A stretch of DNA of 64,000 bases. Source: Candidatus Obscuribacteraceae bacterium. GTDB taxonomy: Bacteria > Cyanobacteriota > Vampirovibrionia > Obscuribacterales > Obscuribacteraceae. Position numbers and translations under genes: made by a program. A model generated the notes under the pieces. The model saw only the letters and a list, made by a program, of their open reading frames with translations, searched no databases and was not told the DNA's origin. The DNA is taken from positions 320,001 to 384,000 of the forward strand of contig JBGASG010000004.1 in assembly GCA_044229845.1 (NCBI GenBank), in the 5' to 3' direction. This document shows, piece after piece, positions 1 through 64,000 of the stretch (its first letter is position 1; every line of letters begins with the position of its first letter).

Positions 1-147
1 CGACCACATGGCCTTGTCGAATTGGCTGTCTACACCGGGCAGCGGTAGGCTGTCCGCATTCTTGCTGAGAAACGATGCAAAAGAATCGGCTGCGACGTTC
101 TCGTCGCCCGCAAGTATTCTTGCCAATTCTTCTTTCAGGTTTTTCAT
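1..147 (-). CDS. N-terminal fragment of a hypothetical protein running off the left edge (MKNLKEELARILAGDENVAADSF...)
   Basis: ATG at 147 on the minus strand, open to position 1, 14 bp downstream of the sigma factor stop; not in the ORF track. Confidence 0.5.
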   Translation of the reverse strand, partial: MKNLKEELARILAGDENVAADSFASFLSKNADSLPLPGVDSQFDKAMWS

Positions 148-161
148 TTTCGCCGAAGCTC

Positions 162-899
162 CTAGATACGCGACTCTTCTTTTTCCAACCGTTCTTTGAA
201 TGCCTTTAGCGTGCGAACGATTTTCTTGTCGACCGTATCTATACTCTTCGCGTCCATTTTTAGACACGAAATCAAATCTTCTCGCTTATATCCCTGCACA
301 TACTTCAAAAGGAAGCAGGTACGGTGTATTCCGGGCGGCAGCTCTTTGATAATCCGGTTTATTAAATCCTTCAAAAGTGACTGGCTGGCCGGGTCGGAGT
401 CTTCCTTGCCGCTCAGACTGTACTCCCAGCCGAAAACGTCCTCGGCGGACCGTCCATCATCTTCATCAAATAAGGAATCTAAGGATGTGGTCCGGAATTG
501 TCCGGTGGACGCCGATTCTTCATCGAAGGTCTTGCCGGCGGACAGGGTCTTAACCTGCATCGATTCGCCCTCGAAAGTCCCGTCGCTTTCGCTTTCGGTG
601 ATTTCGCTGGCCCGGGTGAGGACTTTTGTAGTGTCCTTCTTACGCAGCTGAACCTTGTGATAACGCTCGAGATTCTGCGCTATTGCCTTGTTGCAGGCTC
701 CCAGACAGTAGAGCGCCAGGTTGGCGTCCGGATGGGAGGGGTCGAAGTGGGTCGTGACCAGAACCAGCGCATTCTGCAGGATGTCTTCTATATCCTCATC
801 TGTCGCCAGACGCGCACGCGAGCGAATGTAACGCATCATGCGTGTGGGGGTGAAATCCATCTCCCCCTTCAGAAACGCTCGGGCTTCCTTTTGTTTCAT
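162..899 (-). CDS. Sigma-70 family alternative sigma factor (ECF/SigH-like)
   Basis: Region-2-like DIEDILQNALVLV, SLD motif, and region-4 HTH LLKYVQGYKREDLISCLKMDAKSIDT; likely ATG at 899 (ORF track extends to 1124). Confidence 0.65.
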   Translation of the reverse strand: MKQKEARAFLKGEMDFTPTRMMRYIRSRARLATDEDIEDILQNALVLVTTHFDPSHPDANLALYCLGACNKAIAQNLERYHKVQLRKKDTTKVLTRASEITESESDGTFEGESMQVKTLSAGKTFDEESASTGQFRTTSLDSLFDEDDGRSAEDVFGWEYSLSGKEDSDPASQSLLKDLINRIIKELPPGIHRTCFLLKYVQGYKREDLISCLKMDAKSIDTVDKKIVRTLKAFKERLEKEESRI

Positions 900-1100
900 C
901 CGTAACTCGGTGCCAACTGCCAGTGGTCCGCATAAATTGTATCTACACAAATTCCCAAATTTCAGGATAACGGCAAAAATATTGCCCACAATCTGTCTTT
1001 CGGCATTTGCCATCCGGATGCCAAGAGTCCGGAATGAGCCCTGTGTCAGCGTCAGGAAAGCTTTTCGTGCCAAACTTACGCCCTTAAGGAAACTCCTCGT

Positions 1101-2306
1101 ATGCCATTGACTGCAACAAAGCACCCCAAACCGTTCAGGGACATCCGACTCTCACGGCGGCGCAGCACCCCCCTGCACGATTTCGGCAGACACGTCTGGA
1201 GCGATATTCTCGAAGCCGTCACCGGCAAGGCGCTCCCCACATTCCCCAACCTCATTCAAAGAGCGCAGGCCAGCGGCCTGCCCATGGACGACTTTCAGGA
1301 AGCCCTGGAGGCTGGAGGCGAGTCCGGACAGAACTCTGACGCCGATATCGCCACCGAGCTGCTTTCGATAGCGCGCGGACACTATGGCAAGGGCTCGTAC
1401 TGGGCAGAGCTGGGAGTGAAGACCCAGGCTCGCGACCATTACTTGATGTCCATGCTCTGGTGCTCATACGCCGAACTATTTATAGAAGAGCCCTTCCTGC
1501 GTGCTCGGGTCCATCCTCTATATCAAGAGGCGTATCGCAAAGTCGCGCACCTGTTTGCCAGTCCAGCCCGGCTGGTTTCGGTAGACATCGGACACGGCCA
1601 GGGCATTCTCGAAGGCTACCTGCGCCTGCCTCCGTCGAGCCAGGGCGGGCGCAAGAAAGGCGTACCATGTGCGATTCTGGTAAACGGACTGTCCAGCACC
1701 AAGGAAGAGCTGCACTTCACCGAAAACGCCCTTTTGGCGGCCGATATCGCAACGCTATCGTTTGACTATCCCGGTATTCATGAAGACACTTCGGAAGCGC
1801 TGCACCGACTTGATGTGGATGCGCTCGCTTATGCACTCTGTGCGCTGGTGGCATCTCAGATTGAAGTAGACATTACGCGCGTGGCGCTCTACGGAGTTTC
1901 TTTCGGAGCGCGTCTGGCACTGCATATGGCGACAGAGATGCCGGAAAGATTCAAGGCGGTGGTTGCACTTTCCGCGCCATTCGATATGCTAGCGGACGTG
2001 GATACCCTGCATGCAACACTAGAACAGGAAGCAGCTATCTACCCCGGCACTACAACATCGGCACTGGCAGACTTCGCCAAGAAGACCCCTCTTGCAAACA
2101 GACTGGACAGGATCACGGCACCACTTTTAGTGGCAGGCGGCGGTCGCGACTTGATCGCGCTGCCCGAAGAGACCTCCTTCATCTATGAACTGGCAGCCTC
2201 GGCAGACAAAAAATTGATTCTCTGCCCTAGCGCCGGCCACGTCTGCAGCGAAATGATGCCTTCTTTGCGGCATGAAATCGCGCAATGGATCAAGCAGCGG
2301 ATATGA
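1101..2306 (+). CDS. Alpha/beta hydrolase (FrsA / 2,6-dihydroxypseudooxynicotine hydrolase-like)
   Basis: GLSSTKEE, FDYPG, nucleophile elbow GVSFG, D in GGRDL, C-terminal AGH; true start uncertain. Confidence 0.75.
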   Translation: MPLTATKHPKPFRDIRLSRRRSTPLHDFGRHVWSDILEAVTGKALPTFPNLIQRAQASGLPMDDFQEALEAGGESGQNSDADIATELLSIARGHYGKGSYWAELGVKTQARDHYLMSMLWCSYAELFIEEPFLRARVHPLYQEAYRKVAHLFASPARLVSVDIGHGQGILEGYLRLPPSSQGGRKKGVPCAILVNGLSSTKEELHFTENALLAADIATLSFDYPGIHEDTSEALHRLDVDALAYALCALVASQIEVDITRVALYGVSFGARLALHMATEMPERFKAVVALSAPFDMLADVDTLHATLEQEAAIYPGTTTSALADFAKKTPLANRLDRITAPLLVAGGGRDLIALPEETSFIYELAASADKKLILCPSAGHVCSEMMPSLRHEIAQWIKQRI

Positions 2307-3781
2307 CATCGGGCATACGGTTGCAGCTGTGCACCGGAATATGCATCGCATTGTTGGCGTTTTCGCACGCCCTCCCCTCCAACGCACAGCAACCAAATCC
2401 GGCATCCAGCACCATGCCCGCCGGGTCCGGTAAGCAAGTGGCGCAAGCACTGCCGATGGATCCCGATGCTCCGATTCTCCTGCCGCCGATCGCGCCCTCG
2501 ACAAACTCGTCAGGCAGCAGCTTCCCCAACATTACGGTGCCCGGCGGCAGCACGTCGTCACCGGCCATGCCTCCGACGTTGAACCCGGTGGGAATTCTCG
2601 AAGCCTTCGATGAAGGACTGGTGAAGAGTCCACGGGCAGCGGCGGCGCGCGCCCAGATGGGTATCGCCAAAGCCTCGATGGCAGCGGCCTGGACCCTGCC
2701 CAACCCATCGTTCCTTTTATACAACGGTATGCGGGCTGAACAGACCTACCAGAAAGGCGTGTCCCTCAATCTAGAACCGCCATGGAAACTGGTTACTCGC
2801 ATTATTCAAGCGAAGCGCCAGATCAAGCAAGCCGACATCGAAATCATGCAGAGTCTCTGGACGTTGCGCAGCTCAGTGCGCCGCGCTTATCTGGAAGCAG
2901 TAGTTTCGGAAGCCACTTATGAAACTCTGCAAGAACTCTTCGACCTCTCCGACAAACTCCTGAACGTTGCACAGAAGCGCTTTCAGGCAGGCGACGTGCC
3001 CGAACTGGACGTTCTTAAAGCCCGCCTGGCTACGTCGCAGGCACAAATCGATCGCACCCAGGGCGACCGGCGCGTTATGCAAGCCAAACAACAGCTGGCC
3101 ATCATTCTCGGCAGGTCGCACAATCAAGTGGTCGACGTCAACAAACTGCCCACCTTCAACTTGCACGTCGAGAAGAACGACCTGCTCCCCGACTTCGACA
3201 AGCCGGTGCCGCCGCTGGACCAGTTTATCGCTGAAGCTAAAAAGAACCGGTTGGAGCTGAAGCTGGTCAATCAGCAAATCGCCGTCAACGAAGCTGCATT
3301 GAAAAACACCTACGCTAATATCATCCCCAACACGCAAATGAACGTCGGTGCCTCGGCCACCGGCAACCCGCCCACCGGACCGAAGATCAAGAACGGATGG
3401 TTCATGGGCTTCTCACAAGAATTACCGATCGGCAACTGGCAGCAGGGTGACATCTTCAGGCTGAAAAGCACGATCAAACAATTGAAGATGGAGTTCACAT
3501 CACAGGAGAACCAGGTGATTGCCCAGGTTTCGTCCGCGTATCAAAAACTGATCGCCGCTCGCGACAGAATTCGTGCCTATCAAGAGCACGTGCTGGCCGA
3601 CTCCAACGAAGTCGCTCGCCTGGCGCGGCGCAGTTACGAAGTGGGGCAGTCGGACATCACGTCAACGCTTGCCGCCCAGCAAGCCAATATCCAGATTCGC
3701 AGCCAGTATCTCGATGCCGTGCAGGACTACCAGCAAGCATTCGCGGATCTCGAACAGTCCATCGGTCGCCCGCTGGAATAA
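2303..3781 (+). CDS. TolC/CzcC-family outer membrane efflux protein
   Basis: Signal peptide, Pro-rich linker, two OEP repeats (RFQAGDVPELDVLKA; RSYEVGQSDITSTLAAQ); ATGA overlap with the hydrolase stop. Confidence 0.9.
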   Translation: MTSGIRLQLCTGICIALLAFSHALPSNAQQPNPASSTMPAGSGKQVAQALPMDPDAPILLPPIAPSTNSSGSSFPNITVPGGSTSSPAMPPTLNPVGILEAFDEGLVKSPRAAAARAQMGIAKASMAAAWTLPNPSFLLYNGMRAEQTYQKGVSLNLEPPWKLVTRIIQAKRQIKQADIEIMQSLWTLRSSVRRAYLEAVVSEATYETLQELFDLSDKLLNVAQKRFQAGDVPELDVLKARLATSQAQIDRTQGDRRVMQAKQQLAIILGRSHNQVVDVNKLPTFNLHVEKNDLLPDFDKPVPPLDQFIAEAKKNRLELKLVNQQIAVNEAALKNTYANIIPNTQMNVGASATGNPPTGPKIKNGWFMGFSQELPIGNWQQGDIFRLKSTIKQLKMEFTSQENQVIAQVSSAYQKLIAARDRIRAYQEHVLADSNEVARLARRSYEVGQSDITSTLAAQQANIQIRSQYLDAVQDYQQAFADLEQSIGRPLE

Positions 3782-3783
3782 GC

Positions 3784-6700
3784 CTATTGCAGTCCGGGGC
3801 TTTGCAGGTCAGACAGGCGGTATTCGCCGGTCAGGCGGGTGTGTTCTTCGTATTCTTCTTCCTTGCCGACGCCGCCCGGCTGCCCGTTGGCAGGCGGCTT
3901 GTTGATCCAGGCATACACCGCCGGCAATACCAGGAGAGTGAGCGCCGTCGCACTCACCAGTCCCCCCAGCACGACAATTGCCAGCGGGCGCTGCACCTCG
4001 GCACCGGTGCCGCCCGAGATAATCTTGGGCAAAAGGCCCATAATCGCCACGGTTGCCGTCATCAAAACCGGTCGCAATCGCGTCATGGCGCCGTCAGTGG
4101 CCGCATCTACGACGTTCATGCCCCGGCGCTGCAACTGCGTGATGTAGGTGACCATAATGACGCCGTTTTGCACCGCCACTCCAAACAAAGCGATAAACCC
4201 GATAATCGCCGGCACCGAGATGGTCTGGTGTGTGATGAACAAGCCGACAAATCCGCCGATCATGGCAAAAGGCACGTTGAGCATGATCAGGCTGGCGTTC
4301 CTCAAAGAGTTAAAAGAAGCGAAGAGCAACACGAAGATCAATAAGAGCACGATCGGCACCACCACGGCCAGACGTTGCATGGCGCGCATCTGGTTTTCGA
4401 AAGTACCGCCCCAGACAACCCGATAACCGCGTGGCAGTTGCACTTCTTTGGACACCCGCTCTTGCGCCTCGGCAACGAATCCGCCCAGGTCGCGTCCGCG
4501 CACATTAGCCAGAACGGCGGTGCGCCGCTGTCCATCTTCACGGTTGACCATGACGGTGCCGCGTTTGATTTGAATGTCCGCCAGGTGCTTGAGCGGCACG
4601 CGCGCACCGGACGGCGTCGCCACCAAAATCGCCTCGATGTCTTCTTCCGAATCGCGATACTCAGCCGGGTATCTCACCGAAATCCCGAAACGCTGCGTAC
4701 CTTCGAGAACATCCGAAACCACTCGCCCGGCGATCGCGGTGTTGATAATCTCTTGCACATCGCTGACATTCAGCCCATAGCGCGCAATCACATCGCGCTT
4801 AAGCGAGATGTTCATTTGCGGCAATCCCAGAATCTGCTCACGCTGCATATCGGCGGAACCACGCACGCCCCTGACGATGCCCTGAATCTTGGCGGCGATG
4901 GCATCGATTTTTTCCAGGTCGTCGCCGAAAACTTTGATACCCAGGTCTGCTTTGATGCCGGCCACGAGATCATCAATCATGTCGGCAATCGGTTGGGAGA
5001 AGCTGTAAATCAGCCCCGGCACCTTGTCCAGCTGTGCCGCCATGCGATTGACCAGCTCTTCTTTATTGTGCGTGGTGCGCCATTCGCTGTTAGGTTTAAG
5101 TCCGATGTAGATGTCGGCATTGTCGACGCCTTCCAGATCGGAGCCCATTCCGGAGCGACCGATTTTAGAAACAACGACGGTCACTTCAGGAAACTCCTTG
5201 ACGATCTCCTCGACGTGACTGATGATGCGCCGCGATTCTGTGTGGCTGACGCTCGGCGAAAGTTTCGTGCGCAAAAGTATTGAACCCTCATCGAGGGTTG
5301 GAATGAACTCAGAGCCCAAAAACGGGATCAGGCAGAAGCTCACCAGCAAAGCGCCAAGCGACACCACCAGAGTGCGTTTGGGATGCTGAATAGCGCTCTT
5401 CAGGGCGGGTGTGTAGACCCTGACCACAGCATCCAAAATCGGATTGTGTTTTTCCTCGATATTGCGCCCTCTGAACATCCAGAAGCAGAGCACGGGAATC
5501 AAAGTCAACGACACCAGCAAGGCGCCGAGAATGGCATAAATAAAGGTGAGCGCCAGAGGGTGAAACATCTTGCCTTCGATGCCTTCCAGCGTAAACAGCG
5601 GGATGTAGACCGAGACAATAATGAAAATTGCAAAAACGATCGGTCGCCCGACTTCCTGAGCAGCCTGTGTGACAATCGGCAGGATGTCGATCTTCTGCCC
5701 GATGCCGCGCGCAACGCCTGGCAGGTCGCCAGAGGCGTCGGAGGAAAGTTTCGACCGCGCGTGCGCCACCTGGCGGAAGATGTTTTCCACCATCACCACG
5801 CCGGCATCGACAATCACGCCGAAGTCGACCGCCCCGAGAGTCATGAGATTGGCCGAAAGTCCAGTGAATTTCATGAGGATGAAACTGAACAGCAGCGAGA
5901 GCGGAATGATGACGGAGACAATCAACGCGCTGGGGATATCGAGCAAAAAAGCGAACAGCACAATCACTACCATGCCGCCCGAAAACATCAATATCTCTTT
6001 GACGGTGTCGATGGTCTTGTCGACAAGTTCGGTCTGGTTGTAGTAGGGATAAATCTTCACACCCTCAGGCAGTTCGCTTTCGATATCGCGCAGTTTGGCT
6101 TCTACCTGGTCAACCACCGCCTTGGTGTTGACGCCTTTGCGAGTCATGACGACGCCCGTCACCGCTTCACCCTTTCCGTTCATCGAAGCTGATCCGCGTC
6201 GGAAGGCGGGCCCGATCTTCACCTCAGCCACCTGTCTGATCGTCACCGGCGTTCCGTTTACTGATTTGAGTACGATGTCGGCGATGTCTTTCTCGTTGTG
6301 GATGCGACCCAGTCCGCGAATGATGATTTCCTCGCCGCCTTGCTCGATGAAGTTGCCGCCGGCATTGCTGTTGTTTGCTTCCAGCGCCTTAACGACATCG
6401 CGCAGTGTCAGGTCGTATCCTTTTAAGCGATCCGGCTGCACAACCACCTGATATTGCTTTACGAAACCGCCATAGGACACGACATTGCCGACACCCGGCA
6501 CCGCCCGAAAGCGCCGCGCCACCTGCCAGTCTTGAATGGTGCGCAACTCGGTGAGATCGTGCCGGTCGGAGGTCAGATAGTAGGCGAACACGTTGGAGAA
6601 GCTGGAGACCAGAGGTCCAAGTTGCGGTCTTGGTGCGCCTTCCGGCAGGTCGAGCTGGTTGAGCAGCCGCTGCTGGATCAGCTCGCGCGCAAAATAGGGA

Positions 6701-7005
6701 TCTGTATCGTCTTCGAAAATAGCCGTGACCACTGACAATCCGAAGCTGGAATTAGAGCGGATGTGTTTGATCTTGGGCACGCCGCTGAGCGCGCTCTCGA
6801 TGGGAAACGTAATCTGGCGCTCGACTTCGTCGGTAGCCATGGTCTCCGGCTCAGTGATGATCTGCACCTGAACGTTGCTGCAGTCAGGGAACGAGTCGAT
6901 CGGAATGTTGAGAATCGACCAGATACCGGCGACTGACAGGATGACGAAGAAGCCGACGGTGACCAGCCGTTGTTGCAGGGCAAAAGCGATGATGCGATCG
7001 ATCAT
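3784..7005 (-). CDS. czcA: Heavy-metal efflux RND permease, CusA/CzcA family
   Basis: 1073 aa; IPIDSFPD, NLMTLGAVDFGVIVDAGVVMVEN, EGKMFHPLA, RLRPVLMTA, GAEVQRPLA. Confidence 0.93.
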   Translation of the reverse strand: MIDRIIAFALQQRLVTVGFFVILSVAGIWSILNIPIDSFPDCSNVQVQIITEPETMATDEVERQITFPIESALSGVPKIKHIRSNSSFGLSVVTAIFEDDTDPYFARELIQQRLLNQLDLPEGAPRPQLGPLVSSFSNVFAYYLTSDRHDLTELRTIQDWQVARRFRAVPGVGNVVSYGGFVKQYQVVVQPDRLKGYDLTLRDVVKALEANNSNAGGNFIEQGGEEIIIRGLGRIHNEKDIADIVLKSVNGTPVTIRQVAEVKIGPAFRRGSASMNGKGEAVTGVVMTRKGVNTKAVVDQVEAKLRDIESELPEGVKIYPYYNQTELVDKTIDTVKEILMFSGGMVVIVLFAFLLDIPSALIVSVIIPLSLLFSFILMKFTGLSANLMTLGAVDFGVIVDAGVVMVENIFRQVAHARSKLSSDASGDLPGVARGIGQKIDILPIVTQAAQEVGRPIVFAIFIIVSVYIPLFTLEGIEGKMFHPLALTFIYAILGALLVSLTLIPVLCFWMFRGRNIEEKHNPILDAVVRVYTPALKSAIQHPKRTLVVSLGALLVSFCLIPFLGSEFIPTLDEGSILLRTKLSPSVSHTESRRIISHVEEIVKEFPEVTVVVSKIGRSGMGSDLEGVDNADIYIGLKPNSEWRTTHNKEELVNRMAAQLDKVPGLIYSFSQPIADMIDDLVAGIKADLGIKVFGDDLEKIDAIAAKIQGIVRGVRGSADMQREQILGLPQMNISLKRDVIARYGLNVSDVQEIINTAIAGRVVSDVLEGTQRFGISVRYPAEYRDSEEDIEAILVATPSGARVPLKHLADIQIKRGTVMVNREDGQRRTAVLANVRGRDLGGFVAEAQERVSKEVQLPRGYRVVWGGTFENQMRAMQRLAVVVPIVLLLIFVLLFASFNSLRNASLIMLNVPFAMIGGFVGLFITHQTISVPAIIGFIALFGVAVQNGVIMVTYITQLQRRGMNVVDAATDGAMTRLRPVLMTATVAIMGLLPKIISGGTGAEVQRPLAIVVLGGLVSATALTLLVLPAVYAWINKPPANGQPGGVGKEEEYEEHTRLTGEYRLSDLQSPGLQ

Positions 7006-7017
7006 TTGATTGTCGCC

Positions 7018-8451
7018 TTACTGCCTGGATGCCTGCTGGTAGGTGAGTTCCGATTTGAGGAGCAAACTGCCCTGTGTCGCTACCTTTTCACCAGCGGCAA
7101 GACCAGCCGTCACTTCGTAAAACTTCTCAGTGTCACTGCCCAGCGTCAGACTCCTCTCGACGAAACCATCCGGCGTCTGCACATAAACGACTCTTTTGCC
7201 GTCCCGCTCCTGCACTGCCGTCTTTGGAACAGCCAGCAAGAGCTTGGGCTGCCCTTTCAGATCGATTTGAGCGAACATGTTGGTTTTGAACTTGTGCAAT
7301 TTGTTATCGAGACGGGCTCTGATAGCCACCGTGCGCGTTTCAGGGTTGACGTTTTCACTGATGAAGCTGACGTAGCCCTGGAATTTTTCACCGGGATAGC
7401 TGGCTATGGTCACGGTCACCGGCGCGCCCAGCTGCACGCTCTGGACGTCGACTTCTGGAATATCGGCGTTGACTACTACCTCACTGAGATCTGTAATCGT
7501 GAAGGCATGTTTGCCGGGTCCGATGATTTCGCCGGCTGCCACATCGAAGTGCGTGACCACTCCCTGCCCGGTCGACACGAGCGGCACAACACCCATGACC
7601 TCATTTGTATCAAGCACGTTCTGCACCATTGCCGGTGTCATTCCGATAAATTTCAAGCGCTGCTTGAGCGTCGCCATCTGTTGTTTGGCGCGGGCAGTCT
7701 CAGCCTGAGCCAGCTGCAGGTCGCGCTTCAGCATGGCTTTGTTTTTGTACAACGCTTTCTCGCGCTGCAGTTCGGCAGTCGCCTGGCTGAATGCCAACTT
7801 GGCTTTAGCCAGTTCGGCCTGCGCTTCCATGAAATTCTTCTGTGAAGTAATCTTTTCGCGATAAAGTCCTTGCTGGCGGGAAAACTCGGCCTGCGACAGT
7901 TCCAGTTGCACTTTCGTTTCATCGTGGCGCGTTTGAGCCGCAATCAACGAGGGTGGGCGCTGCAAATATTCACTGTAAATCTGTTTCTCGCGCTCTTCGT
8001 GAGCCAACGCAATTACCAATTTTGACTTGGCTTCCAGAAGTTCGGCCTGCAGGTCACTATTTTCCTGGCTGTCCACTGTAGCCAGAACCTGCCCCGCCTT
8101 CACATGCTGACCGAGCACCACGTTTACCTTGACCACGCGACCTGAAAAGCGCGCGGTGACGTCTCTTTCCTTCGTAATCTCGGCGCGAATCTGTCCTGTA
8201 ACGTGCAGATTATTAGACAGCAGGCGCTTTTCTACCGCCTCTGTCTGCAAATCTATACGTTTGGCGAAGTCAGGCGTGATGCGGATCAGGTGCACATCCG
8301 GGGATTTATGCGTGGGCGCGGCTTCCACGGTATCGTTGCCCGCCGGCGACGTGGCAGTTTGAGTCGAGCACCCAGAAAGGGCAAAAAGGCTGATTAGCGC
8401 GGCGCCGAGCCCGGCAACGGCGCAGGTAGCAATAGTAGGAACACTCTTCAT
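7018..8451 (-). CDS. RND efflux periplasmic adaptor (CzcB/CusB-like) lipoprotein
   Basis: Lipobox-like ALSGC, lipoyl half-motifs (GQHVKAGQVL), long coiled coil, ETRTVAIRA; directly upstream of czcA. Confidence 0.9.
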   Translation of the reverse strand: MKSVPTIATCAVAGLGAALISLFALSGCSTQTATSPAGNDTVEAAPTHKSPDVHLIRITPDFAKRIDLQTEAVEKRLLSNNLHVTGQIRAEITKERDVTARFSGRVVKVNVVLGQHVKAGQVLATVDSQENSDLQAELLEAKSKLVIALAHEEREKQIYSEYLQRPPSLIAAQTRHDETKVQLELSQAEFSRQQGLYREKITSQKNFMEAQAELAKAKLAFSQATAELQREKALYKNKAMLKRDLQLAQAETARAKQQMATLKQRLKFIGMTPAMVQNVLDTNEVMGVVPLVSTGQGVVTHFDVAAGEIIGPGKHAFTITDLSEVVVNADIPEVDVQSVQLGAPVTVTIASYPGEKFQGYVSFISENVNPETRTVAIRARLDNKLHKFKTNMFAQIDLKGQPKLLLAVPKTAVQERDGKRVVYVQTPDGFVERSLTLGSDTEKFYEVTAGLAAGEKVATQGSLLLKSELTYQQASRQ

Positions 8452-8562
8452 TCTTTCGTGCGAGGATATAACCTCACTAGCGCTTGTTTGCTCAGGATAA
8501 CACCTCAATCTTGGTCGGGCGCAAAAATTCAGACGTTGTTATTACATAGAAGGTCTTCGCAA

Positions 8563-8865
8563 TTGAGAATCGACAAGTGGCTTAAGGTATCTCGCATCAT
8601 CAAACGCCGCACAGTGGCTCAGATGGCGTGCGATCAAAGTCGAGTCTTCCTTAACGATCGCATCGTCAAAGCCGGTGCAACTGTTAAGCAAGGCGACAAG
8701 GTCCACGTCGAGCTGGGAGCCCGCGCCCTCACTGTCGAAGTCTTGGAAGTGCCGCAGAAAGCCCCTTCCATTCAGGAAGCCGCCAATTTGTACAAGAAAC
8801 TCGAAGAGATAAGGCGGCCGCCGGAGAAGTTGGATTGGCTTCCTGACGGGGAAGATTTCGAGTAG
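8563..8865 (+). CDS. S4-domain RNA-binding protein (Hsp15/YabO/RqcP-like)
   Basis: TTG start; RIDKWLKVSRIIKRRTVAQMAC ... VKQGD. Confidence 0.88.
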   Translation: MRIDKWLKVSRIIKRRTVAQMACDQSRVFLNDRIVKAGATVKQGDKVHVELGARALTVEVLEVPQKAPSIQEAANLYKKLEEIRRPPEKLDWLPDGEDFE

Positions 8866-8889
8866 AAGTGACAGCAGTATTGCAGTGAC

Positions 8890-9897
8890 ATGAGGCGGAG
8901 ACCCACTTTGCGCATTCGAGCTATTTCTCTTTCGATTCTGGCGACGATCATTTTGCTGCCGGCAGCAGTCACCGAATCTGGTGGCGCCGACAAAAAAGCG
9001 GCCGCAGGCGCGGCCAAACCCGGAGTTTATTCCATAGGCAGCGAAGGCGCTTCCGGCATTATGGGCTGTAGCGGTGTACCCGCGGCGGTGGTGACCAGAT
9101 CTGGTACGCGGCGCGGATTTTTCATGACGCGCGCCCAGGTCGACGGCATGTGGCGCTCGATGGGACTGGCGCCTGGAGATGTGCTTTTGACTTTGGACAA
9201 TCGCGTCATCTGCAGCGGCAGCGACGCAGACGCGTGCCTGCGTTCCATGAAACCGCACTCGGTCGACCTGCAATTCATGCACAAAACAGGGGATGACGGA
9301 CAGTACTCGCTGAAATCGCACCGCTTTCTCTACAGCGGACCGGGAGCCGCCGCGGTTATGAGCTCGTCCGGTTCGTCCGCATCTTCGTCCGGCACGGTCA
9401 ACTACGGCAACACCAATCTCGGCACCAGCCAGGCTTCCAGTCCGGGCGCCATGAATACAGGCAATTCATCGGTAAGCGAACTGGAAAGCTATATGCTGGG
9501 ACTGGTCAATCAGGACCGGCGCGGCGTCGCGCATGTCAATTCGGTTCCTATGGATTCCAGGCTCAGTGCGGCTGCCCGCGCTTACGCCGAAGACATGCTG
9601 AAGCGCAATTTCTTCTCCCACACTGACCCGAGCGGCAAGGGACCGCAGGAAAGAGCCAAAGACGCCGGTATCAGATGCGGTATCTATGAAAATCTGTCAT
9701 TCCAACAAGGGCGGGGCTGGCGCACCGACAAGCAAATGGTGGCGGCAGCGGAAGCCGAGATGATGAGCGAGCCGCCCGACCAGCACAACCATCGCTACAA
9801 TATCCTGCATCCCAGTCACGTCGCTTGCGGCATTGGTATCGCCCGCGATGGCACGACCGTGACCATGGTCCAGTGGTACACAGACTCGCCGCCTTGA
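8890..9897 (+). CDS. Secreted PDZ-like plus CAP (SCP) domain protein
   Basis: Signal peptide; GLAPGDVLLTLD (PDZ-like); CAP motifs DMLKRNFFSH, ENL, HRYNIL, GIG. Confidence 0.8.
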   Translation: MRRRPTLRIRAISLSILATIILLPAAVTESGGADKKAAAGAAKPGVYSIGSEGASGIMGCSGVPAAVVTRSGTRRGFFMTRAQVDGMWRSMGLAPGDVLLTLDNRVICSGSDADACLRSMKPHSVDLQFMHKTGDDGQYSLKSHRFLYSGPGAAAVMSSSGSSASSSGTVNYGNTNLGTSQASSPGAMNTGNSSVSELESYMLGLVNQDRRGVAHVNSVPMDSRLSAAARAYAEDMLKRNFFSHTDPSGKGPQERAKDAGIRCGIYENLSFQQGRGWRTDKQMVAAAEAEMMSEPPDQHNHRYNILHPSHVACGIGIARDGTTVTMVQWYTDSPP

Positions 9898-9958
9898 CAT
9901 TTTCATTTTAGACATAGGTGATAGAATCACGGCCGTGTCTGGCTGAGGAAAACACCTT

Positions 9959-10641
9959 ATGAACGAAAAGCCCGTGCCCGCTGAAGTTCGAGGCTGGAAC
10001 TGGGGCGCCTTCTTTCTCACCTGGATCTGGGGAATCGGCAACAAAGTTTGGATTTCGCTTTTGTGCCTGCTTCCGCTTGTGAACATAGTGATGATTTTCG
10101 TGCTCGGCATCAAGGGCAACGAGTGGGCCTGGAAGTCCGGCAACTACGCCAACGTGGCGGAGTTTCACAAAGTGCAGAAAATCTGGGGCATAGTCGGCGT
10201 TTCGGTGTTTCTCCTTTGCTTCATCCTGGGCGGAGTCATGGGGCTGGGTATAGTCGGCACCGTATTTACAGTGATTAAAGAGAGCGAGCCCTACAAAATC
10301 GGCTTGCAACGCGCCCAACAATCACCGCAGTTGAAAGAAGCGTTGGGCGAGCCTATTAAAGACAACTGGTGGGTGTCGGGCGAAACAGAAATGAGCAACG
10401 GCGAAGCCGATTGCAAATTGCAGATACCCATTCTGGGTCCGAAGGGCACAGGCACGGTCTACGTCGACGGCGAGAAACACGCCGGGGGAGACTGGCAATT
10501 CAGCCGACTAACTGCGAAGCCCGACAATGGTGGACAGGAAATTGATCTGAACGTCGGCGCCGGCACACCAGCGGTCGCGCCGAAAACCGAGCCAAGCGAC
10601 GACTCGTTGACCGATACTTCCAGCGATACTTCCAGCGACGA

Positions 10642-10645
<4 letters not shown>
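9959..10645 (+). CDS. Membrane protein with a C-terminal Coa1-like domain
   Basis: [17 protein letters not shown]-terminus, about 3 TM segments, ALGEPI...G...[14 protein letters not shown] pattern. Confidence 0.65.
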
Positions 10646-11720
<1,075 letters not shown>

Positions 11721-11724
<4 letters not shown>

Positions 11725-13634
11725 GCTGTCGTCTCCAGTAACAGGGCATCCACTTTTAGTTTCACTTGTTCCAAGTCGTTTTGCGTTTGAACGGCGGGCA
11801 ACTCGTTTTGTTCGAGATGTTTCAACCTTAATATTCTACTCTGCAAATCCGTAGCTTCCTCTTCCGAGGTTGCTTGTTGCAAACGAATACGGAGCTTGGG
11901 TTTTTCAATATTCAGGCGCTCCAGCAGTATCCTGGCTCGCGCTTCTTTAAGAATAACCTCCAGAGGCGGATTCTGCCTCTGTATCTCCTCGACCTTGTAG
12001 ATGATATCCACCAGGCTGCGCGATACTTCCGGGTCGGCAGCCACACGATCCATCAGCTGCAGCTGGAAGTCCTGTCCACTGACAAATTTTCCGATGCCTT
12101 CGATCTCCTCCTTAATTCGTTGATGGCCGGCATCGATAAATCTGTCTTCCTGGAGAATATCTCGCAAATGCTCGAAGTATTGCTTCGACACGAGATAGAG
12201 AGCCAGGAGTTGGCGTTCTGCCTCTATATACCCGGATTTAGGCATGTTCTGAAGTTTGGCTCGTTTGGCAAGCTCAGCCTGACGTGGGTCTGGAGCAATG
12301 CCGCTGCGCATGCGGCGTCTTTGTTCGCCAACATCGGAAACCAGGTCTTCGTCACGCACACCGAGACGCAACGCCCACGAACGAAGATATTCGCCGCGGG
12401 CAATCGAATTTTGAATCTCAGCCAAAATCGGCACAATCGCCTTGGCCGCATCAATGCGCCCAATGTGTGTGTGCAGCTCGTGTCCTGTGATTGCCCGTTC
12501 TAATCGGTAGTCAATCAGCAACGGAGCCGACTCGATTGCCTGCTTGAACGCCTCCGGACCCTCGTCCTCTGAACGCAGGCACTCATCAGGATCTTTGCTG
12601 CCCGGCACGCGAATGACCCGCAAAGAAACGCCTATGCCCTGAGCAATGCCGTTCAAGGTTTCCATGCCGCGATCGACAGCCTTTTCGCCCGCCGTATCGG
12701 AATCGAAACACAAGTAAACTCGCTTGCTCTCCGTGTAACGAATTAAGAGCTTGGCTTGCGATTCGGTGAGGGCCGTCCCCAGCGTCGCCACCGTTTCAGT
12801 AAACCCATATTGATGAGCTGTGATGGCATCGAAGTAGCCCTCAACAACGATCACTCGATCTCTCTCTTGAATCGCTTCTCGCGCCTGATCAAACGCGTAG
12901 AGCGTCTGCCCTTTGTGATAAACGGGCGTCTCCGGCGAGTTGAGATACTTCACTTGATCGTCGGCCAGCGTCCTGCCACCAAAGGCGATGACCCGTCCGC
13001 GCTCATCGACGATTGGAATAATCAGGCGGTTGCGGAAAAGATCATAGTAGCTTTGCGATTCCGGCTTGCGCCGAGCCAGACCCGCCTCCACCAGCGTGTC
13101 CGGCGCCACTTTGTTGGCTTCGGTCAAATAGCGAAGGAGCCCGTCCCAACTGCCCGGAGCGTATCCAAGCTTAAACTTTTCGATAGTATCGTCAGTGATA
13201 CCACGGCGGCGCAGGTATTCGCGTGCCACTTCGCCCTCGCGCGAATCTTTTAATAGCTTGCCGAAGTAGAGACAGGCTTGTTCGCAGAGCAGCAAAAACA
13301 GTGACCGGCGATCGTTTTCGCGCCGGTCGACTTCCGTCTCCACCAGCGCCACGCCGTATCGCTGCGCCAGCTCACGCACGGCATCGTAGAATTCCAGTCG
13401 TTTGGTTTTGCGGACGAATTGAAAAACGTCACCGCCCTCTCCGCATCCGAAGCACTTGAAGATGCCCTTGTCGGGGTTGACGTGGAAAGACGGCGTCTTT
13501 TCGGCATGAAAAGGACACAGTCCTTTGTATTCCTTTGTACCGGCTCGCTTGAGCGCCACCACATCAGAGATTACTTCCAGCAAGTTGGCTCTTGCTCGAA
13601 CATCAGCAATCACGTCCGGAGTGACGCCTTTCAA
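11721..13634 (-). CDS. dnaG: DNA primase
   Basis: CHC2 zinc finger CPFH...[24 protein letters not shown] / FDSDTAG, KDPD; probable TTG start at 13634 behind GGAGG. Confidence 0.97.
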
Positions 13635-13952
13635 GCCTGGTGTACCTCCCGGCCGAAATGCCAGAAAAAGAGGGAAAATTCCTGCGCTTTTGGCGCTTGG
13701 AAAGCGCCTTCTGCCAGCTTTCTTTTTTAGCATGTTCCAGCCTGTTGAGTGGGCATTTCAACAGGTAGTCCGACGTTAAATGCTGATTCTTGACAAGATG
13801 GTATTTATTTCTGTTGCCTTATATATACGTTTCGGGATATATTGAGCGCCACTTTCGCCAAAGCGGAACCAAGACAGGCGCCTCTTTCACTCGGCAACCG
13901 GCGCCGCTTACAATTCCGAGACTGCATCCTACGCAATGCGAGGCCTTGCCAC

Positions 13953-15368
13953 ATGAGTGTGCTTATCAAAAACGGAAGAATCGTCACAGCAGTCGATGAC
14001 TACTTTGCCGATATCTACATCGAGAAGGAAGCCGTCACCACCATCGGTCACAAGCTCGATGTGAAAGCCGACAAAGTGCTGGATGCCCAGGGGAAGCTGG
14101 TGCTGCCCGGCGGCATCGACCCACACACTCACATGGACATGCCGTTTGGCGGCACCACCTCTGCCGATGATTTCAAAACCGGCACCCTTGCCGCCGCCCA
14201 TGGTGGCACTACCACAATCATCGATTTCGCCATTCAAACCAAAGGCGACTCGATTTTGAAAGCACTCGACACCTGGCACCAGAAAGCTGACGGCAAATGC
14301 GCCATCGACTACGGCTTCCACATGATCGTCACCGATCTGTCACCCAAAGATCACGTCCCCGAAATGCGCAAGCTGATGTCGGACGAGGGCGTACTTTCGT
14401 TTAAGATGTTCATGGCATACCCGGGCGTGCTGCTTGTCGATGATGCCACCATCTTCCGCGCCATGACCGTCGCCGGTGAACACGGCGGGCTCATCTGTAT
14501 GCACGCCGAAAACGGTGTCGTCATCAATGAAATCGTGGCGCGCGCGCTTGCCGAGGGTAAGACCGCACCTAAGTATCACGCCTTGACGCGCCCGACCAAA
14601 GCCGAGGCTGAAGGCGTCTTTCGCTCCATCGCCCTGGCCGAAATGGCCGGATCGCCCGTCTATATCGTCCACCTTTCCTGCCACGATGCACTCAAGCAAG
14701 TGAAGCTGGCTCGCAATGAGGGCGTGCCGGTGTTTGCCGAAACCTGCCCGCAGTACCTCTTCCTCGACCACAGCTATTACGAAAAGCCCGGCTTCGAAGG
14801 CGCCAAGTACGTAATGACGCCGGCTCTGCGCGAGAAGTGGAATCAAGATGAGCTCTGGACCGGGTTGCGCATGAACGATCTGCAAGTAGTCTCAACCGAC
14901 CACTGCCCCTTCTGTTTCAAAGATCAAAAACAGCTGGGCGTCGATGACTTCAGCAAAATCCCCAACGGCGGTCCTGGCGTAGAAAACCGCATGAGCCTCG
15001 TTTACAACGGGGGCGTCAAAGCCGGTCGCATCTCCCTCAACCGATTTGTGGAGATTACCTCCACGTCAGCAGCCCGCATATTCGGACTCTTCCCGAAAAA
15101 AGGCACCATCGCCGTCGGCTCCGATGCCGATATCGTAATTTTTGATCCAGAAAAGAAAATGACGATATCCGCTAAGACACACCACATGAACGTCGACTAC
15201 AATTGTTATGAGGGCATGGAAGTTACCGGCGTAACCGAAACCGTCCTCAGCCGCGGAAAGGTCGTCATTGAGAACGGCCAGTACGTGGGCAAGCCCGGCG
15301 ACGGCAAGTACCTCAAGCGCAGCAATATTCAACAAGCAATTCGTCCGCTGGCATCCGCCCGCGCGTAA
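13953..15368 (+). CDS. hydA: Dihydropyrimidinase / D-hydantoinase
   Basis: PGGIDPHTH, GGTTTIIDF, HAENG, ETCPQYL, TDHCPF, IPNG. Confidence 0.93.
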   Translation: MSVLIKNGRIVTAVDDYFADIYIEKEAVTTIGHKLDVKADKVLDAQGKLVLPGGIDPHTHMDMPFGGTTSADDFKTGTLAAAHGGTTTIIDFAIQTKGDSILKALDTWHQKADGKCAIDYGFHMIVTDLSPKDHVPEMRKLMSDEGVLSFKMFMAYPGVLLVDDATIFRAMTVAGEHGGLICMHAENGVVINEIVARALAEGKTAPKYHALTRPTKAEAEGVFRSIALAEMAGSPVYIVHLSCHDALKQVKLARNEGVPVFAETCPQYLFLDHSYYEKPGFEGAKYVMTPALREKWNQDELWTGLRMNDLQVVSTDHCPFCFKDQKQLGVDDFSKIPNGGPGVENRMSLVYNGGVKAGRISLNRFVEITSTSAARIFGLFPKKGTIAVGSDADIVIFDPEKKMTISAKTHHMNVDYNCYEGMEVTGVTETVLSRGKVVIENGQYVGKPGDGKYLKRSNIQQAIRPLASARA

Positions 15369-15387
15369 ACACAGGAGACCCCTACAA

Positions 15388-16302
15388 ATGAGTCAAACCG
15401 CCGAATTCAAAAGAATGATGACGGAGGAACGGAATCCTCGCACCATGGATCTGGACGTTCTGGAAACTCAGGACCTGGTGGAGAGAATTCAGACGGAAGA
15501 TCGGGAGATCGTCAACTGTGTGCAGCAATGCATACCGCAAATCTCGAAGGCGGTCGATGTCGCGGCTGAGCGCCTGCAGCGCGAAGGGCGCATGATTTAT
15601 TTCGGCGCCGGCACCAGCGGTCGTCTGGGCGTGCTGGACGCCAACGAGTGCCCGCCCACCTTCGGCGTCGACTCACATGTTGTACAGGCTTACATCGCCG
15701 GCGGTCGCGAAGCGATGTTTCGCGCCTTTGAAAACGCCGAAGACTCAACCGAGCTGGGCACCGCCGATGCGGCAGCGGCTGAGCTTACCGAACGCGATGT
15801 CGTGGTCGGCATCAGCGCCTCCGGTCGCACACCATATGTGGTGGCAGCCATAAAAGCGGCAAAAGCCGCCGGTTGCGCCACGGTATGCATCGTCAACAAC
15901 CCCAATTCCGAGTTGGAAACCATTTCAGACATCAGCATCGTCGCCCTGGTAGGCCCGGAAGCCATCACCGGTTCGACTCGCATGAAGTCCGGCACCGCTC
16001 AGAAGATGATCCTCAACCTGCTTTCGACCTGCACGATGGTCAAACTCGGCAAGGTCTACGAAAACTTGATGATCGATTTGAAGCCCACCAATGAGAAACT
16101 GCGCGAGCGCGCGCTTTCGATCATTTGCGCGCTCTGCGAAGTGCCGCGTCACGTCGCCGAGGGTTCGCTGGTCGCTTCCAATAACCGCGCCAAAACAGCC
16201 ATCTTGATGATCAAGCGCAAACTGGGCCGCGCGCAAGCCGAGCAGTTGATCGCACGCAGCAGCAACTCGCTGCGCCGTGCTTTGACCGCCGAAATCAACT
16301 AG
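15388..16302 (+). CDS. murQ: N-acetylmuramic acid 6-phosphate etherase
   Basis: TEERNP, GAGTSGRLGVLDANECPPTFG, SASGRTPY, GPEAITGSTRMKSGTAQK; AGGAG RBS. Confidence 0.96.
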   Translation: MSQTAEFKRMMTEERNPRTMDLDVLETQDLVERIQTEDREIVNCVQQCIPQISKAVDVAAERLQREGRMIYFGAGTSGRLGVLDANECPPTFGVDSHVVQAYIAGGREAMFRAFENAEDSTELGTADAAAAELTERDVVVGISASGRTPYVVAAIKAAKAAGCATVCIVNNPNSELETISDISIVALVGPEAITGSTRMKSGTAQKMILNLLSTCTMVKLGKVYENLMIDLKPTNEKLRERALSIICALCEVPRHVAEGSLVASNNRAKTAILMIKRKLGRAQAEQLIARSSNSLRRALTAEIN

Positions 16303-16323
16303 TCAGCGACATCGCACCAAAAC

Positions 16324-16671
16324 TTACTGGGTCTTCTGGACGGGTGCTTTGTGTCCTGTTTTCGCGTGGGGCACCAGTGCCGGATGTTGCCCAGATTTGT
16401 TGTGCCGCACTGCCTGCACATGCACCGCCGCCGCCGGCTCGACGGCAGTCGTGACCCATGGCGGCGCCGGATGGCTGGTTGACTGCCAGAACGCCCAGAC
16501 AACGAAACCCACAAGCACAAGTCCAAAACCGACCAACATGGCGTTGAATTCGAAGTTTCTCCACCAGAGCTCATGGCGCTCGTTGCTTTGCAGGAAATCG
16601 AACCAATCGCCGCCTCGTTCAATCGTCTTGAGCAGGATGACCACAAGTACAATCCAACCAATCCATTCCAT
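16324..16671 (-). CDS. Small hypothetical membrane protein (2 TM)
   Basis: MEWIGWIVLVVILL and FNAMLVGFGLVLVGFVVWAFW hydrophobic helices. Confidence 0.55.
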   Translation of the reverse strand: MEWIGWIVLVVILLKTIERGGDWFDFLQSNERHELWWRNFEFNAMLVGFGLVLVGFVVWAFWQSTSHPAPPWVTTAVEPAAAVHVQAVRHNKSGQHPALVPHAKTGHKAPVQKTQ

Positions 16672-17193
16672 CGCTAGTGAACAAACCTTCGTGTGCGGGA
16701 TTTCTGCATCATACCGACAGATCGCTTGACAAGCTCCGCTTTTCAACGTGTCTTAAGCATGCGCTCCTGAATGAGGATGTGTTTCCGGTCCACTCGCGCA
16801 GCTTGGAAGGCTGCGGCAGCTCTCTCAACTTGGCAATCGGTGAGAGCGGCTGCCCATCCCCCACCGGGGCTTAGGCTCATGCGCATTCGCTAGCGCAATT
16901 TGCCCGGGCAGCAGTTTCTTCAGAATTTCTACCACATCGCAAAAGGCGAACTGCGCGCAGGCTCAGGCGTTCCAGCCATGGTGCGCGTCGCCAACTGGTG
17001 GGGTGGCTTTCGGGATAAGCAATCTCAGAGACTAATTGCCTAATCGTAGTCCACGACTTTTCCTCGACTCCCATCACTCAAACCTAACCGCGCACGCCAA
17101 CCCGGAAAAGAATTTCTTCTGCTCACGCAGAGGGTATTGGACTACGAGCGTGCGCCTGCTTTCGCGCGAACTTGCGCAGAGAGGAACCAACAC

Positions 17194-17796
17194 ATGGACA
17201 TGAATCACATGGACCACATGCATCATCATATGCATGACATGGCCTTCACCCTTCCCGAGTGGCTGCTCTACAGCCTGGGCGCCTTCTTCCTCGCCGGCAC
17301 CGTCTTCTACCTCATGCGCCTGATCAACGGTCGCAAGCTGCAGGCGGTGAACGGCTACTTCGACCCCGAGAACGAAGCGTGGCACATGATCTGCCTCGCC
17401 GGCATGGCTGCAATGCTCGCTCCCATCGCGCTGCAGCCGCCCGTTCTGATCTGGCAGATCCTCTTCCTCGTAGGCGCCGGCTGGTACGCCATCCGCGCCC
17501 GCACCTGGGGCAAGACGATCAAGTACAACAAGCAGTGGTACGACTGGGCGCACTGCGGCATGCTTTTCGGCATGTGGTGGATGTTCGCCTCGCCGATCAC
17601 CGGCACCATCCCTATGGTGCTCAACATCGCCTTCTGGACCTGGTTCTCGGGCTACTACGTCTACCAGACGTTGACTGACCTGCGCGCCAAGCCCACCTTC
17701 TGGTCGCTCGGTCAGGACATCGCGCATCTTTCGATGGGCCTCGTCATGATCGGCATGACCGCCTGGCCGCACGCCTGGATGACGATGGCGATGTAG
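17194..17796 (+). CDS. Multi-TM membrane protein with a His/Met-rich N-terminus (DUF5134-like)
   Basis: MDMNHMDHMHHHMHDM; repeated H-x-x-(M/C)-x-x-GM motifs in TM helices (WHMICLAGM, AHCGMLFGM, AHLSMGLVM); GAGGA RBS. Confidence 0.75.
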   Translation: MDMNHMDHMHHHMHDMAFTLPEWLLYSLGAFFLAGTVFYLMRLINGRKLQAVNGYFDPENEAWHMICLAGMAAMLAPIALQPPVLIWQILFLVGAGWYAIRARTWGKTIKYNKQWYDWAHCGMLFGMWWMFASPITGTIPMVLNIAFWTWFSGYYVYQTLTDLRAKPTFWSLGQDIAHLSMGLVMIGMTAWPHAWMTMAM

Positions 17797-17982
17797 TCTT
17801 CCGGATCGCAGTCAAGCGGGCCCTGAAGACAAATTTCATCACAGCGCCACTGCGGCCGGATGCGAAAATGGGCTTTCTCAGCCCGTTTCCATCCGGCGCG
17901 CAGGGCGCTGTCGTTGCCTACGAAACGCTCACCGAGGGGAATCACAGGTTCTCCATCTCCATAGACAAGGAGGACATCGAGT

Positions 17983-20331
17983 ATGACGACGGAAGGAAAA
18001 CATTCCTGCTGCGGGGGCAGTAGTGCACATTCCGCACCAGCGGCTCCCAACCCCAGCATCGCCCCCGAGACCGCCATCGACCCCGTCTGCGGCATGCGCG
18101 TGACGATCTCGGATACATCGCTTTTCTTCGATTTTCAGGATCGCCGGTATGACTTTTGCTGTCAGGGCTGCCGCACCAAATTCAGTACCAGTCCCGGCTA
18201 CTACCTGAGCGGTGCCGCTGCTGCGCGCCCCCGGCGCAAGGCAGTAAAGGCTCGCTACGAGTGCCCGATGCATCCGGATGTCGTGTCCGACAAGCCAGGC
18301 GACTGCCCGGCTTGCGGCATGCCGCTGGAGGCGTCGGTACCCACCGCCGATGACGGCAACGCGGAAGTGAAAGAACTTGCTCATCGTTTCGGCTGGTCGG
18401 CTCTGCTCTCGTTGCCGCTTCTAATCGTCAGCATGAGTGAGATGTTCGGCTTCTCGCTCTTGCCTGCTACCGGCGCCTGGCACCTGGTCAGCTGCTGGCT
18501 GCAAGCGGCGCTGGCAACGCCGGTCGTGTTCTACCTGGCGCGCCCGCTGTTCAGCAAAGCGCTGGCATCGGTGCGCAGCAACAATGCCAACATGTTCACG
18601 CTTCTGGCGCTGGGCATCGGCATTCCCTACGCCTACAGCCTGGTCTCGCTGGTCATCGCCAGCCTCTCCGGTGCTGACGGCGGCACGCACCACCACATGG
18701 TGTACTTCGAGTCGTCGGCTTTGATCGCGACGCTCGCCTGGCTTGGTCAGTATCTGGAGGCACGCGCTCGGCATCAGAGCGGCAGCGCCTTGCGGGCACT
18801 GGTCAAACTGGCACCGGACGACGCCACAGTGCTGATGCCGGACGGCTCCGAGAGCCGCGTTCCGGTCAAGCACATCGCTCCCTGGGCGCGCCTTCGCATT
18901 GCTCCCGGCGAGCGGCTCCCAGTGGACGGCATCGTCATCGACGGTCGCAGCACCGTCGATGAAAGCATGCTCACCGGCGAATCGGTTCCCGTGCTTAAGG
19001 AAACCGGTTCGCAAGTGGCGGCCGGCACCATCAACACGACGGGCAGCCTGCTCGTGCAAGCGCAGCAGGTCGGCGAAGACACGATGCTCTCGGGCATCAT
19101 CAGGCTGGTCAGCGACGCACAACGTTCGCGGGTGCCGATTCAGCAACTGGCAGACAAGGTGGCATCCATCTTCGTCCCTGCCGTCTTGCTGGTGGCCGCT
19201 ACGACAGCCATCAGCTGGCTGGCACTGGGCTTCCCCCTTGCCGACGCGTTGGCGGCAGCCACCGCAGTGCTGGTCGTTGCCTGCCCATGCGCTCTCGGGC
19301 TGGCGGTGCCGATGTCGATCATCGTCGCTTCCGGTCGGGCCGCTCGCGAGGGCGTCCTCTTCAAAGAAGCGCGCTCGCTGCAGACACTCTGCCGCGTCGA
19401 CACCCTGGTGATCGACAAAACCGGCACGCTCACGGAGGGCAAGCCTTCGGTGCAAGCGATTCAACCGGTGCCCGGAACCGACGCTGACGCCTTGCTGGCG
19501 CTGTGCGCGGCTGTCGAGCAGCAGAGCGAGCATCCGCTGGCGGCAGCCATTGCGCAAGCGGCGAAGGCGCAAGCCGTAGCCGTTTCTCACGACTGCCGTG
19601 ACTTCCAGAGCGAAACCGGGTTGGGTGCTCGCGCCACCGTCGACGGCAAGACCGTTCTGGTCGGCTCGCGCGCCTATCTGGTCAAGCACGGTATCGCGGT
19701 GCCTGCCACCGAGGATGCCACCACCACCGTCCACGTCGCCAGCCAGGGCGACTACCTCGGCTCAATCCAATGTGCCGACAAGCTGCGCGACACGAGTGCC
19801 GCGACCATCGCCGAACTGCAAGCCGCCGGCATCTCAGTAATTCTGGCCAGCGGCGACAGTGAAAGCGCCGTTGCGCTCGCCGCCACCGCCTCTGGTATCA
19901 CAACCAGCTATGGTCGCCTGTTGCCCAGCGAGAAGTCGGCTCTTGTCGAGCGGCTCCAGGCTGACGGGCACCGGGTCGCCATGACCGGCGACGGCATCAA
20001 CGACGCGCCGGCTCTGGCTCGGTCCGACGTTGGTATCGCACTGGCCTCCGGAACTGACGCCGCACTGCACACTGCCGACATCGTCCTGGTGTCCGGCGGT
20101 CTGGAGGGCATCGTCAGGGCGCGGAAACTTAGCTTTGCCTTGATGCGCAACATCAGGCAGAATCTGTTTCTCGCGTTCGCCTACAACCTCGTCGCCATCC
20201 CGGTGTGTGCGGGGGCTCTATCGCAACTGGGCATCACTGCGGTGAACCCGGTGGTGGCAGCGCTCGCCATGTGCTTCAGCTCTGTGGCGGTTGTCGCCAA
20301 CGCGCTCAGGCTGAAGGGACAGGCTGCGTAA
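17983..20331 (+). CDS. copA: Cu(I)/Ag(I)-translocating P1B-1 ATPase with YHS and CPMH heavy-metal domains
   Basis: DPVCGM...FCCQGC, YECPMHP...CPACGM, TGES, CPCALGLA, DKTGT, GDGINDAPAL, YN, M.FSS; AGGAGG RBS. Confidence 0.93.
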   Translation: MTTEGKHSCCGGSSAHSAPAAPNPSIAPETAIDPVCGMRVTISDTSLFFDFQDRRYDFCCQGCRTKFSTSPGYYLSGAAAARPRRKAVKARYECPMHPDVVSDKPGDCPACGMPLEASVPTADDGNAEVKELAHRFGWSALLSLPLLIVSMSEMFGFSLLPATGAWHLVSCWLQAALATPVVFYLARPLFSKALASVRSNNANMFTLLALGIGIPYAYSLVSLVIASLSGADGGTHHHMVYFESSALIATLAWLGQYLEARARHQSGSALRALVKLAPDDATVLMPDGSESRVPVKHIAPWARLRIAPGERLPVDGIVIDGRSTVDESMLTGESVPVLKETGSQVAAGTINTTGSLLVQAQQVGEDTMLSGIIRLVSDAQRSRVPIQQLADKVASIFVPAVLLVAATTAISWLALGFPLADALAAATAVLVVACPCALGLAVPMSIIVASGRAAREGVLFKEARSLQTLCRVDTLVIDKTGTLTEGKPSVQAIQPVPGTDADALLALCAAVEQQSEHPLAAAIAQAAKAQAVAVSHDCRDFQSETGLGARATVDGKTVLVGSRAYLVKHGIAVPATEDATTTVHVASQGDYLGSIQCADKLRDTSAATIAELQAAGISVILASGDSESAVALAATASGITTSYGRLLPSEKSALVERLQADGHRVAMTGDGINDAPALARSDVGIALASGTDAALHTADIVLVSGGLEGIVRARKLSFALMRNIRQNLFLAFAYNLVAIPVCAGALSQLGITAVNPVVAALAMCFSSVAVVANALRLKGQAA

Positions 20332-20359
20332 CCATCACTCAAATCACGGGAACACACAG

Positions 20360-20863
20360 ATGAGCGAGGAGCTTGCCATCTTACTGCCGATTGCCCTTTT
20401 GGCGCTGGTTGTCGGCGGTTATTTACTGACGGTCTTCGAGCCGTACTACGCCTTGCGCACCAGCGAAGGCGCGGAGTTGCTCGAATATCACCGCCAGGAT
20501 CCGAAGCTGCGCGCCATTGCCGCGTGGTGGGCGCAGCGCCTCGTCGACCCCGGCAGTCGCTGGCTCGACGAAAGCAATGCGTCGGTTGTGCGCGTGCGCA
20601 ACAGCGTGCTGGAAGCGCTGGTCCGCCACCGTTTCCTGACGGGCGACGATCCGTCCAAACTGCGGTACGGTGCGAAGGTTTCGCCGGTGCTGCAGCGCGC
20701 TTTTGCGGAATGCGGGCTGGTGCCTCCGGCATCCGCCGTCACACCGCGGGTCGAGATGCAGATCTCGGCGCGCGAAGTGCGGGTCATGAACGGTGAGTTG
20801 GTCTGGAGAGGCAGACCAGCTGAGTACAAGTCGCGCTTCTGCGACTTCTACCCCGAACCCTGA
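20360..20863 (+). CDS. Hypothetical protein with an N-terminal TM helix
   Basis: 167 aa ORF 28 bp after copA; hydrophobic N-terminus. Confidence 0.6.
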   Translation: MSEELAILLPIALLALVVGGYLLTVFEPYYALRTSEGAELLEYHRQDPKLRAIAAWWAQRLVDPGSRWLDESNASVVRVRNSVLEALVRHRFLTGDDPSKLRYGAKVSPVLQRAFAECGLVPPASAVTPRVEMQISAREVRVMNGELVWRGRPAEYKSRFCDFYPEP

Positions 20864-20878
20864 GCCCGTCGCCCACTC

Positions 20879-20920
20879 AAGAAGAAGCAGGGACCCCTCG
20901 CCCTGCTTCTTCTTTTTTTT
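20879..20920 (+). terminator. Intrinsic terminator between convergent operons
   Basis: 14-bp stem AAGAAGAAGCAGGG / CCCTGCTTCTTCTT followed by a T run. Confidence 0.85.
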
Positions 20921-20938
20921 GGCCCTTACCCCTTGACA

Positions 20939-22273
20939 TCATGCGTCTAAACGCGGGTACTTTGCGGTCAGTGTAAGCCCCTCGCGCTGCTTCGGCAGAA
21001 ACGGCACCGCGAGCAAGCAGGCGGCAGTGAACACGGCTGACAGCACGGCGAGTGGTTGAATCATCCCGTGCGCCAGGGAAGTGAACACGTTGGCGCCGAT
21101 AATCGCGCCCAGCTGGGACCCTATGTTGTACACCGCAATCACCAATCCAATCGTCGTCGCAGTGGCGCGCTTCGGGCAGACATCGGCAGCGTACCCATAG
21201 ATAGTCAGGATTGCCACCATGTTGGTCAGTCCGCGCGCAAATTCAAGAACACTCGCACTTAATCCGTCGTTGCACAGCAAGTAGCCGAGATTGGAAGCCA
21301 CACCGGCAAGGACGGCGATCACTGCTTGCCGCCGATGGTCCGGTTGCACCAGCGCCAGCAGCCTAAAGACGCCGGCTCCGCACAGCATTCCGAATGAATT
21401 GATTGCTGCCAGCTGCCCAATGAAACCCTGATCGAATTTGAGATGCTGCGTGAAGTAGAAGTACAGCGGGGTTCCGAAGCTCGGGCTGAGGTTCCACAGG
21501 AACGTGAACGCAGCCACTCCCTGAAATTTTCGCGATCGCACGGTGGCAAAAATCACGCGCGCGTAGTTGCGCAGGCTCTGGCGGGACGCCACCGTCGTTT
21601 CTTCAAGGCGCAGACTGAAGAGAAACACCGCGGCGGTGATCACTGAACACAAGAACGCGGCACCGCGCAACGCATCGACGGGATGGAACTTCTGGCAAAG
21701 ATAGCCGCCCAATAATCCGGATCCGATGCTGGCGGCATAATAAGCACCCGCCTGCAACGCAAACAGCTTGCGTCCCCGCGCCGGCTGACGATGGGATTCG
21801 GCGGCGACCAGGGCACACAGCACGACCGTCGATAGCGCCATTGCCGTCGAGGTGATAGTCAAGGAAATCAATGTGACTATCATGTGGTGGTGGTCTTGCG
21901 TCAGAAGTGACGCCATAGCGAGAAATCCGAGCGACGCCGTGACTGCGGCAAGCAAGAGGTACGAACGCCTGCGCGTTCCCCACAAGGGCAGGAAGTCGCT
22001 CACGATGCCGAAGACGGGTTTGACGATCCACGGAATCATCAATATCGAGAGGAACCAAGCCACCTGGGCCGCGTTGTACTCTTCGTTCTTGAGCAAGAAA
22101 TACTCAAGCGGCTGCGCGATCAGACAGAAGTGCTGCGCAACGCCCTGTCCGAAATAGGCTGCCACCAGATATAGCGGCAAATATGCCGCCGACTGAGCGC
22201 CTGCAGGCTGAGCGTCTACCGCTGAGCGACCGGCGGCTTGCGCGCTAGGAAGTTGACTTCCGTGGATTGCCAT
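20939..22273 (-). CDS. MFS transporter, BT1 (folate/biopterin) family-like
   Basis: About 12 TM; signature PWIVKPVFGIVSDFLPLWGTRRRSY; PSFGTPLYFY. Confidence 0.8.
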   Translation of the reverse strand: MAIHGSQLPSAQAAGRSAVDAQPAGAQSAAYLPLYLVAAYFGQGVAQHFCLIAQPLEYFLLKNEEYNAAQVAWFLSILMIPWIVKPVFGIVSDFLPLWGTRRRSYLLLAAVTASLGFLAMASLLTQDHHHMIVTLISLTITSTAMALSTVVLCALVAAESHRQPARGRKLFALQAGAYYAASIGSGLLGGYLCQKFHPVDALRGAAFLCSVITAAVFLFSLRLEETTVASRQSLRNYARVIFATVRSRKFQGVAAFTFLWNLSPSFGTPLYFYFTQHLKFDQGFIGQLAAINSFGMLCGAGVFRLLALVQPDHRRQAVIAVLAGVASNLGYLLCNDGLSASVLEFARGLTNMVAILTIYGYAADVCPKRATATTIGLVIAVYNIGSQLGAIIGANVFTSLAHGMIQPLAVLSAVFTAACLLAVPFLPKQREGLTLTAKYPRLDA

Positions 22274-24111
22274 AATACATCTTGTCCATCAAGCTCGATT
22301 CGCTCGCGATAGGGAGCGGTTTCGAGCACTTCGATACTCCAATTTCGGAAAACTCCTTCCAATAACTCGACTGCTTGAGTTGCCGTCAGCGGGGTCTCCA
22401 CCTTAGTTTCCACAGGCTCGCCGGTGACGGCGTCCGCAACATTGCGTCCAGTGGAGGTTGTAATCAACACGCGTCCGCCGGCTCTGGTTGCGCCTGCGAT
22501 CTGCGACAGCAGACGGCGCAGCGTCGGCATTGAGCCAACGTGCTCGATAGCGGATACAGCCAAGATCAAATCAAATGAATCGGCTTCCAACGCGAATTCT
22601 TCCATCTCACTGCATATCGCGAGGACCCGCTCGCTCACCCCATGCCGGCTTGCATATGCCGTCAGTTTCTCGATTGCCGACGGCAGAATATCCACGGCGG
22701 TAACGTGCGCGCCACAGCGTTTTGTCAATTCAATAGTGTTGCGCCCGACGCCGCATCCGAGATCCAGCACTCGCGATTCCGCTGTGAGACCGGCTGCCAG
22801 TGCCGGCAAACGCGGATCAGATTGAGCCAGCCATGAACCAGGTGCATACAATTCGTGTCGCCCGTAGTACTGTTCATGGTAATCGCGGGTGCGCTCGCGG
22901 GCGGCGTTGAGCGCCGAGCGCTCACGCAGATCGGCGGCGACGGTATGGACAATGGCGCCCGTTATGTTAGCCGGATAGCCATAGATTTTGATGACGGAAT
23001 TGGTTTCGCCCGGCAACGGATTGCCAGCGGCAACCGACGGCTGCACGTATTGCATGGTGAAGACATCGAAGAAGGAGCGCGTTTCTTCATTCCAACCGTA
23101 CAGCGGCAAGAAACTGTGAAATGCAAAACCCATCTCCCGCAGCCGCTCCGTCAGTGCCGGACAGATGCTGCTGTTAGCTGGAATGCGCACTGCGATGAAA
23201 CGCTTCTTCAAGGAAAGCAATTCTCTGACTGCGTTCTCGACCTGCGCCACATCGCTGCCGGTCAGCTGCTCGGGGCAAATCACATAGCCGTGCTCATAGC
23301 CGTCATTGCGCTGAACAACCAGTTGGGCGAGAGTGAGGCTCTGGGCTCCGGGTTCCGCTTTGGCTTCGGGCTTAGCGTCTCCGCTGTCCGCAAAGTGATA
23401 TGCGAGAAGTGGCTCGAACTGTTTGGCTATTCGCCGACAAATCGCGTCATAGCGCGGAGCGACGAAGACTGTGCGTTTCTCTTTAATGCTCCGCAAGAGG
23501 CGAGCAACCTCGGTGTCTCTCTTTGGCTGTTCGGCAAGCGCTTCTCCGTAGGCGCGCCAGGTCCACAGCACCGACTCGGGGCGGTCGGCGAAAAACACGT
23601 TGGGATAGTGGCTGTATCCAAATCCGCAAAAAGCCCCATACCCATCGGCGACGTGAGCAGCCTGGGAAGCCAGGCTATGCGTCACCAGCTCGGTGCAATT
23701 GATCATCAAGTCTTGCCGCGACAGGTAAGCCGACACGCCGCGCATGAGCAGACTGCCGATGCCGCGTCCTCGCAGGTCGCGTCGCACCGCCATGCAGTTG
23801 TTTTCGATCTGGTAAGGTCCCAGAACATCCAGAGTGATAGCACCAGCCACGATACCGGTCGCGACAGCTTCTACCAGGACAAGAATACGTCCTGCCGCCA
23901 GATTCTCCGCCATGCTGGGCACGTCAAAGAGCGACGGATCGGGATAAGGCTCGCAGCCGGGCGCGCCGACACCGCCTGCACCGAGCGCGGCTTCGAACAT
24001 CTCAACCAGCGGCTGTGCGTCCGCGGCGAGCGCCAGACGCGCCAAGTATTCACCATCGGTAACCAACGTCTCAGCAGTGGAAACAGCTGCGCAAGCATTA
24101 CTTGACGACAT
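22216..24111 (-). CDS. GNAT acetyltransferase / class I SAM methyltransferase fusion
   Basis: Acetyl-CoA motif VRRDLRGRGIGSLL; SAM motif VLDLGCGVGRN, AVDI, SFDLI; ATG at 24111 behind AGGAG. Confidence 0.8.
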   Translation of the reverse strand: MSSSNACAAVSTAETLVTDGEYLARLALAADAQPLVEMFEAALGAGGVGAPGCEPYPDPSLFDVPSMAENLAAGRILVLVEAVATGIVAGAITLDVLGPYQIENNCMAVRRDLRGRGIGSLLMRGVSAYLSRQDLMINCTELVTHSLASQAAHVADGYGAFCGFGYSHYPNVFFADRPESVLWTWRAYGEALAEQPKRDTEVARLLRSIKEKRTVFVAPRYDAICRRIAKQFEPLLAYHFADSGDAKPEAKAEPGAQSLTLAQLVVQRNDGYEHGYVICPEQLTGSDVAQVENAVRELLSLKKRFIAVRIPANSSICPALTERLREMGFAFHSFLPLYGWNEETRSFFDVFTMQYVQPSVAAGNPLPGETNSVIKIYGYPANITGAIVHTVAADLRERSALNAARERTRDYHEQYYGRHELYAPGSWLAQSDPRLPALAAGLTAESRVLDLGCGVGRNTIELTKRCGAHVTAVDILPSAIEKLTAYASRHGVSERVLAICSEMEEFALEADSFDLILAVSAIEHVGSMPTLRRLLSQIAGATRAGGRVLITTSTGRNVADAVTGEPVETKVETPLTATQAVELLEGVFRNWSIEVLETAPYRERIELDGQDVLWQSTEVNFLARKPPVAQR

Positions 24112-25681
24112 AAGAGAACTCCTGCTTCGTTTTGATTTTGCCGGCGGCATCATCCGCCAAGATCTGCTGCGCACAGTTGTATCCGGGCGCTCCATTGACG
24201 TTGCCGGCAGGATACGTGCCTGCACCGCAGACATAGAGCGCGGGGATTTGTGTGCGATGTCCGGAGGCACCGCTGAAATTGCGCTTGTCTGCAAGAAACT
24301 GCGGCGCCATCGGCAGGTGCCAGCAACTGGCTCCAGACAGGCGAAACTGATTGCGCAATTCTGTAGGTCCGACGGCTGCGGCTTCGACGACGCACTCGCG
24401 GATATCGCTTGCATGCGCACTTAGATCAGTCAAAACCTTCTCCACCAGCGCCTCGGCAGAGATGTCGCCGGCGCCAGGCAGGTAGTGAATATCGACGGTC
24501 AAAAGATGTTTGCCGACAGGAGCGATGGTATCGTCCATGGTGGAGGGAAAGCACATCGTCATCATCAATTGAGATGGCATGGCACCGGCGTGCACGCGCT
24601 TCGCATCCTCAATAATCGACTCTAAGGGCGGAGCCACGACAATAACACCTTGATAGTTATGTTGCAGCTCGTCGAGCACAGCGAATCGGGGCAGGCGGCT
24701 GAGCGCCAGGTGCACCTTGCCCGCGGAGACAGTGGGCACTTCCGTCTGCAGTCGTTCGCGCAGCTGAGCGCCGGTGCCGGCAGCGAGGCTCTCCCCGTCC
24801 AAGAGGCGCCCAAAGGTCTGCCACGGATCGGCATTGGAGATCACGCAATCGAATTCCATTAAGGCGCCGCTTTCAGTCAGAATGCCGGTGGCGCGACCGT
24901 TTTTGGTCAGCGCTTTCTCAATCGGGCAGTCCAACATGATCTGGGCACCGGCAGCCAGCGCTGCTTGAGTCATGGCTTCGGTAATCGCGCCCATGCCGCC
25001 CTTGACGAAGCCCCAGGCGCCCGGCTGCCCGGCTGTGACAGCAGTGCCGTGATGAATGCAACCGAATATGGTGCCGGGAAGGTTTGAAAAACCAGGTGTG
25101 CAGGTAGACGCGGCGGCTTTGAACGCCGGATTCTCCACATACTCGCCGAGCAAGTCGAGCAGCGAACGCTCGAACAGCCCATCTGCGATAGTCGGCAATC
25201 CGGCTGCCCTCAGCGCCTCTTGCAGTTCTTTCTGACCGACAGGTGGACGCATGTAGAACGGGCTGAGCACGGCTGCCGCGCGCGCGATGTCGCCCCAGAA
25301 CGCCGACCAGCCTTGCACGTCGGCATCGGTCAATCCATTTATTCTGTATCTGGAGCCGCCGCCTTCACGCGGCGTATAAGAATACTGCCCGTCAGGCAAG
25401 AGCACGATCTCTATGGGATCGGCGAGGTACGTCTGCAGTCCCCAGGTTTCCAATTCAAGATCCCGCGCGATTTCTTCACGCAGCATGCCGTAATAGGACG
25501 CAACGGTGGATACGCGAAATCCGGTGAAGAGCTCCTCGGTGACGCAAAGACCGCCGGTCTTCGAACGGGCTTCGAACAGAGTCACCTCGTGCCCTGCAGA
25601 GGCCAGGTAAAACGCGCAAACGAGCCCATTATGGCCCGCTCCGATGATGGCTATTTGCAGTGGTTTGGTGTCGGCGTTCAC
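24098..25681 (-). CDS. FAD-dependent oxidoreductase, phytoene desaturase/PYROXD2-like
   Basis: IIGAGHNGL...EAR..TGG Rossmann motif, GGMGAIT, LYVCGAGTYPAGNVNGAPGYNCA. Confidence 0.85.
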   Translation of the reverse strand: MNADTKPLQIAIIGAGHNGLVCAFYLASAGHEVTLFEARSKTGGLCVTEELFTGFRVSTVASYYGMLREEIARDLELETWGLQTYLADPIEIVLLPDGQYSYTPREGGGSRYRINGLTDADVQGWSAFWGDIARAAAVLSPFYMRPPVGQKELQEALRAAGLPTIADGLFERSLLDLLGEYVENPAFKAAASTCTPGFSNLPGTIFGCIHHGTAVTAGQPGAWGFVKGGMGAITEAMTQAALAAGAQIMLDCPIEKALTKNGRATGILTESGALMEFDCVISNADPWQTFGRLLDGESLAAGTGAQLRERLQTEVPTVSAGKVHLALSRLPRFAVLDELQHNYQGVIVVAPPLESIIEDAKRVHAGAMPSQLMMTMCFPSTMDDTIAPVGKHLLTVDIHYLPGAGDISAEALVEKVLTDLSAHASDIRECVVEAAAVGPTELRNQFRLSGASCWHLPMAPQFLADKRNFSGASGHRTQIPALYVCGAGTYPAGNVNGAPGYNCAQQILADDAAGKIKTKQEFSYVVK

Positions 25682-25700
25682 GGTTGGTCGATTGGCGTTC

Positions 25701-26936
25701 CTATAACTCGCTTTGCAAGACCTCGATCAGGCGGTCGATTTCATCGCGGCTGTTGTAGACATGCAGGCTAATACGCAGGAAATCATCCGCTTCAGCGCTT
25801 TTTCCTTTGCACAAATTTCCGGAGCGCACCATAATGTTCTCGCTGTCCAACAAGAACGCGACATCGGCTGATTCCGCTTGCTGAAAGCGAAATGCCAGAA
25901 TGCCGTAACCGCCAGGGCAGCCGCAGATGCCTGGTCCGGGAGCGAACTCAATTCCGGGCATCCCGACTAATTGGTCATACAGATACTTTGTCAGTGAAGA
26001 AACATGCGCTTCGATATGTTCGACACCGATGCTCTGGATGAAGGAAACGGCTTCGCCCAGTCCGAGAATAGCCGGCGTGTCGTAAGTGCCCGCTTCACAG
26101 ATCTCTGCAAAGGTTCCATTGAACGAAACCTCCAGCGCGGCGCCATCGCCTTCTGAAATCACGCATTGGGTGCCGCCGCCGATGCGCACCGGTTTCATCT
26201 CCCGCTGCCGATTCCGGCGCGCCCAGAGAGCGCCGACACCGGTCGGTCCAAACATCTTATGTCCGGAGAACGAAATGAAATCGACGGGCAATTCGGAGAC
26301 TTTGACGGCAGTGTGTCCGATGCTCTGGCTGGCATCCAGACTGATAACGACCGCATCTCCGACAATGTCGCGCACCTCCTGGACCTCCATCTCCAGTCCG
26401 TACACGTGGTGCACGTGCGTCATCGCCAGCACGCGTGTGCGCTCGCTTACGCCTGAGCGAATGCTCTTCAGGTCGTAGTCGCCGACTTCGTGGATGGCGA
26501 AGGGCACGACTTTGACATGCTTGCCGAATTGCTTCAGCGTCTGCACCAGAGTGAGCCAGGGCAAAGTCGCGCTGCGGTGGTCGTCCAGACACAACATGAT
26601 TTCGTCGCCGTCATTGAGGTTGAGCAATCCCCATGACAGAGCAACGAGATTGAGGCTATCGGTGGCACCGCCGGTGAAGGCAATGTCAGCGGCATCCGCG
26701 CCGAGCAATTCAGCGACCGCTCCCCGCACCCGCTCAATACCGGCGCGGGCACGCGTCGAGAGACCGGAGACTCCGCGTCCAGCGTTGGCGCATTCGCTTT
26801 CGTAGAAACGCACCATGGTTTCCACAACCCTCGCCGGCTTCTGCGTTGTCGCGGCGTTGTCAAAGAAGATCGTTCCCGGTCGAGACACGAACGCCGGAAA
26901 CTGGCAACGCACATCCGTCTCTAAGACAGTTACCAT
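25701..26936 (-). CDS. Class V PLP enzyme, SufS-like cysteine desulfurase
   Basis: FDNAATTQKP, DASQ, SGHKMFGPTG (PLP Lys), EAGT, RSGNLC (Cys at the RxGxxC position). Confidence 0.85.
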   Translation of the reverse strand: MVTVLETDVRCQFPAFVSRPGTIFFDNAATTQKPARVVETMVRFYESECANAGRGVSGLSTRARAGIERVRGAVAELLGADAADIAFTGGATDSLNLVALSWGLLNLNDGDEIMLCLDDHRSATLPWLTLVQTLKQFGKHVKVVPFAIHEVGDYDLKSIRSGVSERTRVLAMTHVHHVYGLEMEVQEVRDIVGDAVVISLDASQSIGHTAVKVSELPVDFISFSGHKMFGPTGVGALWARRNRQREMKPVRIGGGTQCVISEGDGAALEVSFNGTFAEICEAGTYDTPAILGLGEAVSFIQSIGVEHIEAHVSSLTKYLYDQLVGMPGIEFAPGPGICGCPGGYGILAFRFQQAESADVAFLLDSENIMVRSGNLCKGKSAEADDFLRISLHVYNSRDEIDRLIEVLQSEL

Positions 26937-28282
26937 TACTTGACTCCAGCCAGTTGCTTGCCGGCGGCGACGCCGCGTTCACAGGGCTTGCCCGCATCAC
27001 GCCACTCGACAAATCCGCCAATCAAGCTAGCGCACTCAATTCCCTTTGCCCCGAAAAACGCGGCGAAACGGCGCGATTGATCGCCTGTCGGGCAGACAAA
27101 GAGAACGCGGTGCGACTTGGAAAACGGCACACCGTTTTCCGCCATGTCAGCGAGCGTCTCGGTTGCGATATTGATCGAATTGGGGATGTGCGAGGCTTTG
27201 AACGCCAGCGCACCACGCATATCGACAATCATTGGGGCATCGCCACGCTGCAGCCAATCTTGAGCTTGCTCGACATTGACTTGCACAGCTTGCTCGATTT
27301 GCTCATCGGAGAGATCGCGCACGCTTTCTTTTTTGGCAGCCATGCCGAACAGCTCGGGACGGCACTTTTGCAGATAGGATAGATACCACTCGACGCGATC
27401 GCAAACGATAAATACGGCATTTTGCTTTTCAGTCAGCGTCTCGTCAATGCCGCGCAGATATTTAAGAGCCGCCGCCAGACTGCCGCCGCCCGTTGGACCT
27501 GCGAGCACACCGGCGCGACGAATGAGCAGAAGCATTGCATCGATAGATTCATCGATATCGACTTCAACAATGTCGTCGTAGAAGTCTTTGCGGAAGAGAC
27601 CGACTTCATACATTTCATCGACGTTGCGGATGCCGGGCAGCAAATGCCCCTTGGAGGCAATCACGCCGATATTCTTGACGCCCGGGTTCTTTTCTTTAAG
27701 GAGCGAGCCTGTGCCGCGGGTGGAACCGGTCGTTCCCAGCCCACCAATGAAAAAGTCGACGCGGTCGAGATCTTCCATGATCTCTTTGCCGGTGGTGTTG
27801 AAGTGCGCTTCGATATTGCGCTCATTCGTGTACTGCGACGTGTGGAAATACTTGCCGGGCTCGCCCAACATGATTTGTTCGATAAACGTGATCGGGTCAT
27901 TGGGATCAGTCGGGTCGGGGCATTCGCTGAGCCCCGGCAGCTCGTCCACTTCGGCGCCCAGCAGTTGCAGAATCTGTTTTACCTCACGCACCTTAATTCG
28001 GTTGGTGACGATCTTGAACGGCACCCCGTGCAGCGAACACAATATCTGCATGGCTTTGGCCATGTTGCCGCTGGACGACTCGATGACCGTCTTGCCTTCG
28101 GCGGCAATGCTTTCGATGTCGTGACGCAGCACGTTCCACGCGCTCTTGTCCTTGACCGACCCAAACGGGTTGAGCAATTCGAGCTTGGCGTAGAGATTGA
28201 TGTTCTTCAGCCCGTGCAGCTCGGCGGGCAGCTCGAGCAAAGGCGTGTTACCGATGACTTCGGTGATGTTGGAAACGAGCAT
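26936..28282 (-). CDS. PLP-dependent cysteine synthase family protein fused to a C-terminal rhodanese
   Basis: IGNTPL, NPFGSVKD (PLP Lys), ESSSGN, GLGTTGS; rhodanese IVDMR...HIPNSINI...CPTGDQS...GGFVEW. Confidence 0.88.
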   Translation of the reverse strand: MLVSNITEVIGNTPLLELPAELHGLKNINLYAKLELLNPFGSVKDKSAWNVLRHDIESIAAEGKTVIESSSGNMAKAMQILCSLHGVPFKIVTNRIKVREVKQILQLLGAEVDELPGLSECPDPTDPNDPITFIEQIMLGEPGKYFHTSQYTNERNIEAHFNTTGKEIMEDLDRVDFFIGGLGTTGSTRGTGSLLKEKNPGVKNIGVIASKGHLLPGIRNVDEMYEVGLFRKDFYDDIVEVDIDESIDAMLLLIRRAGVLAGPTGGGSLAAALKYLRGIDETLTEKQNAVFIVCDRVEWYLSYLQKCRPELFGMAAKKESVRDLSDEQIEQAVQVNVEQAQDWLQRGDAPMIVDMRGALAFKASHIPNSINIATETLADMAENGVPFSKSHRVLFVCPTGDQSRRFAAFFGAKGIECASLIGGFVEWRDAGKPCERGVAAGKQLAGVK

Positions 28283-28285
28283 TGT

Positions 28286-29803
28286 TTATTGTTCTCCCGT
28301 TTTGGTTTCCCAGAGGGGCCAGTACTTTTCGTCGGCACACCAGCGAAACTGGCTACCGCGCTGGCTCAGCGCCACTTTTTTGGCAACCGGCTGCATGATC
28401 GATTCGCTGGCGCTGAAGTCCATGAAGTAACCGGCAGTGTTGAGAAACACAACCAGATCTCCCGGTTTTGGCAGCTTCCGCAAGTATGTCTTGTGTCGAT
28501 AAATGAGATCGCTTTCCAGGCAAAGGTTGCCCGAGAAGTAGACAGCGACTGGTTCTTCATCGGCGCCAGCCGGTTCTTGCTGATAGATGATCACCGGGTC
28601 TACAAAGATTTCCTGGTCAAGAAACGAGATGTCTTGCCGCTTCATGCGCAGCGAAACCAGCGTGTCCCCATTGCTGGAATCGCGCACAGAGAGAACCTCG
28701 GCGACGGTTAAGCCGACCTGGTCGAGAAGCGCGCGCCCCGGTTCTATCCAGAGCGCAATCATGTTGTCGCGAAGAAACTCCGCAGCAGTGACATCAGGAT
28801 TGTCGGGAAGCGGCTGCCGCAACATGTCGACGAGAAACGCCGGGCCGGTCGTGCCGTCGAAATAGTTGTAGCTGTTGAAGTTTCCTCGCAGCTTGCCCTG
28901 TTCGACATACATGCCGAAAGTGTTGCCCTGCCAGGCGAGCGTCGGACGCTGACCGAGCACTCCTTCTTTCAAGGCACTGGTGTAGGCATTCCACTCATTC
29001 TCGTCAGCCAGATAATTGACTTTGTAGCCGCCGCCGATGTTCAAAACACTGGGCTCGAAGCCGCGCGCCACCGCTTCTTCGAAGAGCTGCACGCAGTTTT
29101 CAATGGCGATCATGCGCTCTGGAACGCTCACCGTATCCAGGTGGAACGAGAAGCCCAGGAAGCGCAATTGCTCGCCGGACTCGGTCAATATGTCGAACGC
29201 CTCGCCCACCTTATCAATGCTGATGCCGAAGCGGCTGCCTTTGTTGAGGAAACGGGTGTGTGACGAGCGAAACCCGCAGAGTCTCAGCAAAATTGGCGTG
29301 CTCGGAGCCTGAGGCAATGACTTGCGCAGCGTGAGCAAGAGCTTAAGCTCTTCGATGCTGTCGATAGAAACTGTCACGCCGTGCTGGATGCATACAAAAA
29401 GAAACTCCGGAGTCTTCGGTCCGGTCGCTTCAATGCGCTTACCTTCGAATCCGGAAGCGAGGGCATGCCCGAGCTCATTCACCGAAGAAACATCAATGCA
29501 GGCATCGGATGAAAGCGCCAGCTGCCTGACGACGGAATCCGAGCGGTTGCATTTGTGCGCGAAGAACACGCGCCCCTGCAGTTGCAGTTTCTTGAATGCG
29601 TCCTTGAAGCCCTGGACATTCGCAGTCACCAACTCGGGCAGCAAGACATTGAGCGGGCTGCCCAGCGCGCCGGTCAATTCGGTGAGCAACCGGCGATTGT
29701 CGAGCACAGCGCTGACACCAGGGACAACCCTGGCAGTCAGCGGCAATGCCGACTGCTTTGCCGCTTCTTCTGTCGCGACGCACTTTTCGTCCAACAAAGT
29801 CAT
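28286..29803 (-). CDS. Fold-type III PLP decarboxylase (LysA-like, Y4yA/SbnH-type)
   Basis: FAHKCN (PLP Lys), SRFG, FHL, NIGGGY, EPGR, GNLCLESD, NTAGY. Confidence 0.85.
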   Translation of the reverse strand: MTLLDEKCVATEEAAKQSALPLTARVVPGVSAVLDNRRLLTELTGALGSPLNVLLPELVTANVQGFKDAFKKLQLQGRVFFAHKCNRSDSVVRQLALSSDACIDVSSVNELGHALASGFEGKRIEATGPKTPEFLFVCIQHGVTVSIDSIEELKLLLTLRKSLPQAPSTPILLRLCGFRSSHTRFLNKGSRFGISIDKVGEAFDILTESGEQLRFLGFSFHLDTVSVPERMIAIENCVQLFEEAVARGFEPSVLNIGGGYKVNYLADENEWNAYTSALKEGVLGQRPTLAWQGNTFGMYVEQGKLRGNFNSYNYFDGTTGPAFLVDMLRQPLPDNPDVTAAEFLRDNMIALWIEPGRALLDQVGLTVAEVLSVRDSSNGDTLVSLRMKRQDISFLDQEIFVDPVIIYQQEPAGADEEPVAVYFSGNLCLESDLIYRHKTYLRKLPKPGDLVVFLNTAGYFMDFSASESIMQPVAKKVALSQRGSQFRWCADEKYWPLWETKTGEQ

Positions 29804-29814
29804 TGCGCTTCTCC

Positions 29815-30807
29815 TTAGACGGTCACGAGGTTTGCCGACGATGCCTGCATGATGGCTTTGTCGAGCGCCACCGCGTAGGAAAACTCGGCATCGAGGTCGG
29901 CATCGAGAGCGGTGCCGTAGTAGTCGTTGTACCAGTCGGCGCAGACCTTAGAGTGCGTAGTCTGCAAGAGCTCGAGATACTGATCCCAATCGCGCGTGCG
30001 CTCCGTCAAGATTTGCAGGCACTTCTCGAAAGCCTGTTCTTGCTCTTTGTGGAAGCGCTCCAGCGCCGCGCTGTCACCCTGCTCGAAATGCTTGAGATGT
30101 TTGGAGTTCGGAATGTATCCGATGACGCGATCGGCTGGTACATGCGACTCGATAAACGCTTTATCTTCCTCGCTGTCGACCTTGTTACCGATGACATAAA
30201 CGCGGTCAGCCAGTTGCGGAGCGATGGAAAGAAAGTCCTGGTAGACCTTCAAAGATTTCAAAGTCGGCTCGACAACAAAAACGTTGAGGTCATAGGCGAA
30301 CGAGAGCGAAGTCGCGACGTTGTCGGTACCGGCTGTCGTGTCGGCCACCACCATGTCGGTCGGACGATCGAGCATGTGGTGCATGATCGCCGCCAATCCG
30401 CGCAGCTTGGTGTGATAACAGGAGCCGCCGACGTCGGATTCTTTATATGTACCGACGGTGAGAAGCGAGATGTTGCCGCTGCGCAGCGCGTATTGCGACA
30501 CGAACGGATCGCGCTCGCTGACCATCACAAAATTCGATTGCATCGAAGGGGGAGTCGTACCTACCATGGGGCGCTCGCCCAGGTCGGCGCGCTGCCCGCG
30601 CAGATGTTCGAAAATCTGTTCGCAGACCTCGCCCAGTTCTTGCTTCTCGCCGACCACGTCGCTCAGGCTGAGAGCGCTCAACAAATGTGCATTAACGTCG
30701 GCGTCAATCGCCAACACAAACGGGAAGCGCGCCGCGACGAACTTCACGAACCCGGCAGCAGTAGTGGTTTTTCCGGCGCCACCTTTTCCCAAAAACGCAA
30801 CTCTCAT
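29815..30807 (-). CDS. CooC-like SIMIBI P-loop ATPase
   Basis: GKGGAGKTT deviant Walker A, IDAD, DTTAG switch II, VVEPT, GNK. Confidence 0.8.
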   Translation of the reverse strand: MRVAFLGKGGAGKTTTAAGFVKFVAARFPFVLAIDADVNAHLLSALSLSDVVGEKQELGEVCEQIFEHLRGQRADLGERPMVGTTPPSMQSNFVMVSERDPFVSQYALRSGNISLLTVGTYKESDVGGSCYHTKLRGLAAIMHHMLDRPTDMVVADTTAGTDNVATSLSFAYDLNVFVVEPTLKSLKVYQDFLSIAPQLADRVYVIGNKVDSEEDKAFIESHVPADRVIGYIPNSKHLKHFEQGDSAALERFHKEQEQAFEKCLQILTERTRDWDQYLELLQTTHSKVCADWYNDYYGTALDADLDAEFSYAVALDKAIMQASSANLVTV

Positions 30808-30822
30808 GTTTCCTCCGAATCT

Positions 30823-32187
30823 CTATGGATGACTGTGCAAAACTGAAAACCACGGCAGCAGCACTGCATCAGTAAAGTGATACGAGGCGCGCGGTTTCAA
30901 AATGGTGTGGGGATTTTCTTTTATGTGTTTGTAGATGCCGTGGTGGCAGGCAAGAATTGCCTGTCCGCTGTCGTACGTTTCTTTCTGAACAGCGCCGGAC
31001 AGATACTCCGGTAGGGGCACCACCGGGATGTTGAGAATTGCCGACCGCGCCCGCAGAATGGGACGCAAAGCGGCATCCAAGCGTGACGCTCGTTCTGGCT
31101 CGGCAAGAAACGAGGACAGATGCGACATCAACTCAAATGCCAGGGCAGGCGTCGGCTTCTCGCGCTCGACAAACTCCGCCATCCGCTCCTGGAAGGAGCT
31201 TTCGGTCAATGACCAGGTTTCGTTCTGGCAGAAGTGGAGCGCATTCCAGAGCCAGCAGGATGTGAGGCGGTGATTGCCGTCGGACACGGTGTCGTATTCA
31301 TTTATGACAATCGGAGCAAACTTTGTCTGCCCGAGATTGAGCAGCTCTTCGAAAAGCCGGGTGTTCTCGCAGCGCTCAGTGAGCTGGATTTCTTTCAGGC
31401 GGCGCGAGAGCACGGTGACGAAGTTGCCATCAAACCAGGAAGCAAAGATCGAATCGCGTTGTTGTTGCATGGCCGAGAACGAAAGAAAGGCATCGATTTC
31501 GAACGCGGCCGCAGCCAACACATCGCGGCGGGTGAGCGCCGGAATCAGACTGACCAGCGAACGCAGTTGCGCAACGTGCAGATCAAATTGCCGCCCCTCG
31601 ACCGGCGCCGCATCCCAGCTGACGCGCACCAGATTTAAAGTCTCCAGTAATTTTTCCGCAGTGCCGGACACGCGAGCCGACCGCATAGACTGAACAATCG
31701 CATCGATCTGCTCTGCCCACTGCTGCGCACAGGAAACTTCGGCTTCGCTTGCGGGAAGGCATTGCGCTTCGACTTCGCACAATTCGGGAGCCGGCGCGTG
31801 GGTCCATGGCCAGCTCGCAGCCAAGTCGGACGAACAGCTGCCGGACAAGAGGACAGCCTGGCTCCAGCGAAATCGCGCGTCGCGCATCGCCATCGATTGC
31901 GCGAAAAATGAGGCACCGCGATCGCGGCTGATCGACTTGCGTCCGGGCGCGGGCACATATCGTCCCGGATAGATACCGGGAGGTTCAGCGCCTGCGACCA
32001 GCGCCTGCACACGTGCCTGAGCAAGCGAGTGAAGATCGCGCACGGTGCGTTTAAAAGAAAAGCCGCCATGAGCCAAGCGCCGCGGTCGAGCGATCTTGAC
32101 GCCTTTACGACGCTCATAATCGCCGACGTCGGGCCGCTGAAACCGGCGGTGTAGACGGTCAGGCACAGTGCTGGGGGTAGCTGTCAT
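30823..32187 (-). CDS. Hypothetical protein with a ParB/sulfiredoxin-like motif
   Basis: PIVINEYDTVSDGNHRL resembles the ParB/Srx P-I-x-V...DGxHR nucleotide-binding motif; first gene of the operon; start uncertain. Confidence 0.55.
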   Translation of the reverse strand: MTATPSTVPDRLHRRFQRPDVGDYERRKGVKIARPRRLAHGGFSFKRTVRDLHSLAQARVQALVAGAEPPGIYPGRYVPAPGRKSISRDRGASFFAQSMAMRDARFRWSQAVLLSGSCSSDLAASWPWTHAPAPELCEVEAQCLPASEAEVSCAQQWAEQIDAIVQSMRSARVSGTAEKLLETLNLVRVSWDAAPVEGRQFDLHVAQLRSLVSLIPALTRRDVLAAAAFEIDAFLSFSAMQQQRDSIFASWFDGNFVTVLSRRLKEIQLTERCENTRLFEELLNLGQTKFAPIVINEYDTVSDGNHRLTSCWLWNALHFCQNETWSLTESSFQERMAEFVEREKPTPALAFELMSHLSSFLAEPERASRLDAALRPILRARSAILNIPVVPLPEYLSGAVQKETYDSGQAILACHHGIYKHIKENPHTILKPRASYHFTDAVLLPWFSVLHSHP

Positions 32188-32207
32188 GCCCGCCAATTTA
32201 ACACGGA

Positions 32208-32226
32208 AATGAAAACCATTTTCATT
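32208..32226. promoter_or_regulatory. Fur-family (Fur/Zur/Nur-like) operator
   Basis: Perfect 8-3-8 inverted repeat AATGAAAA-CCA-TTTTCATT containing a 7-1-7 core TGAAAAC-C-ATTTTCA, about 20 bp upstream of the operon start. Confidence 0.7.
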
Positions 32227-32422
32227 CCTTGGAATTATCTAAATAGATCGCGGGAGGGGGCGGTCAGTTTATCCCCAGCCTCAGACTACGGGGAAGCTAT
32301 CCCCCCGGTGGGGTCCAGCCAAATCTGAATTGCCGGCAATACTTGCCGATGCCCAATCAATGAATATCCGGCTGCACTATTAGTGGTGGCAGCCAGTACA
32401 TCTGAGCTATAATTAAGGTGAG

Positions 32423-32761
32423 GTGAAGCGTGTGAGAGTTCCCAGACACCGCTGGCTGCCTATAGTCACGCTGCTTTTAGCGTGGCAGATACTGGCATGG
32501 CAACTTCCGCACTTCGCCAACTCCACTCCCAACTGCATCAAACAAATCCAGCAGCCGATTCTCACCGCCGCTGGACATGCAGCCTTTTCGCTGGCTGAAT
32601 CCAAGCCGAGCGACTTGAAAAACGGCGACGCCGGCAAATGGCTGGTCAGCAGCACTGCGGCATTCGCCCATCATCCGGAAATCGAGCATGTCTGTCATGC
32701 CGCCACTATCGCTTTCGGCATCACACGCATCTGGTTGATGCACCGCGCACTTCTGCTCTGA
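32423..32761 (+). CDS. Small protein with an N-terminal signal/TM segment and C-terminus RIWLMHRALLL (possible leader ORF)
   Basis: TATAAT at 32408-32413 and AAGGTGAGG just upstream; hydrophobic N-terminus. Confidence 0.5.
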   Translation: MKRVRVPRHRWLPIVTLLLAWQILAWQLPHFANSTPNCIKQIQQPILTAAGHAAFSLAESKPSDLKNGDAGKWLVSSTAAFAHHPEIEHVCHAATIAFGITRIWLMHRALLL

Positions 32762-32897
32762 CAACCGATACACGCAAGGTATCTGAAGGAATCCGAGACT
32801 ACACTTTGTTTGTGGCAGTTCCGGCGCCGCCATGCGCGGGCCGACGCAAGCAGCAAGGTGTGGCACCGCAGAGCAGCAGTGCAGACAGGAGCTGTCC

Positions 32898-33077
32898 ATG
32901 AGAAAACAGATGGCAAATCAAGGAAGAGCCACGTGGTTAGGCGTGGGCGCATTTCTGGTCATACTGTCCACGCTGTACTTCTTCACTCACGATGCGATCT
33001 TCAGCGGGGTGATTGGATTTGTGTTCGGCATCGGCATGTTCGATCTGACGCTTATCTTGAGCAACCCGGACTCCTGA
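32898..33077 (+). CDS. Small 2-TM membrane protein (59 aa)
   Basis: AGGAG RBS, two hydrophobic helices. Confidence 0.6.
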   Translation: MRKQMANQGRATWLGVGAFLVILSTLYFFTHDAIFSGVIGFVFGIGMFDLTLILSNPDS

Positions 33078-33132
33078 ACGAAACCCTGCGTCACGAAAGA
33101 CGTCGGAATCCCACAACAGAAGAGAATTGCTT

Positions 33133-35130
33133 ATGCACGAACTCGTGTTGATCCACGATTTGGTCGTAGTCTGGCTTGCGGCGCTCGTCGCCGGCGCTAT
33201 CTGCGTGCGCCTGAAGATGCCTCCGATCGCCGGTTATGTAATCGCCGGCATATTCGTGGGTCCTTTCGGCTTCAAGCTGGTGAGCGGCGCCGAGCAGGTG
33301 CACGTGCTGGCCGAGATTGGAGTTGCGCTTCTACTCTTCGCACTGGGTGTTGAAATTTCGCTGCGCAAAATATTGTCGGCCGCCAGAAAAGTCGTGGTGG
33401 CGGCCGCATTGCAAATCGCCATCACCGTGCTGGTGGCGGCGCTCATTAGCCTGGCAACGGGATTGGCTACTAAAGTCTTGCCGTCCATCGTGCTCGGTTT
33501 CATTTGCGCACTGTCCAGCACAGCCGTCGTCACCAAACTGCTTGTCGACCGCGGCGAAACCGAAACCGTTCACGCCCGCGTTCTCGTTCCGCTGCTTCTC
33601 ATGCAAGACCTCGTTTTGATTCCTGTGGTTGTCCTTTTGCCCGTCATCAAAGATCTGAGCGACGCCAGTTTCTTCCACATCGCTCACGCCTTCGGCAAAG
33701 CCGCTTTGCTGATTGCGTTTGTCGGCATCACTGCCACTTACTTCGTGCCGCGGCTGCTCAAAGCCGTGACGCGCACCAATTCTCGCGAACTGTTTCTTCT
33801 GACCATCATTTCGCTCTGCATGTCGGTGGCGCTGCTCAGCAATATGCTGGGCGTCTCCCTGGCACTGGGCGCATTCCTGGCCGGCATCATGATCAGCGAA
33901 CAGCCTTACGGCCATCAGGCTTTAGCAGACATCATGCCGGTCCGGGATCTTTTTGCGACAGTGTTTTTCGTATCGATCGGCATGCTGCTCGATCCGATGT
34001 TCGTCGTCCATCATCCTTTTATGGTGATTGCGTTCACCCTGATCTTGATCTTCGGCAAAGCCATCATTGGCGCGCTGGCCGCTTACTATGCCACGCGCAG
34101 CTGGTGGAGTTCCGTACTGGTGGGCGCCGGACTGGCACAGATGGGCGAATTCTCCTTTGTCCTGGCGACACTGGCCAACCAGCAAGCTCTGCTCAGCCCG
34201 GACGCCTACAACCTGTTTTTCGCAGGCGCGGTTGTGACTCTGGTGCTTTCGCCGCTGGTGATTGCCGCCACCCCCGAACTTCTGCCGCGCATTCCATATT
34301 TCAGGTTACTACGTCACGCCGGCCCGGAAAAAACCACCACCGCCGGACAGACCAAGATCAAAGATCACGTCATCCTGTGCGGCTATGGGCGCATGGGAAG
34401 AAACATCGCCCTCAGCCTGCAGGCATTCCAGCTGCCACTGGTGGTGGTCGAAACCCGCGGCGAGACTATTGAGGAACTGGGGCTGATGGGTATTCGCCAC
34501 ATCTATGGCGACGCCATGAGTCCGCACGTTCTGCTCAAAGCGGGTTTGAGTCAGGCGAAATGCGTTGTCGTCGCGGTTCCCGATCCGATCGTTGCGCTCA
34601 ACATCGTGGCGTTTGCACGCAAACAAAATGCCGGCGCCGTGATTATCGCGCGCATCAATAATCTCGAAAGCGCCGACGGTTTTGGTGAAGCGGGCGCCGA
34701 CGCCGTGATACAGCCCGAGCTGGAAGGCGGCATCGAAGCCACTCGTCTGGCGCTCACCGCTCTGGGCAGACCAGCGGAAGAAACTTTAGAGGCCGTGCGA
34801 GACATTCGCCGGCGCGAGCACCTGATCTTCGAAAAAGCGCTGCGCGATGCTGCCCCGCAGCCGCTCGAGAGTCAGGCGGGATCTTGGTTTGTCTACGACG
34901 CCGGCGAGGCGGAGAGTATTCAGGACATGGATATTCGCAAGCGCACCGGAGCTACAGTGCTGGCAATCAAGCGCGGACAAGCGCTCTCATCCCATCCAGA
35001 CCCGGCATTTCTCCTGCAGAAAGACGACCAGCTTTACGTAGCCGGCAAGGAAAATCAGCTTGAGAAGTTCCAGAGCACTTATCAGGTGCAACGCTTCTGT
35101 CCGATCACACCGGAAGCAGAAGCGATGTAG
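33133..35130 (+). CDS. CPA2 cation:proton antiporter with TrkA-N and TrkA-C (RCK) domains (Kef/YbaL-like)
   Basis: AEIGVALLLFALGVE, LSSTAVV, QD, GAFLAG, FFVSIG, GEFSFV; CGYGRMG; TGATVLAIKRG. Confidence 0.9.
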   Translation: MHELVLIHDLVVVWLAALVAGAICVRLKMPPIAGYVIAGIFVGPFGFKLVSGAEQVHVLAEIGVALLLFALGVEISLRKILSAARKVVVAAALQIAITVLVAALISLATGLATKVLPSIVLGFICALSSTAVVTKLLVDRGETETVHARVLVPLLLMQDLVLIPVVVLLPVIKDLSDASFFHIAHAFGKAALLIAFVGITATYFVPRLLKAVTRTNSRELFLLTIISLCMSVALLSNMLGVSLALGAFLAGIMISEQPYGHQALADIMPVRDLFATVFFVSIGMLLDPMFVVHHPFMVIAFTLILIFGKAIIGALAAYYATRSWWSSVLVGAGLAQMGEFSFVLATLANQQALLSPDAYNLFFAGAVVTLVLSPLVIAATPELLPRIPYFRLLRHAGPEKTTTAGQTKIKDHVILCGYGRMGRNIALSLQAFQLPLVVVETRGETIEELGLMGIRHIYGDAMSPHVLLKAGLSQAKCVVVAVPDPIVALNIVAFARKQNAGAVIIARINNLESADGFGEAGADAVIQPELEGGIEATRLALTALGRPAEETLEAVRDIRRREHLIFEKALRDAAPQPLESQAGSWFVYDAGEAESIQDMDIRKRTGATVLAIKRGQALSSHPDPAFLLQKDDQLYVAGKENQLEKFQSTYQVQRFCPITPEAEAM

Positions 35131-35151
35131 CCATGCGTTCGCAGTTTCTCC

Positions 35152-36195
35152 CTACCAGACTTGCTTGTCGCGCAGTTGCTTGTTGATGTCGCGCGACAGA
35201 TCCGACAGCTGTTGGTGGAGCACCCGCGACTGGTCATAGGTGAGCATGCCGCTGGAGTTGCTGCGCAAACGGGCTTCCAGATTGGCGATTTGCTGTTCTT
35301 TCGAAAGCAGCATATTGGCTTCGCTGGGTGTTAGCTTGCCGGACTTGATGCCTGAGTAGATACGCTGCTTGAGCAATGACTGTTGCTCGTTGACACCGTT
35401 GCCCTGACGCCATTTTTCCCAGTCGCGTCTCTTGCCGCGTCCGTGGCCGCCCCAGTTGGAAGCCGATGCGCGCGCACGCTGTTCGCCGCTGCTGATTGCC
35501 GTGCTGATTTGCGTTTCCAGCAAGTTGAGCTGGTTGAGAATCTCATTTTGTTCGTCGTAGGAGAGACGCCCATCGGCTGTCATTTGCGACTGCTTGATGC
35601 TGACTTGAGTCAACTGATTGCGCAGATTTGCCGATTCGCCTGGATTGAGATAACCGGAGACGACGCCTTGCTCGATGCGCGAGTCAAGTTCGGCGCGCTT
35701 TGCATCGAGGTGCGCAATTCGCTCTTGCTGCCGGCCGCCGCCGTTAGGTCCGCCGTATTTGCGGAACCAGTCGCCATGCCTGGCCGTGCCGGTGCCGACG
35801 GTGGTGGCGTTGGTCAAATATGTCTGCAGCTTCTGCGTCAACCGTGTTAACTCGTCCAGCAAATGCTGGGTTTCCATGTTGTCGAGCTGACCATCCATAA
35901 GATACTGACCTTCCAGTCCAGCAATCTGGTTGAGGTCAGCACGCAAGTCAGACTCTTCTTGCGGTGACAGTTGTCCTGATGTGACACCGGCTTGAATCTC
36001 TTGCTCCAACTGAGCTTGCCGGGTATTGATGTTGGTCTTGATGACATTTTGCGTGGCCGGGTTCACGGTCGATTTAGAAGCGCCGAGAAACGACCGCATC
36101 ATGCTTTCGAAGTCACCAGCCTGGGCTGCAAGCGGCGAACTAATCAAGCAGCAAAGCGACAACAAAATCGCTTTCTTACCGAATCCATTATTCAT
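35152..36195 (-). CDS. Secreted protein with three ~70-aa helical repeats
   Basis: Signal peptide ending AAQA; repeats I..G(V/I).SG.L.P.E...L...(D)G.L...(E/Q). Confidence 0.7.
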   Translation of the reverse strand: MNNGFGKKAILLSLCCLISSPLAAQAGDFESMMRSFLGASKSTVNPATQNVIKTNINTRQAQLEQEIQAGVTSGQLSPQEESDLRADLNQIAGLEGQYLMDGQLDNMETQHLLDELTRLTQKLQTYLTNATTVGTGTARHGDWFRKYGGPNGGGRQQERIAHLDAKRAELDSRIEQGVVSGYLNPGESANLRNQLTQVSIKQSQMTADGRLSYDEQNEILNQLNLLETQISTAISSGEQRARASASNWGGHGRGKRRDWEKWRQGNGVNEQQSLLKQRIYSGIKSGKLTPSEANMLLSKEQQIANLEARLRSNSSGMLTYDQSRVLHQQLSDLSRDINKQLRDKQVW

Positions 36196-36332
36196 ATGCA
36201 TATCCTTGATAAGCAGCATTCCGAGAGGCTTGCAATGTTACCAATATGCACGCGCTTTTTTATCTGTGCCACTGGCGGTATGTGGTTTACTTATGCGATT
36301 CAAATCCGCTCGATAGCCTTGAGGTGCACAAG

Positions 36333-36809
36333 ATGGTCAAAGCAATTCCAGACGGCGCCCATACTCTCACTCCCTATCTGATCTGCAGAGACGCAGGCAA
36401 GGCCATTGATTTCTATGTCAAGGCTTTCGGCGCCAAAGAAATCGATCGCATGCAGGGCGACGACGGCAAAATCATGCACTCGACCTTGCAAATCGGCAAC
36501 TCGCAATTGTATGTCGCGGATGAATGCCCCGAGTACGGCTTTGTCTCGCCGCTTGAATACAAAGGTTCTCCGGTCGGACTGCATCTTTATTTTGAAGATG
36601 TAGATCAAGCCTGGAATCGTGCCACCAAAGCTGGTGCGCAGATCAAAATGCCCCTCGCCGACATGTTCTGGGGCGACCGCTACGGCAAATTGACCGACCC
36701 GTTCGGTCATGAATGGTCACTGGCCACACACAAAGAAGATCTCACCGACGCGCAAATCAAAGAGCGCGGCGAGAAGTTCATGAAAGAATTTGCGGGCGCC
36801 AACAAATAA
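36333..36809 (+). CDS. VOC/glyoxalase family protein (PhnB-like)
   Basis: LTPYL, AIDFYVKAFGA, IMHSTL, DMFWGDRYG.L.DPFGHEW. Confidence 0.9.
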   Translation: MVKAIPDGAHTLTPYLICRDAGKAIDFYVKAFGAKEIDRMQGDDGKIMHSTLQIGNSQLYVADECPEYGFVSPLEYKGSPVGLHLYFEDVDQAWNRATKAGAQIKMPLADMFWGDRYGKLTDPFGHEWSLATHKEDLTDAQIKERGEKFMKEFAGANK

Positions 36810-36834
36810 TTGGCATTTGCAACCTGTGCAGTCG

Positions 36835-36866
36835 TGCGGGCGAGTTTTTCTCGCCCGCATTTTTTT
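36835..36866 (+). terminator. Intrinsic terminator
   Basis: TGCGGGCGAG-TTTTT-CTCGCCCGCA followed by T7. Confidence 0.85.
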
Positions 36867-36880
36867 GCACATTATTCAAA

Positions 36881-37597
36881 CTAGTTAGCCATAAACCAGA
36901 GGTCGCGCTTCGCTTCAACCAGTTGGTCGAACCACTCCAGCATCGACTCCATCAAATCAAGCGTCCACTCCGAGAAATCGATCTCGTTCAAGTGACCCTT
37001 TTTCGTTATGTCCTCGGCCCACTCGTGTTGTTTCTTTATGGCGGCGCGCAGCGCCTTCACCTCATCAAGACTGAGGTAGGCGTAATAGCTCCAGCCCGTG
37101 TCGATTGATTCACCGAACAGCGGCCGACCTTCAATCAGGTAATTCATCAGAGTCACGGTTTGTTCGTCGAATCGTTTCTCAAACGACTCCATAAATTCCC
37201 AGAAGCCGTTCATCTTCCAGACACTCGATTCCGTATCCAGCATGTCGGGCTGATCGAACTCCGCCAGCATCTTCGCAGCCAGCACGTGTGACATGTTTTC
37301 AACTTGCGTTCCTGCTAGCGGCACGCCTTCGAAAATCGCGGCGCGCACGTGATCTTTTGCCGAGTGCAGATTGGTTTCCTCGTCGTCATCACCGTCATCG
37401 AACTCCAACTCAGCGTCACCCTCATCTGATTCGGCATCCGCATCGGAGTCTGCATCATCGTCTTCATCGGACTCCAGCTCACCCAACATCTCTTCGAGAT
37501 CTTTGACAATCTTTTGAGCGGCCTTTTCGTTTTTGCTGCCGAACAAGGCAAACATCTTTGCTTTGTCGAACCCGTAGATTTCAGGTCGCAACGACAT
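36881..37597 (-). CDS. Acidic hypothetical protein
   Basis: GGAGG RBS; D/E-rich tract; globular-looking C-terminus. Confidence 0.7.
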   Translation of the reverse strand: MSLRPEIYGFDKAKMFALFGSKNEKAAQKIVKDLEEMLGELESDEDDDADSDADAESDEGDAELEFDDGDDDEETNLHSAKDHVRAAIFEGVPLAGTQVENMSHVLAAKMLAEFDQPDMLDTESSVWKMNGFWEFMESFEKRFDEQTVTLMNYLIEGRPLFGESIDTGWSYYAYLSLDEVKALRAAIKKQHEWAEDITKKGHLNEIDFSEWTLDLMESMLEWFDQLVEAKRDLWFMAN

Positions 37598-37716
37598 GCT
37601 GGTCACCTCCTGTCAGAGGTCAAGATTATATGGCTGTAGAGGTGCGCCAGCGGGCAAACTATAAGTGATTTTGCAATACAAACATATGCTAAACTGCATC
37701 CTTGAAAGCCAAGCCA

Positions 37717-40200
37717 ATGCCAGAAGAAAAGATAGTCGTTACCGTGATTGGCGCCGGCAAGATAGGTTTGCCCCTTGCTTGCCAATTTGCTGCGCGCGGC
37801 GCGCAGGTAATCGCTTGCGACGTGCGCAAAGACGTCGTGAAATCTATAAATCGCGGCCGGTCGCCAATTGAAGAGCCCGGCATCGCCGAGGTACTTAAGA
37901 AAGCTGTTGATGCCGGCCGCTTGTCGGCAACTAGTGATACACCAAAAGCGGTATCAGAAAGCGACGTCGTCGTGGTGGTTGTACCAATTCCTTTGACTGC
38001 CAGCAACGAAGCCGATATTTCGGTCGTGGAAGATGTGACAGCGTCTATCGCCAAAGGACTGAAAGCCGGCACGCTCGTTTCCTACGAAACAACCTTGCCT
38101 GTCGGCACCACGCGCAACCTGGCACGAATTCTCGAGACCACCGGGCTGGTCGCCGGCCAAGATTTCGACCTGGCGTTCTCGCCTGAACGCGTGAAGAGCA
38201 ACATGGTCATGCAACGACTGGCGGAACATCCGAAAGTCGTGGGCGGCGTCAACGACCGCTCCGCCGACCGGGCCGAAGAGTTTTACTCGAAGTACCTGGG
38301 CGCTCCGGTTATCAACGTAGATTCGCTGGAAGCAGCTGAATTCGTCAAGCTCGCCGGGGTCGCCTTCCGCGACGTCAACATCGCACTGGCAAATGAACTG
38401 GCTCGCTACGCCGACGCTATCGGGGTCGATGCCGAACTGATTATCAAAGCCGCCAATACCGATGGCGAGGCAGCCCTGCTGCGTCCAGGCATCGGCGTCG
38501 GCGGATATCGATCGCCTGTCTATCCGCACTTCCTGATTAATGATGCCGACAATCGCGGGATACCCTGCGAGTTGCCCGCCATCAGCCGCGCCATCAACGA
38601 CACGCAACCCAGCTACTTTTTGGACCGTGTGGAAGAAACCTGGAAAAGCCTCAAGGGACAGAGTGTCTTGATGCTGGGATTGGGTTTTAGGCCGCAGGTG
38701 AAGGACAGCTCCAATTCCCCGGCTTTCAAATTGCGCGACGAGCTGAAACGGCGCGGCGCGACGCCTTATGTACAGGATGCTCTCTATACCGACGAAGAAT
38801 TGCGCGAACAGGGATTTGCCACCTGGGAATCCAACTCGCTACCGCCCGTGGTGATTCTGGTCACGGCGCATGATGAGTTCAAACAGATGAAACCAGCCAA
38901 GCTGGCGGCACGCGGCTGCGAAGTATTGGTCGACGGACGCAATGCATTTTCCCATGCCGATGCCTGCAAGAGCGGCTTGATTTACATCGGAGTCGGGCGC
39001 AGCTACGGCATCGACGACAACAATGTCCACAACCGTCCTATTCCATTGACGCGGCCTCTGGTAGCATCGCGCGAGTCGGCCGCGGCTGTATCAGTGATCA
39101 GATCCGGCTCACTCGTGCAAGGTCCGCAAGTAGCCCTGTTAGAAAAAGAATTCAGCGACTACGTCGGCGCCGGCTATGCGTGTGCCGTTTCTTCCGGCAC
39201 GTCCGGTCTGCACCTGGCGCTGCTTTCCTGCGGCATCGGACCCGGCGATGAAGTGATCACGGTCAGCTACAGCGGTGTCGCGCCGGCCAACGCCATTCGT
39301 TATTGCGGCGCCATTCCGGTATTCATTGATGTGGAGCCCGATACGTTCAACATCAACACCGACCAGATCGAAGAGGCGATCACCGAGAAGACCAAAGCCA
39401 TACTGTGCGTACACCAGATGGGCATGCCCTGCGATCTGACCAAACTGCTCGCGCTGGCCCGGCGCAACAAACTGCGCGTCGTCGAAGGCGCCGCCGGCGC
39501 CACCGGCAGCGAGATTTTACTTTACCGTCAATGGCAGCGCATCGGGCGACCGCACGGCGATGTGGCTTGCTTCTCGTTTCACCCGCGCAACCTGGTCACC
39601 ACCGGCGATGGCGGCATGATCACCACCGAGAACGGGGATATCGATCGACTCTGCCGGCTCTGGCGGGATCACGGCACCAACGAACTCGGGCACCACGACT
39701 CGATGGGCTTCAATTACAGATTGACGGATGTATTGGGAGCAATCGGGCGCATACAACTGCAACGACTGCCGGCGCAGGTCGTTCGACGTCGCCAGCAAGC
39801 CGAGCGTTATCACGAATTGCTGCGCTGCATCGAAGGTGTCAACCTGCCGCGCGAGCCTGAATGGGCGCGCAGCAACTGGCAAAGCTACTGCATTACTTTC
39901 GCCAGCGAGCAGCTGCGCGATGCAGTCCAGGCGCATCTTACCGACTTGAAGGTCGAAACGCGTCCGGGCATCAGCTGTATTCACCGCGCCCCGGCCTACA
40001 CGCAGGAGTTGTGGCGGTGCGCCGGAGAGACGATCGAGTCATCAGCTGCGGCAGCGTCTAAACGCCTGAAACAAAGCGAACAATCTCAAGATCGCGGTTT
40101 GATCTTGCCGCTCTTCGATAATCTGTCCGATGCAGATATGCGACGGGTCGCCGACGCCATCGGCAGTGTGGTATCAAAACACGCTCTGGCCAAACTGTAA
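37717..40200 (+). CDS. Fusion of a UDP-glucose/GDP-mannose dehydrogenase family domain and a DegT/DnrJ/EryC1 aminotransferase domain (both catalytically degenerate)
   Basis: GAGKIGLP, FSPER, KL...FRDVNIALANE, DGRN; SSGTSGLHLAL, GDEVI, TTGDGG, GFNYR. Confidence 0.88.
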   Translation: MPEEKIVVTVIGAGKIGLPLACQFAARGAQVIACDVRKDVVKSINRGRSPIEEPGIAEVLKKAVDAGRLSATSDTPKAVSESDVVVVVVPIPLTASNEADISVVEDVTASIAKGLKAGTLVSYETTLPVGTTRNLARILETTGLVAGQDFDLAFSPERVKSNMVMQRLAEHPKVVGGVNDRSADRAEEFYSKYLGAPVINVDSLEAAEFVKLAGVAFRDVNIALANELARYADAIGVDAELIIKAANTDGEAALLRPGIGVGGYRSPVYPHFLINDADNRGIPCELPAISRAINDTQPSYFLDRVEETWKSLKGQSVLMLGLGFRPQVKDSSNSPAFKLRDELKRRGATPYVQDALYTDEELREQGFATWESNSLPPVVILVTAHDEFKQMKPAKLAARGCEVLVDGRNAFSHADACKSGLIYIGVGRSYGIDDNNVHNRPIPLTRPLVASRESAAAVSVIRSGSLVQGPQVALLEKEFSDYVGAGYACAVSSGTSGLHLALLSCGIGPGDEVITVSYSGVAPANAIRYCGAIPVFIDVEPDTFNINTDQIEEAITEKTKAILCVHQMGMPCDLTKLLALARRNKLRVVEGAAGATGSEILLYRQWQRIGRPHGDVACFSFHPRNLVTTGDGGMITTENGDIDRLCRLWRDHGTNELGHHDSMGFNYRLTDVLGAIGRIQLQRLPAQVVRRRQQAERYHELLRCIEGVNLPREPEWARSNWQSYCITFASEQLRDAVQAHLTDLKVETRPGISCIHRAPAYTQELWRCAGETIESSAAAASKRLKQSEQSQDRGLILPLFDNLSDADMRRVADAIGSVVSKHALAKL

Positions 40201-40210
40201 TGGCGAAGCT

Positions 40211-40642
40211 ATGACAATTCCGAAACGCCTTGTTTACCTGATTCTGTTAGCTTTGCTGGCGATAAATCTGCCGCTCGCAGCGCGCGAGTTTCGCCTGTTT
40301 CGCACCGAGACTGATCTTGTCAGTCTGATAGACACGCGTCTCGCCCCGGTGATATCGCAGTTGCCGGCGTACGGTGAAATCGGCTACCAGTTCGACCCCC
40401 GCGCTCAACCAGATGGCTCAACCGCAGGCACACTCTATTCCGTGCGCCCGATGCCCAACCACGACACGCTGGTCAATTTCACCATCGTGCAGTTTGCGCT
40501 GGCGCCGCGCATTCTCGTCAACTCCACTGACTGCCCGCAGGTGGTCGGATGCTTTAACGAGCCAATGCCCAAGCTGGGCAACTCGCGGCTGCCGGTCAAA
40601 GACTTCGGCAACGGCATCTGCCTGATACAGAAAGGGAAGTGA
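40211..40642 (+). CDS. Hypothetical exported/membrane-anchored protein
   Basis: N-terminal hydrophobic helix; QFALAP motif; operonic spacing. Confidence 0.65.
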   Translation: MTIPKRLVYLILLALLAINLPLAAREFRLFRTETDLVSLIDTRLAPVISQLPAYGEIGYQFDPRAQPDGSTAGTLYSVRPMPNHDTLVNFTIVQFALAPRILVNSTDCPQVVGCFNEPMPKLGNSRLPVKDFGNGICLIQKGK

Positions 40643-40645
40643 CCT

Positions 40646-42034
40646 GTGCTCGGCGTGCTCAGCATCATTCTGTCGACCATCTTGGGCTATTTGCTGGTGG
40701 CGCATCTGGTGCCGATGCCTGCGGGATTTTTCCGGCACTTATTAAGACTTTCGCTCGGCAGCGGAGTCGGATTGGGCATTCTGTCAGCGGCGTTTTTCAT
40801 CTTGCGTGCCGCCGGTCTGACGGCACCGCCTGCCGCGTGGGTTTCTTTACTGGCTCTGGCTGTGGCAAGTGCGGTGCTGTTTGCCCGACGGCCCTTTCCC
40901 CGATCTTTTGTTTTGCAGCCGCAATCGCAGCGCGAAGATAAGTTTCTCGTCGGCTGCGCCTGCGTCTGCACGGTTCTAGGTTTCATCATCAACATCGCCA
41001 TTTTTGCGCCCGCTATCTGGGCCCGCCCCTCTGGCGATTTCGATGCTCTGGCGGTTTGGAATCTGCGGGCTCGTTTCCTGACTCTCACTGACACAGAGCA
41101 CTTCCGCGATGCCTTTTCGCCGGACCTGATATACGCACATACTGATTACCCCTTGCTCATACCCGGCAGCATCGCTCAGATGTGGTCACTGTCCGGTGAC
41201 TTCTGGTGGCTGACACCAATGCTGGTGGCAGCGGTATTTTTCCTGGCTATGCCCAGCGTCATGCTCGCCAGCTTCTCCTGCCTGAGGCGCCATTTTCAGG
41301 GTTGTGTTGCGGCATTAGCAACTCTGGGCGGCTTCGGGTATTCGATGTTGGCCGCAGCTCAATACGCCGATGTGCCTATGTCATTCTTCGTGGCCGGCAC
41401 TATTTGCAGTGTCTATTTAGGATTTTCCGCCGGCAGCACTCGTCCGTTTGCGATGGCGGGACTGTGCGCGGGCTTGGCGGCCTGGACCAAGAATGAAGGC
41501 TACGCGTTTTGTCTGGTTGCCCTAACCACAATTATGGCGGCGATCGTCGCGGTGCGCGGCGAGGCGTGCAAGCGGCGTCTGCTGATGCTCGGCAGTGGTG
41601 CGGCGGCAATATTGTGGGTTGTGGTTATCTTTAAACTGTTCTTCGCCGGTCCCGGGGATCCGGTCATGGCCAATGCACCCACGATGGCCCAGCGGTTTCA
41701 CGATCAGGAACGAGTGCTTTACACTGCCACGTCATTTGCGGTATCCGCGCCGACATTCCTGCATTGGCTCGTATTTCCTCTGTTTCCTCTCCTGGCGGCA
41801 CTGCCGTTTGTGGGAGTCGATCTGCGCCGGGGCAACGGCGTGACGGCGATTATCGCAGCGGTCATAGTCTGCCTGATGGTGCCCGCCTACTTCATCGCCT
41901 ACATCGCCTCGCCCTACAACCTGCACTGGCTGGTGGCGTTCTCGGTAGATCGACTGTTCATGCAAATCTGGCCGGCGGCGCTCATGGTCTTATTGCTGAT
42001 TATGAAACCACCGACGCGGTCGACGGTTCAATAA
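40646..42034 (+). CDS. Polytopic membrane protein, GT-C (family 39/ArnT-like) glycosyltransferase
   Basis: Many TM; DALAVWNLRAR, DYPLLIP, YADVP, WTKNEG motifs. Confidence 0.65.
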   Translation: MLGVLSIILSTILGYLLVAHLVPMPAGFFRHLLRLSLGSGVGLGILSAAFFILRAAGLTAPPAAWVSLLALAVASAVLFARRPFPRSFVLQPQSQREDKFLVGCACVCTVLGFIINIAIFAPAIWARPSGDFDALAVWNLRARFLTLTDTEHFRDAFSPDLIYAHTDYPLLIPGSIAQMWSLSGDFWWLTPMLVAAVFFLAMPSVMLASFSCLRRHFQGCVAALATLGGFGYSMLAAAQYADVPMSFFVAGTICSVYLGFSAGSTRPFAMAGLCAGLAAWTKNEGYAFCLVALTTIMAAIVAVRGEACKRRLLMLGSGAAAILWVVVIFKLFFAGPGDPVMANAPTMAQRFHDQERVLYTATSFAVSAPTFLHWLVFPLFPLLAALPFVGVDLRRGNGVTAIIAAVIVCLMVPAYFIAYIASPYNLHWLVAFSVDRLFMQIWPAALMVLLLIMKPPTRSTVQ

Positions 42035-42267
42035 ACGCGGCGGCGGCAGACGGCACAGAAGACGCGCAGCCCATTGGGTTTGTAGAAACGCACTTCGTAC
42101 CAGGTGCGGTCGCGCGCCATATATAAGCGTTCGTCGGCAACACCGCGATAAGCGATGTGCACCTTGTCGCTGCAACAAGGAATCTCGACGTCGGCAGCGG
42201 CGTCGTCCCGTTTCTTCAAGCGAAATTTTTTCAACTGGGCAAGGGCGCGCTTCAGGTCTTCGTTCAT
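42028..42267 (-). CDS. Small Cys-containing hypothetical protein
   Basis: PCC and CAVC motifs; ATGA overlap with the kinase stop. Confidence 0.6.
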   Translation of the reverse strand: MNEDLKRALAQLKKFRLKKRDDAAADVEIPCCSDKVHIAYRGVADERLYMARDRTWYEVRFYKPNGLRVFCAVCRRRVY

Positions 42268-43724
42268 GACCGCTGAGACACCTGCACTTTGACGGGCAGC
42301 CGCACCGTGAACGTGGACCCCTTGCCGGGAGCCGAGTCTACTTCCACCACGCCGTGATGGCGGGCAATAATTTCGCGGGTAATCGCCAGCCCCAGTCCGG
42401 TACCGCCGCCGGTGCGCGTCCGCGCTTTGTCGGCGCGATAGAAACGCTCGAAGATGTGCGGCAAATCGGAGGGATCGATGCCCGGGCCGTTGTCTTGGAT
42501 GGTGACTTCGACGATGTCCGGCTCCAGCACTTTGGTGGCCACCGTGACGGTGCCACCACCAGGGGTGTAGTTGACGGCATTGGTTAATAGATTGACGAAA
42601 GCACGCTGCAACTGAATGCTCTTGCCGCTGACCATCAGCCCCTCGGCGGAGACGAGATCTTGAATGGCTGTGGATTTCTTCTGCGCCTGCGGGCGGATTT
42701 GATCCATCGCATCGTTGAGAATGTCGCTCAGCCTCACCTCTTCCTGCCAGTCTTGCGTGATGCCGGCATCAAGACGGGTGATGTCGAGCAAATCGCGCAG
42801 CAGGCTGGTCTGGCGGTCAACGAGATTTTCCAGCGAGTGCAGGAATTGTTTGCGCAAATCGGGATCTTCCGCGGCGCCGGCTTGTAGCGCTTCGACCACA
42901 GAGCCGATGGCCATGGTCGGCGTTTTCAGTTCGTGGCTGGCGTTGGCGATGAACTCCTGGCGCAGTCTTTCCTCTTCGCGCAAGCGTCCGATCATTTGAT
43001 TGAATGACAAACCCAGTTCGCTGATCTCATCCTGCCGGCGCACCGGCACGAATACCGAAATATCCCCGGACTTGGCAATCTGGCGCGCCATATCGCTCAT
43101 CTCGCGCAGCGGACGAGTCATTCTGCGCGCCACCCATATGCTGATCAAAGCAGTGGCTATCAAAGTAGCGAAGGTCAATTCAAGAAACACAATCAGGTCA
43201 CGATTGACACGCTGGTTGATGTCAGTCAGTGGTACCCCAACGCGAATTACGCCCCCGGTCTGCCCCGAAGAACGCACTGGATATGCCACATACAGCCACT
43301 CGGTCTTTTTCAGGTTGCGGCGATAGTTGGCGGCGATACCAGCCAACGCGTCTTGAATTTCCGGTTGATTGGAGATGTTCTCTCCTTCGCGCAGCGGCTT
43401 GTGTCCTGAGTCTGCGACAACTTTGCCGTTGCTGTTCACAACCGTGATTGCCAGATTGAGTTTGCTGGCATGCCGATAAACAGCGCGTCTGATGCGTTCG
43501 GTAGCCTGCTCGGAATCGAGCTGCATGTCATTGTCGATTTCAAGCGCTAAGTGCACCGCTTCGACTTCCAGACCGTTGCGCAGGTCTTTGATCGACTCGG
43601 CTTTGATGGTTACCAACGCCCAAACGGTAACGCAGGTGAGCGCAAAGGTGACTACTAACAAGTAGGTAACCAGCAGTTGGTTTGCCAGACTTCGTGATAG
43701 CCAGCGATATATCCGTTCGAACAA
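42264..43724 (-). CDS. HAMP-domain sensor histidine kinase (PhoR/BaeS-like)
   Basis: 2 TM, HAMP, H-box ASHELKTP, N-box NLLTNAVNY, DNGPGI, FERFYR, GTGLGL. Confidence 0.93.
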   Translation of the reverse strand: MFERIYRWLSRSLANQLLVTYLLVVTFALTCVTVWALVTIKAESIKDLRNGLEVEAVHLALEIDNDMQLDSEQATERIRRAVYRHASKLNLAITVVNSNGKVVADSGHKPLREGENISNQPEIQDALAGIAANYRRNLKKTEWLYVAYPVRSSGQTGGVIRVGVPLTDINQRVNRDLIVFLELTFATLIATALISIWVARRMTRPLREMSDMARQIAKSGDISVFVPVRRQDEISELGLSFNQMIGRLREEERLRQEFIANASHELKTPTMAIGSVVEALQAGAAEDPDLRKQFLHSLENLVDRQTSLLRDLLDITRLDAGITQDWQEEVRLSDILNDAMDQIRPQAQKKSTAIQDLVSAEGLMVSGKSIQLQRAFVNLLTNAVNYTPGGGTVTVATKVLEPDIVEVTIQDNGPGIDPSDLPHIFERFYRADKARTRTGGGTGLGLAITREIIARHHGVVEVDSAPGKGSTFTVRLPVKVQVSQRS

Positions 43725-43934
43725 AATCCGCGCCCTGCTTGCAGTTCATGGCATCCTAACATGTCCAAATATAACAAGGAAGTCTGCAGCAGGCGGCGCA
43801 TTCGCCCGCTTGCAACGTGGATTAAACAAATTGGAGCTATAGTGTGATTAACTATGCCAAGGCGCATATAATGTGTTCCGCTGGGGCTCGCAACATGCAC
43901 ATGAGACCAGCAACCCGAAGGAGGTCCGCGTCAA

Positions 43935-44258
43935 ATGTCTAGTGTGGCAAACGTTACCGACGCAACGTTCGAGCAAGAGGTACTCAAGGCTGAGGTGCCG
44001 GTGCTCGTCGACTTCTGGGCTCCGTGGTGCGGTCCATGTAAAGCCGTCGCGCCAGTCGTCGAAGATCTTTCCAAAGAGTATGAAGGCCGCTTGAAGGTCG
44101 TAAAGCTCAACACCGATGAGAATCCGAAAACCGCCCAGGCTTACACGATTCGTGGTATCCCAAGTCTGTATCTCTTCAAGAGCGGTCAAGTCGTTGAGCA
44201 AGTCGTCGGCGCCGTGCCGAAGTCGACCCTGGCTAACGCCATCAACAAGCACCTTTAA
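43935..44258 (+). CDS. trxA: Thioredoxin (cytoplasmic)
   Basis: [23 protein letters not shown]. Confidence 0.95.
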
Positions 44259-44285
44259 GCCGCGACTACCCGCCTGGGTTTCGTC

Positions 44286-44723
44286 ATGAAGCAAGTCCTG
44301 ATTGCAGCTGTCGCATGCCTGCTGATTGGCGGCTGTGGTGGCGACACGCCCACATCTACATCTGAGTCGACGTCTGCATCTACGCCCACATCTGAGTCCA
44401 CGAGCGGCGTCACCCATGTCACGGACGCCACCTTCGAACGCGAGGTGCTCAAGGCTGACGGTCCGGTGCTCGTCGATTTCTGGGCTCCGTGGTGCGGTCC
44501 CTGTCGAGCCATGGCGCCCACTGTCGAGGAGATCTCGCGGGACTATGCCGGTCGCGTCAAGGTCGTGAAGCTCAACACCGACGAGAATCCCCAGAGCGCC
44601 CAGAAATACCAGATTCGCGGCATTCCCAGCCTCTATCTATTCAAAGATGGTGAGGTCGTGGAGCAGGTCGTGGGAGCCGTGCCGAAGGCGACGCTGGCGG
44701 CGGTCCTGGACAAGCATCTATAA
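44286..44723 (+). CDS. Thioredoxin lipoprotein
   Basis: Lipoprotein signal [19 protein letters not shown] linker, WCGPC. Confidence 0.88.
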
Positions 44724-44829
44724 GCCTACCCAGACACCGGGATTCCCCCGCTGTCCGCGCAGAGCAACCAGGATATACTGGGTGTTCAAAGGCTGATGCC
44801 TGCTCATAACCCTGGTTGGACTGCATCTT

Positions 44830-45348
44830 ATGAAAGAAGTATTGATCGCCTTTATCGTCGCCCTTGTGATTGGCGCTGCCATGAATGGATTGGGCATGTC
44901 CTTCTTTCTAGAGAAGCCGTCCACGCCGCCCCAGACAAGCTCTGCCAATCCAGCAGGATCCGATGACACAACCGGAGTCGTAACCGACGAATCCGATGAT
45001 TCGTCAGAGAGCTCATCCGGTCAGAATCATGTCAGCGAAACCGATCAGGACAAATTCGCATCGGAGGTGCTGCAGGCATCCAAACCAGTATTGGTGGACT
45101 TCTACGCCGATTGGTGTGGTCCCTGCAAGCAAATGTCGCCCGTCATTGAGAAACTTGCCAATCAGTACGATGGACGCCTGCAGGTCTACAAAGTAAACAT
45201 AGACAAGAACCCCAAGCTCGTTGCAAAGTACAACATCCAAAGCATCCCGACATTCATCATTTACAAGAATGGCGCCTCGGTGGAGAACTTTGCCGGCTCG
45301 ATGCCGCGGACAGAGCTGGCCGCCGCCATCGACAAGCACATCAACTAA
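44830..45348 (+). CDS. Membrane-anchored/exported thioredoxin
   Basis: N-terminal hydrophobic helix, S/D linker, DFYADWCGPC, IQSIP. Confidence 0.88.
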   Translation: MKEVLIAFIVALVIGAAMNGLGMSFFLEKPSTPPQTSSANPAGSDDTTGVVTDESDDSSESSSGQNHVSETDQDKFASEVLQASKPVLVDFYADWCGPCKQMSPVIEKLANQYDGRLQVYKVNIDKNPKLVAKYNIQSIPTFIIYKNGASVENFAGSMPRTELAAAIDKHIN

Positions 45349-45483
45349 GTAGAAACTCGGCAGTATTTACCCTGTTTTCTTCACGGACTGTTTCCCAGTG
45401 CCGTGGAGTGATCCCAGTCGCTAAAATATCGTTTATTATTGAACAGGACAGGAAACGGGCGCCCCGGGACGCTTTTCGCCACA

Positions 45484-45759
45484 ATGAAGGACCTGCTCAT
45501 CACTCTAGGCTTAGGAATTGTGCTCAGCTGCGCGCTGGGCAGCTTGCTCTACTGGCTCAGCGGCACGAAGGAAGAAGAGAGCAACTTTGGTGTTGGCTGT
45601 GCAGGTGTCAGACCGGGCATTATGGGCGTCGACAAACGAGATTTCAAAATTCCGCCGATGAACGCCGCTGATGGTGCGGTTAATCATGGGTACGCCACTG
45701 ACGTTCTGTCAGGATCGGCGCCAACCAACGTCCGCTATCCAGTGAATGGCGTTTGGTAA
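45484..45759 (+). CDS. Small hypothetical protein with an N-terminal TM
   Basis: MKDLLITLGLGIVLSCALGSLLYWL. Confidence 0.5.
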   Translation: MKDLLITLGLGIVLSCALGSLLYWLSGTKEEESNFGVGCAGVRPGIMGVDKRDFKIPPMNAADGAVNHGYATDVLSGSAPTNVRYPVNGVW

Positions 45760-45808
45760 AGCAACACGCGGGGCCACGGTGCCCTAGAAACAGGAGCTCG
45801 AACGAAGC

Positions 45809-48800
45809 ATGTTAAAGAACTGGGCCAGATGGACTCTTCTCCTTTTGTGGATGGTGTTGCTGGTAGCGACCGTCACATTCTGGAACCCGTTCACTTCGCT
45901 GCCGGCGCTACTTAAGTTTTCGGTACTGCAGGTAGTGGCAGCCGTCATATTCGGCGGCTTCATGATCATGATGCAGTTCTACATCTTGATGGTAATCCTC
46001 TTCCCGATGCCGCAGCGTGCCGACGCAAAAGCACCGAAGAGCCTCGGGCTGAAAATATTTCCGTGGATGTTCAAGAAGACGCAGATCAATCCCAAGGCAC
46101 CGCAATTGCTCAAGGATTTGATCGGCAACGAACCTGCAAAGGTGGAAATCAAAGAAGTGATCGACATGATCGCGCATCCAGATCGATATGCCGCTTCTGG
46201 AGCTGAAGTGCCTAAGGGCATGCTCTTCATCGGACCACCCGGCGTTGGCAAAACTCTGTTTGCACGCGCCATTGCCAACGAAGTTGGAATTCCATTTTAT
46301 GTCGTCGAAGGGTCCAACCTGAGCGGCTTGTTTTTTGGCTTGGGCGTGATCAAGCTCAAGACCTTGTTTGGTCGATTGAAACGCCATAACAAAGCGATCT
46401 TGTTCATCGACGAAATTGATTCGATGGGCGCGAGACGCAGATCCGACTCGGGTATGGGCGCTCAGTCCGACATGAATATGACGCTGAATACATTGCTCAC
46501 CGAGATGGACGGCTTTGGTAGCTCTGCGAACCTTCTGGTGATCGGTGCCACCAATAACGATGCCATCTTAGACCCTGCTTTGATGCGTGCCGGTCGCATG
46601 GATAGGCGCATCTATTTCCAGACACCCTCTCCCGAAGAGCGTCAAGAACTGTTCAAGTATTACCTCAGTAAGGTGGTATACGACCGCAACATAGATCTGG
46701 TGGAGCTTTCCGATCTGACATCTGGTTTCTCGCATGCCGACATTGCCAATATCGTCAATGAAGCGGCTCTGATCAGTCAGCGTCCAAGCGGTCCCCAGCA
46801 AGTCACCACAGATACAGCTAAGCAAGCTCTGGACCGTGTCTCCGTGGGACTGGAACGCTCTTTGATCGGCTCGGGCGTCGAGTTGATCACAGGAGATCCA
46901 ACAGTCAAGTTAGCCGATGTAGTCGGCATCGACGACATCAAACCAGAAGTCACTGAGATTATCGACTTCTTGAGGCAAGGCGATCACTTGAGAAAAATAG
47001 GCGCCAAGCTTCCCAAAGGCGTCCTCCTAATCGGTCCTCCCGGTGTTGGCAAAACCATGTTAGCCAAGGCCATCGCTAACGAGGCTGGAGTGCCGTTCTA
47101 TGGATTGTCCGCGCCTTACATGCTCAGTATGTTTAAGGGTGAAGGTGCAGGCCGGATTCGAGCCCTCTACGCGCAAGCCAGAAAAAGTCCCGCTGCAATC
47201 ATTTTCATTGATGAAATCGACTCCATTGGCGGTGGCAGACAGGAAGTTCAGGGCATGGGCAACCAGCGCACCGAAGAACTCAATCAGATGCTTGTAGAAC
47301 TCGATGGCATAGGACGCAGCAACGTTATTACGATCGGTGCAACCAACCGCGAGCAAGAGCTGGATTCAGCATTTAGCCGCGCCGGACGCTTCGACCGAAA
47401 GGTGTACATCGGACTGCCAGACTCCGAGTCTCGCAAGAAAATTCTCCAGAGCTACTTGAAGAAGATCAAGATTGCGGCGGAGCCCGATCTCGACAAACTT
47501 TCCAAGGACACAGTGAACTTCTCTGGAGCAGACATCGCTGCCGCAGTGAATGAAGCGGCGATACTAGCTGTTCGAGAGAAAAAGGACCACGTTGAAGAAA
47601 AGCATCTTGAGGAGGCTGTGGAAAAAATCTCAGTCACAGCCGGCAACAAGATGAACACAAGCGGCATCAACCTGGCCCGGGTTCCAGATATCGATGTGAA
47701 GCTCGAGCACATCAAAGGTATGGATGAGGCAAAGGCCGAAGCAGCTGAAGTTGTGGCCTTGCTGAAGAACGCTCATCTTGTCCAGCAGAGCGGGCTAAAG
47801 GCTCCCAAAGGAATCCTGCTGGTGGGTCCGCCCGGAACGGGCAAAACTATGCTAGCCAAGGCGATTGCCAACGAGGCTGGTGTGCCATTTTACGCCCTGA
47901 CGGGCAGTGACTTTGTTCAGGTGTGGGTCGGCTTGGGAGCCCAGCGAATTCGTGCTGTGTATGAGCAAGCGCGGCGCAGCGGCAAACCCGCGATTGTATT
48001 CATCGACGAAATAGATGCTCTCGGTCACGCTCGTGGGATCGACCAGGGTGCTGGCGGGAAACAAGAGCACAACCAGACCCTCAATCAGTTTCTCACCGAA
48101 CTTGATGGATTCGGAAAGCACAAAGTGCTCACCATTGGTGCCACAAACAACCCGCAGCTCCTCGACCGCGCTTTGCTGCGACCAGGTAGATTCGACCGAC
48201 GTATCGAGGTACCGCTTCCCAATATGGAAGGTCGCGAAGCAATTTTGCAGCACTATCTCGGAAAGCTAAAGATGTCGGCTGGCGTTAATCTTCTGGAAAT
48301 CGCTCGCATGACGGTATTTCAGTCTGGCGCAGATCTGGCAAATATTGCCAACGAAGCTGGACTGATTGCGATTCGGGAAGGAAGGCTCGACATCAACCAG
48401 AGGGATCTCATCGAAGCAATTCAGCGGGTCAACTTCGGCATTTCACGCAGCCAAAACATCGTCCTCGAAGAACTGTGGGCAACGGCCTATCACGAAGCTG
48501 GACACGCTATGGTTTCGTACTTTAGAGACAAGCGCACCCGGATACAGATCATCACTATCGTCCCGACCGGCAGGGCGCTGGGTTATATGTGGCACGTCGA
48601 TAAGGACGATCTGTTCCACCACTCGCCCAACAAGCACGAGCTGCTAGTCGACATGGAAATATCGCTCGGCGGTTATGCAGCTGAAAACCTGCATCAAGAA
48701 ACAACCACAGCTGGAGTGAGCAGCGACTTGACTAACGTCGGGCGCATCGCACGCCAGATGGTCCGCGAGTGGGGTATGGGCTCCTTCAAGTTCAACGTTG

Positions 48801-49288
48801 ATCATGCGTTTTCGGATGAATTTAACTATGGTGCCAGCGGACAGGGAATTGGAATCTCAGACCAAACAGCACGGGAACTGGAGCTTGAAATGAAACAGCT
48901 GGTGGACGGCTGTTTGAAAAACGTCGAACAGCTTTTGAGAGCTAAGCGCAAGGAACTCGATCAGATCGCTCATGCTCTCGTGGAGAAGGAAACACTCTTC
49001 TACCGCGACCTGGTGGCGATCCTGGAACCGCATCGCAGCGACTCGGACGTGGAGCACGAAATCGCAACTCTCGCAGAACGCAAATTGGTGGGCAAGAAAC
49101 GCGAGATCAGCTTTGATCTGGTGAAAGGCCTTGGATTGGTCAGTGGAGGCGGAAGCAGCTCTCCCGCTGGCAAGCCGACCAGTTCGCCGGGTGCAGATTC
49201 CGGCGGGCTTGGCACCGTAGGTGGTGAAGGTGGTCCGCTGGGTTCACCGGAGAATAATCGCGATGCGGGTCCCGAAGGCGATCACTAG
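45809..49288 (+). CDS. FtsH-like membrane protease with three tandem AAA+ domains and an M41 peptidase domain
   Basis: 2 TM; three GPPGxGKT / FIDEID / ATN...RxGRxDR sets; HEAGH, LGG.AAE, G.SSDL. Confidence 0.92.
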   Translation: MLKNWARWTLLLLWMVLLVATVTFWNPFTSLPALLKFSVLQVVAAVIFGGFMIMMQFYILMVILFPMPQRADAKAPKSLGLKIFPWMFKKTQINPKAPQLLKDLIGNEPAKVEIKEVIDMIAHPDRYAASGAEVPKGMLFIGPPGVGKTLFARAIANEVGIPFYVVEGSNLSGLFFGLGVIKLKTLFGRLKRHNKAILFIDEIDSMGARRRSDSGMGAQSDMNMTLNTLLTEMDGFGSSANLLVIGATNNDAILDPALMRAGRMDRRIYFQTPSPEERQELFKYYLSKVVYDRNIDLVELSDLTSGFSHADIANIVNEAALISQRPSGPQQVTTDTAKQALDRVSVGLERSLIGSGVELITGDPTVKLADVVGIDDIKPEVTEIIDFLRQGDHLRKIGAKLPKGVLLIGPPGVGKTMLAKAIANEAGVPFYGLSAPYMLSMFKGEGAGRIRALYAQARKSPAAIIFIDEIDSIGGGRQEVQGMGNQRTEELNQMLVELDGIGRSNVITIGATNREQELDSAFSRAGRFDRKVYIGLPDSESRKKILQSYLKKIKIAAEPDLDKLSKDTVNFSGADIAAAVNEAAILAVREKKDHVEEKHLEEAVEKISVTAGNKMNTSGINLARVPDIDVKLEHIKGMDEAKAEAAEVVALLKNAHLVQQSGLKAPKGILLVGPPGTGKTMLAKAIANEAGVPFYALTGSDFVQVWVGLGAQRIRAVYEQARRSGKPAIVFIDEIDALGHARGIDQGAGGKQEHNQTLNQFLTELDGFGKHKVLTIGATNNPQLLDRALLRPGRFDRRIEVPLPNMEGREAILQHYLGKLKMSAGVNLLEIARMTVFQSGADLANIANEAGLIAIREGRLDINQRDLIEAIQRVNFGISRSQNIVLEELWATAYHEAGHAMVSYFRDKRTRIQIITIVPTGRALGYMWHVDKDDLFHHSPNKHELLVDMEISLGGYAAENLHQETTTAGVSSDLTNVGRIARQMVREWGMGSFKFNVDHAFSDEFNYGASGQGIGISDQTARELELEMKQLVDGCLKNVEQLLRAKRKELDQIAHALVEKETLFYRDLVAILEPHRSDSDVEHEIATLAERKLVGKKREISFDLVKGLGLVSGGGSSSPAGKPTSSPGADSGGLGTVGGEGGPLGSPENNRDAGPEGDH

Positions 49289-49320
49289 GCAGCACAAGCA
49301 AGGATTGCCCATCAAGCGAT

Positions 49321-50358
49321 CTATGGGTTAAACGCAAACAAGAACGTCATCAGAAAATTGAAGGTGACGTGACAGATGAGCGTTGTCGTCGTGTTCGTGT
49401 AGCGACGCAGGATACCCATTAGCGTCGACCAACCGGCAACCTGAAGAATCAAGATTGGTGCGTGCTGGAATTGCGCGTGCAAGATACCGTGCATGATGGC
49501 GGCTGGAAGGATGCCCAGGGCGGGTTGGACCGCACCACGCATCAGGACTTCTTCGCCCACTCCTGCGCATAGGGCAGTCGACAAAGCTAAAAGCGCTGAC
49601 GGGGCGGCACCACCCCCGGTATCAAAGGCACCGAGATTGTAGTTGGTCAATTTGCCCTCCATACCACCCTGCAATGAATGTGTATAAAGCGACCAAGCAT
49701 AGTCGTAGGCGAAGGTTCCGATAACTGCCAACAAAGCCACTCCGATCTGCCATCCTTGAGGCTTCTCCAGCCCCAGGCGCGCCAACGCCTGTTGAGGGTT
49801 GCGTGTGACCATGATGCCGATGCCGCACGCTGCCAGTCCGATCAAAGCGATGCCGTTGTAGACGAGAAGCTGATCAGGAGTCACTGGAATCGGCAGGGGA
49901 AAGCTGGGAATGCCGAAATCCTGCGCTTCAGTACCCGCCAGCATGTAGCAGAAGACGCAGACATAGACCCAGAGCGAGTACATGTGGGGTATGGATTCTT
50001 TGACGAAAATCCGCTCGGCGAGGAGGGATTCCACGGCACTTTTCTTCTGCTTCAAGGCGACAAAAACTCGTCCGCCTATTATTTGGTTGGCGACCGTAAG
50101 GACATAGGAAACAGCTTCACGGAAGGGCTTAAACAATACGACAAAGCTGAGAGCAGTAGCAGTAATCAGCATTGCCTGTTGCCAGGCCGTGTAAGTCGAT
50201 TCCTTTTCAGACCCGATTGAGACCGCCGTCACGGCGCAACCAAAGGTACATACGCCGATGGTGACCCGGATAATCCACTCAAAAACCTTGCTGCGATAGG
50301 ATCCATGAGCAATCAGGGCAAATATGCAGCAGATGAAGATGGCGACCAGTTCGTCCAA
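49321..50358 (-). CDS. CPBP (CAAX/Abi) family intramembrane metalloprotease
   Basis: GEEVLMRG, HGILH, ICHVTFN; multiple TM. Confidence 0.85.
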   Translation of the reverse strand: MDELVAIFICCIFALIAHGSYRSKVFEWIIRVTIGVCTFGCAVTAVSIGSEKESTYTAWQQAMLITATALSFVVLFKPFREAVSYVLTVANQIIGGRVFVALKQKKSAVESLLAERIFVKESIPHMYSLWVYVCVFCYMLAGTEAQDFGIPSFPLPIPVTPDQLLVYNGIALIGLAACGIGIMVTRNPQQALARLGLEKPQGWQIGVALLAVIGTFAYDYAWSLYTHSLQGGMEGKLTNYNLGAFDTGGGAAPSALLALSTALCAGVGEEVLMRGAVQPALGILPAAIMHGILHAQFQHAPILILQVAGWSTLMGILRRYTNTTTTLICHVTFNFLMTFLFAFNP

Positions 50359-50517
50359 AGAAAGTACCTAAAACCTGTATTGAATTAGTATTATCACGGT
50401 TTTTTAATCTGTATGCTTCGTGATATTATATTGTCAAGACATGGTCGGGTACATAGTCTTTACGATAGTCTCAGAGACGCCCGATCGATAGAAGAAGTCC
50501 AAGAACGGAGGTTACAT

Positions 50518-50733
50518 ATGCGTCGCAAAAATGTCCTGGCAGCAGCGCTTGCAGGAGCATTCGGTGTGACCATTACAGCAGCTCTGGCAAACCCACTCCT
50601 GGGACCAGTTACTGCTCCGATGGTCGGCAAAGCTGCCATTGTCCCAGTCCAAACAGTACCAGTACAAACAAAACTCTTGAACGTGTATCGCGAAGTGCGG
50701 AGCTTCTGGCTCTCCAGAGGCATCGTCCGCTAA
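50518..50733 (+). CDS. Small secreted hypothetical protein
   Basis: GGAGG RBS; MRRKNVLAAALAGAFGVTITAALA signal peptide. Confidence 0.65.
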   Translation: MRRKNVLAAALAGAFGVTITAALANPLLGPVTAPMVGKAAIVPVQTVPVQTKLLNVYREVRSFWLSRGIVR

Positions 50734-50767
50734 GACGCCCAAAATACCGTTTGCTTCGGACTTCTAT

Positions 50768-50796
50768 GAGGCCGCTCGTTAGGGCGGCCTTCTTTC
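50768..50796 (+). terminator. Probable intrinsic terminator
   Basis: GAGGCCGCTC-GTTA-GGGCGGCCTT followed by a pyrimidine tail. Confidence 0.6.
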
Positions 50797-51024
50797 TGCC
50801 CGGTTTTATTACCTTATATCGTATATAAGCGACATCGCTCGCCGGCTCGCCCGCTCATCCAGACGTCACCAGAGACTCCGAAAAGCCCTTATACGCAATA
50901 CGCATAAAACGCCCATCCGTTTTATACGCACTGCGCATAAAGCCGGTTTGCGAGCAAAACCGGCACCACCTGCAGTGCCTGACGGCATATAACCCGCATA
51001 TAAAATAGATCGCTGAGGCTACGG

Positions 51025-51333
51025 TTACGGCTGCTTGGTGATGCGCACGACGACTTCGTCGGGACCAGCCAGGTTGAGCCTTTCGCGAGCCAGGCGCTCG
51101 ATGCCGCTCGAGGAGCGGTAGTTTTTGAGCCCATCGCGCAATTCTTTGTTGATTTGCTGCGCCTGCACCTGTCCGCGCTCCAGAGCGCCCTGCTGTTGAT
51201 GCAGGAAGACCTGCCGCTCAACGGAGCCTATGATCGACTTGCCGGCGTGGAAGATAGCCAGCACGGTCACAGCCATGATCATGAATTCGCCTAAGGCTTT
51301 CGGCTTCGTCACAGAGGTACCTCGCGGCTCCAT
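51025..51333 (-). CDS. Septum formation initiator family protein (DivIC/FtsB/FtsL-like)
   Basis: Single TM, coiled coil, IERLARERLNLAGPDEVV. Confidence 0.8.
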   Translation of the reverse strand: MEPRGTSVTKPKALGEFMIMAVTVLAIFHAGKSIIGSVERQVFLHQQQGALERGQVQAQQINKELRDGLKNYRSSSGIERLARERLNLAGPDEVVVRITKQP

Positions 51334-51418
51334 ACTAGTTGATGCACAGCAGCGCGTCCAGTACGCGCCGTTAAAGCGTTAAGCGGGCAGACTGACGACG
51401 GCCGCAAGCACAGGCGGC

Positions 51419-52609
51419 TCAGCTGCAAACCCGAGTCAGGTACTGATGCAGCGAATGCCAAGCCGAGTTTCCCTGGCGTTGGCGGCGCCAGCTTTTGTGA
51501 ACGGGGAAGCTTCCTGGGGGCAAGATCTGAGAAGGTCGACGACTCTTCACGTGTTCTCCGGACGAAAACTCAAGCATGGTGCCGTCCCGCCCGTAAAAAC
51601 GGAATCCGCAAAGTTGCCCAGTGCCACCATGGTCGGTGCCCTGGCAAGCCACCTTCGTGGCCATGCGGAAGCCGTCACGGCTGAAGAATGCAGTGATGTA
51701 CTTATCCCGGCAGAAGTGCATGGCAGCCATGCGTCGCTCGACGTGGAAGCCATGGATCAGGTCGACAGCGAAGAATTGCCCGTCTTGCGTGTGCAGATAG
51801 AAACAGCCGAGTGGATCGACGGTCATGGACACACCGCTGGCGCGCACGCGTCCTTCCTGGTCGCGCACCACCACCCCGTGGCGATCGGCTTCTCCACGGC
51901 TGTGCGTGCGTCCGTGCGAGTCGGTGCGCACAAAAGACTCCAGTTTGCCGCCAGCCGAATAGCGCAGCCAGAGCGTCTCTCCGCGAGCCGAGCGTACCTC
52001 CGTCACGCGTCCCAGAACATCTTTGGTGATGAAACCGCCGCACGCAAAACTTTCCACCCGCTGTCCGTCGGGCATCAGCTCTACATGCGCCGGCAGTGCA
52101 GCAAAGCCGGTTTCTTTACCGGCATCCGGTCCGAAATACGAAACGGCGACGCCGTCGTCCGACTCGTCAGCGGCATGGGTTTCGACATCATCGAATCCAA
52201 GTCCGGATTCAAACTCGAATTCGCAGTCCTCGCCATTCTCGCCATCGTGGTCGTCGTAGGGCGCTTGCTGCAGGAGGAACTCCCGCATGCGGGCGAGCAA
52301 CGCCGGCGGGCGCCCCGTGGGTTGCGCCGTGGCGATAGCGGTGGCAGTCATGGCCGCCGCCGTATCCACGAGAACCGTTCCGTTGACAGCGGCAGTCGCG
52401 CCGGACACTCCTGCTTCGCCTTCGCCGCCGGCTGCGCGCGTCGGTGAAAAATCGACATCAGGCGGCAGCGGCACTGGGTGTTCGAAAGTGACGATGGTTA
52501 GATTATCTGGTGATAATGGTGGCAAGTTTTGGTCGCACGGCAGATTGCCACGGACTAAGCCGCGACGCGTGTGTCGAGGTGCTTTCCCTGCCTGTATGAG
52601 ATTCTCCAC
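51419..52609 (-). CDS. Hypothetical protein
   Basis: 396 aa; low-complexity N-half and beta-rich C-half; fills the gap in a co-oriented minus-strand gene run. Confidence 0.55.
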   Translation of the reverse strand: MENLIQAGKAPRHTRRGLVRGNLPCDQNLPPLSPDNLTIVTFEHPVPLPPDVDFSPTRAAGGEGEAGVSGATAAVNGTVLVDTAAAMTATAIATAQPTGRPPALLARMREFLLQQAPYDDHDGENGEDCEFEFESGLGFDDVETHAADESDDGVAVSYFGPDAGKETGFAALPAHVELMPDGQRVESFACGGFITKDVLGRVTEVRSARGETLWLRYSAGGKLESFVRTDSHGRTHSRGEADRHGVVVRDQEGRVRASGVSMTVDPLGCFYLHTQDGQFFAVDLIHGFHVERRMAAMHFCRDKYITAFFSRDGFRMATKVACQGTDHGGTGQLCGFRFYGRDGTMLEFSSGEHVKSRRPSQILPPGSFPVHKSWRRQRQGNSAWHSLHQYLTRVCS

Positions 52610-52656
52610 GAATCAGCCCGCCATCAGCTGTCCAGAGTCCTCATGATACTAACACG

Positions 52657-54276
52657 CTATTTGGTTTTTCGGTTCCATTCTTCAATAGAATTTCGGGTTT
52701 CAACCGTGAGCCAGCCGCGCACTTGCAGTGACTCCGCCATGCGTAAACCTGAAGTTCGTTCGTCGTAGATAGCGACCTGGAACTGCGCCATGGTTATGCG
52801 ACCTTGCGCTAGTAGTGTCTCTCCCAGTTTCAGCGACGCCAGTTCTTGCGGCTGCACATAACCGGCGTTGAGAATCAGTTTTTCCACCGGAATATTGGGC
52901 GCCAGTTGCATCTGCGCTTGCAGCGCCTTCACTTCCAGAGAGCCGATGAATTGCGCGGCTTCCATGAGTTGGATGATGCGCGGCACCGGTATTTTGACTT
53001 CGGCACGCGGGGCATAGAGGTCGCGCTCTGTAAATACGAATTCTTCTTTCTTCGGCTCGCTGAGCTTCTTCTTCATTGCCGGCTTGGCAGGAATCTCGAC
53101 TTTGTCGAAACGCGGCACGGCATCGCCGGCGGCCAGCGGTGACGGCAGATCAATCGGGATTTCGGTATCGGCCGCCGGTAGTGGCGCGGTTGGTGGCGTG
53201 CCGATCGACGGATCGTAGGCGACAAACTCGGCGGTGATGTGCTCGTGCGTCGGCGGGCTGGTATCCACTTCGGAGCCGATCGGCAGCCGGCGCTCTTCCG
53301 CGGCCGGTGCAGCCGTTTCCGGGATGGTCGGCAGTGGTGGCGTGATTGGTGGCACCGCTTCGGCGGGAGCCTGGTCGCCACCATTGGCGGAGGCAGCTTC
53401 GAATGCCAGGTCGGCGAGCGGCGGCAGAGGCGGGGTGGGCGTTTCCGCAGCAGCGGGCGCCGGCACTTCTTCGACTGCCGGCGCGACAGGCACGGGTGGA
53501 AGTTCCACCGGCGGCGGCGGTTCCATCGGGATTTCCACTGGTGCTTCGACCGGTGGCGGTGGCAGCGGAGTAGCTTCGACCGGAGCTGGAGCCGGGATTT
53601 CGGCTGCTGCAGCTGGAACCGGAGCAGGGGTCGGCTCGGCCGGTTCGGCGACCGGCGCCACGGGAGTGGGCGGCTTAGGCGGCGCAGTCGGCGTGCCAAG
53701 CGATGGAATGACAGGTTTGGGAGGCGTTACACCCTCGGCGAGAGCCGGCTTCGCGGCTTCGGCAGCAGCGGCGGCCGCGGCGGCAGCGGCTTTGATATCG
53801 GCGACCGAAACAGCCGGCACGCCCGTGACTGTGTCTTCTTGCGAGACTTCCGGTCTGGCCACTTCGGGCGTCTCGAACAACCAGCGGCGCACAACCACCA
53901 GGTCGTGACTCAAGCGCAGACGCGGTTTGCGCAGAATAAACCCGGCATTGAGAAGAGTGTTGTATTCGTTTTTGGCTTCGCGCACCTTGCGGTCGCGGAG
54001 AAACTTTCTTACTTTGCGCAGGTAGGCGGCAATCACGCTGCTCGAGCTGGATTGAGCGCGGATTCCCAACAGTTCGTAGTAATTGGCCTTGTTGCTCGGC
54101 CCGTCGGTTTTGTCTTCCGGCGGCGGCAGCAAATCAGGGAAAAGGTGCGACAGCTCCCTGACGGAAGTAAATGAGCCTATCTTGTCTTTCAGGTTCCAGC
54201 TTTGTCGTAAAGCGGCGCAAAGAACTTGTGATTCAAGTTCGACGCGGTTTACGGGACCTGCCCCTTTTGCCTGCAT
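52657..54276 (-). CDS. Protein with a J-domain-like N-terminus, Pro/Ala linker and MshEN-like C-terminal repeats
   Basis: NYYELLGI...AY.RKVRK without HPD; KLGETLLAQGRITMAQF. Confidence 0.65.
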   Translation of the reverse strand: MQAKGAGPVNRVELESQVLCAALRQSWNLKDKIGSFTSVRELSHLFPDLLPPPEDKTDGPSNKANYYELLGIRAQSSSSSVIAAYLRKVRKFLRDRKVREAKNEYNTLLNAGFILRKPRLRLSHDLVVVRRWLFETPEVARPEVSQEDTVTGVPAVSVADIKAAAAAAAAAAEAAKPALAEGVTPPKPVIPSLGTPTAPPKPPTPVAPVAEPAEPTPAPVPAAAAEIPAPAPVEATPLPPPPVEAPVEIPMEPPPPVELPPVPVAPAVEEVPAPAAAETPTPPLPPLADLAFEAASANGGDQAPAEAVPPITPPLPTIPETAAPAAEERRLPIGSEVDTSPPTHEHITAEFVAYDPSIGTPPTAPLPAADTEIPIDLPSPLAAGDAVPRFDKVEIPAKPAMKKKLSEPKKEEFVFTERDLYAPRAEVKIPVPRIIQLMEAAQFIGSLEVKALQAQMQLAPNIPVEKLILNAGYVQPQELASLKLGETLLAQGRITMAQFQVAIYDERTSGLRMAESLQVRGWLTVETRNSIEEWNRKTK

Positions 54277-54366
54277 ATCTGGGCTTCGCTTTCCTAATTG
54301 CCAACTGAACTCAAGGTGTGACTCGCCTATTGGCGCGCCCCATTACTAAGATACCCCTCGCGCGGA

Positions 54367-54807
54367 TTATTTATTGTCATTGAGGAGATGGAAAGTAATA
54401 TCCGTCTCGCCAATTTTTATTTTGTCACCGGATGTGAGCAAAATGCGCTTTTGAACCGGTTGTTCGTTAAGTAGTGTGCCGTTGGTCGAACCCAGGTCCT
54501 CAAGCCAGAATTTGTCTTGCTCGAAAGTTACCCAGGCGTGATAACGCGATACAAAGAGGTCGTCCAGAAGGACAATCTGATTGGCGGGATCACGACCGAT
54601 GCGCACCCAGCGAGTAGTGATCGGCAGTTTCCGATTTTCAGCTTCGATAGAAAGCTCCGCCATGAGAGGGATCGCCTCGCTGGCGTACTGCTGTGAGAAA
54701 CCGCAGCAGACGCCGGACTCTGGAACATCCTCTCCGCAGGCCGGACAGATGGTCTTTTTATCGGAACCTTTACTGGTCATGCCAACCGAACTAGTGTGTA
54801 CAGTCAC
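54367..54807 (-). CDS. FHA domain protein with an N-terminal Cys cluster
   Basis: IGR...VSRYHA...DLGSTNGT...GDKIKIG; CPACG...CC. Confidence 0.9.
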   Translation of the reverse strand: MTVHTSSVGMTSKGSDKKTICPACGEDVPESGVCCGFSQQYASEAIPLMAELSIEAENRKLPITTRWVRIGRDPANQIVLLDDLFVSRYHAWVTFEQDKFWLEDLGSTNGTLLNEQPVQKRILLTSGDKIKIGETDITFHLLNDNK

Positions 54808-54911
54808 AAGACATTATAGCGGTTTATGCAGTCCGCTAAAAAGCTCAAAAGGCGCTAGCCAAGCGGCATTCCGCTTGCAGGCGAGCGTTGGGCAGACCCG
54901 GTGGGATCGAA

Positions 54912-55250
54912 TCAGGTGGCAGTGTTGACTGAAGACTCTGCGCTTTCCGCAGATTCTTCTGTGGTTTGAACATCGCGCTTCTTCGTCTGGAAGCAATATG
55001 CGCAGTACACAGGTCTATATCCTTTCGGCTGGAAAGGAACCCGCGTCGGCACACCACACTCGGCGCAGCTGACTTCGGCTGCACGACTTGCGTCTTCGCC
55101 GTTTCGCTGAATGCGCATCAGCAATCGGCAGTTGGGGCAACGCTTAGGCTCGTTGACGAGCCCCTTGGTGGAGAAAAAGTCTTGTTCGCCGGCTGAAAAA
55201 ATGAAGGTCTTATTGCAGTCGCGGCACGTTAGGTTTTTGTCGTCGAACAT
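54912..55250 (-). CDS. Zinc-ribbon protein (zf-trcl plus CxxC-x17-CxxC)
   Basis: CRDC.KTFIFSAGEQDFF..KG..NEPKRCPNC; CAECG...VPF.P...RPVYCAYC. Confidence 0.9.
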   Translation of the reverse strand: MFDDKNLTCRDCNKTFIFSAGEQDFFSTKGLVNEPKRCPNCRLLMRIQRNGEDASRAAEVSCAECGVPTRVPFQPKGYRPVYCAYCFQTKKRDVQTTEESAESAESSVNTAT

Positions 55251-55453
55251 TCTGCTGGATACCTTGAAAAGCGGACTACAAATGTCAACATTCGCGCAGG
55301 GACGGGGTTGCCCCAGTGATTATTGTCGACATTTGTAGCCATGCTATCACGCCAAGTCCCAGTCTGGAAGGTTTTCGCCTCTGGACTCGGGGAAATCGTG
55401 ACTAATGTAGGATTCGCCCATTAGGGGTTTTCCCCACATGCCAAGCACGCCTC

Positions 55454-56437
55454 CTATCCGGGTATTCGCTTACGCGGCGCCCTTGCATAAACACCGGCAT
55501 CGAGCGCGACTGCTTGACCGCAAAAATGGGCAGCAGCCGCCACCATAGCAGCATTGTCGGTGCAGAGCGACATCTTAGGATAGAAAACCGGCACTTTTGC
55601 CGAGTCACTCAACCGCTTACGCAGGGCTGAGTTCGCCGCCACACCGCCAGCCAGCACTATCGCCGGCGCGGCCGTTTCTGCTTGCGCTTTGATGGTCTTC
55701 TTGACCAGGACACGCGTCACGGCGTCCTGAAAGGACGCGCAGAGATCTTCTAAAGGCAGCGGCGGCGAAAGTTTCTCGCAGGTGCGCAGAACCGCAGTCT
55801 TCAGTCCGCTGAAGCTGAAATCGTAGCCGGCCACCACCCCTTCAGGAAACGGGAAGGCTGTTGGGTTTCCCTGTTGGGCCAGTTTGTCGACCAGTGGTCC
55901 GCCCGGATACCCCAGCCCCAGCAGCCTGGCGACCTTGTCGTACGCTTCTCCGGCGGCATCATCCAGGGTCTGCCCGAGAATCTTGCCTTGTCCATAACCT
56001 TCGAAGTGAATGATTTGCGTATGCCCGCCGCTGACAAGCAGCGCGATGAAAGGCGGTTGCAGGTCGGTATCAATGAAATTGGCGCAGACATGAGCCAGAA
56101 GGTGGTCGACAGCAACCAGCGGTTTGTCGTAGACGAACGCCATGGCTTTGGCTACGGAAAGCCCCGCCAACAGCGTGCCGATCAGTCCCGGTCCAGCGGT
56201 ATAGGCGATGCCGTCCAGGCTGTCGGGTGCCAGACCGGACTCAGCGAGACTTTCGGCGACGATTTCATTCACCGTCTCGAGATGCTGACGGGCCGCCACT
56301 TCCGGCACGACACCGCCGAATTTCTTGTGGGTCTCAATCTGGGAGACGACCTTGCTGGAGAGCACTTTTCGACCATCAGCGACGACGGCGGCGGCGGTTT
56401 CGTCGCAGCTGGTTTCAATTGCCAAAAAAGTGCCCAT
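55454..56437 (-). CDS. tsaD: tRNA N6-adenosine threonylcarbamoyltransferase
   Basis: LAIETSCDET, GGVVPEVAARQH, HLLAH, SGGHT, DDAAGEAYDK, TDNAAM. Confidence 0.96.
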   Translation of the reverse strand: MGTFLAIETSCDETAAAVVADGRKVLSSKVVSQIETHKKFGGVVPEVAARQHLETVNEIVAESLAESGLAPDSLDGIAYTAGPGLIGTLLAGLSVAKAMAFVYDKPLVAVDHLLAHVCANFIDTDLQPPFIALLVSGGHTQIIHFEGYGQGKILGQTLDDAAGEAYDKVARLLGLGYPGGPLVDKLAQQGNPTAFPFPEGVVAGYDFSFSGLKTAVLRTCEKLSPPLPLEDLCASFQDAVTRVLVKKTIKAQAETAAPAIVLAGGVAANSALRKRLSDSAKVPVFYPKMSLCTDNAAMVAAAAHFCGQAVALDAGVYARAPRKRIPG

Positions 56438-56513
56438 AATTTTGCTCTCCGTGGAACATTGTATTGGGTAGCGAGCGCCGCTTTCCGACCGGGTTCTCAG
56501 GACTTGATTTCTA

Positions 56514-56542
56514 TTGACAATTACCCTTAAAAACCGTACGAT
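56514..56542 (+). promoter_or_regulatory. Sigma-70 type promoter for the secreted-protein trio
   Basis: TTGACA - 17 bp - TACGAT. Confidence 0.7.
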
Positions 56543-56632
56543 TAGCGTGCGGCTAGTGTCGCTACTGCGCCGCCTTACTAAACAAACGAAAAACGCCCTC
56601 CCAGCCCAAACCCTTCCACAGGTGTTTTTGCT

Positions 56633-57235
56633 ATGAAAAAGCTTTCCCAAGTCGGCCTTCTGGTAGCTGTCTCGCTGTGTCTGACCGTGCCCGCGGCGCG
56701 CGCAGACTGGGACGATTTCGTGAACACGCCCACTATTTCGGGTGAAGCTAGCATCGATGGCAGCGGCAATGTCAGCGGTTCCGTCAGTGCGGAATTCGGC
56801 AGCGGCTCCGGTGCCACAGCCGGATTCGGCAACGGTTCGGGCAGCGGCGGCGGTGGTGGCGGCGGCGGCGGTGGCGTCGGACAGGCTGCCACCGGGGATG
56901 GTGCTAACACAACCGACACCAGCGGACAGGGCACCGACAACCAGTACGTCCATCTCAACGACTATGGGCAGCAGTTGATCGAAGCGCCGGCTCGCAACAA
57001 GAGCAACTACACGTCGCAAAATCAGTATCAACAACTGACCGAGGGCAACGAGACCAGCACCGAGCTGATGGCCCCCGAATCGGTTTCGGGCAGACCGATC
57101 CCATCTGGCTCATTCAAACTCGGCTTCCCGGGTCGCACCGGCGGCGTCGCGCCGACCAACATGAATCCGTGGCAGGGAACTATTGCTCCACCTTGCAGCA
57201 CCACTTCGTGCGATTTCAACGTCGTCGATCTCTAA
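56633..57235 (+). CDS. Secreted Gly-rich hypothetical protein (paralog 1)
   Basis: Signal peptide ending ARA; poly-Gly; ATGDGANTT and TSTELMAPESVS motifs. Confidence 0.75.
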   Translation: MKKLSQVGLLVAVSLCLTVPAARADWDDFVNTPTISGEASIDGSGNVSGSVSAEFGSGSGATAGFGNGSGSGGGGGGGGGGVGQAATGDGANTTDTSGQGTDNQYVHLNDYGQQLIEAPARNKSNYTSQNQYQQLTEGNETSTELMAPESVSGRPIPSGSFKLGFPGRTGGVAPTNMNPWQGTIAPPCSTTSCDFNVVDL

Positions 57236-57849
57236 TGAAGAAATCCGTTCTCACTTCCGCTTCGCTGATTGCCTTCGTTCTGTGCACGCCGCTAGTGAAG
57301 GCGCAGAATGCCGGCACCGCCGCGACGGGTGATGGCGCCAACACCACACAAACTACGTTTCAGAACAACGGCGCCACGCAAGTGAAGCACGACAACAGCG
57401 CCTTCGACCGGTCTCAACCACTGGGCACCGGACAGGGCGTCGGCAAGGACACGAAGTCGACAAAAACAAAAGACTATCTGGAAAATTCTGAGAATGGAGG
57501 ACTGCCTGAGACTTCTACTAAATTGATGGCTCCAGATTCGGTCAGCCCGAAGCCAATCGGCAGACAGGCTCAGACTCTCGGCTTTCAGAAAGGCATCGAC
57601 GAAGAGTACAAAGGCCCATATCAAACGTCCGGTGCATCCGGCGGCACGCTGCCGTACACGTCGACGGGCGCAGTGGATATCGATATCATCGGCGGCGGCT
57701 CCAGTGGCGGCGGCGTTGATGGCGTTCCGGACGGCGTTCCGGCTTCGCAATGGAAATCCAATAAATCTCAATGGGGCTCATATCAAAACGATGATGCAGC
57801 GCCGACCTACGGATTGGAGGATTCATACGGTTTCATCGGTGACGATTGA
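57235..57849 (+). CDS. Secreted hypothetical protein (paralog 2)
   Basis: TAATG overlap with paralog 1; signal peptide; ATGDGANTT and TSTKLMAPDSVS. Confidence 0.75.
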   Translation: MKKSVLTSASLIAFVLCTPLVKAQNAGTAATGDGANTTQTTFQNNGATQVKHDNSAFDRSQPLGTGQGVGKDTKSTKTKDYLENSENGGLPETSTKLMAPDSVSPKPIGRQAQTLGFQKGIDEEYKGPYQTSGASGGTLPYTSTGAVDIDIIGGGSSGGGVDGVPDGVPASQWKSNKSQWGSYQNDDAAPTYGLEDSYGFIGDD

Positions 57850-57866
57850 TCAGTCAGAGGATTCGC

Positions 57867-58439
57867 ATGATGTTCAAAAAATTACTAGTAGTTATGGCTG
57901 TCAGCCTGGCAATGGCACCGGCTTGCTACGCCCAGGGTGATGTGAACGGCTGGGCCGACACCGGCGACCAGGGCATTCAGCACGACACCGGTCCGACACC
58001 GGGCAATCTCAACAACATAAATGAGAACCCCGATGCCGACAAAACGCGTACCGGCGGTGATGGAGATGCTCGCGTCGGCGGTTACGGTGAAAACAACGGC
58101 ATCGATATCAAGCCGCTCGATCTGCCCGGTCAGGCCAGCAATGGCGGTCCGGACGGCGGGGTCGGTTCAGGCGCGGCAACCGGCATGCCGATTCTCGGGA
58201 CTTTCGTTGCTCCCAACAACCTGGCTTTGAGAAACAACGGCTGGCGTCGCCTGCCGGAAACACGCCTGGACAGTTTCGTCAAAGAATCCGGCTACAACGA
58301 CATGATCTATGGTGATGAAGGGACCGACGGCCCGCCGCCGTATGACGACTTCCTATATATTAATGACGGTATCACCTCCGGCGGTCTGACCACCGGACAC
58401 CCAAGCGATGCGCCGTCTGCCTGGGGCTGGCCCAACTAG
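57867..58439 (+). CDS. Secreted G/D/N-rich hypothetical protein (third member)
   Basis: GAGG RBS; signal peptide; DTGD, LPET, IYGDEGTDGPPPY, LTTGH. Confidence 0.75.
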   Translation: MMFKKLLVVMAVSLAMAPACYAQGDVNGWADTGDQGIQHDTGPTPGNLNNINENPDADKTRTGGDGDARVGGYGENNGIDIKPLDLPGQASNGGPDGGVGSGAATGMPILGTFVAPNNLALRNNGWRRLPETRLDSFVKESGYNDMIYGDEGTDGPPPYDDFLYINDGITSGGLTTGHPSDAPSAWGWPN

Positions 58440-58481
58440 ACCCACCGCACTAAGCAGTCCAATCCATCATGCAAAATCCAC

Positions 58482-58511
58482 ACGGGCGAACTCAGGTTCG
58501 CCCGTCTCTTT
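58482..58511 (+). terminator. Intrinsic terminator after the secreted trio
   Basis: ACGGGCGAAC-TCAG-GTTCGCCCGT-CTCTTT. Confidence 0.75.
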
Positions 58512-58657
58512 ACTGCCACTCGGTACGACAACGCAGCGTTGCACCACATATGGTGCAGGGCGCTCTAGCGCCGAAGAGCCCCGCGGCACGCGCGGCTACA
58601 TTACAGATCGGATGCCAACACGATAAAATGGCTCAACCTTTTAATGGGGGCTATTCG

Positions 58658-59050
58658 ATGTTCCAGGTCATCTCTACTGACAAGGCGCCGCAAGCTGTCG
58701 GTCCTTATTCGCAAGCTGTGATCGCGAACGGTTTTGTCTTCCTTTCAGGACAAATTCCGCTCGACCCGGCCACCGGCACCATCGTCGATGGCTCGATTGC
58801 CGATCAAACAAGGCGAGTGCTCAACAATTTGTCTTCGGTTTTAAAAAGTGTCGGCACCGATCTCGATGCAGTCGTAAAAACAACAGTCTTCATGAAAGAC
58901 CTCGGGCAGTTCGACGAAATGAACAAGACGTACGCTGAATTTTTCACCGGCAACAAGCCGGCCCGCGCGACGGTCGAAGTTTCAAAATTGCCGAAAGGCG
59001 CTAACATCGAAATCGAAGCAATCGCTCTGATCAAAGACTCGCCCAACTAA
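58658..59050 (+). CDS. ridA: RidA/YjgF family reactive intermediate deaminase
   Basis: APQAVGPYSQA, SGQIP, VVKTTVF, PARATV, IEIEAIA. Confidence 0.92.
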   Translation: MFQVISTDKAPQAVGPYSQAVIANGFVFLSGQIPLDPATGTIVDGSIADQTRRVLNNLSSVLKSVGTDLDAVVKTTVFMKDLGQFDEMNKTYAEFFTGNKPARATVEVSKLPKGANIEIEAIALIKDSPN

Positions 59051-59076
59051 CCAGACAGCATTGAGTCGCAACAAAA

Positions 59077-59664
59077 TTGGACGTCCAGTACCTCCCACTT
59101 CACATTTGCGCCGTTCTGGTAGCCTCGATTGCCGTCTACACCGACGTGCGCACGCGCAAGATACCAAATAAGCTGACATTTCCGGCAGCATTCCTGGGTC
59201 TGATTCTCAGCATTATCTGGTATGCCTACAGCTCGACTCTCGGGCTCTGGCCTGCCATCGTAGCTGGTGCACTGCATTCGGTGCTCGGCTGGTTTGCTGG
59301 CGTTGTGCCGATGACCATCATCAAAATCTTTCTGCGTCAGATGGGACACGGCGACACCAAACTGATGGCAGCCATCGGCGCCTTCGTTGGACCGAAGACT
59401 CTCTTCATCATTTTTCTGTACTACAGTTTTTGCTACGGACTGTATGCGATTTTCGCCATCGGCAAGGTGTTTCCGTGGATGCAAGTGTTGATGTCGCAAG
59501 AAGCCGATCGCGCCGGCATCAGTGAAAACATGCCGGACGTCGACTTCAAGGAAGTGACCAAGGCCCGCAAGCAATTGATTCCCGTCGCACCGTTCATTTG
59601 GGGCGGCACAATACTTGGACTCTTGCTCGAACTGCCGACTGAAGCTCTTTTGGGAATTAAGTAG
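59077..59664 (+). CDS. A24 prepilin peptidase (CpaA/TadV-like)
   Basis: TDVRTRKIPN and MGHGDTKL (two catalytic Asp), PVAPFI. Confidence 0.85.
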   Translation: MDVQYLPLHICAVLVASIAVYTDVRTRKIPNKLTFPAAFLGLILSIIWYAYSSTLGLWPAIVAGALHSVLGWFAGVVPMTIIKIFLRQMGHGDTKLMAAIGAFVGPKTLFIIFLYYSFCYGLYAIFAIGKVFPWMQVLMSQEADRAGISENMPDVDFKEVTKARKQLIPVAPFIWGGTILGLLLELPTEALLGIK

Positions 59665-60040
59665 AGCGCGTCCGGATGACGACCTGATCGCCTTCCACTG
59701 TGCCGGTTTCCTTCAGCACTCCCGCCGGCAACTCCAGACAACTGCGCGCACTCAAAAAGTTTCTTGAAAGCTGCCCAGGTTCTATCGAATGAACGAGTCC
59801 GACCACCTTGTAATGTTTGTCCATGAACAGTGCATCGATAGCGTACTGCATGCCGATCATGTGAATCGCGGAGCAGGGATCTATCAAAAGACCCTCGCCC
59901 GCGGGGAGCGAAGTGGTGCCTAAAAGACCGCGCATACGCCCGACGAAGTCATTGGCGACGCGAGTATTTTCAGCCAGCATGACGTCACGAGATTCGTTGT
60001 AGAACGAAACACGATCGCCCGATTTGAGCTTTGTCGCCAC
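59657..60040 (-). CDS. DUF192 family protein
   Basis: RMRGLLG...GLLI.PC..IHM.GM..AID..F...CLELPAG. Confidence 0.85.
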   Translation of the reverse strand: MATKLKSGDRVSFYNESRDVMLAENTRVANDFVGRMRGLLGTTSLPAGEGLLIDPCSAIHMIGMQYAIDALFMDKHYKVVGLVHSIEPGQLSRNFLSARSCLELPAGVLKETGTVEGDQVVIRTRST

Positions 60041-60050
60041 CTGCGGCTAT

Positions 60051-60971
60051 CTACTTGGTACCGAACACAGGTCCCAGTGCCTGCATGATTGTGATGACGG
60101 CTGGTCCAAGCATTGGGCAGAGAATCAGAGGCATAACGAAGAGCATGATTACCGGCACCATTTTGACTGGTACTTTCGATGCTTCTTCTTCTTTCTTACG
60201 CTTCATCTTGTCGCGCAGCGCGATTGCTTGCTGCTTGAGCGGATAGCTGATGTCCGAACCTTTCGATTCTGCGGCGATCAATGAAGAGCAGATCTGCGCC
60301 AGTTCTTCTACACCGCAGCGATCTCCCATGTCTTTGAGAGCTACCGGCACCGGCTTCGCGAATACTTTCACGTCCTGCAGCATCTGAGTGATTTCAGCTG
60401 AAAGAATCGGGCAGGACTCGACGACTTCCTGAGACACTTTCTGCATACACATGAGCAAGCCGAGACCGGCTTGTGCGCAAACGATCAAAAGATCGATGAC
60501 GGTGGGAAGTTCGTTGACCAGCTTGTTCTGGCGCTTTCTCACCCGACCGGCCAGGAAGAAGTTGGGCATCAACCACGACACGGCAACGGCTGGAACGATC
60601 AGCAATACTTTGAAGATTTCGCCGCCCGACGAGATCAAGATGGACAGGGCGAGACCGATGGCCATGATCGCCTTGATACCGATGAATGTCGCCATGTGCT
60701 CCGGAGTCCGGTAGTTGGCGTACATCATCAAGTCTTGCGTACGTTGGTCCACCAGGTTGGGGAACATCTTCAGTACGCTGTCCCCGACCGCTTTCGAGGT
60801 ACTGAGAATCACCGATTCTTTCGGTGCTTCAGCGGCCTGGTTAGTTTCCTTCTTGCGCGGTCTGACACGCACACCATACGCATCGAAGTGTTCTTTGTAG
60901 AGCGGTATGTAGAGCATCAGTCCTACCAATACCACCAACCCGAATGCTAAAAAACCCGCAACAGCTGTCAT
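60051..60971 (-). CDS. tadC: Tad pilus inner membrane protein TadC (T2SSF domain)
   Basis: ELPTVIDLLIVCAQAGLG, EEEASKVPVKMVPVI. Confidence 0.85.
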   Translation of the reverse strand: MTAVAGFLAFGLVVLVGLMLYIPLYKEHFDAYGVRVRPRKKETNQAAEAPKESVILSTSKAVGDSVLKMFPNLVDQRTQDLMMYANYRTPEHMATFIGIKAIMAIGLALSILISSGGEIFKVLLIVPAVAVSWLMPNFFLAGRVRKRQNKLVNELPTVIDLLIVCAQAGLGLLMCMQKVSQEVVESCPILSAEITQMLQDVKVFAKPVPVALKDMGDRCGVEELAQICSSLIAAESKGSDISYPLKQQAIALRDKMKRKKEEEASKVPVKMVPVIMLFVMPLILCPMLGPAVITIMQALGPVFGTK

Positions 60972-60980
60972 AGGATTTGC

Positions 60981-61922
60981 TTACACCTCGAACGTCGTCA
61001 TTTTCAATAGAATCCAGAATCCCAGAAATTCCCACATGATCATGGCAAGGAAGACCAGGCGCGCGATCGGGTGATTCAAGAAGGGAGTGATGTATCCCGG
61101 TGTCATCAGGTAGGTCATTGCTGTAATGAAGTACGGCAGACAACCGATGAACACGGCAGTTGCTTTACCTTGTGCAGTCAGTGCTGCCAGGAAGTCGCGC
61201 AGACGGAATCTTTCACGAATCGCTTCGGCGATTACGGCTACGACGTCTGCCAAGTTTGCACCAACGTCCTGGCTGATGAAGATAGCTTGCGTCAACAGTT
61301 TGAAGTCGGGGGTACGAATACGCGTCGACATCTCGTGCATCACTTCTCTGAACGGTTTGCCGAGCTGCAGCGAAACCAGCGAGCGGCGGAACTCAGAGCG
61401 GATGGGATCGGGCGCTGTTTCAGCCAGAAGCTTGAAACACTCGACGACCGGCGAACCGGCTTTCAGAGAAGACACCATCGATTCCAGAACTTGCGGCAGC
61501 TGCGAAGTCATCTTCGCTTGCCGTTGTTTGACCAGGTGCTTGACGTAGAACACGAAGCCCCAGGCTCCCAGTGCTGGTCCCAGGAAAAGCGACGCCCACA
61601 TCAATTCCGGTGCCTGGAACCAGGCGAGGATGAACATGCCGACGGTGGTGCCGATGGCGGCCATCACCCAGCGTCCTTTCATCTTGTCGTACTGAGATTC
61701 GAGTCCGGCTTGCGCCAGCAATTTGCCGAGGTAGTCGCTGCGCTCTTGCAAGAAGATCGATGCACTGGTGTCGACCAGGCTCGCTTCCTTCTCGGCAATC
61801 CGGCGCTGCTGTTTACCTAGGCGGTTTAGTTCTTCAGTGTAGCCCTGGCGTCCGACCAGCCATGCAACTGTCAGACAGCCAATAATTGAGATGCCGCCAA
61901 AAACTAACCACAGTGTGTCCAT
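60981..61922 (-). CDS. tadB: Tad pilus inner membrane protein TadB (T2SSF domain)
   Basis: QLPQVLESMVSSLKAG, GANLA...IRER....ALTAQGK. Confidence 0.88.
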   Translation of the reverse strand: MDTLWLVFGGISIIGCLTVAWLVGRQGYTEELNRLGKQQRRIAEKEASLVDTSASIFLQERSDYLGKLLAQAGLESQYDKMKGRWVMAAIGTTVGMFILAWFQAPELMWASLFLGPALGAWGFVFYVKHLVKQRQAKMTSQLPQVLESMVSSLKAGSPVVECFKLLAETAPDPIRSEFRRSLVSLQLGKPFREVMHEMSTRIRTPDFKLLTQAIFISQDVGANLADVVAVIAEAIRERFRLRDFLAALTAQGKATAVFIGCLPYFITAMTYLMTPGYITPFLNHPIARLVFLAMIMWEFLGFWILLKMTTFEV

Positions 61923-61994
61923 TCAATTACTCGCTCGTTTATATGGATGAGGGCGGCGCTTTTAACGCCGCCCAATTTCTGATTTTCTTTTTGA

Positions 61995-63602
61995 TTACCG
62001 CAGCCATTCCAGCTTGAACGGAATCGCTTCTTGTTCGATTTGTTCGAGGAACTTGGGCGGCAAACCGGAACCAACGTGACGGCATTTGAAAAATCCGCGT
62101 GGGTCACGACCTTCCCGCTCTAAGTGGAAGAGAGTCGAGATCGCGATGATGTCGCCTTCCATCCCGGTGATTTCCGAGACTTCAGTGACGCGACGGGTAC
62201 CGTCTTCCAGACGTCGAATCTGAATGATCAATTGAATAGCTGATGCGATCAGTTCGCGCGCTGCTTTCGCAGGCATGTCCATACCGCCCATCAGAATCAT
62301 GTTCTCGAGACGCTTCGTGCAGTCGCGTGGTGAGTTGGCGTGAATGGTGGTCATTGAACCAGAGTGACCTGTGTTCATAGCCTGCAACATGTCGAACGCT
62401 TCTTCACCCCGGCATTCTCCCATGATGATGCGGTCGGGGCGCATACGAAGTGTGTTGATGACGAGCTGACGTTGTGTGATTTGACCCTTGCCTTCAATGT
62501 TTGGCGGGCGGGTTTCCATGCGCACCCAGTGCTCGTGTTGCAAGCGCAATTCGGCTGCGTCTTCGATGGTAATGATGCGTTCGCGGGGGTTGATGTGAGC
62601 GGAAAGAGCGTTGAGCAGCGTTGTTTTACCGGAGCCTGTACCACCAGAGATGATGATGTTGATCCGGGCTTTCACGCAGGTCTTCAGCACTTCAGCCATC
62701 TGCAGCGACATAGCGCCTTTCTCGACCAATTGACCGAGAGACATGATCGTCGTACCGAAGCATCGGATTGTCACCGTCGCTCCGTCGATCGATACTGGCG
62801 GGATGGTGGCGTTCACACGTGAACCGTTCGGCAAACGGGCGTCAACCATTGGCGAGTTATCGTCAAGACGTCTGCCCAGGGGCTGAATGATCTTGTCGAT
62901 TGTCTGGCGCAGGTGGCGGTCGTTTTCAAATTGCACCGTCGTTTTTTCAAGACGACCGTGGCGTTCTACATAAATCATGGTCGGCGAGTTGACGCAAATA
63001 TCGCCGATGGACGGGTCTCTCAGTAGAGGACCAAGAGGACCGAATCCGAAGATTTCGTCCAGCACGTTTTGCAGCAAGATACCTTTTTCCATCATGGTCA
63101 AAGGCGCCGGATCGCTGTTGACGATTTCACGGATACGGGCACGCACCTGGGCTTGCGTATCTTCGGAAATCTGGGTCAAACGCGACGTATCCAACTCGCG
63201 GCGCAACTGGTCGATGATCAATTTTTCGCGTTCACGAATCAGAGCCAGGTTGGCTTGAAACTTGCTGGCGTCCTGAGCGTTGGGATCGTGTACCGACTGC
63301 TCATAGTCATCGCGGCGGTCGATGCGTTCGATGTCCGCCTTGCTGACGCCCGGACCTTCCTTAGCGACGGCAGCACCCTGTCCCCCACTGGCGACGCCGG
63401 TTTGCTGACCCTGACCTGCTACGCCCGACGCCGGACCGCGTCCTTGCACGCCGGCTGACTGCTGTTGTCCTTGCAGTCCTGCACCTTGCTGCTGGCTGGG
63501 CGCCACTTCGCCGCCCCCCTGCCGCTGCCGGACAAGCTGACCCATCAAAGAAGATGCCTGTCTAGACGGTAATTGCGCGTCTTTATTTTGGTCGTCGGAC
63601 AT
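61995..63602 (-). CDS. tadA: Tad pilus assembly ATPase CpaF/TadA
   Basis: [63 protein letters not shown]. Confidence 0.94.
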
Positions 63603-63622
63603 GTGAATTTACCCCGTGAGAC

Positions 63623-64000
63623 TTACTTCTTTTTGGAACCAAAGATGGCCGGGAACTTGAATCCACCGCCACCACCACCGGCGGCAGCGCCCTTGTCGCT
63701 GTCCTTCGTGGTGAGCAGAAGCTGTTCACCACCGGTGATGCGCTTAGCCAGCGATTCCAGTGCCTTACCGAGCGCGGTGTGTCCAGGAGCGATTTGACCC
63801 TGGTTGTTGACCCACTTGGCAGTCTTCGGATCGTTGGGGATTTCATGGAATACGGAATAGTTGAGGTTGGCCCGGCACTCGCTCAGCACGTCCTGCGGCA
63901 ACCATTCGGATCTGTTGATGGTGAGCAGCAGTTTTTCCTGGTTGTAGTGAGCTTTAAATGTATCCAGGCACTTACGGGCGTTCAAAATCGCCGCCCAGTT
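63623..64000 (-). CDS. C-terminal part of a CpaE/TadZ-like pilus assembly protein (truncated by the window edge)
   Basis: Position upstream of tadA; INR..., IPND.......NQG pattern typical of MinD-like C-termini. Confidence 0.7.
   Translation of the reverse strand, partial: NWAAILNARKCLDTFKAHYNQEKLLLTINRSEWLPQDVLSECRANLNYSVFHEIPNDPKTAKWVNNQGQIAPGHTALGKALESLAKRITGGEQLLLTTKDSDKGAAAGGGGGGFKFPAIFGSKKK

Follow-up and report, generated by a model that had tools for sequence, protein, structure and literature searches.

A putative Zur-controlled operon of Obscuribacterales built around a conserved decarboxylase, synthase-rhodanese, and cysteine desulfurase core

The known zinc chelators are few; those that we could trace use opine, NRPS, or amine β-replacement chemistry. 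In the [S,S]-EDDS (aes) and EDHA systems, a cysteine-synthase-like enzyme and a diaminopimelate-decarboxylase-like enzyme reportedly act on phosphoserine, and we know of no desulfurase or rhodanese relay in aes. In the CysO route of Mycobacterium tuberculosis (CysM/CysO), sulfur is delivered by a protein. O-Phosphoserine (OPS) is used by both aspergillomarasmine A (AMA) synthase, whose structure has been solved with OPS, and Fusarium Fda4; the passages on these enzymes describe marasmins as metal chelators and mention neither a desulfurase nor a decarboxylase partner. Desulfurase persulfide relays to small molecules have precedent (PMC9516567).

We analyzed a window of 64,000 nucleotides from a Candidatus Obscuribacteraceae bacterium (contig JBGASG010000004.1, positions 320,001 to 384,000), in which a first-pass annotation had proposed a metal-regulated operon, free of NRPS and NIS genes, for a sulfur-containing small molecule. 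Our preferred reading, to which we give slightly better than even chances, is that this operon is repressed by Zur, is switched on under zinc shortage, and makes a small sulfur-containing aminoethyl chelator, either a zincophore or a zinc/copper buffer. In transcription order, its genes are as follows.

30823..32196, minus strand: orf1, SerK/SbnI-like (ParB/Srx fold), a predicted free-serine kinase that would supply O-phosphoserine; start at TTG 32196 or ATG 32187
29815..30807, minus strand: CooC-like ATPase, accessory, a possible metal chaperone (PDB match and invariant residues)
28286..29803, minus strand: first core gene, fold-III PLP decarboxylase (family match and invariant residues)
26936..28282, minus strand: second core gene, CysM-like PLP β-replacement enzyme fused to a rhodanese, the AMA-synthase architecture (family match, fold, and residues)
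25701..26936, minus strand: third core gene, SufS-type cysteine desulfurase (alignment to solved SufS 5xt5)
24098..25681, minus strand: CrtI/CrtO-like FAD oxidoreductase, a putative tailoring enzyme, confined to Obscuribacterales among the loci compared
22216..24111, minus strand: GNAT-methyltransferase fusion of 631 aa (family match)
20939..22273, minus strand: BT1-type MFS transporter, a predicted exporter (family match)

All eight minus-strand ORFs were found in the order first described, and their families hold, with profile matches to a CbiA/ParA-like ATPase, Orn_Arg_deC_N, PALP plus Rhodanese, Aminotran_5 (best model SufS), a CrtI/CrtO-like FAD enzyme, GNAT plus methyltransferase, and BT1 MFS. 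The tight packing claimed for the run (gaps of 19 bp or less, or overlaps) corresponds to junctions of 15, 11, 3, -1, and 19 bp, followed by overlaps of 14 bp between the FAD and GNAT genes, when the latter starts at ATG 24111, and of 58 bp between the GNAT-methyltransferase and MFS genes. The longest ORF would place the GNAT start at 24420, which we rejected as the real start in favor of ATG 24111. Judged by its sequence, the eight-gene operon is real, and its co-transcription is predicted from spacing only; two RNA runs gave few short contigs on the operon, too sparse to show transcription or co-transcription. The two matches found among plasmid records both lack annotation in the matched stretch. 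Outside this genus, GNAT and methyltransferase are two separate genes, and zur, a second ATPase gene, and a further methyltransferase gene often lie in the interval; an assembly error was discarded as the source of the fusion, whose junction is covered, with 11 differences, by a contig assembled from a separate run. On its downstream side, the operon faces the following features.

20879..20914, no strand assigned: bidirectional hairpin resembling an intrinsic terminator (folding)
20360..20863, plus strand: 167-aa ORF, convergent with the operon
17983..20331, plus strand: Cu(I)-type P1B ATPase copA (motifs CPC, YN, and MxxSS)
17194..17796, plus strand: DUF5134 His/Met-rich membrane protein, a recurrent neighbor of the core

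The hairpin folds on both strands (z of -5.2 and -3.8; 0 of 200 shuffles as good), in keeping with a terminator shared with the convergent copA unit, but the gene that reaches it from that side is the 167-aa ORF downstream of copA and not copA itself.

The eight genes do not form one conserved unit: only the fold-III decarboxylase, the PLP synthase-rhodanese fusion, and the cysteine desulfurase are core, being kept together in 79 of 80 loci, whereas the other five genes vary by lineage. The proposal of a biosynthetic operon that is conserved, regulated by a metal, and free of NRPS and NIS is supported, with three genes instead of eight as the conserved unit. This core occurs in Obscuribacterales, actinomycetes, Clostridia, and Micavibrio, and as far as our limited literature searches reached it has no earlier description. 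Of 104 genomes of this uncultured family, 71 have the synthase, as do 15 of the 401 genomes sampled from the actinomycete class. Cultured carriers of the core include Streptomyces, Micromonospora, and Hoyosella.

The decarboxylase shows the PLP lysine, Gly-rich loop, EPGR, and catalytic cysteine of fold-III PLP decarboxylases (K84, GGG257-259, EPG354-356, and C428, invariant in 108 rows), with a leucine after the catalytic cysteine; it matches 6knh, which we take to be SbnH (E 3e-18), and its 103 bits against the LysA model (cut-off 298) show that it is not LysA. In the synthase, K44, C121, and C397 are invariant and R219 is present in 97 of 98 rows. Its fold is that of SbnA, as first suggested, but its closest structural relative is AMA synthase (E 1.6e-29 and 23-24% identity among the top Foldseek matches). 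The best sequence matches of its PLP domain are of the CysM type, including a PGIR motif with R219, and it scores 159 bits against the CysM-type NCBIfam model (cut-off 413) and 155 bits against TIGR03945 (SbnA; cut-off 350). The desulfurase reaches 297 bits against the NCBIfam SufS model, below the cut-off of 475; its C376 aligns with the cysteine of the RAGHHC motif in solved SufS 5xt5, the PLP lysine K227, the active-site H120 and R388, the catalytic C376, and C340 are present in 41/41 rows, and the extra C340 sits in an inserted loop. From these features, we regard it as a distinct SufS-type subfamily. Housekeeping LysA, CysK/CysM, and SufS roles were set aside, every core protein falling under its family cut-off and the genome holding other class-V and CysK-like genes.

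The conserved cysteines of the desulfurase (C340 and C376) and of the synthase (C121 and C397, both in 41/41 rows) suggest a persulfide relay, in agreement with the sulfur relay first proposed. A predicted complex of the desulfurase dimer with the rhodanese domain, which lends this assembly weak support, scored 0.54 against 0.00 for the best control; at 0.60 or under, only 18 of the 157 solved complexes passed, along with both of the mismatched pairs that passed at all (2 of 215). The runs shared at least 91% of contacts, with a partner pLDDT of at least 86. The fusion to a rhodanese had itself been taken as evidence of sulfur chemistry, an argument weakened by AMA synthase and Fda4, the only characterized CysK-rhodanese fusions found, which share this architecture and yet use amino-acid amines. 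That AMA synthase keeps the rhodanese cysteine and still uses an amine also speaks against our preferred reading. Under the same zinc control, the product could contain no sulfur and be a chelator of the aminopolycarboxylate or ethylenediamine kind, like AMA, EDDS, and the product of the Fusarium Fda4/Fda3 route. Here, the synthase would join an amino-acid amine (for example, that of the alanine which the desulfurase releases) to phosphoserine, the ethylenediamine unit would come from the decarboxylase, and the sulfur chemistry would only activate or protect enzymes. Fda4 uses L-Ala and OPS, and its cluster likewise encodes an FAD oxidoreductase, an N-acetyltransferase, and an MFS transporter. 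We nevertheless consider a sulfur-free product unlikely: a desulfurase with an intact cysteine is kept in 79 of 80 loci, even in one subgroup where it is swapped for a different class (IscS/NifS type); a dedicated source of alanine would not be expected, this amino acid being in no short supply; by sequence, CysM is a closer relative of the PLP domain than AMA synthase is; and the genome has no IucA or SbnB family match. The missing IucA/IucC synthetase and SbnB, already reported in the first-pass annotation, were confirmed, IucA/IucC giving no family match in the operon or in the 88%-complete genome and the OCD family (SbnB) none in that genome.

Around the core, orf1 has no Pfam or NCBIfam match, and searches by sequence, in the Atlas, and with Foldseek gave nothing usable (Foldseek E >0.1). 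The top two folds for its predicted model are SerK (5x0b; Z 6.9, rmsd 3.2, 138 aligned) and SbnI (5ujd; Z 6.8, rmsd 3.2, 131 aligned), the next scoring Z 4.4, in line with the ParB/Srx motif described earlier and with a predicted SbnI/SerK-like serine kinase fold, at a match that is moderate (Z <8). E274 and D306-GNHR, presumably the residues equivalent to those of SbnI, are invariant in 11/11 rows, and orf1 is found in 0 of 63 outside loci. The sole PDB match of the CooC-like ATPase is CooC (3kje, E 4e-18), and C130 and H132 are present in 43/43 rows, Cys130-Tyr-His132 replacing the CxC of CooC1. This possible metal chaperone is accessory to the pathway, its gene lying in only 6 of 63 non-Obscuribacterales loci.

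The Fur-family palindrome noted at the start of the run is present, and its metal is most likely zinc rather than iron.

32228-32206, no strand assigned: Zur-type operator palindrome overlapping the putative promoter, GGAATGAAAATGGTTTTCATTTC, 30.3 bits
32224-32210, no strand assigned: core of the palindrome within this operator, TGAAAATGGTTTTCA
32195..32203, minus strand: candidate extended -10 element (TG-n-TAAATT), read from the sequence, adjoining the box and 7 nt before ATG 32187

The -10 candidate is absent from the output of a consensus promoter scan; with ATG 32187 as the start, the orf1 mRNA would possibly be leaderless. Using a matrix built from 19 sites of other genera, we found three sites above 24 bits in the host genome and none in three shuffled genomes; apart from the operon box, one stands before zur and one before the gene for a TonB-dependent receptor. 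The regulator, whose own gene thus carries a box, has 3mwm, which we take to be Streptomyces coelicolor Zur, as its best PDB match, and shows ligands H/H/C/H at SynZur positions 77/79/95/115 (His at 77) plus Cys4, with exact spacing. We infer that this protein, with its cyanobacterial Zur zinc site, is cognate to the operon box; iron Fur was ruled out by the ligands and by the regulon content. The box precedes the receptor in 24/24 scored relatives, a COG0523 gene at two loci (L047 and L147), and 10 of 11 newly fetched operons without copA. Across all loci, a box of at least 18 bits lies within 4.5 kb upstream in only 27 of 80, most Streptomyces loci lacking one, and zinc-regulon neighbors occur in only 18 of the 63 outside Obscuribacterales. 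Such neighbors of the core include ZnuABC, COG0523, and L28/S14/L31 without CxxC; no ZnuA match was found in the host genome. Zur control of the operon in the window appears highly probable to us, with zinc-dependent binding and repression predicted. The Zur box and regulon now defined for Obscuribacterales should be of use in mining their genomes. Clusters of a more distant type, and a second fur-family gene, are marked instead by a different motif, TTGAGAATNATTCTCAA.

Zinc control would also suit an intracellular zinc-sparing or buffering role, in which the product is a low-molecular-weight thiol, or the operon a backup for a zinc-dependent sulfur or amino-acid step, and nothing is secreted. 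Zur regulons often include backup enzymes (PMC6103462), an exporter is missing in many loci (the MFS lies near the core in 5/63 non-Obscuribacterales and 5/17 Obscuribacterales-like loci), a His-rich 99-aa protein follows the core in 15 of the 63 outside loci, and a 0.9-Mb assembly has the core with nothing alongside except the ATPase, a Fur-family gene, and MetRS. This role seems rather improbable given that several tailoring enzymes and the MFS (in relatives often divergent from the box) are encoded at the locus of the window and at closely related loci, that another strong box of the host genome controls the TonB receptor, and that in several actinomycetes the core is bordered by ABC systems with solute-binding proteins. 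The receptor was found in 82 of 104 genomes of the family; its co-occurrence with the operon was not seen in these genomes, some having the receptor without the core and others the core with no receptor found.

The neighborhood of copA raises the question of a copper-detoxification module, in which Cu(I) would be trapped by a thiol or sulfide made by the core, together with CopA and DUF5134. In a paralogous operon clade, copA homologs lie co-oriented upstream of the core: eight copA-linked copies group in a single clade with two copies whose context is not visible (SH-aLRT 99; all trees here are quick trees), a metal-sensor repressor gene (Trns_repr_metal) is divergent from one copy, and no box is seen at 3 of the 5 copA copies that were newly fetched. 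A homolog of the 167-aa ORF follows the desulfurase in one copA-linked copy (L035; 44% identity, E 1e-43), and the DUF5134-copA unit in the window looks like a remnant of such a copy. We judge a copper function very unlikely for the operon itself, which has a box and falls in the boxed clade, not the copA-linked one; no CsoR-type palindrome was found upstream of the copA units, and copper uptake through a metallophore, as described for staphylopine (PMC10653882), would also explain the copA link.

Since the synthase matches the fold of AMA synthase and orf1 those of SerK and SbnI, the closest logic for our preferred reading would be the phosphoserine β-replacement of AMA, EDDS, and staphyloferrin B, from which the present system departs by its desulfurase and by the four conserved cysteines. 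As judged from its fold, orf1 would make O-phosphoserine. By family and residues, the desulfurase would take cysteine sulfur onto C376, from where it would reach C397 of the rhodanese, with C340 as the probable intermediate. The PLP domain may then make aminoacrylate from phosphoserine and add the delivered sulfur, giving a β-thio-alanine in the form of a persulfide, a thioether, or a protein-tethered disulfide, with C121 as candidate last relay or resolving residue, and the decarboxylase would convert this product to a 2-aminoethylthio (cysteamine-type) unit. Lineage-specific methylation, acylation, or oxidation, export by the MFS, and re-uptake via Zur-controlled TonB or ABC systems could follow. 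The conversion of cysteine and phosphoserine to alanine and cysteine is futile unless an intermediate is drawn off, which leaves the proposed chemistry a guess. By joining a persulfide relay to phosphoserine β-replacement and decarboxylation, the three-enzyme core would add a new biosynthetic logic. When cysteine is free, its decarboxylation by PLP enzymes is hindered by a thiazolidine trap, which would be avoided in a more speculative and rather doubtful version with a widespread class of zinc chelators built on a protein carrier: the relayed sulfur would be captured by aminoacrylate as a tethered, S-protected cysteine and this decarboxylated to cysteamine, and AMA-like repeat rounds would yield N,S-donor chelators, one paralog being paired with copper export. 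In that version, cysteamine would be made de novo, independently of coenzyme A turnover, and Obscuribacterales would, within the reach of our searches, gain their first metallophore pathway.

Among known systems, AMA synthase (PDB 8H4H/8H4Q) and Fda4 of Fusarium poae share the two-domain design of a PLP β-replacement enzyme and a rhodanese. AMA synthase is closer to a sister family of bacterial fusions (E 6e-82 to its member P0111, against 4e-28 to the synthase of the window) and lacks the cysteine of the ECPDP loop, equivalent to C121; both enzymes use amines, of Asp or Ala. The sister family also keeps C121 and C397 (20/21 each), which counts against our preferred reading, and is separated from the family of our synthase by a long branch with support of 100, in a quick tree that left out AMA synthase itself. 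CysM-type sulfhydrylases (E. coli CysM and M. tuberculosis CysM/CysO) resemble the PLP domain most in sequence, PGIR and R219 included; the system described here differs by its fused rhodanese, dedicated desulfurase and decarboxylase, and zinc control. Anaerobic ergothioneine synthesis (EanB, MES) likewise has a desulfurase with extra conserved cysteines that passes sulfur to a small molecule (PMC9516567), with another acceptor enzyme and substrate and no PLP β-replacement or decarboxylation. Staphyloferrin B synthesis (sbnA-I) shares the predicted SbnI-like kinase fold, the SbnA-fold synthase, the SbnH-fold decarboxylase, and the MFS, whereas the operon in the window shows no IucA/IucC or OCD match, has Zur-type instead of iron-Fur control, and adds a desulfurase and a rhodanese. 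Finally, the [S,S]-EDDS (aes) pathway of Amycolatopsis japonicum and the related EDHA cluster make zincophores under Zur repression without NRPS or NIS, as is proposed for the operon in the window; the system found here is set apart by its third core gene, which in 79 of 80 loci encodes a desulfurase.

The first-pass annotation described eight tightly spaced, co-oriented minus-strand genes, all of which are present, running from 32196 to 20939 with intergenic gaps of 15, 11, 3, -1 and 19 bp and two final junctions that overlap by 14 bp (with the GNAT start at the ATG at 24111) and 58 bp. Its family assignments were confirmed by Pfam and NCBIfam for seven of the eight genes, with orf1, the first, matching neither. 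The upstream palindrome (the box) and the 3' terminator that it proposed were both located, the latter as a hairpin that folds on both strands, better than 200/200 shuffles. The first small ORF listed below could, as a guess, encode a metal-sensing leader.

32228-32206: palindromic box upstream of the operon
32196-20939 (-): orf1, CooC-like ATPase, fold-III PLP decarboxylase, PLP synthase-rhodanese fusion, SufS-type desulfurase, FAD enzyme, GNAT-methyltransferase fusion, BT1 MFS
20879-20914: terminator-like hairpin
32423-33077 (+): two small ORFs without a Pfam match, divergent from the box and preceding a CPA2/Kef antiporter; the first, with a His-rich stretch close to its end, has 90% identity in a sister genome
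3784-8328 (-): 1073-aa and 436-aa ORFs that by sequence resemble an RND pump for heavy-metal efflux with its adaptor

A genome-collection scan with the decarboxylase alignment returned at least 572 relatives among 600 stretches, the best 80 loci being kept. The expectation of conserved synteny held for the three core genes and not for the remaining operon genes, which are variable: 79 of the 80 retained loci (the best 80 of at least 572) have the synthase-rhodanese fusion after the decarboxylase, with a class-V PLP gene in the same run, the sole exception being L116, a locus with the decarboxylase alone. The 80 loci span Obscuribacterales, Streptomyces, Kitasatospora, Micromonospora, Actinoplanes, Hoyosella, Clostridia and Micavibrio. 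Obscuribacterales is a group of non-photosynthetic Cyanobacteriota, and the closest named match of the window's decarboxylase, among the matches listed, comes from Candidatus Obscuribacterales (97% identity), which assigns the window to this group. The synthase, for which database names are generic, is present in 71 of the 104 genomes of the window's family and in 15 of 401 of the actinomycete class (centre included); a sample of 300 other genomes from the phylum yielded none. The loci with handles and the named loci may overlap in their genomes and do not count as independent sets. We regard the module as real, widely conserved, biosynthetic and probably Zur controlled, with only a candidate product.

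In alignment with SufS, the class-V enzyme matches at the catalytic cysteine, and its extra cysteine, C340, is kept in 41/41 rows (40 loci hand-chosen across taxa plus the window). One subgroup has instead an IscS/NifS-type desulfurase, located upstream; since this replacement keeps its own cysteine, sulfur mobilisation appears to be the function retained across loci. The complex predicted for the desulfurase dimer and the rhodanese domain scored 0.54 (best control, 0.00), with at least 91% of contacts shared and a partner pLDDT of at least 86, and hints at an interaction; in calibration, 116 of 157 solved pairs passed, as did 2 of 215 mismatched ones, yet at 0.60 or below just 18 solved pairs did so, together with both passing mismatches. 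A sulfur relay to a small molecule via extra desulfurase cysteines has a precedent in ergothioneine synthesis, as described in excerpts of PMC9516567.

The nearest sequence relative of the synthase is CysM, whereas in fold and domain architecture the nearest is aspergillomarasmine A (AMA) synthetase, of which one entry was solved with OPS. Two cysteines, C121 in the ECPDP loop and C397 in the rhodanese domain, are conserved in 98/98 rows and each in 30 of 31 distant representatives. AMA synthase lacks the former and retains a cysteine in the rhodanese loop, so that the latter is not diagnostic. A sister bacterial PALP-rhodanese family (P0072, P0077, P0083, P0101, P0111 and others) keeps each cysteine in 20 of 21 members and lies far nearer the fungal AMA synthase (E 6e-82); sequence comparison and a quick tree put the present synthase outside the AMA synthase clade. 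Five of the relatives' proteins (P0022, P0023, P0035, P0042 and P0045) show Trp at otherwise invariant Gly positions, which suggests that their hosts read TGA as Gly.

The model of orf1 (pLDDT 78) matches SerK (Z 6.9, 138 aligned) and SbnI (Z 6.8, 131 aligned), both at an rmsd of 3.2, before the third fold match drops to Z 4.4; this moderate evidence points to orf1 as a putative supplier of phosphoserine. Across 108 rows, every catalytic motif of the decarboxylase is retained, and the catalytic Cys is followed by Leu at the position that Glu takes in LysA, making a diaminopimelate-like substrate less likely. The ATPase, a match to CooC, carries a Cys-Tyr-His triplet that is invariant.

Our working hypothesis, which we hold to be somewhat better than an even bet, is a zinc-shortage pathway to a sulfur-containing, exported zinc chelator with a 2-aminoethylthio unit, every chemical step of which is inferred. 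Zinc shortage would switch on the operon, and the sulfur of cysteine would pass from C376 of the desulfurase to C340 and on to C397 of the synthase, to join an aminoacrylate derived from phosphoserine; decarboxylation of the adduct would leave the 2-aminoethylthio unit, to be tailored and then exported. A sulfur-free product resembling AMA or EDDS seems rather improbable, although the fda cluster likewise holds an FAD enzyme, an acetyltransferase and an MFS, and AMA synthase and Fusarium Fda4 join Asp or Ala amines to phosphoserine (excerpts of PMC12751119).

Fur-family metal control, as first proposed, is supported by the box and a Fur-family regulator, and the regulator's ligand spacing and the box regulon narrow it most probably to Zur. 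With a matrix of 19 sites from other genera, the window's genome, G000, gave three sites above 24 bits (three shuffled genomes gave 0), which precede the window's operon, a tonB-zur pair and a TonB-dependent receptor.

L056:8275-12241 (G000:C1:928274-932240): TonB_C protein, zur and 920-aa TonB-dependent receptor, with the box before the first and third
L033:13291-14118, also L147 and L148: VanX-like D-Ala-D-Ala peptidase gene adjoining the operon, same box upstream

Of 25 loci fetched for the receptor, one was too short to score, and the box precedes the receptor in all 24 others; it also lies ahead of the COG0523 genes of L047 and L147 and of 10 of 11 non-copA operons in 16 further fetched loci. 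The regulator's top PDB match is 3mwm, with 2o03 (FurB) and 7ne9 also ranking high, all of which we take to be Zur proteins. Its His, His, Cys and His residues reproduce exactly the spacing of SynZur D77, H79, C95 and H115, and the four structural Cys are kept too; in excerpts of the SynZur study, His occurs at position 77 in 11% of sequences (PMC9337993). Many operons contain an internal gene of this family, and outside Obscuribacterales some loci are flanked by ZnuABC, COG0523 or L28/S14/L31 without CxxC, typical Zur-regulon members according to excerpts of PMC6103462. Against generality, an upstream site of at least 18 bits within 4.5 kb was found in just 27 of the 80 best loci (of at least 572), with none in most Streptomyces loci, and zinc-regulon neighbours occur in just 18 of 63 loci outside the Obscuribacterales-like group. 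A search of G000 gave no ZnuA match. On these sequence features, the operon is most likely regulated by Zur.

Accessory genes were counted with our own gene caller, grouping and 21-kb loci. The 17 Obscuribacterales-like loci hold the ATPase (12), orf1 (12), FAD enzyme (13), GNAT (14), the window's methyltransferase (10), a Fur-family gene (9), a 2OG-type hydroxylase (9) and BT1 MFS (5), and the 63 others a different methyltransferase (52), the ATPase (6), orf1 (0), MFS (5) and ATP-grasp (4). Exporters are thus frequently absent, and the distribution of the receptor (82 of 104 genomes) does not follow that of the operon; both would fit an intracellular buffer or backup route, which we nevertheless consider unlikely beside an exported chelator. 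The GNAT-methyltransferase fusion, observed in the window's genus only, probably arose by deletion, since other relatives have the GNAT and the methyltransferase as distinct genes that frequently enclose zur, a second ATPase and another methyltransferase. Further genes accompany the core elsewhere, among them a small protein that is possibly a zinc store.

L108:14996-15295 and 14 more actinomycete loci, L069:20330-20653, L091:17645-17989: His/Asp/Cys-rich repeat protein of 99-114 aa, no Pfam family, mostly directly after the core
L104, L107, L124 (Streptomyces): P1B-4-type ATPase (SPC, HEGST), not Cu(I)-type, near the core
L135:15146-17840 (one Streptomyces locus): gene for a family 2A encapsulin shell plus an additional, canonical SufS-type desulfurase, after the core

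Directly upstream of the core, eight loci carry a co-oriented Cu(I)-type ATPase, mostly with DUF5134. These copA-linked copies form one clade, sister to that of the window's genus (SH-aLRT 99; quick tree, 59 rows), and in several genomes the two versions are neighbours (L029, L146/L147, L148/L149). One copy has, after the desulfurase, a homolog (44% identity) of orf167, a 167-aa ORF of the window; we therefore read the window's convergent plus-strand DUF5134-copA-orf167 unit as a likely remnant of a copA-linked copy after loss of the core. The box upstream of two of five newly fetched copA copies is common to a divergent peptidase gene, to which it may belong. Copper detoxification is a very doubtful role for the pathway; uptake of copper along with a zinc metallophore, which excerpts of PMC10653882 report for staphylopine, would explain the pairing of copA with the core.

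Other genomes of the family hold a second, distant cluster type (L034, L048-L055, L148), with a long N-terminally extended PALP enzyme, a fold-III decarboxylase (27-30% identity), an SDR, a Cys/Met PLP lyase, two DAO-family oxidases, a MOSC protein, a ferredoxin and, in some, a weak NicO-like transporter or PepSY_TM. Several bear a different box, TTGAGAATNATTCTCAA, and the type may represent an iron- or nickel-linked sibling pathway.

Searches of an open-access library, with most hits judged by their listing, showed no description of the decarboxylase, synthase-rhodanese and desulfurase core, and excerpts of PMC11356490, PMC13559783 and PMC12161575 do not mention it; one may possibly exist in subscription journals, supplements, MIBiG or Zur-regulon tables. 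A staphyloferrin B/NIS make-up, already discounted in the first-pass annotation, is ruled out by the lack of IucA/IucC and OCD (SbnB family) matches in the 88%-complete genome. Among zinc-responsive systems, EDDS is under Zur control (excerpts of PMC9252823 and PMC7586795), and the aes genes or cluster are named in excerpts of PMC10702961, PMC8914351 and PMC10486106. By analogy, the logic of the operon would be that of pathways combining phosphoserine beta-replacement with decarboxylation.
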